DNA of 63,904 nt, counting the filler, from Octopus bimaculoides (Eukaryota), in the NCBI RefSeq assembly GCF_001194135.2. It is 6 parts of 5 records of this genome, joined end to end, with 100 filler letters (N's around TTAATTAATTAA, not from the genome) between each part and the next. Parts side by side here need not be neighbours in the genome. Positions count along the whole stretch, not along the records: positions 43,849 to 62,778 come from NC_068987.1; 5 more parts are not named here. The stretch is one strand, 5' to 3'. Within the stretch, counting starts at the first letter, position 1; the number at the start of each line of letters is the position of its first letter. The notes beneath the pieces were generated by a model. The model saw only the letters and a list, made by a program, of their open reading frames with translations. It did no database searches and was not told the DNA's origin. The translations under genes were made by a program, and so were the position numbers. Of this stretch, positions 1-63,904 are shown one piece after another.

Positions 1-189
1 CTACGAGGTCATGCGTTGTTTATCTTGATATGAGATCACCATGTCGCGCACATATGGTTGTGATGCATGTGTCTGGTGTACCCTTATCAGACAGGTAGCC
101 ATGATGGGTATAATGAGCTTCGTATATTTTACCCCAGTGTCACTTTGATGGCATACACTGCTCTCTCACTCAATAATAATAATAACATC

Positions 190-371
190 GAAAAATACCT
201 TAGGAATGAGAACCCAGGTTCGAGATTTCCCCAAAACACCTGATGAAGGCTGGAGGGTATATCAGTCGAAACGTTGTGTTAACAACAAACAAGATGAGGA
301 CGAATATCCGTCAATTGTAAATAATGTAAATAAAGTACATAATTCCTCATCTCATAAATATAGAACTGTAC
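190..371 (+). mobile_element. Penelope-like element terminal repeat (solo pLTR-like) carrying a minimal hammerhead
   Basis: Contains CTGATGA-A-stem-GAAACGTT minimal hammerhead typical of Penelope-like pLTRs; ends abruptly at the truncated Tx1 LINE. Boundaries approximate. Confidence 0.55.
235..280 (+). ncRNA. Minimal type I hammerhead ribozyme, core intact
   Basis: Stem I AACAC(235-239)/GTGTT(276-280); CTGATGA 240-246; extra A247; stem II GGCTG(248-252)/CAGTC(263-267); GAAAC 268-272; GUU triplet 273-275; palindromic AACGTT in place of stem III. Confidence 0.75.
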
Positions 372-2264
372 CAATCGACTGCTTTAGGCCCATCACTCTG
401 CTGCAGAGCTGAAGATTCTGGCCAAGGTTTTAGCAAAATGGATGGCGAAAGTCGTGGATGGTGTCGTCGGGAAGGCGCAAACCATACACAATAATCTCCA
501 CCTTATACACAATATCTTAGAAAAGGAAAATAAGATTCTTGGCAAGGGTGGGGCGTTGGTTGGTCCATTTAGACCAATCCAGAGTCTTTGATTGGGTAGA
601 CAATCGGTAACTGGCGGCGGATCTCGAGGCGGTCGGTTTTGGCCCAACAAATCTGCGGCTGGATCAATGCTTTATATAGCAACACCAAGTCAGTAGTTCG
701 GGTGAACGGTCTCTTTTCAGAGCCGTTTAATATCGAACGCTCGGTTCGTCAAGATTGTCCACTCTCACCGCTGCTGTATGTATTGGGTCTCGAGCCACTA
801 CTGCGAAGATTGGAGGCGACGAGTGGAGTCCCGCAAGATCTAGGATATGGAAAGTTAGTTTCAGCGTATGCGGACGATGTCACTGCCATCGTATCCAGGG
901 ACAAGGACATACAGAGGGTAGGTGAGGCCCTAAAGTATTACGAAGCGGTGGCAGGAGCAAGAATTAACCGGGATAAGTCGGTCGGGTTGCAGTTCGGCAC
1001 CTGGAGAGGCAAGTCGATGCTGTCCAACGGCTTCGGCGGATGCTGGACAGACGATCCGATGAGAATGCTTGGAGATTGGTTTGATCCAGAATTCTAGATA
1101 GAGAAAAATTGGAGCGAGGTTACGGGCAGGGTGGCGTCCATAACTCAGACCTGGTCTGGGTAGAGCCATACCTGGAAGCGAGGGCGGAGGTGGCAAATGT
1201 GTTTATCGCATCTGTCATTACCTACTGCCTAACCTTCGTGCCGTGCCCCGATTCGTGGTCAAGCAAGTTGGAACGCATGCTCTTTCACTTCTTGTGGGAG
1301 GGCAGACGGCGTCTTGTAAGGCGCTTTATCTGCTGCCAACAGGTTGGGGATGCTGTGGTTAACGATACGCAGGCATGCGCTGAGGTTGAGGCACCTCTAG
1401 CTCTATCTGGACGGTAAGCCGGTGTGGTCTCCGTTCGTGGACGAGATATTTCCCAGGTTCATCTTTTTTGGTGAACAGCAAACCTGGATCAGGCGTAGAC
1501 GAAGGTTGGGAACTTGACATGAAAAGAATGCATGTGAGTCGACAGGCATTCGTGCTTCTTTCCCAAACGGGCAGTGCCGGCATAGGGGGTGCCACTTCGG
1601 CGTACTATAGAGGACTGGTAGAGGTCAAGTGTGAAGTGTGTGGGTTTCGAGATAAGTCAGCTAGCCAACCTGCATCGAAGGTCCCTGGCTTGGCTGTGCT
1701 TCCGAAGTGCTTTGCCAGTTCGGGATAAACTCGCGAGGCATGGTGTCACCGTTTCGCCTATATGCTCGCGTTGCGGGCAGAGCAACGAAACTGTTCTGAA
1801 ACGCAATCGTACAGTGTCCATATCTCTCGGACCTGTGGGTTTCTACCGAACGGGTACTGTCACAGCTGGGGAGAGTTCAGCTGTCAGCCGAATCGATTAT
1901 TAAGATCGTTCAACGTCTTCTAGCCGTAATAGATATAGAGAAAGTGGTGATATGGAAGACGCGTCTCTGGGCATGCTTTAGTGAACCTCTTTTTATATCA
2001 CCTAAGACGGAAAACATGTCTGGATAAGAAATACCTGACGACAGAAAAGTACGAAAGAAGATGGAAGAAAGTAGCCCGAATGTTGGGTACGTAAATGCCA
2101 AATTAAGCGGGTTTAAAAAAGAAGGACAAAATAAACGCGTCCGTTCCTTTTTGTTTCACCTTCATTCGTAATTATATATTTATTCATATCATTCGATAAG
2201 TCCTCGACCCATTTGGCCCTTGTATTGTCCCCTCTTTGTTTAACACTTGTGGTTCTAATAAAAT
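372..2264 (+). mobile_element. 5'-truncated, degenerate Tx1/L1-clade LINE (RT, zinc-binding C-terminus, 3' UTR)
   Basis: Frameshifted RT motifs FRPITLL, ELKILAKVLAK, RQDCPLSPLLY, SAYADDVT, AGARINRDKS; C-terminal CSRCGQSNET and KWKKVARML; 3' UTR ending AATAAAA at about 2257-2263. Confidence 0.85.
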
Positions 2265-2289
2265 CATCGTGCTAGTTCCACAGTTCGGG

Positions 2290-2640
2290 TGTTGATCGTT
2301 CAAAGTTTACAGTTCGAGTTAGGATGTTGGATTGTGGGTTCTTAAAAGATTGTTGTTACGTTCCGTGTGGTTACTGCTGTTTGTTTCACTGTTGCAGTGT
2401 ATTCGTTTACCCATGAGGATATAACAACTTGATAGACGTTTTGATAGGAATGTTCCAGTAATATACTTTGTGACACTTGAATATGCATTCAGTGACAGGC
2501 AGATTCTGTGTGCTAATTGTAGGATAGATTGGCTCTCGAATTGCACTGTATATTGTACTAGCTATCATGTCATGCCGTTTTTTGAGGTAGTACGTTGATG
2601 ACATCTTGGAGCAGATGCTAATCACATGTGTAATATTTTC
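2290..2640 (-). mobile_element. R4/Dong-like (RLE) LINE fragment
   Basis: ISICSKMSSTYYLKKRHDMIASTIYSAIR and YYWNIPIKTSIK, homologous to the CCHC-RHD-WN region of the element at 28560-30120. Confidence 0.6.
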
Positions 2641-2739
2641 CCCAGAAATATGATATGTATGTATATATGTTTGTTTGTGTGTGCGCGTGTTATTTTAAGT
2701 TAAAGGGATATTGGGATGCATCTGTAGTCGGTTGGTACT

Positions 2740-2781
<42 letters not shown>

Positions 2782-2904
2782 GATGTAGATAGATAAATAG
2801 GTAGATACACTATTATGCACATGCATTCTTTTCGTGTCAATTGTAATATTACACGGAATGAAGGCGGTGAGCTGTCAGAATTTACGTTCTGACTGTGCGT
2901 TCTA

Positions 2905-3066
2905 AATTCTTTTACTACTCTTGGCACAAGGCCCGAAATTTTTGGAGAGGGGGCCAGTTGATTGGACTCCAGTACGCAACTGGTACTTAATTTTTTGACC
3001 CCGAAAGGATGAAAGGCAAAGTCGACCTCGGCGGAATTTGAACTCAGAACATAAAGAGAGACGAAA
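2905..3066 (-). mobile_element. SINE family A, 3' part of a copy split by the Tx1 LINE
   Basis: Core GACCCCGAAAGGATGAAAGGCAAAGTCGACCTCGGCGGAATTTGAACTCAGAAC; the sequence resumes at 8535-8580 beyond the LINE. Confidence 0.8.
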
Positions 3067-3313
3067 AACTAATTTCTTTATTGCCCCCCCCCCCCGGGGG
3101 CTAAACACAGAAATGTACAAAACAACTGATTGGGATCAGTAATGCGATATGGTTTACATATAATATGAGTTTAAAAATTACATAAAATATAAAAAATCGA
3201 ATGATATTAACAGTACATAGACAACACAAATGAAGCGATGATCAGGCCACGCTCCGACCCCACAAGCCCCGATCTATCGCTGGTATCTTTTTTGTTCTTT
3301 TTTTCCCGTCTAT

Positions 3314-6300
3314 TCACATGGTTCCTTGCACACACAGCACTCGTGCAACATGCTTCCATTTCTTTTGGAACGTACACTCCGACGGACATCTCTTCTCCAG
3401 CCACACTTTCCTTTTCAAGTGAAAAGTGAAAACTGAACGTAAATTGTAGCCAGAGATAAAGTTGCCTGTCTTAATTCCTTTTATCCTAGTCTTCCATACT
3501 GCCTCTTTCGCTATTGCTACAACCGTGAGAAAACAATTCCTACCTTCGTTTGTTAAAACTTCCGGTGGGTCAATTTTTATAATTGACTCAGTCGACGGCT
3601 GTACTCTTCCTTCGCCGGACAACAGGTGTTCAGCATAAGCCCACATTTCAGATATCTCCGGACACTGAACAATAGCGTGAGGGACGGTTTCACTGTCTCC
3701 CCCCCATCTTGGACAGGTCGGCGACTGACGCTTACCGTGTGTTGCGAGCTTATCCCAAACAGGCAAGGCACCGCTGTAGCATTGCCAGGTTAAGGACTTT
3801 TGGAAGTTGTCCAACGTTCTCAACCCGAATGTACGGTGAAACAATCTGTCCAGTTGAATGAACCCGAGACCTAGAGTCGCCCCCAGGCCATCGTCGCATT
3901 TTGNNNNNNNNNNNNNNNNNNNNNNNNNNNNNNNNNNNNNNNNNNNNNNNNNNNNNNNNNNNNNNNNNNNNNNNNNNNNNNNNNNNNNNNNNNNNNNNNN
4001 NNNNNNNNNNNNNNNNNNNNNNNNNNNNNNNNNNNNNNNNNNNNNNNNNNNNNNNNNNNNNNNNNNNNNNNNNNNNNNNNNNNNNNNNNNNNNNNNNNNN
4101 NNNNNNNNNNNNNNNNNNNNNNNNNNNNNNNNNNNNNNNNNNNNNNNNNNNNNNNNNNNNNNNNNNNNNNNNNNNNNNNNNNNNNNNNNNNNNNNNNNNN
4201 NNNNNNNNNNNNNNNNNNNNNNNNNNNNNNNNNNNNNNNNNNNNNNNNNNNNNNNNNNNNNNNNNNNNNNNNNNNNNNNNNNNNNNNNNNNNNNNNNNNN
4301 NNNNNNNNNNNNNNNNNNNNNNNNNNNNNNNNNNNNNNNNNNNNNNNNNNNNNNNNNNNNNNNNNNNNNNNNNNNNNNNNNNNNNNNNNNNNNNNNNNNN
4401 NNNNNNNNNNNNNNNNNNTCCACAAAAAGCGAAAGAGCTGTCTCACCAACCTGATCAACCACGAATCAGGAAAGGGCACGACGGCCAGGCGGTAGGTAAT
4501 GACCGATGCGATAAACACATTGGCCACCTCCGCCCTCCCTTTCAGGGATAGCCACCACCAAGACCAGGTCATGACTACTGCAGCCACCCTGCTCAATACC
4601 ACCGTCCAGTTCTTCTCTATCTGGAGGCCTGGTCCAAACCAAACTCCCAGCAACTTAGCCGGTCCCTCCGTCCTGCGCCCAACAACGCTGTCTGAAGGCA
4701 TCGACTTGCCAACCCTGGTGCCGACTTTTCCCAGTTAATCTTTGCTCCTGCCACCTCATTGTAAGCCTCAATAGTTTTACCCACTTCAAGTAGGCGTGCT
4801 ACTGAAGTAACGCCGATAGTGATATCATCCGCGTAAGCCGTAACAAACTCCTCTAGACCTGGTTCTCTCGGAATGTCACTCAACCTTCGCAGTAGGGGCT
4901 CGAGAGCCACCACATACAAAAGCGGTGAGAGCGGACATCCTTGACGAACCGAGCTTCGAAAGGAAACCGTTCACCCGAACTATCGAGTCAATATTGTGGT
5001 ACAAAGCGATAAACCACCTGAGGAAGCCAAAGCCCACGCCAAACCGCGCAAGCACAGTCGCCAGGTATCGATGGTTAATCCTATCAAAAGCTTTAGACTG
5101 GTCTAAATGCACCAATGCCCCACCTTTGCCAGATTTATTACCATCCCTCTCTATGGTGTAGCGGATAAGATGGAAGGTGTCCTGGGTGGTTCTGCCTGGG
5201 ATGGCACATGTCTGTGCCTTCCCGACTGTAATATTCGCGACACGTGCCAACGTTTTCGCTAAGACCTTGGTCAAAATTTTCACTTCTGCGTTTAACACAG
5301 TGATAGGACTGAAATTCTCTATAACGTCCCCCTTGTCCGGGTCCTTTCTGACCAACGTCAAGTCCCGGCGACCTACCCGCTTTACAGTCGGCCAAAGCCT
5401 CCATCACCTCCCCAGGCGTGATTGGCTCCTGGCGAGATTCCGCATCCGACCCCGAGAGACACGGCAGACCGGCAAGATAGTCCTCGAGGGTTATCCCACC
5501 ACCAGGACCACCGTCACCCCCGAACAGCTGGGCGAAGTGCTTCCGAAAGGCCTCACACATTTCCTCGAGTTCGTTTACCAAGACGCCATTATGATTCGTC
5601 AAAGACCGTATAGTGGAACTATTTCCCTGCCAAGCTTCCACCATTCGGGCCCATCCAGCGGCCTTGATTCCTTCTCTTCCCATCGCACGTAACTTGGCTC
5701 TGGCAATACTTCCCATGTGTTGGGCTTCAAGATGCTGGTTTAACTCCAGTCTTTTCACCTTCGCTTGGTCCGCATTACCAGTCCTCCAGGCTTCTTCTAG
5801 TTCCTTAACTAAATCATCTATTCTACGTCCCTTCTTAGCTAAACTTATGCTAAACCTAATAGACTCATATTTGATGGCTCTTTTTAGGGCATATCAGCAT
5901 TTGTTATTAATGATGGTACCTGTCAATGTCCTCTGCATTAACATCTTGATCCGCTTTCTGTATTCCTCAATCATCAAAAAGGACGTATTGAGTTTCCAGT
6001 AGCCATATCCCTGACTAAGTAACTTTTGTCAGTTTACAGGTAACCATTTTGTGGTCACTGTAGCTGACAAGAAAAAACTGTGGACACTTAGCTATGGGCA
6101 TATCTGTTTCTCTAATTAAAATCCTATCTAGATATGTTCTAGAAGACCCGTCACTATTTGACCACGTCCACTGTGGAGTGTTCGGGTGTTCCAACCTATA
6201 TGGATCTGCTAGCTGAAAGTGACTTAGCAGATCCCGTAAGCCTGGATTACCTTTTCTGTTCGTGTTCGAGCCAACACGATCTGTGTGTGCCTCACATATT

Positions 6301-6727
6301 GTGTTAAAGTCTTCTAACAATACTAGCGAATGCGACGTGACCAGGAACTTGCCCAAGTCACGAAATTATTCACTTTGCGGACCCATAATGTTGTGTGCAT
6401 AAATAGCAACTAGCCTGATTATCTTGCCACAACTGAATGTCAGGTCGAGAACGACCAGCTTGCCTTCTGGATCAGAAGAACAAACTTTTTGTCGGCTACC
6501 CGGTTTCTTTTTAGTAGGACCAACACTCCACCCCACCTCCCGCCCGACTCGGAGAAACGTATTTCTCATAGCCGTTCAGGAGGGGGGACAGATCTTTTGA
6601 CCCCTTTACCCGGGTTTCCGTTGCAACAATCACATCCAATTTTCTTGACCTGATGACATTTAGGAAGCGTCCTTGCTTCCAGTTAGACATCAGGCCACGA
6701 ACATTTATACAACTAATGTGAATAGAT
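3314..6727 (-). pseudogene. Tx1 ORF2: APE endonuclease and reverse transcriptase (disrupted)
   Basis: ISCINVRGL..LDVIVATETR, LVAIYAHN, LLEDFN, SRTYLDRIL, SDHKMV (APE); SPGLD, FSPITVLNAEVKIL, LDQSKAFDRINH, YADDITI (RT); CPRWGGDSETVPHAIVQC. Several stops and frameshifts; gap at 3904-4417. Confidence 0.85.
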
Positions 6728-6739
6728 ATGACTTAGCTC

Positions 6740-8396
6740 TTAATCAGGGCTGTCCGGTGGAGAGGGGTTCTCCACCTTTTCTTGATACAGGGTCGGAGGT
6801 GGCAGGTCTTGGGAAATAGATTTGTTAAAATCCCGTCTCATTACCGACACAGAATAATCAGCTGGAGGGGGTGGGAGATCCACCTTTTCCTTTTCTCGCA
6901 GGATCGGGACTGGTAACCCATTAAATATAGACTTATTAAAGTCCAGTTTCATCGATGATACTGTCTTACGATATTTGTTTTGTAAAATTCTATGAGTCTT
7001 ATTTGAGACTTCATACACGTCATAATTGTTGTATTTCTCCGAANNNNNNNNNNACGTCATAATTGTTGTATTTCTCCGAAAGGTTATCTATTTTTTTGCA
7101 GTCTTAATTAATTGAATGTCTCTCATTAGTTCAGTATCTTTACTATATACGGCTATTATGCCTTTTCCTCTTTTTCTCTTCTAGCAGTCTTTTTTGGTCG
7201 TTGTTCTGTAGTAGTCACTGCTCTCGGTTGAGTTGCTGATTGTATTTTTCTTTTGTTTGTTGTTTTCTTCTCATCTTTTTCTTATTTTTCTTCTTCTTCC
7301 TCTTTTTCTTCTTTCTCCTCTTCCTCCTCTTCCTCATTTTCCTTGCAGTTTCTTCGAATGTGGCCTAATTGGCCACACAAAAAACATCGGGCTTTTCGGC
7401 CCTCAACAAACGCCACGAGGGTCTCCTCCCCTATCTAAATCGTCTCGGGAATTTCTTCAATTATTTTAGAGTCAGCCTGGATGAGGAGACTAACTGTTTG
7501 GTCAGTCCAGTTAGCGTTTTCGGTAGCGGCAGCCTGGAGGAGGGTAATTTTCTCTTCCTGTTTGATTAGGACTGCCGCCACCAACCACATAGGATCCACT
7601 TCCGGTGGGACCCTTGTGATTTTAATTCTGGACGTTCTCATCCCCATACAGGTGGGGATGAGCGCCACGTCGTCCGTTTTCAGTGTTTCTACTGAATGTT
7701 TTTGTGCTATTTCTTTGTTGGTAAACCTTACTTCCACCGTACCAAACTTCCTGCCTCTTGTCAGATAAACTACGTCGCTCCAAATTGGCTTTAGGCACTT
7801 CTCTATCTTCTCTTCTGTAAATCTTTCAATTTTTCTTCTTTGCAAACACTAAGTTTTAAATACAAATACAATTGTCTTCTGTTTTTCTTCTAGTATTAAT
7901 TGCTCCGGTGGTTGTATTTTAATCACGTTATCATTTATTTCCATCATTTCACTATATTTCATAAAGTCACACTTGTTCGTCGAAAGCAGCCGGGTTCCAC
8001 CCCCAGCTGCCAACGCAAAACTTTTTTTTTCCTTTTTTTGGTTGCTCAGCCTGGATGCTAGGTGCATCAATTATTCTTTTGGACACAATACCTTTTTATG
8101 GCAAACTCTGGTAATCTTCTTGTGAAAGTTCTGACGAGCTTTCAGACACATCTCTAAATATCTCATACATTTTGTTATACTTCTTTTGCAACGGGGGAAT
8201 CAAAAATTCCTTCTTCGGGGTAATCCATTATTTCCTTGCTCATAGTTGGCTCCTCGCCAAACGACATGAAATTCTTCGCTTCAACAGGCATAATATACAT
8301 TTCTGTTCCAACGGTAGGCCTCTCGCTAGACGACATTCTTCCACCCAACGGGGGAATGAACAACGCGTACTTTCTACAAGCACTTAGTGTTTTCAA
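6740..8396 (-). pseudogene. Tx1 ORF1 (disrupted) with CCHC zinc knuckle
   Basis: RRM-like GRKFGTVEVRF..RIKITRVPPEV; knuckle CFLCGQLGHIRRNC at 7345-7386; acidic/basic tract and Pro-rich C-terminus. Confidence 0.75.
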
Positions 8397-8534
8397 ATGA
8401 ACACTCCAACAGCTACGAAATTCAAAAAATTAACAAACGGCAGTTATTAGAAACAGCAGTTATTATAAATAATAACACCAAGTAACAGCAATTTTTACCA
8501 ACACATGTGCGACGCGTAACAAACAAAACTCACG

Positions 8535-8580
8535 GAGACGAAATATCGTTAAGCATTTCGCCCGGCGTGTTAACGTTTCT
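8535..8580 (-). mobile_element. SINE family A, 5' part of the split copy
   Basis: GAGACGAAATATCGTTAAGCATTTCGCCCGGCGTGTTAACGTTTCT continues the SINE sequence interrupted at 3066. Confidence 0.75.
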
Positions 8581-8813
8581 TATTTCTTTATTGCCCACAA
8601 GGGGCTAAACATAGAGGGGACAAACAAGGACAGACAAAGGGATTAAGTCAATTACATCAACCCCAGTGTGCAACTGGTACTTATTTAATCGACCCCGAAA
8701 GGATGAAAGGCAAAGTCGACCTCGGTGGAATTTGAACTCAGAACGTAACGGCAGACGAAATGCCGCTAAGCATTTCGCCCGGCGTGCTAAGGTTCCTGCC
8801 AGCTCACCGCCTT
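8581..8813 (-). mobile_element. SINE family A, Tx1-tailed subfamily
   Basis: tRNA-like head with B-box GAGTTCAAATTCC, family A core, tail TTTGTCCCCTCTATGTTTAGCCCCTTGTGGGCAATAAAGAAATA; very similar to 58344-58576. Confidence 0.8.
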
Positions 8814-8829
8814 ACTTTATGTTCTAAAT

Positions 8830-8970
8830 TAAAAAGCCATCGGGGTCGATTTTTGATGTTATACTCTCGAGGTTGATGAAATAAACACCAGTTGAGCACT
8901 AAGGTCATGTAATCATCTTAACAACCCCTACGAATTTCTGGTCTTGTGTGAAAATTTGAAGCCAATATTA
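8830..8970 (+). mobile_element. Degenerate SINE A
   Basis: Decayed core (GAGGTTGATGAAATAAACACCAGTTGAGCACT) and tail GGTCTTGTGTGAAAATTTGAAGCCAATA. Confidence 0.5.
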
Positions 8971-10113
8971 CCCGAAATGTCAAAATTCTGAAAAATTCTA
9001 AAATTCATTTCATGTTCTTTTCAAGTTGTTTTTAATTAGATTTAGAGAACGAGTTGAACTTCCGACGTTGATCTTGAAAGTATAAATTTTTAAAGGTTGC
9101 TTTAAAATGAATTCAGAAAACTTTCAATTTTAAAGTCATAATTTAAAATTGTTTTCCACTTCATTTGATAATATTTGATCTAACATCACATTTGTATACT
9201 TATATTTTTCATCTTGCATTAAAAATAATTAGTGTGAAAATGATTTTCTGATAAAGTAATACTTGTTAAAAGCTAACGAGATATTAGCATTAAAAAAGAG
9301 AATAGTACTTTAAAGCATTGTGATTTTCTACTCCTATAAGAGTCAAGATAATCTAAATGAATTATCTGAAAATGGTAAATTTGCTAAATTAGTAAAAATT
9401 ATTTAGTCTACTTGATATATAAACTTTTGCCTGTATACTCAATCAAGAAACCACAAGAGGAAGAGAATCATCAATCTCTGTAAACTAGGACAACTAAAAA
9501 CATATCTTAAAGAATGTTTCACTCCATTAGGCTGTGGATGAAGAAATTAAAACCTTCCCCAAAGACCACATGATATCTACGTAAAGTAAAAAGTGACAAT
9601 GAATAAATATATAAATGAGTATAATAAATATACATTATTACACGTGGAAGTAGATAAAACTTGAGAACAAAAATATCAAAAACTTTATTCATCAATAAAT
9701 CGACTGTTCTGGTTTATAAAGAAATCTTCAGGAAAATGATTACTAATTATCAATATTGCGAATTCTCTTGATATTCATTCCATTGAGTTGGTAAAAAACC
9801 AAAGACCACAATAGAGAATCAATGTAGATATTCTGCTATTTTTTTTTTACATTATATTCAGATAATCTAGAGAATAATTAAAAATCTAAGGGAATGTCAT
9901 ATATTGGTAAAACTACAGTACTTATCAAAACCAATGTGTAGCAAGCAACTTTATGCTTATATTTATCGAATATGTAGCTAATGACTTCAGGGTTCAAACA
10001 AAATAATAAACTTTAAAATTATTCATGTATCTTCTAAAGTTTTTACTGAGAAACATATTGTGCGGATCACCTGAGATTTTATTAACATGGCATGACTATA
10101 TTTATTGTTACGG

Positions 10114-10213
10114 TATAACCTGAGACTATTGTAATTTAGCTGTTTCAAATCTATCTTGATCAATATGACCTGAGATTATTGTAATTTATTTGTTTCCAAT
10201 CTATCTTGATCAA
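10114..10213. repeat. 50-bp tandem duplication
   Basis: TAT(A/G)ACCTGAGA(C/T)TATTGTAATTTA..TGTTTC.AATCTATCTTGATCAA twice. Confidence 0.85.
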
Positions 10214-10978
10214 CGTTAATAGGATTAAAACATCATTAGTAATTGCTCTCTTAGCTCGGTTTGCTTAGCTAAGGGTACAGTCTGAAAATTACCAGCATTT
10301 TATAAAACATATATTGGACTGGCTATAAAATGATACAAAGGAGATGTCATTAGCATGAATACTCTTTCTGAAATCTAGAAAGAAGAAATGTAACGTTACT
10401 AACTTATCATATATAGCAACTCAATGATAGTAATATAAACTAAAGTCCTGTACCTTTAGAAAAACCAAATAATTATACCAGTACTAATGTTATTTATATT
10501 AAACTGAATCTTTGAAGGAAAGGCATTTACCTAGTGCTTCCTGCACAAAAGAAAATCGGAGCGAATCATAAGCGTGTGTGACAAAGTCTATAGAGAAGCA
10601 AACACGAAAATCAAAGACGAAGAAGTCTCTATAAATTATCGATTAAGTACCTTTTATATACTTAGGTGTCTCCTTTCTAATCAATGTTAATTTCTAATTA
10701 TTTAATTTGTCTATTACTTTAATTTTTGCTTCTGAATTGATTCTCCTAGCTTGTAGTGTCTTTATTTCTTTATAATGTCTAAATTCGCGATCACATTAAT
10801 ACTATATTTTGTTATTTAATCTCTCGAAGGAACAGATATTTCTCATATTTTTTTGTCCCCATATTACACATATTTGTCCCTCTAGATTTATTAAAGATCT
10901 AAATTGTAATGCAGAGAACGTTCTGTGAATTATGTCTTGAAGCCTGTAACCTTAAAATGAAATATATAGTTAATCACA

Positions 10979-11044
<66 letters not shown>

Positions 11045-11225
11045 AATATTAATGGTTATCTGAAACAACTTTTGTCAAATATATTTTTATTTAGCATTCT
11101 CGGTAGGTTATATAGAAATATTAACTAGATTTTGTATCTGGTTTGCAAGATTCTTTATGTGAATTCATGTGTTGAAGCAAATTTTGTTGTATCTGGGGAG
11201 AGACATTCTGTTTTAATGCCTTATT

Positions 11226-11460
11226 AATTAACACACTCATCGGTTCGATTTCCGCTCATTTATTTATTTTTCTAGAATTTTCTTTGATTCTTGTAACCTT
11301 CTCAATAGTTGTTGACTCTGTTCTAGAAGTGTTTGTTGCAGGCATGGTCCCTAGAAGTGTTTGTTGTAGATCAACAGCTATTGAGAAGGCTGCAAGAAGC
11401 AACGAAAATTCGAGAAGAAAAAATAAATGAGTGGAAATCGAAGTGATGAGTGTGTTAATT
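11226..11460. repeat. Diverged ~90-bp inverted repeat with ~55-bp spacer
   Basis: 11226-11315 is the reverse complement, with scattered mismatches, of 11371-11460; spacer holds CTAGAAGTGTTTGTTG twice. Confidence 0.85.
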
Positions 11461-12149
11461 AGCTAGATTTATTAATCATAATACATTTGTTTTAAAAGTT
11501 CAATGAAATGCTATCAAAAATCATGAACACATGCTGGTGACTCCTATTGAGGCTGAAACATGTCTCCACGACTGTCCTCTCATCTCCAGATAATAAGCAT
11601 GTTCTTAACCTTAATGGAGAAATTTGATTCTTGCAGAAATCTGATTCTTGAAATTATCTCCTCTCAAGTGGAGCTGGTTTTAATTGCTTGCCATTTGATA
11701 ATAATAACCCACCCTCTAGAGACGGAGGTAATTTTAAGAAAACATTTATGTTGTAAGGTATTAAATATACTTCCTATATATGTTTATGTTATTTAAATAC
11801 ATACCGGTGGCCACTCTGAATGATTTCCCTTAGCTAAATCTTCTTTAACTTATACAAATTACATGGGCTATAAATGGTTTTTAAATTTTTCTGCATTATT
11901 CTAAATACTTTCGCTGGTAGAGATAAGGGCGGGCAATTGTAAGGATGACGCCTAGCCTATGGAAGCAAAAACATGTACCACAACAGTCTTGTTATATCTA
12001 AACCATAAGCCTGTCGTTTTCTTTTATGACGTAATTTTGGAGAATTCTTGATTCTTAAGATTATCTCCCCTTCTCATATGGAGCTGGTTTTAATTGGCAT
12101 TTGGTAAGTAGGATACATCCTCTAGAGGCGGAGATGACAATTACAAAAT

Positions 12150-12300
12150 TTCATGTTTAACATTTAATGCTGAAATTACTTTTCATCCTTTCGAGGTCGA
12201 TAAAATGAGTACCAATTGAGCACGCGTTCGATATAATCAACCAACACCCTCCCCGAAATTGGTGGCATTGTGCCCAAATTTTAAAACCAATATTTAATAC
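12150..12300 (+). mobile_element. Degenerate SINE A
   Basis: TTTTCATCCTTTCGAGGTCGATAAAATGAGTACC core and GGCATTGTGCCCAAATTTTAAAACCAATA tail. Confidence 0.65.
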
Positions 12301-12453
12301 ACCTGTATTTGTCTCTGTGTATCTCTCTCCCCTCATTATATGTGTAGTTATATNNNNNNNNNNNNNNNNNNNNNNNNNNNNNNNNNNNNNNNNNNNNNNN
12401 NNNNNNNNNNNNNNNNNNNNNNNNNNNNNNNNNNNNNNNNNNNNNNNNNNNNN

Positions 12454-12496
<43 letters not shown>

Positions 12497-13360
12497 TAAA
12501 TGAGAGACGGAGAATGAAGATACGAGAATTTTTATTAATCACTAGAATTATTTCGTCGCGTCTAGCATCGATCACTCACGGGTGGGATACTTAACAACTG
12601 GTTTAGGAGCATCCGATGGTGTAGATGTGTCTTTTCGGGTGATAAATAGATATAACTTGTCAAAATAACAGTTCCGAAAAATATCTTCTCATTTCGTGTA
12701 AAAACAAAAAAAAGCAGCAAATTAAAAGATATAACTTCATTTACATAGAAGATCAGTAATAAAATAACAAATGCCAAGAAGAAAAAACACACAATACAGC
12801 AACAAAAGTATCAAAAGTGACAGTCAACAGGTATGGATCTATAAACGCCCCCGCGTAGATTGTATGGCGCATGTACACTCGCTCATACAAACACATACGA
12901 AGATGTAAGCATGCGCACACGTGTTGATGTTTATAAGAATGGGGAGGTTAATTAATTCATATCTTAAAATAGATTATTTTAAAAGTTGCTCAAATTAATT
13001 CTCCCTGAATTGTACGAAAGCATATTTATATGCATGTAAGCATCATGAGAGTCTTTCAGAAATTCTATTAATGACCATCTCATTGGTCCACGGAATAGAT
13101 AGAGATTCCCCGGGCTAGTCAGCATCTCCTGGAAATGATATTACATGGTTGTGCATGGCTTACTATGGACCAAGTTATGTTATACTTTATTTTATCTTCC
13201 TCAAGTCGGCATACAAAATCGGTCAAAAATGTTGAGGGTCTTTCTCTCTCTCGCTATATANNNNNNNNNNNNNNNNNNNNNNNNNNNNNNNNNNNNNNNN
13301 NNNNTTAATTAATTAANNNNNNNNNNNNNNNNNNNNNNNNNNNNNNNNNNNNNNNNNNNN

Positions 13361-13590
13361 TATTTCACTGTCTTGTTTTCCGTCCGCCACTACCCTCCAC
13401 GAAAACAATTTAATTTGTGTTCGTGGGAAGAACCATTTTAACGATGTGTACTGCCTTAATTCTTCGAAACGCCGGAGTTTTAATGGTGGCAGCTGATGAA
13501 GGGGATGTTTCTATGTGGCCTGCTTGTTTGTTGCACCTTGTTTACCATTTTTGTCCTTGTTCTTTTGCCACGTCATGTACCCAGTTATGT
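13361..13590 (+). mobile_element. Interspersed repeat carrying candidate permuted hammerhead (copy 1; possibly Penelope-like terminus)
   Basis: Collinear homology with about 43355-43600; left end hidden by scaffold join. Confidence 0.6.
13432..13505 (+). ncRNA. Candidate non-circularly permuted hammerhead ribozyme, copy 1
   Basis: GUA 13448-50 + CTGCC; TCTTC-GAAACGC 13461-72; GGCAG-CTGATGA-A-GGGGA 13488-505; extra helix 13432-42/13477-87. Confidence 0.55.
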
Positions 13591-14344
13591 ATCTATATGT
13601 ACGTGTGGATGAACGTATATACATACATGTACATATATATGCATATACTCATATATTGCTTATATATATATATATATATATTTGTGGTTTTACATATTTA
13701 TAGATATATGTATTTGGCTAGAGTTACCTCCATTGGATGTATTTTGTTTTCATCTGTGTGATATATGCGTGTGTGTGTTTATATATGTATCTGTGTTTAT
13801 AAGTATATAGGTGTGTATGTATATGTGTGCATCTATGTTTGTGTATGTATATGTATATATGTATGTATATGTATATTCTTATGTGTGTATATATATTTTA
13901 AATTTTTTTATGACTAATAGTGTTCTTTTTGTAAAATTAAAAAAAAATTTTTTTCGGTTTTTGTAATGGTGAAATTTTTTGCCATGAACGGATTGTATTT
14001 TTAAACCGAATGTAGTTTTCTAGTGTTATATTTATTATTCCTGAGGATGTGTAAAGGAATTTTGATTTATTAAGTCTCTTAATGAATTCTTTATACAGAA
14101 ATATATATAGAAGAAGATAAATATGTTCATTTAATATATACATTTTTGCGCCGTAACTCCTTTATTATTATTTATATAACGAAAAGGATCGATTCTTGAG
14201 GAGTCTACATACCTTCACAGTCGTTTTTTTCTGCTATTTTGGTGATGATTTTTTGACTTAGCTTACCAATTATTTTTGTTGGTAGTTAATTTATAATATA
14301 TTGATATATATATATATATCCAACTAATTACGGAGAGAGTCAGT

Positions 14345-16350
14345 TTAGATTAGATGCAGTTTGGGTTTGTGCCAGGGAAAAGCACCACTGATGCTAATTA
14401 TTTCTGGTAAGACAGCTGCAGGAGAAATACCTAACCAAAGATAAACCTCTGTACCTGGCTTTCATTGACATGGAGAAAGCCTTTGACAGGGTCCACCGAT
14501 CACTTATCTGGTGGTAATGAGGAAACTAGGGATAGAATGGTTAGTGAGAGTTGTGCAAGCAATGTATAGAGACGCTGTTAGTAAGGTGAGGGTTGGCAAC
14601 GAGTACAGTGAAGAATTCTGGGTAGAGGTAGAGGTCCAAGGTTCAGTCCTCAGCCCCCTCCTATTTATCATAGTCCTCCAGGCGATAACAGAGGAATTCA
14701 AGACAGGATGCACCTGGGAGCTCCTCTATGCTGATGACCTTGCGCTAATTCCTGAGTCACTATCAGAACTAGAGGAGAAGTTTCAGGTGTGGAAGCAAGG
14801 ACTAGAGTCGAAGGGCCTGAGAGTCAATCTAGCTAAAACCAAAGTCCTAATAAGTAAGAAGGCAGACAAACCACAAATCCCTTCAGGTAGATGGTCCTGC
14901 TCGATCTGTAGAAAAGGTGTAGGTAGAAACTCTATAAGATGTACCCAGTGTAAGCTATGGACACATAAGAGGTGCAGCAATATCAAATGAGGGCTAACTG
15001 GGAAGATAGTTTTTGTATGTGGTAGATGCTCAGGAGCAATAAACACTGAAAATGTGCAGAAAACAACTTCTGCCACATTCCAGGGAGAAAAACTAGAAGT
15101 GGTAGATAGCTTCCGATATCTAGGTGACCAAGTTAGTAGTGGGGGTGGGTGCTCTGAAAGTGTAGCTGCTAGAATAAGAATAGCCTGGGCAAAGTTCAGA
15201 GAGCTCTTACCTCTGCTGGTGACAAAGGGCCTCTCTCTCAGAGTAAAAGGCAGACTGTATGTCGCATGTATACGAACAGCCATGCTACACAGCAGTGAAA
15301 CATAGGCCGTAACTGCTGAGGACATGCGTAAGCTCACGAGGAATGAAGCCAGTATGCTCCGATGGATGTGTAATGTCAGTGTGCATACCCGACAGAGTGT
15401 AAGTACCTTGAGAGAAAAGTTGAACCTAAGAAGCATCAGTTGTGGTGTGCAAGAGAGACGCTTGCACTGGTATGGTTATGTGGCGAGAATGGATGAGAAT
15501 AGCTGTGTGAAAAAGTGCCACACCCTAGCCTTTGAGGGAACCTGTGGAAGAGGTAGGCCCAGGAATGAGGTGGTGAAACACGACCTTCAAACATTAGGCC
15601 TCACCGAAGCAGTGACTTCTGACCAAGACCTTTGGAAATATGCTGTGCATGAGAAGATCTGGCAAGCCAAGTCAGACCATAATCCAAGGCCTCTGCCAGG
15701 GGTATAGCCGGCCCACTTATGTGTACCTTTCCTTCACTGGACACTAAACTTCGCTTGCGAAGACCTTTTGAGGCAAGTGAAATCGAAATCGAACTAAATT
15801 CGACGACTGGCACCCATGCCAACATCTCCTTCATTGGACACTAAACTCAGCTTGCGAAGACCTGTTTGGGTAAGTGAAAGTGAAATCGTGATGGCACCTG
15901 TACCAGTGGAGCGCTAAGAGCACCGTCCGAGTGTGATCGTTGCCAGAGCAGCTGTCTGGCTTCCATGCCAGTGACACATAAATAGCACCATTTGACCATG
16001 ATCATTACCAGCGTCGCCTTCCTGGCACTTGTGCCGGTGGCACGTGAAAAGACATTTGAGCGAGGTTGTTGCCAGTGCCGCTGGACTGGCTCCTGTGCAG
16101 GTGGCACGTAAAATACACCATTTTGAGCATGGCTGTTGCCAGTACCGCCTGACGGGCCTTCGTGCCGGTGGTACGTAAAAGCACCCACTACACTCTCTGA
16201 GTGGTTGGCGTTAGGAAGGGCATCCAGCTGTAGAAACTCTGCCAAATCAGATTGGAGCTTGGTGTAGCCATCTGGTTCACCAGTCCTCAGTCAAATCGTC
16301 CAACCCATGCTATCATGGAAAGCGGACGTTAAAGGATGATGATGATGATG
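14345..16350 (+). mobile_element. 5'-truncated RTE-like LINE: RT, PHD finger, C-terminus, long 3' UTR, (GAT)n tail
   Basis: QFGFVPGKSTTDA, FIDMEKAFDRV, VQGSVLSPLLF, LLYADDL, FRYLGDQV, GRGRPR; few stops; 3' end CATGGAAAGCGGACGTTAAA(GAT)n. Confidence 0.9.
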
Positions 16351-16692
16351 ATATAAAGAATAAAAAGTTTTGAATGGTACAACAATGCACTATAATACAA
16401 AAGATGGACTATATACCTGTTGTAATTTAGTTATCCATAGTCCGATGATATTTCGGAATACAATTCCTTCTTCAGATATTCTTAGATGGAGTCACTACTA
16501 TAATCTATTATCCAACAGCTTTTCTTTTTTTGGAAGCGTCTCAGCAATGGTCTCACAAAGCTCCTTCTGGAATTCTTCATGAGAAGTGTGTGAGGTTGGC
16601 TATGTCTCAATCTCGTGTGTATTGGTACCATTCAAAACGTTTTATTCTTTACAAACGATACACAATGCTTCAAGCGAACTACAATACTCTCC

Positions 16693-16738
<46 letters not shown>

Positions 16739-16910
16739 NNNNNNNNNNNNNNNNNNNNNNNNNNTATATATACATTAAACTACAGTTTACCTTGCAAATT
16801 ACCTGCAGCCGTATACCTTATACTAAGGACCATACTTACTGAGGTAATTACCAGGAGTACTTTTGGATACATCTATCCCTTAGAAGGTTTAAACACCTCT
16901 AACTTATAAC

Positions 16911-16947
<37 letters not shown>

Positions 16948-16951
<4 letters not shown>

Positions 16952-17107
16952 TGGTTGGCGTTAGGAAGAGCATCCAGCTGTAGAAACTCTGCCAAATCAG
17001 ACTGGAGCCTGGTGTTGCCATCTGGTTTCACCAGTCCTCAGTCAAATCGTCCAACCCATGCTAGCATGGAAAGCGGACGTTAAACGATGATGATGATGAT
17101 GATGATG

Positions 17108-17108
<1 letters not shown>
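16948..17108 (+). mobile_element. Short 3' fragment of the same RTE-like LINE inside an (AT)n tract
   Basis: GAGTGGTTGGCGTTAGGAAG...GGACGTTAAAC(GAT)n, flanked by (AT)n on both sides. Confidence 0.85.
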
Positions 17109-17138
<30 letters not shown>

Positions 17139-17199
17139 TATATATGTATCTAAAATAGTAAAATAAAACAAAAACTACTAAAGATAATAGAAATGGTCT

Positions 17200-17900
17200 C
17201 TGGTAGCTGTTTCTGGGATATTCCAGCCAATGGATCATCATATCAATTGAAGACTTTATAAAGCGAGTATTCTGTCATTGGAGAAATGTATGAAGAAATG
17301 TGTGATAGACAGTGATAGGAAAGCACCTCTTTAATGATATTCATTATGCTGTTTATTATGGTTTATTATGTTCAGGAAGGTAGAAGGGTTTAATTAAATC
17401 CATTTGAGTCAGTTCTTCCTGAGATATATCCTTAAGTGAATTCATTATCAAAAGAGTGGTTAAATAGTATATTAATGTAAGAATGGGGAAGAAACTACTA
17501 GCAGTTGAAAAGTTGTGTGAATAATGAGAGGATGAATAAACAAAATGTTCTAGTATCAGAGAAAGAAATAGATAGAGAAATAATCTATATATAGTGTTTA
17601 GTATATCAAAAATACATTCTGGTATGAGAAAAATAAATAGCTCTATATAGTGAGGGGTATTAAATCTTGGGACCAATAGAGGGAGGGGATGAAGTAGGGC
17701 TAGCAGATTGGCATTCCCATCTAAAGAAGTTGGGTGGAGGTGAATGTAAAGACTGACAGCTAAGGGAGAGGATGAAACACAGCATATGCCAGATTCTGGG
17801 TCTAGGGTACCAAGGATAGGGTGGGGATTGTGGATAATAAAATGAACAAATAATGATAGACAAATGTAGATATGTGGGGTCAAATCTTACTGGGGTGGAT
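17200..17900 (-). mobile_element. Possible highly decayed LINE (endonuclease to RT start)
   Basis: Weak APE-like and RT-start-like remnants only; strong purine strand bias. Confidence 0.25.
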
Positions 17901-18259
17901 ACACATTACTAACTCGCCACTAAGGAGAGCTAAAATGCTAGAAATAGGTGTCAAATTGTAAAGGAAGGATTGAAGATTTAAGAATTAAGATTTAAGAATT
18001 AAGAGTTAAGATTTACAAAGATGATATAAAACATGTGATATAAAATTAATGTAAATAGCAAGAAGAATAAGGAAGAAAAAAATAAAATAACGATAAAATA
18101 GATAGGAATAGATAAAAATGAAATAAAAAATAGATTAAAAAATAAAGAAATAAAAAATATGTGAGGATAAATAATAAAGTTAAAAATTAAAATAAGGTTA
18201 ACACTTAAAATTAAAATTTGATTTAGATTAAAAATACAAAACAAAATTTAAAACTTAAT

Positions 18260-18983
18260 TTGGAAATGACATGCTGTACTGCGTGGCATTCATGCGGGAA
18301 GCTCAAATATGAACATTTCAAAGTGTTTGGGTGTCAATCTCAGGACAGTGCATGTAACAGGAGTGATAAAAAATCAAACATCCAGTCAATATCATTGTGT
18401 TTGGAGTGATCATTAGTGATGGTGACGTTATACCTTAATTCATCTTCCCACACGGCCTCAGACTCAACATGGAGACCTACATCAAGTACCTGGAGGACGT
18501 AGTGCTGCCCAGTGTCAAGAGGGTGGCTGCTGGAAGACCCTAAGTCTGGCAACAGGACTCTGCACCATGCCACACAAGCAGGAGAACCCAGTCATGGCTG
18601 TCATACTACTTCTGCAACAACATCACTGCTAACATCTGGTCACCTAACTCCCCAGAATGCAACCCTCCTTGATTATTATGTGTGGGGTGCAGCTGGCTCA
18701 GAGACCAACAAAACTCTTTGTAACATCAAAGATGAATTGAAGGCAAGGATTATGGCAACATTCACCAACTTAAACAAGGAGACTCTCCAGAAGAGTTGCA
18801 GGAGATTCTGAAGGCGTCTGGAGGCTGTGGTTGAAGCCAATGGCTATTTTCTTGAATGAATTTACTCTTTAATTATTTCAAGATATTTTTATGTAATTTT
18901 GGTAAATATATCTGTTAAAATAAGATGTCAGTGTTATTTTCATTTTTGCATAATTTAGACGACAATATATTCACTGCAGCCTG
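18260..18983 (+). mobile_element. Tc1/mariner DD37D (maT-like) remnant with internal deletion
   Basis: HTH (NISKCLGVNLRTV), then WQQDSAPCH...WSPNSPECNPxDYYVWG with 37 residues between the last two Asp; LEAVVEANG end; 3' TIR-like end ...CACTGCAGCCTG. Confidence 0.85.
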
Positions 18984-19119
18984 CCTCTTTACACTCCTTA
19001 AAATTCTAATCATGACATATTTATTCCAAACTACTCATCTTTTATGTCCAGATTCTAAAATCCAAATCTTATAAAACCTATTGAAAGGTTTTTGTCCCTG
19101 AAAATTGGAGCACATGGAG

Positions 19120-20585
19120 CTCTAAAATGTGGGAGTTAAAGCCCCTATTAATGGGGTGGGGTCTTAAAGTCAACCAGAGAAGTTGAATTGCTGGGAATCT
19201 TTTTAAACTTGAGTCTTATATCTATTGTTCAAATTTTTTTGAAATCGGAAATATATGAATGTTCACTGGGTTTGTAAAAGAGAGCAAAGTTAGAGGAAAC
19301 CAAAAGATGAATGATCACAATAAGCAGTCAGCTACCCTACCCTAGTCGTTACTACTCCCCAATGTAGAATTCCCCACCATACTGGTGACAGGCACAGCTG
19401 TAAGATGCATTACGGATCTATAGCAATTGGAAGGACGTGACCCAACTCAAATAAACATTAATAACTGTGTGATGTGAGGGCTAAGGGGAAATGAAAGTGT
19501 CACCTCTGCAGTTTGCCAATGATCACTATGCCAATAGGTAACCGAACAGAATAAATTTACAATCTAGAAATCTCTTTGAATGACCAATCACTTAGCTGGA
19601 AACGCATTGAAATCAATGTTACCATCTGGAGACCATCTCTGACCCAGTGATAATAAAAAGACTCAAAGGAGGTCTGCAACCAAATAACTTTACAGAAAAT
19701 AACACTTTGCAACTGAATCAGTGGGAGGCAAAGATGCCTCTCCTTTACTTGACAATTTATGCACCACATTGTAGAAATCACAATCTAAGTATGTCTCAAA
19801 GCAAACTCTTACACCGTTGTACCATTGAATTACAAATAATGCTCATCTTTTATGCTTGGGTGACTCTACAGCTTCCAAGACTACAATTGTATTTGTCGTG
19901 GCTTAGGAAAACTGACTAAATTGTAGGGGTTAAGCCCATATTAAGGAGTCTTACTAACTCCTAAGAAGTTGAAATTTTAGGAATATTACTTCATTTGTGT
20001 CTAATATCTATGGTTAAAATTTCATCAACAGCAAAAATACAGGGGTTATGGCCTCATTTATGCTCTCTCACTTTCAAACATATACTGCATTACATCTGTC
20101 CTTAATAATAGGATATAATATTCAAATTTCATAAAGATCCATTCAGTAATTTTGACCTAGTTTTGGATCATAAAAAATGACTAAAATTTGGGAGTAAGGC
20201 CCCCATTAGGGGTTCTTAGAATCCTCGTGAGAATCGGAAACTTTGGGAATACTTCTTGATGTGTGTCAATTACCTATGGTTGAAATTTCATCAACATCGG
20301 AAATTTATGGATTTTCATGGGGGGGTCCTGCTCCCCTTTAAGCCACCTCAAATTCAATCCAAACATACTGCATTATACTCACCCTTATGCATTGAATCTA
20401 AGTTCCAAATATCATAAGTATCCATTCAGTAATTTTGGTCCATGAAATTGTATGAAACATACGGCATTACCCTTCTCCCTAGGCTTGGATTTTGTGTTCC
20501 AAATTTCATTAGGATTGGTGCAGTAGTTTTCAAGTCTATAAGAAACAAACGAATACACATAAAGACATTGACTTTTATCTAATAG
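19120..20585 (+). mobile_element. Non-autonomous Helitron/Helentron-like element with diverged internal repeats
   Basis: Three diverged units starting at about 19130, 19925 and 20190 with recurring AAATTTCAT motifs; terminus AAATTTCATTAGGATTGGTGCAGTAGTTTT...GACATTGACTTTTAT resembles Helitron-type non-autonomous ends (from recall). Confidence 0.45.
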
Positions 20586-20641
20586 ATATATATATGCACA
20601 TATACATACATGTATATATGTATGTGTGTGTGTATGTGTAT

Positions 20642-20696
<55 letters not shown>

Positions 20697-20809
20697 NNNN
20701 NNNNNNNNNNNNNNNNNNNNNNNNNNNNNNNNNNNNNNNNNNNNNNNNNNNNNNNNNNNNNNNNNNNNNNNNNNNNNNNNNNNNNNNNNNNNNNNNNNNN
20801 NNNNNNNNN

Positions 20810-20847
<38 letters not shown>

Positions 20848-20954
20848 TGTGTATTATATATATATATATATATATACACACACAGAAAGATAGCTTGATA
20901 GGTACAATTCAGTGGGAAAACAAAAATATGAGACACTGCCTTGAAGAATTTTTT

Positions 20955-21260
20955 GTGCATTTTTTTTATTTTGAGAAGCCTGGTACTTATTCTATTGGTC
21001 TCTTCTTGTCAAACCAGTAAGTTATGGGGATGTAAATAAACCAACACCTGTTGTCAAGCAGTGATAAGGGAGAAACAAAGACACACATACACTTACATAT
21101 ATACGATGGATTTCTTTCAGTTTCTGTCTACCAAATCCACTAACAAGGCATTGGTTGGTCTGAGGTTATAGCAGAAGACACATGCCAAGTAACCAAACAG
21201 TGGGACTGAATCCAGGACCATGTGTTTTGGAACCAAGTTTCTTACCACACCCATACCTGC
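20955..21260 (-). mobile_element. SINE family B
   Basis: Reverse-complement match to the family B head (TGGGACTGAATCCAGGACCATG) and body. Confidence 0.75.
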
Positions 21261-21273
21261 ACGTATATCTATG

Positions 21274-21322
<49 letters not shown>

Positions 21323-21374
21323 GTATATTTGCATGTATATATATATGTGGATGTATTTATATGTATATGTCTGT

Positions 21375-21786
21375 CTGGCTTCCGTGCTAATGGCCTGTAA
21401 ATAGCACCATTTGAGCGTAATCGTTACCAGCGTCGCCTTCTAGGACTTGTGCTGGTGGCACGTTAGAAAATCGTTCGAGCGAGGTCGTTGCCAGTGCTAC
21501 TGGACTGGCACCCGTGCAGGTGGCATGTAAAAAACACCATTTTGAGTGTGGCCGTTGCCAGTACCGTGTGACTGGCCCTCGTTTCAGCGGCACGTAAAAG
21601 CACACACTACACTCTCGGAACGGTTGGCGTTAGGAAGGGCATCCAGCTGTAGAAACTCTGCCAGATCAGATTGGAGCCTGGTGCAGCCTTCTGGCTTGCC
21701 AGTCCTTAGTCAAATCATCCAACCTGTGCTAGCATGGAAAGCGGACGTTAAACGATGATGATGATGATGATGATGACGATGATGAC
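21375..21786 (+). mobile_element. RTE-like LINE 3' UTR fragment with (GAT)n tail
   Basis: Same ~65-bp repeat units and terminus as about 15960-16350. Confidence 0.85.
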
Positions 21787-21854
21787 ATATATATGTATAA
21801 ATGCATGTATATATATGTACATATTACATATACATATATACATACATACATATG

Positions 21855-22100
21855 TATAGGAGAATGTACGAAAAAACAACAACAGACGAGGACAGGTGGT
21901 GTAAACAACAAAAGGATGTATTAGTATGACGCTCAGGAATACGGAAAGTCTTTAACGTTTCGAGCTACGCTCTTCAACAGAAAGAATACGGAGACAAGGA
22001 GAAAAACACGGAGAAAAAAATTGAATAGTGTTCAGTCAACGGTCAATCATAGTAATGACTGACCGGAAGTTAGAAATTTTACACAGGAGAGCTAAGAAAA
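21855..22100 (-). mobile_element. Penelope-like terminal repeat with decayed minimal hammerhead (21949-21985)
   Basis: Minus strand TCTTT-CTGTTGA-A-GAGC-GTA-GCTC-GAAAC-GTT-AAAGA; flanks homologous to 35395-35555. Confidence 0.55.
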
Positions 22101-22339
22101 GGGGAAGATAACAAAGGGGGAGAAAGAAAGGTGATCGAAGAACGAGGGGCTGTGTGTGTGAGAGATAGAATGCTGGTGATCTTGATGTATGTATGTGTGA
22201 AAATGGGGNNNNNNNNNNNNNNNNNNNNNNNNNNNNNNNNNNNNNNNNNNNNTTAATTAATTAANNNNNNNNNNNNNNNNNNNNNNNNNNNNNNNNNNNN
22301 NNNNNNNNATATATATATATATATATATAATATATTAAT

Positions 22340-23620
22340 ATTATTTCAGTTTTAAAAAACCTTTGACAATGTAAATATGTTAATAGTTACCATGGGTAGC
22401 AAAAATTACACAAAAAACCAGGATATCACACCCGTTTTATAGGTAGAGATACCAAGTTGAAGTGGTGCATTTTGAGTAGATAGATATGAATAATAACAAT
22501 AAATGGACCAAAACGCATATAAATAAAAGTTCCTTTAATTCCTACATATGTTTCAAAATATGTGTGCCCCCTTCCAAAGAAGTAAGAGCTGCTGGAATTC
22601 CACATATATTCATCTTCAGGGAATCAACATATAAAAGCAAGACAAATGCGAAATGATGAGGTAACTTACGAGCTATAATATTACATGGCCAATATAATAT
22701 TACTTGGCCATGTAATATTACTTGCTATACCAATGGTATGGTGGGAGCCTTATAATCACGTGGACGACTGTTATTTTTGTAACCTAATTTGAAGGGTATT
22801 AACCGGAAAAATCGACAAACGCTTGTCTAACCTAATCTTACCTCACTACTAGACCGGTTCTACAGTGAAGATCTTCCTGTGTTCAATGTCTTGCCTCAGA
22901 TAACTTTACCCTCAACCAAAGAAGATTCATCATCTGAAGAAGTCACTAGAGATCAAGACTTTTCAGTTGAGACTTTACCTCAGGTATTCTACCAGGCAGA
23001 GTTGAATGATCTAGTTCGTGACTTCAACCTCCAAACAAACTCTGCAAAACTGTTGGCTTCCTAACTGAAAGAGAATGGTGTCCGTATAACCTTTTATCAG
23101 TGCAGAGATGTCAGTGGGCTTCTTAATAAACTTGGCATTGAGGAATACAAACCAGAGGAATGGTGTCTTTTCATAGACAGCTCTAAGTGTAGTTTAAAAT
23201 GTGTATAGTTGCACAACGGAAATGTATGTGGTTCTGTCCCACTTGGCAACTCAACAACTCTGAAGAAAAAATATGAAGAAATTAAGTTGTTTTTAGAGAA
23301 GACACTCTATCATGATCATAAATGGGTCATCTGCGTTGACTTAAAGATGGTGAATTTTCTCATGGGACAGCAATCTGGTTATACCAAATACCCATGCTTT
23401 TTTGCATGTGGCACAGTAGAGACCAAGTAAACCACTATGTTAAGAAAGACTAGCCGCCTCGAACAAATATGGCTCCATGTAGAGCTGCCAATATTCTGGA
23501 AGAACCTTTAGTTGAGCTAGATAAGATCATTTTTCCCCCCTCTGCACATCAAACTTGGATTGATCAAGCAATTAGTCAAAGCTCTTGACAAAAATGAAGA
23601 GTGCTTCATACATACAAGCG
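22340..23620 (+). mobile_element. Decayed DNA transposase, Chapaev3-like (family name from recall)
   Basis: PMVWWEPYNHVDDCYFC, AELNDLVRD, LFIDSSKCSLK, LHNGN, WVICVDLK, GQQSGYTKYPCF, PPLHIKLGLIKQLVKAL; many stops and frameshifts. Confidence 0.7.
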
Positions 23621-24015
23621 TTTCATACAGCGCTCCATATTTTAGAGTGACAAACGCTTGTGCAATACGAATGATACCGTTTGAATATTTGAAGACGCTA
23701 TATATTAGCAACAGGAGAAAATAAAAACAAGAAAGTACAACTACTACAGGTCATAGACGAGGAGTTTCTTCTTCAGTGTGTATCTGTATATACCTGTAAA
23801 TCTATACAAATATGCACAAACAATTGGATATCCATTGATGCTCTCTCATCAACAAAGCTTATGAGGTTAGTAGCCCGTGTTCTTAACCACTACCCCATAT
23901 GAGGATTGACGGTTTAACAGTCGACGGTCCGATCATGCATAGATTGTACTGAAGTACATTATTATTGAAAGCCGGTCTCTGGTTAGGAGAACTTTGATAT
24001 GGTACACACACACAA

Positions 24016-24048
<33 letters not shown>

Positions 24049-24262
24049 CATACACATGGATATACATACATACACATATATATATATATATATATATATG
24101 CACATATAAAGATACACATCTATTTACATATACAGGGTGAGCCAAAAGTTACGCACAAAATAAGTTAAGTACGCTCCAGAAATGTTGAAGACATGATTCA
24201 ATTTTTTCTAAAAAATTGAATGAATTAAATAAAATGATGAGAAATACACACGTACTTGTACA

Positions 24263-24326
<64 letters not shown>

Positions 24327-24410
24327 CAACAACACCAACAACAATAATAATAATAATAATAATTATAATAATAATAATAACAACAACAACAACAACAACA
24401 ACAATAATGC
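24263..24410. repeat. (AAT)n/(AAC)n compound microsatellite
   Basis: Direct reading. Confidence 0.95.
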
Positions 24411-50126: not shown

Positions 50127-51099
50127 ATATATATATATATATATGTATTCCAAAAATAGGTATATGAATATAAATTCAACAGCTCTAAAACAGTAGAATG
50201 TGATTGGAAAAGGATTTGGTTCCCATATCTAGCAAGACGTGCGGCCATTTGTTAATGATGGGAGTATTATAGTAGAATTAGTGCTTCCCAAATGTTCTAG
50301 ATATTTTTATGGGTATATTCAGTCAAGACAGATATTAACATTTTATACATTATTGTTAAGCAGGTTATGGGTCTATAATATTTTGGTTCATTTGTTTCTT
50401 CATTTTTTTGGAAGTAGGAATGTTACATCATTAACTAGCCAAGAGGGAATCATACTAGGTTGCTGCAAAACATTATTGTAAAGTTTTGTTAGCAGTTCAT
50501 GGCTCTCTGGGAAGGTATTCAACCAGAAGTTAGGAATTTTATCCTTTTATTATTATTATTATTATTATTATTGTTATTATTGGACAAACAGCAATAATAA
50601 TATTAAGATCTTATACGAATAGATTAATTTATAGGACTGTAGATAGAAGTAACGTAAGTTGTACACAATCCAAAGTTGTCGGCAACTCAGACCACAAATT
50701 TGTAAACTTTTCAGTCGACTTAGGGCCCATGGGCAAGGCCTCGGATATCGGAAGCTGAAGGTTTCAAGCATTTAGAGACCGCGTCAAGCAGTCAGAGACC
50801 GGATTAGAAAGTTAGACCATCGGAAATTGTCAGGGGCAATCGTCAACAACAAATGATAGTTAACAATTGTCAACAACAAATGGTATGACCCGAGGTGGGA
50901 GACACCATCGAAAACAAGTTCTCAAATGCCTTCCCCAACAGCAGCCATACCACCACCGTCAACAACAACATCATCCCCATTACTACATCACCACTACCAC
51001 TATCACAGACACCACCGTCACAAGCACAACCCAATTCATACACAAATTTCAGATCACACATCTCAACACAAAATTCGCACAAATTTACTTGTGAGGTTT

Positions 51100-51480
51100 G
51101 TTCCAGCTCTTTAAGTTCTGATTTCAAATCCCATCGCGATCAGCATTGCCTTTCTGGGGTCAATAAAATAAAGTACTAATAAAATATTGAGATAAATTTA
51201 ATCATCCAATGCCACCCATCAAAAATTTCGGGATGTTGCTTATACTAGAAATAATTATTATTATTCTTTTCTACTCTAAGCACAAGGCCCGAAATTTTTT
51301 GTGGAGGGAGCCAGCCGATTAGACCGACCCCAGTAAGCAACTGGTACTTAATTTATCGACCCAGAACAGATGAAAAGCAAAGTCGACCTCGGCGGAATTA
51401 GAACTCAGAACGTAAAGACAGACGAAATACCGGTAAGCATTTCGCTCGGCGTGAAACGTTTCTGCCAGCTCACCACCTTA
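51100..51480. mobile_element. Tail-to-tail SINE A pair sharing an (ATT)n tract
   Basis: Decayed plus-strand copy 51100-51255; well-preserved minus-strand copy 51262-51480. Confidence 0.8.
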
Positions 51481-52617
51481 AACAATTATTATTATTATTA
51501 TTATTATTAATGTTGTTGTTGTTGTTGTTGTTGTTATTATTATTATTATCACGTACTTATACTTGAGACTTGTTAGAAAGTGGAACAATTTTTCTTTTTT
51601 TAAATAGCACAGTTCTTGAAAATCATTGTATCTACGGATTAATATGCAGAACTGTATGGACGTTATAAATAAAAAAAAGACTTATAATGCATTATAAGTC
51701 TGCTAAATGCATTATTAAGTCTGTTATAATTGATATGCTGAAAATTTTTGCTTTTAAATCACACAATTAATTGAAGGCGATAATTATCTATCAACAAATA
51801 TGGATTGATGAGCTAGCTTAATTTTTCAGTATTTTTCTAATTGTTGAATAAAACATGCGCGTAGCTCTTGTGATAGCATGGGCTGAGAAACAAGCATCTG
51901 CTGATTGTCCAAGTCCACGTATAGATAAAATCATATATTTTTATCATTTAGTTTCGCTCTAAAGGAAATTTTTAGTTTATCTGTGTAAATATCTGAATAT
52001 AATAAGATGATGACTTGATGATAAACATATGAGTTTCACAACTTTATTGCTTTATAGTATTAATCGAAAGAAATAATAGAAGGGTGCACGTGAGCTGGAA
52101 GTGACCTAGTACATGACTGGTACTTAGCTGGCAGGCCTTGGAAGAAGCAAGAACAAACTTGAACCCAGAAGAACATGGACTTAGAACGAGAACGGATGTT
52201 GCTAAGTACCCCCAAAGTATCGTCAAGTACCCTCATAATTCTGCCAATTCGCCGCTTTCTCGTCTGGTAATATATTAATATCTGAGACAACCACAAGATC
52301 ATACATCTTGTGGAAAGGTTGAGTCAATTAAATCCACTTTTACAACTGGGTTTTTTTTCTTTCTTTTCTCTTCTCTGGCCAACTTAGGTGCAAGTACAGC
52401 TGAGTGGTTACGAAGTTCATTTGCATATTACGTCGTTTTGGGCGTCCATTTCATAATTTCGTATTTTTCACAAGTGTCTTTTAACATAGATTGAGCTTGA
52501 CCGATCGCTTGAGTACGATGAAAACTTTGTGGATTTCCTCGAATGGACTCTACCTATTTCAGAGGTGTAGACGCAGTCTGACGCTCGGTTTAACACTGCT
52601 GCCTACCTAACTCTTGG

Positions 52618-52993
52618 GTGGAAGTGCAATGGCCCAGTGGTTAGGGCAGCGGACTCGCGATCATAGGGTCGCGGTTTCGATTCCCAGACCGGGCGTTGTG
52701 AGTGTTTATTGAGCGAAAACGCCTAAGGCTCCACGAGGCTCCGGCAGGGGATGGTGGCGAACCCTGTTGTACTCTTCCACCACAACTTTCTCTTACTTCC
52801 TGTTTCTGTTGTGCCTGTAATTCAAAGGGTCAGCCTTGTCACACTGTGTCACTCTGAATGTCCCCGAGAACAACGTTAAGGGTATACGTGTCTGTGGAGT
52901 GCTCAGCCACTTGCACGTTAATTTCACGAGCAGGCTGTTCTGTTGATCAGATTAAATGGAACCCTCGACGGAGTGACAACAACAACAACAACA
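52618..52993 (+). mobile_element. SINE family C, full length with 13-bp TSD and (CAA)n tail
   Basis: TSD ACCTAACTCTTGG at 52605-52617 and 52994-53006; A-box TGGCCCAGTGG; B-box-like GGTTTCGATTCC. Confidence 0.9.
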
Positions 52994-53231
52994 ACCTAAC
53001 TCTTGGATTCTTTTAGCAGAGTTAATTCTGCTAAAGTTAATTTGTCTCTTCTCAACAATCTCGGACGTCATTCAAGACCATTAGGCTCTTCTGATTAAGG
53101 TATAAGAAGAAACATCGACAATAATTTCTGGATAGAGCAATAGGTTGAACTTCTTGCCTCAGTTATCCTTTCTTTAGCTCTATCGAAGAACGGAAATGAC
53201 CGCTTTGATTTCTTTTGTAATACTTAATTTG

Positions 53232-53460
53232 AAGATGGCGGCGAACTGGCAGAATCGTCAGCACGCCAGATTAAATGCTTTGCGGTTTTCCGTTTGTTCT
53301 TCATTCCGAGTTGAAATTCTGCCTGGGTCGTTTTTGCCTTTCATCATTGCGGGGTCGATTAAACAAGTACCACTTAAACACTGGGGCTGATGTAATCGAC
53401 TTACCCACTTCTACGAACTTGCTGGCCTTGTGCCAAATTTTGAAGCCAATACTTGATTTG
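53232..53460 (+). mobile_element. SINE family A
   Basis: Head GGCGGCGAACTGGCAGAATCG, core, tail GGCCTTGTGCCAAATTTTGAAGCCAATA. Confidence 0.8.
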
Positions 53461-53761
53461 AAGAAACATCAATTCCACCCCCAACCCCATGTCTCAATAT
53501 TACAAACAACGATCTTGCCAATCTGGGAGAGAACGTGAAAAGATTAGAAATTACTAACCTTTCTGCTTTCTTATTCAATAAAAAAAATGTATCCTGACGG
53601 AAATGGTAGTAAAAATATACGAAATGGAACTGCATGAAATTAAACAAGGGAAAATAATTTCGTAATCGAACTTAAACGCTGTTATTGGGAATTTATAACA
53701 CATAATAGTCTTAGTACTTGTGTTATTTAGCGTCAATGTTACCATTTATTTAAACAGATTC

Positions 53762-53920
53762 ATAAGCGCAGGCATGGCTGTGTAGCATTGAGTTTGCTTT
53801 CCAACTATATGGTTCGAGTTCACCTTGGACAAGTATCTTCTACGATAGCCTCGGGCCGACCAAAGCCTTGTGAGTTGGATTTGGAAAACGGAAACTGAAG
53901 GAAACCCGTCGTATATATAT

Positions 53921-53951
<31 letters not shown>

Positions 53952-55085
53952 NNNNNNNNNNNNNNNNNNNNNNNNNNNNNNNNNNNNNNNNNNNNNNNNN
54001 NNNNNNNNNNNNNNNNNNNNNNNNNNNNNNNNNNNNNNNNNNNNNNNNNNNNNNNNNNNNNNNNNNNNNNNNNNNNNNNNNNNNNNNNNNNNNNNNNNNN
54101 NNNNNNNNNNNNNNNNNNNNNNNNNNNNNNNNNNNNNNNNNNNNNNNNNNNNNNNNNNNNNNNNNNNNNNNNNNNNNNNNNNNNNNNNNNNNNNNNNNNN
54201 NNNNNNNNNNNNNNNNNNNNNNNNNNNNNNNNNNNNNNNNNNNNNNNNNNNNNNNNNNNNNNNNNNNNNNNNNNNNNNNNNNNNNNNNNNNNNNNNNNNN
54301 NNNNNNNNNNNNNNNNNNNNNNNNNNNNNNNNNNNNNNNNNNNNNNNNNNNNNNNNNNNNNNNNNNNNNNNNNNNNNNNNNNNNNNNNNNNNNNNNNNNN
54401 NNNNNNNNNNNNNNNNNNNNNNNNNNNNNNNNNNNNNNNNNNNNNNNNNNNNNNNNNNNNNNNNNNNNNNNNNNNNNNNNNNNNNNNNNNNNNNNNNNNN
54501 NNNNNNNNNNNNNNNNNNNNNNNNNNNNNNNNNNNNNNNNNNNNNNNNNNNNNNNNNNNNNNNNNNNNNNNNNNNNNNNNNNNNNNNNNNNNNNNNNNNN
54601 NNNNNNNNNNNNNNNNNNNNNNNNNNNNNNNNNNNNNNNNNNNNNNNNNNNNNNNNNNNNNNNNNNNNNNNNNNNNNNNNNNNNNNNNNNNNNNNNNNNN
54701 NNNNNNNNNNNNNNNNNNNNNNNNNNNNNNNNNNNNNNNNNNNNNNNNNNNNNNNNNNNNNNNNNNNNNNNNNNNNNNNNNNNNNNNNNNNNNNNNNNNN
54801 NNNNNNNNNNNNNNNNNNNNNNNNNNNNNNNNNNNNNNNNNNNNNNNNNNNNNNNNNNNNNNNNNNNNNNNNNNNNNNNNNNNNNNNNNNNNNNNNNNNN
54901 NNNNTGTCTCTCATCACTGCTTGACAGCCGGTGTGGGTTTGTTTATGTCCTCGTAACCATAACGGTTCGGCTAAAAGAGTCCGATAGAATAAGTACCAGG
55001 CTTAAAATAATAAGTACTGGGGTTGATTCACTCAACTAAAAGTGCTTCAACACGGTGTCCCAGCATGGCCGCAGTCCAATGACTG
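53762..55085 (+). mobile_element. SINE family B halves flanking a gap
   Basis: 5' half 53762-53950 ends in (TA)n; 3' half 54905-55085; may be one or two copies. Confidence 0.7.
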
Positions 55086-55115
55086 AGATTTAAAAAAAAA
55101 AAAGAGGGTTAAGGT

Positions 55116-55392
55116 GGAGGCGCAATGGCCCAGTGGTTAGGGCAGCGGACTCGCGGTCGGAGGATCGCGGTTTCGACTCGCAGACCGGGCGTTGTATGTG
55201 TTTATTGAGCGAAAATGCCTAAAGCACCACGAGGCGCCGGCAGGGGGTGGTGGCGACCTCTGTTGTACTCTTTCGCCCCAACTCTTTCTCACTCTTTCTT
55301 CCTCTTTCTTGATAAAGAGCTGCGATGGACTGGCGTCCCGTCCAGCTAGTAGGGAACACATACGCCATGGAAACTGGGAATCCGGCCCTATG
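55116..55392 (+). mobile_element. SINE family C head and body with an alternative tail
   Basis: Matches 52618 to about 52795, then CTGCGATGGACTGGCGTCCCGTCCAG...GGAAACTGGGAATCCGGCCCTATG. Confidence 0.8.
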
Positions 55393-55414
55393 CCCCACAA
55401 GGGGCTAAAAGGTA

Positions 55415-55583
55415 TTCCAGTGTATGGTTAAGCAGGTCGCTTCACAAACACATGGTTCTAGGCTCAGTCCCCCAGCATAGCCCATTGGACAAGTGACTCC
55501 TGTTATAACCCTGAACCGGCCAATGCTTTGTGTGAGAATTTGGAGGACGGAAACTGTGTGGAAACCCGTCGTATATATATATG

Positions 55584-55626
<43 letters not shown>

Positions 55627-55859
55627 CTTTATGTCGGTGGTGGGGGACAAACACCGGCACGAAGACACACACGCTTGACAACCAGTGTTGGTGTGTTTAC
55701 ATCCTTTAAATTAGAAGTTCGGCAAAAGATACTGATAGAATAAGTAGCAGGCTTGCAAAAAAAAAAAATAATAAGTACTGGGGTCGATATGTTCGACTAA
55801 AGCCCTTGAAGGTGGTGCTCCAGCATGGCCGTAGTTAAATGACTGAAACAAGTAAAAGA
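55415..55859 (+). mobile_element. SINE family B
   Basis: Decayed head, internal microsatellite, tail AAATGACTGAAACAAGTAAAAGA. Confidence 0.8.
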
Positions 55860-56550
55860 NNNNNNNNNNNNNNNNNNNNNNNNNNNNNNNNNNNNNNNNN
55901 NNNNNNNNNNNNNNNNNNNNNNNNNNNNNNNNNNNNNNNNNNNNNNNNNNNNNNNNNNNNNNNNNNNNNNNNNNNNNNNNNNNNNNNNNNNNNNNNNNNN
56001 NNNNNNNNNNNNNNNNNNNNNNNNNNNNNNNNNNNNNNNNNNNNNNNNNNNNNNNNNNNNNNNNNNNNNNNNNNNNNNNNNNNNNNNNNNNNNNNNNNNN
56101 NNNNNNNNNNNNNNNNNNNNNNNNNNNNNNNNNNNNNNNNNNNNNNNNNNNNNNNNNNNNNNNNNNNNNNNNNNNNNNNNNNNNNNNNNNNNNNNNNNNN
56201 NNNNNNNNNNNNNNNNNNNNNNNNNNNNNNNNNNNNNNNNNNNNNNNNNNNNNNNNNNNNNNNNNNNNNNNNNNNNNNNNNNNNNNNNNNNNNNNNNNNN
56301 NNNNNNNNNNNNNNNNNNNNNNNNNNNNNNNNNNNNNNNNNNNNNNNNNNNNNNNNNNNNNNNNNNNNNNNNNNNNNNNNNNNNNNNNNNNNNNNNNNNN
56401 NNNNNNNNNNNNNNNNNNNNNNNNNNNNNNNNNNNNNNNNNNNNNNNNNNNNNNNNNNNNNNNNNNNNNNNNNNNNNNNNNNNNNNNNNNNNNNNNNNNN
56501 NNNNNNNNNNNNNNNNNNNNNNNNNNNNNNNNNNNNNNNNNNNNNNNNNN

Positions 56551-56965
56551 TTTGCCGAACCGCTAGGTTACGAGGACGTAAACGCACCAGCATCGGTTGT
56601 CAAGCGATGTTGGGGTACAAACACAGACACGCAAACATATACACACACATACATATATATATACATATATACGACGGGCTTCTTTCAGTTTCCGTCTACC
56701 AAATCCACTCACAAGGCTTTGGTCGGCGCGAGGCTATAGTAGAAGACACTTGCCCAAAGTATCACGCAGTGGGACTGAACCCGGAACCATGTGGTTGGTA
56801 AGCCAGCTACTTACCACGCAGCCACTCCTGCGCCGGTTTGTTCACGTAACTTAGCAGTTTGGCAAAGAGACTGATAGAATAATTACTGGCGTCGATTTGC
56901 TCGATTAATCCCTTCAAGGCGATGCCCCAGCATGACCGCAGTCCAATGACTGAGATAAGTAAAGC
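56551..56965. mobile_element. SINE B (minus, 56551-56832) abutting a headless SINE B 3' half (plus)
   Basis: Direct match to family B segments in both orientations. Confidence 0.8.
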
Positions 56966-57131
56966 TAAAGGACACTGAGACAGCGAGTCTCCGGATAAAG
57001 TGGGATTAATTTGACATGCTTTCGTTTGATAAACAGATTCGGCCAGTGGTTGTCAGACTGATCCTACAAATATTTCTGTGTGCGTGCGTGCGTGCGTGCG
57101 TGCGTACGTGTGTGTGTGAGCATGCGCGCGC

Positions 57132-57172
<41 letters not shown>

Positions 57173-58343
57173 TGCGTGCGATTTATCATCTGTACTTAGG
57201 TGAGGGACAACTTGATGCTCCAACAATAAAAATATAAATAGATAAAATAACGAAAATGTATAACACTCNNNNNNNNNNNNNNNNNNNNNNNNNNNNNNNN
57301 NNNNNNNNNNNNNNNNNNNNNNNNNNNNNNNNNNNNNNNNNNNNNNNNNNNNNNNNNNNNNNNNNNNNNNNNNNNNNNNNNNNNNNNNNNNNNNNNNNNN
57401 NNNNNNNNNNNNNNNNNNNNNNNNNNNNNNNNNNNNNNNNNNNNNNNNNNNNNNNNNNNNNNNNNNNNNNNNNNNNNNNNNNNNNNNNNNNNNNNNNNNN
57501 NNNNNNNNNNNNNNNNNNNNNNNNNNNNNNNNNNNNNNNNNNNNNNNNNNNNNNNNNNNNNNNNNNNNNNNNNNNNNNNNNNNNNNNNNNNNNNNNNNNN
57601 NNNNNNNNNNNNNNNNNNNNNNNNNNNNNNNNNNNNNNNNNNNNNNNNNNNNNNNNNNNNNNNNNNNNNNNNNNNNNNNNNNNNNNNNNNNNNNNNNNNN
57701 NNNNNNNNNNNNNNNNNNNNNNNNNNNNNNNNNNNNNNNNNNNNNNNNNNNNNNNNNNNNNNNNNNNNNNNNNNNNNNNNNNNNNNNNNNNNNNNNNNNN
57801 NNNNNNNNNNNNNNNNNNNNNNNNNNNNNNNNNNNNNNNNNNNNNNNNNNNNNNNNNNNNNNNNNNNNNNNNNNNNNNNNNNNNNNNNNNNNNNNNNNNN
57901 NNNNNNNNNNNNNNNNNNNNNNNNNNNNNNNNNNNNNNNNNNNNNNNNNNNNNNNNNNNNNNNNNNNNNNNNNNNNNNNNNNNNNNNNNNNNNNNNNNNN
58001 NNNNNNNNNNNNNNNNNNNNNNNNNNNNNNNNNNNNNNNNNNNNNNNNNNNNNNNNNNNNNTGTGTGTGTGTGTGTGTGTGTGTGTGTGAGTGTGTTGTT
58101 AGGTGGCTGGGGTAAACGCGTCCATGCAAAGGTGTATAAGCACGTGTGTGTGAGTGCGTGCGTCCATGCATCCCTCTCTATGTGTGTGCGTCTGTGTGTG
58201 AGTGTGTAAGTGTATGTGCGTGCATGCGAACGTGAATGTGTGTGTGAGCATCTGTGTGTGTGAATGTGTGCGTGTTGTGTTTGACTACTTGTATCAAGGA
58301 AGTGCAGTGAAATGGAATGTACGAGATGTGCGTAGTTATTTCT

Positions 58344-58576
58344 TATTTCTTTATTGCCCACAAGGGGCTAAACATAGAGGGGACAAACAAGGACAGACAA
58401 AGGGATTAAGTCGATTACATCAACCCCAGTGCGTAACTGGTACTTAATTTATCGACTCTGAAAGGATGAAAGGCAAAGTTGAGCTCGGCGGAATTTGAAC
58501 TCAGAACGTAACAGCAGATGAAATACCGCTACGCATTTCGCCCGGCGTGCTAACGTTTCTGCCAGCTCGCTGCCTT
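58344..58576 (-). mobile_element. SINE family A, Tx1-tailed subfamily, with perfect 12-bp TSD
   Basis: TSD GTAGTTATTTCT at 58332-58343 and 58577-58588; same tail as 8581-8813. Confidence 0.9.
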
Positions 58577-58619
58577 GTAGTTATTTCTGCGCATGTGTGG
58601 GCGTGAGGAAAACCATGGA

Positions 58620-59050
58620 GGGTAGGAAAAGTCTTTCCTCAGGGATGCTGCTCTGAAACGAAGAGTAATGAGCTGAAGAAAAGTTCGAGAAGCTGAAAAT
58701 ACAATATAAGATAAGAATTTCTAAAAAGAGGGAAACGGCAAAATTCAAGGGATGCCAAAATAGGATTAAAAGAGTTCAAGCAAAAGATGGACATAAGACT
58801 AATGAATTACAGGTACTACTGGAATAATGAAGGATGGCTTGCAACGGTGAGAATGGAAGGCAGAAAAAAGAGCAGAGAACGGCAATCTTGGAATTCGGGA
58901 CATCAGTCACGAATGGCCTTGGGATTGCACCTAAAAGGTTACCCTCCAAGGCACAAGTCCGAGGAAGGTTGTTTGTGGAATACCAACAGTCACCCATGTA
59001 TACCAGCCTCCTCTCTCCGTGCCATTGATGTTATCCAAGGGAAAGGCAAA
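58620..59050 (+). mobile_element. Decayed RTE-like LINE 3' end
   Basis: EGRKKSRERQSW (compare RTE EGRRxRGRPRxxW) followed by a 3'-UTR-like GATGTTATCCAAGGGAAAGGC. Confidence 0.45.
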
Positions 59051-59220
59051 CGCCAATGCAGCTTGGCATCAGTGGCGTTGCAAACTCATTTCTACAGCTG
59101 AGTGAACTGGGGCAACGTGAAATAAAGTGTCTTGCTCAAGAGCACATCACAGTCCGGTTCGGGAAGCGGACTCACTATCTCAAAATTGTAAGCCCGACGC
59201 TCTAACCACTGAGGTAAGTG

Positions 59221-59225
<5 letters not shown>
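59050..59225 (-). mobile_element. CORE-type SINE
   Basis: CAGCTGAGTGAACTGGGGCAACGTGAAATAAAGTGTCTTGCTCAAGAGCAC; head ...CTCTAACCACTGAG. Confidence 0.7.
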
Positions 59226-59273
<48 letters not shown>

Positions 59274-59702
59274 GCATTTATATATATATATATAATGATA
59301 TGTAATCGTAAGATCCAAGGATCTAAGTGTAGGAAGTTAGTAAGCTTCGAGCAGTCGGTGATCGGCATAAAAAGCAACTTTCAGGAACAACAATGATTTA
59401 AAGATTTTAACTTGTATGTTATTTAATATATCTTTACTCGTTTTTCTTGTTCAAACATATTCCACAAAGCACCCTGAGTTATTTCCCTCCGCTCATATTT
59501 GTTTCATTCATTCATTCAAACATACATATATACATATATACATACATGCATGCATATATACATGTATACATACATACATACACACACATACATACATACA
59601 TAATACATACATATATGCATATATATATATATATATACATATATGCATGCATGTATATATGTGTGTGTGCGTGCGTGCGTGTGTGTGTGTATGAATATAT
59701 AT

Positions 59703-59880
59703 GTACGAGGGTGTGCTGAAAAATTCCTGGCTTTGGGTAAAAGAAAAATGCAGGAGGATCTTTTAATTAGGATTTTATTCAACTGATCCTCCTCTCAGAT
59801 TCACACACTCATTGCAGCGGTCCTTCAGTTTTTCTACACTGTGTAAAAGAACTCGGAAAGTTGGGCTTCCAGCCAGGTCT
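59703..59880 (-). mobile_element. Mariner 3'-terminal fragment
   Basis: TACGAGGGTGTGCTGAAAA TIR-type end next to a decayed C-terminal GDxVE-like coding tail. Confidence 0.55.
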
Positions 59881-60012
59881 TTCGGAGAGAGAGAGAGAGA
59901 AGTAAAGAGAGAGACGGAGAAAGAAGGAGGGAGAGAGATGGAGGAGGTGAGACAGAGAGGAGAAGGAGAGAGAGAAGGAGAGAGAGAAGGAGAGAGAGAA
60001 AGTCTTATTTTG

Positions 60013-60156
60013 CTTGCTTACCAACCACATGGTTCCGGGTTCAGTCCCACTACGTGGCATCTTGGGCAAGTGTCTTCTACTATAGCCTCGGGCCGACCAA
60101 AGCTTTGTGAGTGGATTTGGTAGACGGAAACTGAAAGAAGCCCGTCGTATATATGC

Positions 60157-60203
<47 letters not shown>

Positions 60204-60430
60204 TGTGTGTGTGTTTGTGTGTCTGTGTTTGTCCCCCTAACATTGCTTGACAACTGATGCTGGTGTGCTTATGTCCCCGTCACTTAGCGGTTCGGCAAAT
60301 AGACCGATAGAATAAGTACTAGGCTTACAAAGAATAAGTCCCGGGGTCGATTTTCTCGACTAAAGGCGGTGCTCCAGCATGGCCGCAGTCAAATGACTGA
60401 AACAAGTAAAAGAGTAAAAAAAAATAAAGA
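60013..60430 (+). mobile_element. SINE family B
   Basis: Young-looking copy with full body and (AAAAGAGT) tail. Confidence 0.9.
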
Positions 60431-60949
60431 GTAACCAAAAGTCGAACGTTTCCAACCAAATATTTACGTGCTATTCTTTATAGCTGTATAGCTGTATGTG
60501 ATGTGCTTCGAGAACCATTATTCCACCCTACACACACACACATACAATAAAAAAAATCGTATATTAACAAATCAACACGGTATTAACACTGTTATGTTGC
60601 TAACATCTGTAAACTGGATCTGACGAAAACCATGCACCAGTAATGACACATTGCGAAGCTGTTGCTTTAACTGCTATAGTTGCTTCGTTACTTTCCCAAA
60701 TGGGTGAAAGCCATTTATTCTACATTAAACCGTCCATTTAATCCAGTTAATGGTGTTATGTGTAATATCGCACTGCAGAGTGTGAAAGCTGTTTATATCG
60801 TTCAAGGTAATGTTAATATTTTGGGATGAGTTTACCCTGTCTCATCAGTTTTCTTTCATAAGTAGTGGAAGGAATCGTATGGAAACTTTGGATCCATGGT
60901 TTAAACACATCTCATTCGGAAAAACAGTCGTATTGTTTAGTAAGACTTT

Positions 60950-61344
60950 GAAAGCGCGGTGTGGCTGAGTGGTTGAGAAGCTTGCTTGCCAATCACGTTG
61001 TCTTGGGTTCAGTCCCTCTGCGCGACGCCTTCCGTAGATGTCTTCTATAGCCCTGAATCAACCAGAGGCTTCTGAGTGAATTTGATAGACGGGAACTGAA
61101 ACTTGTGTGTGTAGGCGGGTGAGTGTTTTTCCTCCACCACCACTAGACAAACGGTGACAGAAACACACCACTGGTTTAGTGTGTTTACGTCCTCGTAACT
61201 TAGCGGTTCGGCAAAAGACCGCTAGAATAAGTACCAGGCTTAAAAAATAGTACTGGAGTCGATTCATTCAAGTAAAATTTCTCCACGGTGGTGCCCCAGC
61301 ATGGTCACAGTCTAATGGCTGAAACAAGTAAAAGAGAAAAGATA

Positions 61345-61375
<31 letters not shown>

Positions 61376-61870
61376 TTACTAGGCAACACCGNNNNNNNNN
61401 NNNNNNNNNNNNNNNNNNNNNNNNNNNNNNNNNNNNNNNNNNNNNNNNNNNNNNNNNNNNNNNNNNNNNNNNNNNNNNNNNNNNNNNNNNNNNNNNNNNN
61501 NNNNNNNNNNNNNNNNNNNNNNNNNNNNNNNNNNNNNNNNNNNNNNNNNNNNNNNNNNNNNNNNNNNNNNNNNNNNNNNNNNNNNNNNNNNNNNNNNNNN
61601 NNNNNNNNNNNNNNNNNNNNNNNNNNNNNNNNNNNNNNNNNNNNNNNNNNNNNNNNNNNNNNNNNNNNNNNNNNNNNNNNNNNNNNNNNNNNNNNNNNNN
61701 NNNAGTGTGTTTACGTCCTCGTAACTTAGCGGTTCGGCAAAAGACCGCTAGAATAAGTACCAGGCTCGAAGAAATATGCTGTGACGTCGATTTGGTCGAC
61801 TAAAGCCTTCAATGCGGCGTCCTAGCATGGCCGGAGTCTAATGACTGAAACTAGTAAAATATAAAAGATA
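60950..61870 (+). mobile_element. Two further SINE B copies (60950-61340; 3' half 61705-61870)
   Basis: Family B head, body and tail motifs. Confidence 0.8.
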
Positions 61871-62477
61871 AATGTTGGGCGTAATTAAACATAGCAGCAG
61901 AGCAAAAACTATCGACGTTTATTTCAATAATTCATCATCGGAGGAACATGTCAAGAAGCTTGGAGTGACAGAAAACATGCGATTCAAATCATATCCAGAA
62001 GATTCAGAGAAGCAAAAAACAGCGAATTTAATTCAACAATTTTATACTTGATGAAGAAAATGGCACTGAACCCGAAGAAGCGAAAGGATAAATTTAAATA
62101 CCAACAAAAATATGTCGTTGACGACATATTGGATCTCTTTTCATTAATTTTTAATAAAGATGTCATCAAAGAATACATTGCTGTTGAATATGAACATTCT
62201 TCTAAAATGGCGATTTTAGCTATTAAAAAAAAATGTCGATGCTGATTTAATCAATGGAGAGATGTTAAGCCATTTTTTCTTTTTTTTTTCCATGAAACCT
62301 AATCCGGTGAATTAGCAAAGTCGACAGATCGTCGGAAATGATGCCGCATGATATTTGTTCAGACATTCTGCACTTTGACTTCAACTCTTGCTAAGGTTTA
62401 CTTTACTTTTCCAGGTCGATAAAAAGAAGGACAACTACAGGGCGGTGGACTGGCCGAGCTGTTAGAGAGTTGGACAA

Positions 62478-62778
62478 GGTATATGTTGGCACTCCGTCGC
62501 TTACGACGTCGAGGGTTCCAGTTGATCCGATCAACGGAACAGCCTGCTCGGGAAATTAACGTGCAAGTGGCTGAGCACTCCACAGACACGTGTACCCTTG
62601 ACGTAGTTCTCGGGGATATTCAGCGTGACATGGCTGACCCTTTGAATTACAGGCACAACAGAAACAGGAAGTAAGAGTGAGAGAAAGTTGTGGTGGAAGA
62701 GTACAGCAGGGTTCGCCACCATCCCCTGCCGGAGCCTCGTGGAACTTTAGGTGTTTTCGCTCAATAAACATTCACAAC
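62478..62778 (-). mobile_element. SINE family C
   Basis: Reverse complement of the 52618-52993 body and tail; head lost in gap. Confidence 0.85.
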
Positions 62779-63904
62779 NNNNNNNNNNNNNNNNNNNNNN
62801 NNNNNNNNNNNNNNNNNNNNNNTTAATTAATTAANNNNNNNNNNNNNNNNNNNNNNNNNNNNNNNNNNNNNNNNNNNNACATGTCTTTTGGGTCATCAGA
62901 ATACTTGAGTGGAGATTGCACGAGCAATCTCCAAAGCAACACAGAAGAGCAGAAGAAGAATATAGAGAATAATATAGTAACGATAATTGCATACGCCGTT
63001 AGATGAATGAGACTTGAAATCCCAATCAATAATATCTTAAAAACGCATTCGATTCTATTCTTAAAATTGTCTCATACCATCTACAAATGATTAACCAAAT
63101 GACTCATCGAATAATTAGTTATCTTGCTGTTTAGATATTTAACTAATTGTAGAATACTCTTGTGAAACAACCAGTGTGTGTGTATATTATTAGCATTATA
63201 ACCGACCCGATGATCTACAAAATATGTTTCAACACATAAGTATGAACCTAGAATCTAGCAAACGAAATAGTAAAAGAAAATATTCTCCCCCAAATACTTA
63301 ATCATTTCATGAATCAAATCACGCGTGCTTAAGAGATCTATTTATAAGCTTCAAAAATATAATAATATTAAATACTATATTGCAATCATATGATATATTT
63401 TCCAGTCATCAGAACTATGTCTCCGAACAGAGAGCTTGTAATTCCACACGACTTCATGGCTCCCACGAAAGTCATCTTATTATAAGCAACAGTAATTTTA
63501 GGTTGCTCTTTTGTTCATTACTTACTTTATGATCTGCGTCTAATTATTTCCATTCCTTCAGTTCCTCTTCCTTTAATTTTTTCTTCTTCTCATTCTTCCC
63601 TTCTTCTATTCTTCATTTCTCATTTGCTCTCTCATTTAATGAAATTTTTGTTCTTTCGTCTTGATTTGCTCTCTTTGTCTTCTCTCTCAAAATATCGTCA
63701 ATTATCTAATTATTGCAGATTATCCTTGACTCCAGGTTCACATAATTTGAATCATTTGATGGATGCACACGTAAGCATACAAATTTCACACACACACACA
63801 TACACGCGCACGTGTACAATTATATGCGTACATATACATATGCCCATATGTATCTGTGTATATTTATACATTCATACATACACACACACACATACATATA
63901 TATA

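What the first reader, a model, noticed from the sequence alone, without database searches (positions are those of the whole stretch)
58332..58588. SINE subfamily with a Tx1-derived 3' tail
Seen: SINEs at 58344-58576 (12-bp TSD) and 8581-8813 end in CCTTGTTTGTCCCCTCTATGTTTAGCCCCTTGTGGGCAATAAAGAAATA. The Tx1 LINE at 372-2264 ends CCTTGTATTGTCCCCTCTTTGTTTAACACTTGTGGTTCTAATAAAA, and the Tx1 LINE at 3067-8534 ends TGTTTAGCCCCC-G12-CAATAAAGAAAT. Other family A copies (51262, 48490, 53232) have the same head and core but an unrelated GGCCTTGTGCC...(AAT)n tail. Known: SINEs share 3' tails with stringent partner LINEs (L2, CR1, RTE), while L1-clade partners usually need only poly(A). Inference: a SINE switched to a Tx1 partner that recognises its own 3' end.
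Basis: partly seen in the sequence, partly recalled or inferred. Interest (0 to 1): 0.7.

Follow-up and report, generated by a model that had tools for sequence, protein, structure and literature searches.

The report
Octopus SINE subfamily with swapped tail
This is a real, recently inserted copy of an octopus short interspersed element (SINE) whose last 60 bases are a portable 3' module shared with other octopod mobile elements, but whether that module comes from a Tx1-type LINE could not be tested.

Summary
The SINE is real. It is a 233-bp element on the minus strand (58344-58576) with a perfect 12-bp target-site duplication and the quoted tail. Four other family-A copies in the piece share its head and core but carry a different tail.

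The piece is octopod DNA, probably Octopus bimaculoides. I found a second copy in O. bimaculoides (93% identical over core and tail; tail 61/63) and a partial one in O. vulgaris. So this is a subfamily, not a one-off chimera.

The same roughly 50-60-nt tail also ends a different octopus repeat flanked by (ATC)n, and it sits inside tRNA-like tandem units in Argonauta. It is therefore an old, portable module, as LINE-derived SINE tails are.

All family-A tails share CCTTGTG, nine bases, GAAA/GAAG, two bases, then the end. In the TSD-bounded copies CCTTGTG lies exactly 15 nt from the 3' end.

The Tx1 link is untested. Both cited LINEs lie outside the piece, and about 118 kb of Octopus DNA sampled (about 153 kb of cephalopod DNA in all) held no LINE with this tail. 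The papers searched report no SINE/Tx1 pair that shares a tail. Interest is modest.

The parts
58344..58576 (-). Focal SINE, 233 bp: head, conserved core and alternative 3' tail
   Evidence: Aligns with the other family-A copies over head and core. The boundaries are set by the 12-bp TSD.
58332..58343 (.). Target-site duplication, 3'-side copy in element orientation (GTAGTTATTTCT; AGAAATAACTAC in sense)
   Evidence: Perfect 12/12 repeat of 58577-58588. Its first 7 nt in sense (AGAAATA) repeat the element's last 7 nt, as expected if the nicked target annealed to the RNA 3' end (the annealing is inference).
58577..58588 (.). Target-site duplication, 5'-side copy in element orientation
58477..58576 (-). 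Head with A-box-like and B-box-like motifs (B-box-like GAGTTCAAATTCC at 58490-58502)
   Evidence: The motifs were read from the sequence. ARAGORN and Rfam find no tRNA, so a tRNA origin is not demonstrated here.
58407..58476 (-). Conserved family-A core (..TTTGCCTTTCATCC..GTCGATAAATTAAGTACCAGTTACGCACTGGGGTTGATGTAATCGACTTA)
   Evidence: Shared with all family-A copies in the window and in O. vulgaris and O. bimaculoides loci.
58344..58406 (-). Alternative 3' tail module, 63 nt: ATCCCTTTGTCTGTCCTTGTTTGTCCCCTCTATGTTTAGCCCCTTGTGGGCAATAAAGAAATA. It has AATAAA 6 nt from the end and no poly(A).
   Evidence: 61/63 identical in O. bimaculoides L005 3814-3876. Significantly similar to the tail of element D (L005 about 7013-7072) and to the Argonauta L003 repeat units, each with 0 of 3000 shuffles reaching the observed score.
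58344..58365 (-). Terminal 22-nt motif CCTTGTG-N9-GAAA-N2, common to focal and ordinary family-A tails
   Evidence: The pattern is found only at family-A 3' ends: 6 hits against 0.2 expected in the first 76.7 kb, with more in later loci. End-anchored identity is 13/22, P about 0.001.
51266..51479 (-). Family-A copy with the ordinary tail; TSDs AATAATAATAATT[G/A]TTT at 51249-51265 and 51480-51496
48491..48705 (-). Family-A copy with the ordinary tail
53236..53447 (+). Family-A copy with the ordinary tail; 17-bp TSDs (16/17) at 53219-53235 and 53448-53464
46131..46254 (+). 5'-truncated family-A copy with the ordinary tail
48742..48770 (-). Short tail-like fragment CCTTATGCTCCTGTGGCTAATAAAAAAAA directly after (CTT)n; possibly a tail-only remnant of a related element
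   Evidence: The motif YTGTGG-N0-5-AATAAA occurs 3 times against 0.28 expected. The alignment to the focal tail is weak: 32 of 2000 shuffles score as high.

Best explanation
The element at 58344-58576 is a retroposed copy of a multi-copy Octopus SINE subfamily. Its head and core are those of an abundant family ('A').

Its last 60 nt or so are a distinct version of a portable 3' module that also ends, or sits within, other octopod non-autonomous elements. The module most likely derives from the 3' end of an autonomous LINE.

Inferred mechanism: that LINE's reverse transcriptase recognises the 3' end and starts target-primed reverse transcription there. The nicked target anneals to the terminal AGAAAUA. 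No poly(A) is involved.

The subfamily most likely arose by module exchange (template switch or recombination) between a family-A body and a tail from a related member of the same tail lineage. It did not jump to an unrelated partner. The clade of the partner LINE (Tx1 or other) is not established.

Shown: the TSD, the subfamily, module sharing across element families and genera, and the common terminal architecture. Inferred: LINE origin, stringent 3' recognition, and the annealing step.
For: The copy moved as one unit:
- A perfect 12-bp TSD brackets head, core and tail.

The subfamily is real:
- O. bimaculoides L005 3814-3932 is 93.3% identical over 119 nt, with the tail 61/63.
- O. vulgaris L008 carries the tail end (28/31) joined to the family-A core.
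- All focal-type copies end at ...AAAGAAATA.

The tail is shared across element families:
- Element D in O. bimaculoides, flanked by (ATC)n: alignment score 48 against a shuffle mean of 16.8 +/- 3.0.
- Argonauta tRNA-like 189-bp units: score 46 against 16.7 +/- 2.9, 40/51 identical.
- In both cases 0 of 3000 shuffles reached the observed score.
- An orphan tail end in O. vulgaris L002 is not attached to a family-A body.

The tail types share a terminus:
- Common terminal architecture and end-anchored similarity with ordinary family-A tails.
- Head and core are 75-86% identical between copies, but the tail is only about 55-60% identical to ordinary tails. That gap argues for replacement rather than drift.

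Mechanistic hints:
- 7-nt microhomology between the element's end and the start of the TSD.
- One base pair next to the CTTGT loop flips CG to GC between the tail classes.

Background: shared tails define stringent SINE/LINE pairs (PMC3472496, PMC3747384), and tail shuffling among SINE superfamilies is documented in bivalves (PMC11481361).
Against: - No LINE carrying this tail was seen in any sequence I could read, so LINE origin rests on analogy.
- The small hairpin is not more stable than shuffled sequence. RNAalifold predicts no consensus structure. The single covarying pair may reflect one historical event.
- Local alignment of the focal tail to ordinary tails is not significant on its own. 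Only the end-anchored test is.
- In Argonauta the module is internal to a tandem unit rather than terminal.
- Only three focal-type copies were found, so target preference and age cannot be compared with any LINE.
Confidence: 0.7

Rival explanations
1. One reading: the tail was captured from a Tx1-clade LINE that recognises its own 3' end, and the SINE switched to it from an unrelated partner.
For: - Tail portability fits a LINE-derived module.
- L1-Tx1 LINEs are present and recently active in Octopus: 13 families and 421 recent insertions in O. vulgaris (PMC13282606).
- A closely related tail sits on element D, which is inserted in (ATC)n. Ordinary family-A copies abut (AAT)n, (ATT)n or (ATC)n. 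Many Tx1-clade elements target specific sequences, including microsatellites (PMC4494074).
- AATAAA lies near the 3' end, as in Pol II-transcribed L1-clade elements.
Against: - The cited LINEs are outside the piece, and no Tx1 or L1-like reverse-transcriptase sequence was found in the Octopus DNA sampled.
- Clade assignment without tools is unreliable.
- Microsatellite targeting also occurs outside Tx1, for example Dong of the R4 clade at (TAA)n (my knowledge). Dong-R4 is the most active LINE group in O. vulgaris.
- The 'unrelated' premise fails.
- The three focal-type copies are not in microsatellites.
Confidence: 0.3
2. The tail derives from a LINE of another clade (Dong-R4, RTE, CR1 or similar), and family A, element D and the focal subfamily are all clients of that lineage.
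For: - RTE, Dong-R4 and CR1 are the abundant or active LINE groups in octopuses.
- Ordinary tails run into (AAT)n or (ATT)n, reminiscent of (TAA)n-associated Dong (the comparison with Dong is from memory).
- The known mollusc SINE partners are CR1, CR1-Zenon, L2 and Nimb (PMC11481361).
Against: - No such LINE with this tail was seen either.
- TSDs of 12-17 bp fit endonuclease (APE)-type LINEs in general and do not discriminate between clades.
- The one LINE found, in Argonauta L003, has an unrelated 3' UTR.
Confidence: 0.3
3. The 'tail' is not LINE-derived. It is a conserved SINE-intrinsic segment (an HCD-like domain) passed between SINE families by recombination, and mobilisation does not depend on it.
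For: - The module is conserved between Octopus and Argonauta. In Argonauta it is internal to the unit.
- The first 23 nt resemble an internal segment of the CORE-type SINE B.
- No LINE with the tail was found.
Against: - In Octopus the module is always terminal, and element ends coincide to the base.
- Ordinary and focal tails keep a fixed distance from the motif to the 3' end, which suggests a function at the terminus.
Confidence: 0.12
4. A one-off chimeric retrocopy formed by template switching from a LINE or other RNA onto a family-A RNA during a single insertion; not a subfamily.
For: In the piece alone there is only one copy. Template-switch chimeras are known for L1 (discussed in PMC4494074).
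Against: Independent copies with the same junction and different flanks exist in O. bimaculoides and O. vulgaris.
Confidence: 0.03

Closest known systems
Stringent-type SINE/LINE pairs with a shared 3' tail (e.g. eel UnaSINE1/UnaL2; 58 pairs listed by Ohshima 2012, PMC3472496 and PMC3747384)
   Same: A SINE with a composite head, body and tail. The tail is a defined non-poly(A) sequence that recurs on other elements. The element ends at a fixed nucleotide and has TSDs.
   Different: The defining partner LINE with the same tail was not observed here. The stem-loop is weak or uncertain.
SINEU mobilised by Tx1-Mar in crocodilians (Kojima 2015, PMC4494074)
   Same: The only published case in the searched library where Tx1-clade LINEs are proposed to mobilise SINEs. 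Target preference is part of that argument, and related octopus elements sit in microsatellites.
   Different: SINEU has snRNA heads and poly(A) tails, and no LINE shares its 3' terminus. The link there rests on shared targets and 5' heads. Here the proposed link is a shared 3' tail, with no poly(A).
L1-clade stringent pairs in plants and algae (maize/sorghum SINEs with LINE1-1_ZM; SINEX-3_CR with L1-1_CR; PMC3472496)
   Same: They show that L1-clade LINEs can share specific 3' ends with SINEs, so a Tx1 (L1-related) stringent partner is not implausible.
   Different: Those ends finish in poly(A) and have a well-supported conserved stem-loop. They are plant or algal, not animal Tx1.
Mosaic HCD-SINEs of bivalves with several LINE partners (Martelossi et al. 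2024, PMC11481361; Matetovici et al. 2016, PMC4758252)
   Same: One SINE body carries different LINE-derived tails, and homologous tails occur on different SINE superfamilies. This is the module shuffling seen here in family A, element D and the Argonauta unit.
   Different: The partners identified there are CR1, CR1-Zenon, L2 and Nimb, not Tx1. Cephalopods were not covered.
Octopus SINEs OK, OR1 and OR2 (Ohshima & Okada 1994; cited in PMC4758252)
   Same: tRNA-type SINEs of octopus. OR2 is a CORE-SINE, like the abundant 'SINE B' of this piece.
   Different: I could not compare sequences because the paper is not held. Whether family A equals OK or OR1 is unknown.

Membership tests
SINE (short interspersed element) | Short (about 100-600 bp) non-coding element flanked by target-site duplications | tested here: met
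   233 bp with a perfect 12-bp TSD. Two other family-A copies have TSDs matching at 16 of 17 positions.
SINE (short interspersed element) | Multi-copy family dispersed in the genome | tested here: met
   5 copies in the piece and more than 25 in the O. vulgaris and O. bimaculoides loci.
SINE (short interspersed element) | Head derived from a Pol III gene (tRNA, 5S or 7SL) with an internal promoter | tested here: inconclusive
   A- and B-box-like motifs are visible by eye, but ARAGORN and Rfam give no tRNA hit.
Focal subfamily of family A (alternative tail) | More than one independent insertion with the same core-tail junction | tested here: met
   Window 58344-58576; L005 3814-3932 (tail 61/63); L008 14780-14861.
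Stringent SINE/LINE pair | The SINE's 3' tail is homologous to the 3' end of an autonomous LINE in the same genome | not testable with these tools
   There is no LINE in the piece and none with this tail in the roughly 138 kb of DNA fetched. No octopus DNA is held in the scannable collections.
Stringent SINE/LINE pair | Tail module shared by different SINE families (clients of one LINE lineage) | tested here: met
   Element D and the Argonauta tRNA-like unit; 0 of 3000 shuffles reach the observed score.
Stringent SINE/LINE pair | Conserved stem-loop near the 3' end | tested here: inconclusive
   A 3-4-bp GC stem flanks CTTGT, and one pair flips CG to GC. However, the minimum free energy is no better than shuffles and RNAalifold predicts nothing.
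Tx1-mobilised SINE | Partner LINE's reverse transcriptase falls in the Tx1 clade | not testable with these tools
   No partner LINE sequence is available.
Tx1-mobilised SINE | Target-site preference shared with a Tx1 family | not tested
   Only 3 focal-type insertion sites are known, and none is in a microsatellite. Related-tail elements sit in (ATC)n, (AAT)n or (ATT)n.
Relaxed (L1/Alu-type) SINE | 3' poly(A) or A-rich tail as the only requirement | tested here: not met
   All focal-type copies end ...AAAGAAATA with no poly(A).

The most novel reading that the evidence does not exclude
The portable 60-nt module is the 3' end of a Tx1-clade LINE. That LINE recognises its own tail and mobilises several octopod SINE families: family A, element D and the Argonauta tRNA-type unit. 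This would be the first SINE/LINE partnership defined by a shared 3' tail in the Tx1 clade. It would show that stringent 3'-end recognition exists in the animal L1/Tx1 lineage, and it would have persisted since before the Octopus-Argonauta split.
Probability: 0.3. Interest if true: 0.5.

Novelty: new member of a known kind. Interest (0 to 1): 0.32.

Why it matters
SINEs make up a large share of octopus genomes, about 11.6% of the O. vulgaris genome (PMC13282606), yet nearly all recently active ones there are 'unclassified' and no partner LINE has been named. A tail module shared by several families gives a direct handle for finding the LINE that drives these expansions. If that LINE is Tx1, it would add a new clade to the list of stringent SINE partners. 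It would also bear on whether relaxed poly(A) recognition in mammalian L1 is derived. If it is another clade, the result is an ordinary, though useful, SINE/LINE pairing.

Tried and rejected
Routes to octopus DNA:
- A protein search with the tail's antisense peptide found no candidates. It was meant to find spurious reading frames over SINE or LINE tails.
- A long six-frame 'bait' query timed out. A SINE-C bait gave nothing at E <= 0.001.
- A SINE-B peptide bait and then a representative search with P0001 did yield octopod proteins whose contigs could be fetched (L001-L010). This was the only route to octopus DNA.
- Exact scans for the tail, the family-A core and the SINE-B core in the metagenome, prokaryote-genome and viral collections all returned 0.
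- Reading frames from the window were not on record.

Searches for a LINE:
That LINE has an FIDD motif and a 3' UTR unrelated to the focal tail.
- No reverse-transcriptase-like ORF of 110 aa or more lies in L005-L008, and none was evident among frames of 85 aa or more in the piece, L001 and L002.
I did not redo it with masked letters because the expected yield was low.

RNA and structure:
- Rfam and ARAGORN found no tRNA in the head. Hits elsewhere in the piece were microsatellite noise.
- The hairpin idea was not supported by folding or by RNAalifold.
- Local alignment of focal against ordinary tails was not significant. It was replaced by the end-anchored test.

Rejected: the one-off template-switch chimera, because independent copies exist.

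Literature: no prior SINE/Tx1 pair sharing a tail, and no description of octopus SINE tails, turned up in the papers searched. The supplement of the O. vulgaris repeat paper holds no sequences.

Full report
**Setting.** The piece (43849-62778) is AT-rich draft eukaryotic sequence with five assembly gaps. It is densely packed with SINEs and microsatellites.
- Peptides read from its commonest SINE match 'hypothetical predicted proteins' of Octopus vulgaris at 93% identity, and one of Argonauta hians.
- Later hits include Octopus bimaculoides.
- So the piece is octopod. The near-identical subfamily copy found in O. bimaculoides (below), together with the gap-ridden assembly style, makes O. bimaculoides the likely source. 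That is an inference.

**The observation.** The element lies on the minus strand at 58344-58576 (233 bp).
- It is bracketed by a perfect 12-bp direct repeat: GTAGTTATTTCT at 58332-58343 and 58577-58588.
- Its sense strand ends exactly as quoted.
- The tail occurs once in the piece at up to 3 mismatches, against none expected.
- Other family-A copies are at 51266-51479(-), 48491-48705(-) and 53236-53447(+).
- These share the head and core (75-86% identity) but continue with ..GGCCTTGTGCC.. and run into AT-rich trinucleotide repeats.
- Two of them have TSDs matching at 16 of 17 positions.

**Is it a subfamily?** Only one route led to octopus DNA: proteins spuriously predicted from SINE B, followed by look-ups of the contigs that encode them.
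- This gave 81 kb of O. vulgaris (L001, L002, L007, L008), 21 kb of O. bimaculoides (L005), 20 kb of Argonauta (L003) and a 14.5-kb contig of unknown origin.
- O. bimaculoides L005 3814-3932(-) is a 5'-truncated copy (core plus tail). It is 93.3% identical to the focal element, its tail matches 61/63, and its flanks are different.
- O. vulgaris L008 has the tail end (28/31) joined to the family-A core, within a small palindrome.
- All of these end at ...AAAGAAATA without poly(A).
- The subfamily is therefore real, and a one-off template-switch chimera is excluded.

**The tail is a portable, old module.**
- A different repeat, 'element D', is about 360 bp with a fixed 5' end and has copies in several loci. 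Its copy at L005 6711-7072 is flanked on both sides by (ATC)n.
- That copy ends ACTTAAATCCCTATTGTCCTTTGTTTTATGTGCAGCCCTTGTGACCAATAACAAAATG. It aligns with the whole focal tail at score 48, against 16.8 +/- 3.0 for shuffles; 0 of 3000 shuffles reach it.
- In Argonauta, 189-bp tandem units with a tRNA-like head contain TGGCTGGTCACTTGTCTGTCTACCTCTGTGCTTGGCCCTTGTGGCCAATA. This is 40/51 identical to the focal tail, at score 46 against 16.7 +/- 2.9; again 0 of 3000.
- An orphan tail end in O. vulgaris (L002 about 7341-7362) is not attached to a family-A body.
- A weaker fragment follows (CTT)n at window 48742-48770.
- LINE-derived tails of stringent SINE/LINE pairs, and 'mosaic' SINE evolution, show this distribution (PMC3472496, PMC11481361).

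**The ordinary tail is not unrelated.** I used the 3' ends that the TSDs define.
- Focal and ordinary tails all read CCTTGTG, nine bases, GAAA or GAAG, two bases, then the end.
- CCTTGTG therefore lies exactly 15 nt from the terminus.
- End-anchored identity is 13/22 (P about 0.001), and 22/40 against 51266 (P = 5e-5).
- The two ordinary tails are also only 13/22 alike.
- MAFFT aligns the focal tail to the ordinary ones with a single 18-nt insertion.
- Unanchored local alignment is not significant.
- A short GC stem flanks CTTGT in most versions, and one pair flips CG to GC between the classes.
- Against that, folding energies are no better than shuffles and RNAalifold predicts nothing. The hairpin stays a lead only.
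- Head and core are 75-86% alike, while the tail is only about 55-60% alike. That favours replacement by a related tail over simple drift.

**Mechanism (inferred).** The element's last 7 nt, AGAAATA, are repeated as the first 7 nt of the TSD.
- This is expected if the nicked bottom strand annealed to the RNA 3' end to prime reverse transcription.
- The fixed terminus, the absence of poly(A) and the conserved terminal motif fit a stringent partner that recognises the 3' end.

**Which LINE?** This is untested.
- No L1-like or Tx1-like reverse transcriptase was detected in about 118 kb of Octopus DNA.
- The one LINE seen, in Argonauta, has an unrelated 3' UTR.
- For Tx1: L1-Tx1 is recently active in Octopus (PMC13282606). 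Elements with related tails sit in microsatellites, a habit of many Tx1-clade elements (PMC4494074).
- Against, or neutral: other clades also target microsatellites (my knowledge). Dong-R4, RTE and CR1 are at least as active in Octopus. The three focal-type copies are not in microsatellites.

**Known versus new.**
- In the library searched, SINEU/Tx1-Mar is the only proposed case of Tx1 mobilising SINEs. It explicitly lacks a shared 3' terminus.
- The mollusc partners reported are CR1, CR1-Zenon, L2 and Nimb.
- L1-clade stringent pairs are known only in plants and algae.
- What is shown here is a new member of a known kind: a mosaic SINE subfamily with a swapped tail.
- The Tx1 partnership would be a new variant, but it remains a hypothesis with probability about 0.3.

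**Verdict.** Interest is modest (0.32). The decisive test is a genome-wide search with the tail, followed by clade placement of any LINE that carries it.

Noticed in passing
window 55391-55409 (minus strand), inside the SINE C copy at 55110-55430(+): This SINE C copy carries, on its antisense strand, the exact 19-mer TTTAGCCCCTTGTGGGGCA of the focal-type tail, matching the O. bimaculoides L005 version. Other SINE C copies read ..TATGAGCCAGCCATGGCTTCGAG.. at that place. A 19-nt exact match is far beyond chance, and I have no explanation for it.
   Followed up: partly
window 44609-44960, 47212-47690, 53775-55115, 55431-55860, 56553-56982, 59995-60430, 60954-61350, 61704-61880: These are copies of an abundant CORE-type SINE ('B') with an internal (TA)n/(TG)n microsatellite. 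Its antisense frames stay open, and they are annotated as 'hypothetical predicted proteins' in the O. vulgaris genome (P0001, P0002, P0006, P0010). They also form part of an O. bimaculoides RefSeq protein (XP_014769661.2). These are likely spurious or exonised gene models.
   Followed up: partly
L005 6711-7072 (O. bimaculoides); also L001 2415-2676, L005 21862-22341 and others: Element D is a repeat of about 360 bp with a fixed 5' end (TTTAACGTCCGCTTTCCATG), internal repeats of about 60 nt and (ATC)n on both flanks. This suggests a microsatellite-specific non-autonomous retroelement. Only the L005 copy shows the related tail.
   Followed up: partly
L003 18150-18700 (Argonauta hians): A tandem array with a 189-bp period. 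Each unit has a tRNA-like head followed by the tail-like module. It looks like a SINE turned satellite.
   Followed up: partly
L008 14780-14861 (O. vulgaris): A perfect small palindrome made of two inverted focal-type tail ends. Each is followed by a 5'-truncated ordinary family-A copy. It is either an inverted duplication or an assembly artefact.
   Followed up: no
window 51249-51265/51480-51496 and the 3' flanks of most ordinary family-A copies in L001, L002, L005, L007 and L008: Ordinary family-A copies are almost always followed by (AAT)n, (ATT)n or (ATC)n, and often preceded by (ATT)n, (GTT)n or (ATC)n. Either they insert preferentially into such microsatellites or they seed them. The three focal-type copies do not show this.
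   Followed up: partly
window 58344-58406 (tail nt 5-27) versus SINE B internal segments, e.g. 47466-47490 and 60215-60240: The first 23 nt of the focal tail (TTTGTCTGTCCTTGTTTGTCCCC) resemble the segment of SINE B just after its microsatellite (..TGTGTCTGTGTTTGTCCCCC..). This could be low-complexity coincidence or another shared module.
   Followed up: no
window 46554-47163, 53952-54904, 55860-56550, 57269-58061, 61392-61703: All five assembly gaps abut microsatellites or SINE B copies. This is typical of short-read assemblies breaking in repeats, so SINE copies at the gap edges are truncated artificially.
   Followed up: no
L003 about 600-3710 (Argonauta hians): A degraded LINE with a reverse transcriptase (FDYQKAFDSIPH ... 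FIDDIKLY) and several frameshifts, followed by (CATA)n. Its clade was not determined and its 3' UTR is unrelated to the focal tail.
   Followed up: partly
L007 4540-7257 (O. vulgaris): An intronless 905-aa C2H2 zinc-finger gene with about 20 fingers, probably part of the octopus zinc-finger expansion. It has no Pfam entry on record in the look-up.
   Followed up: no
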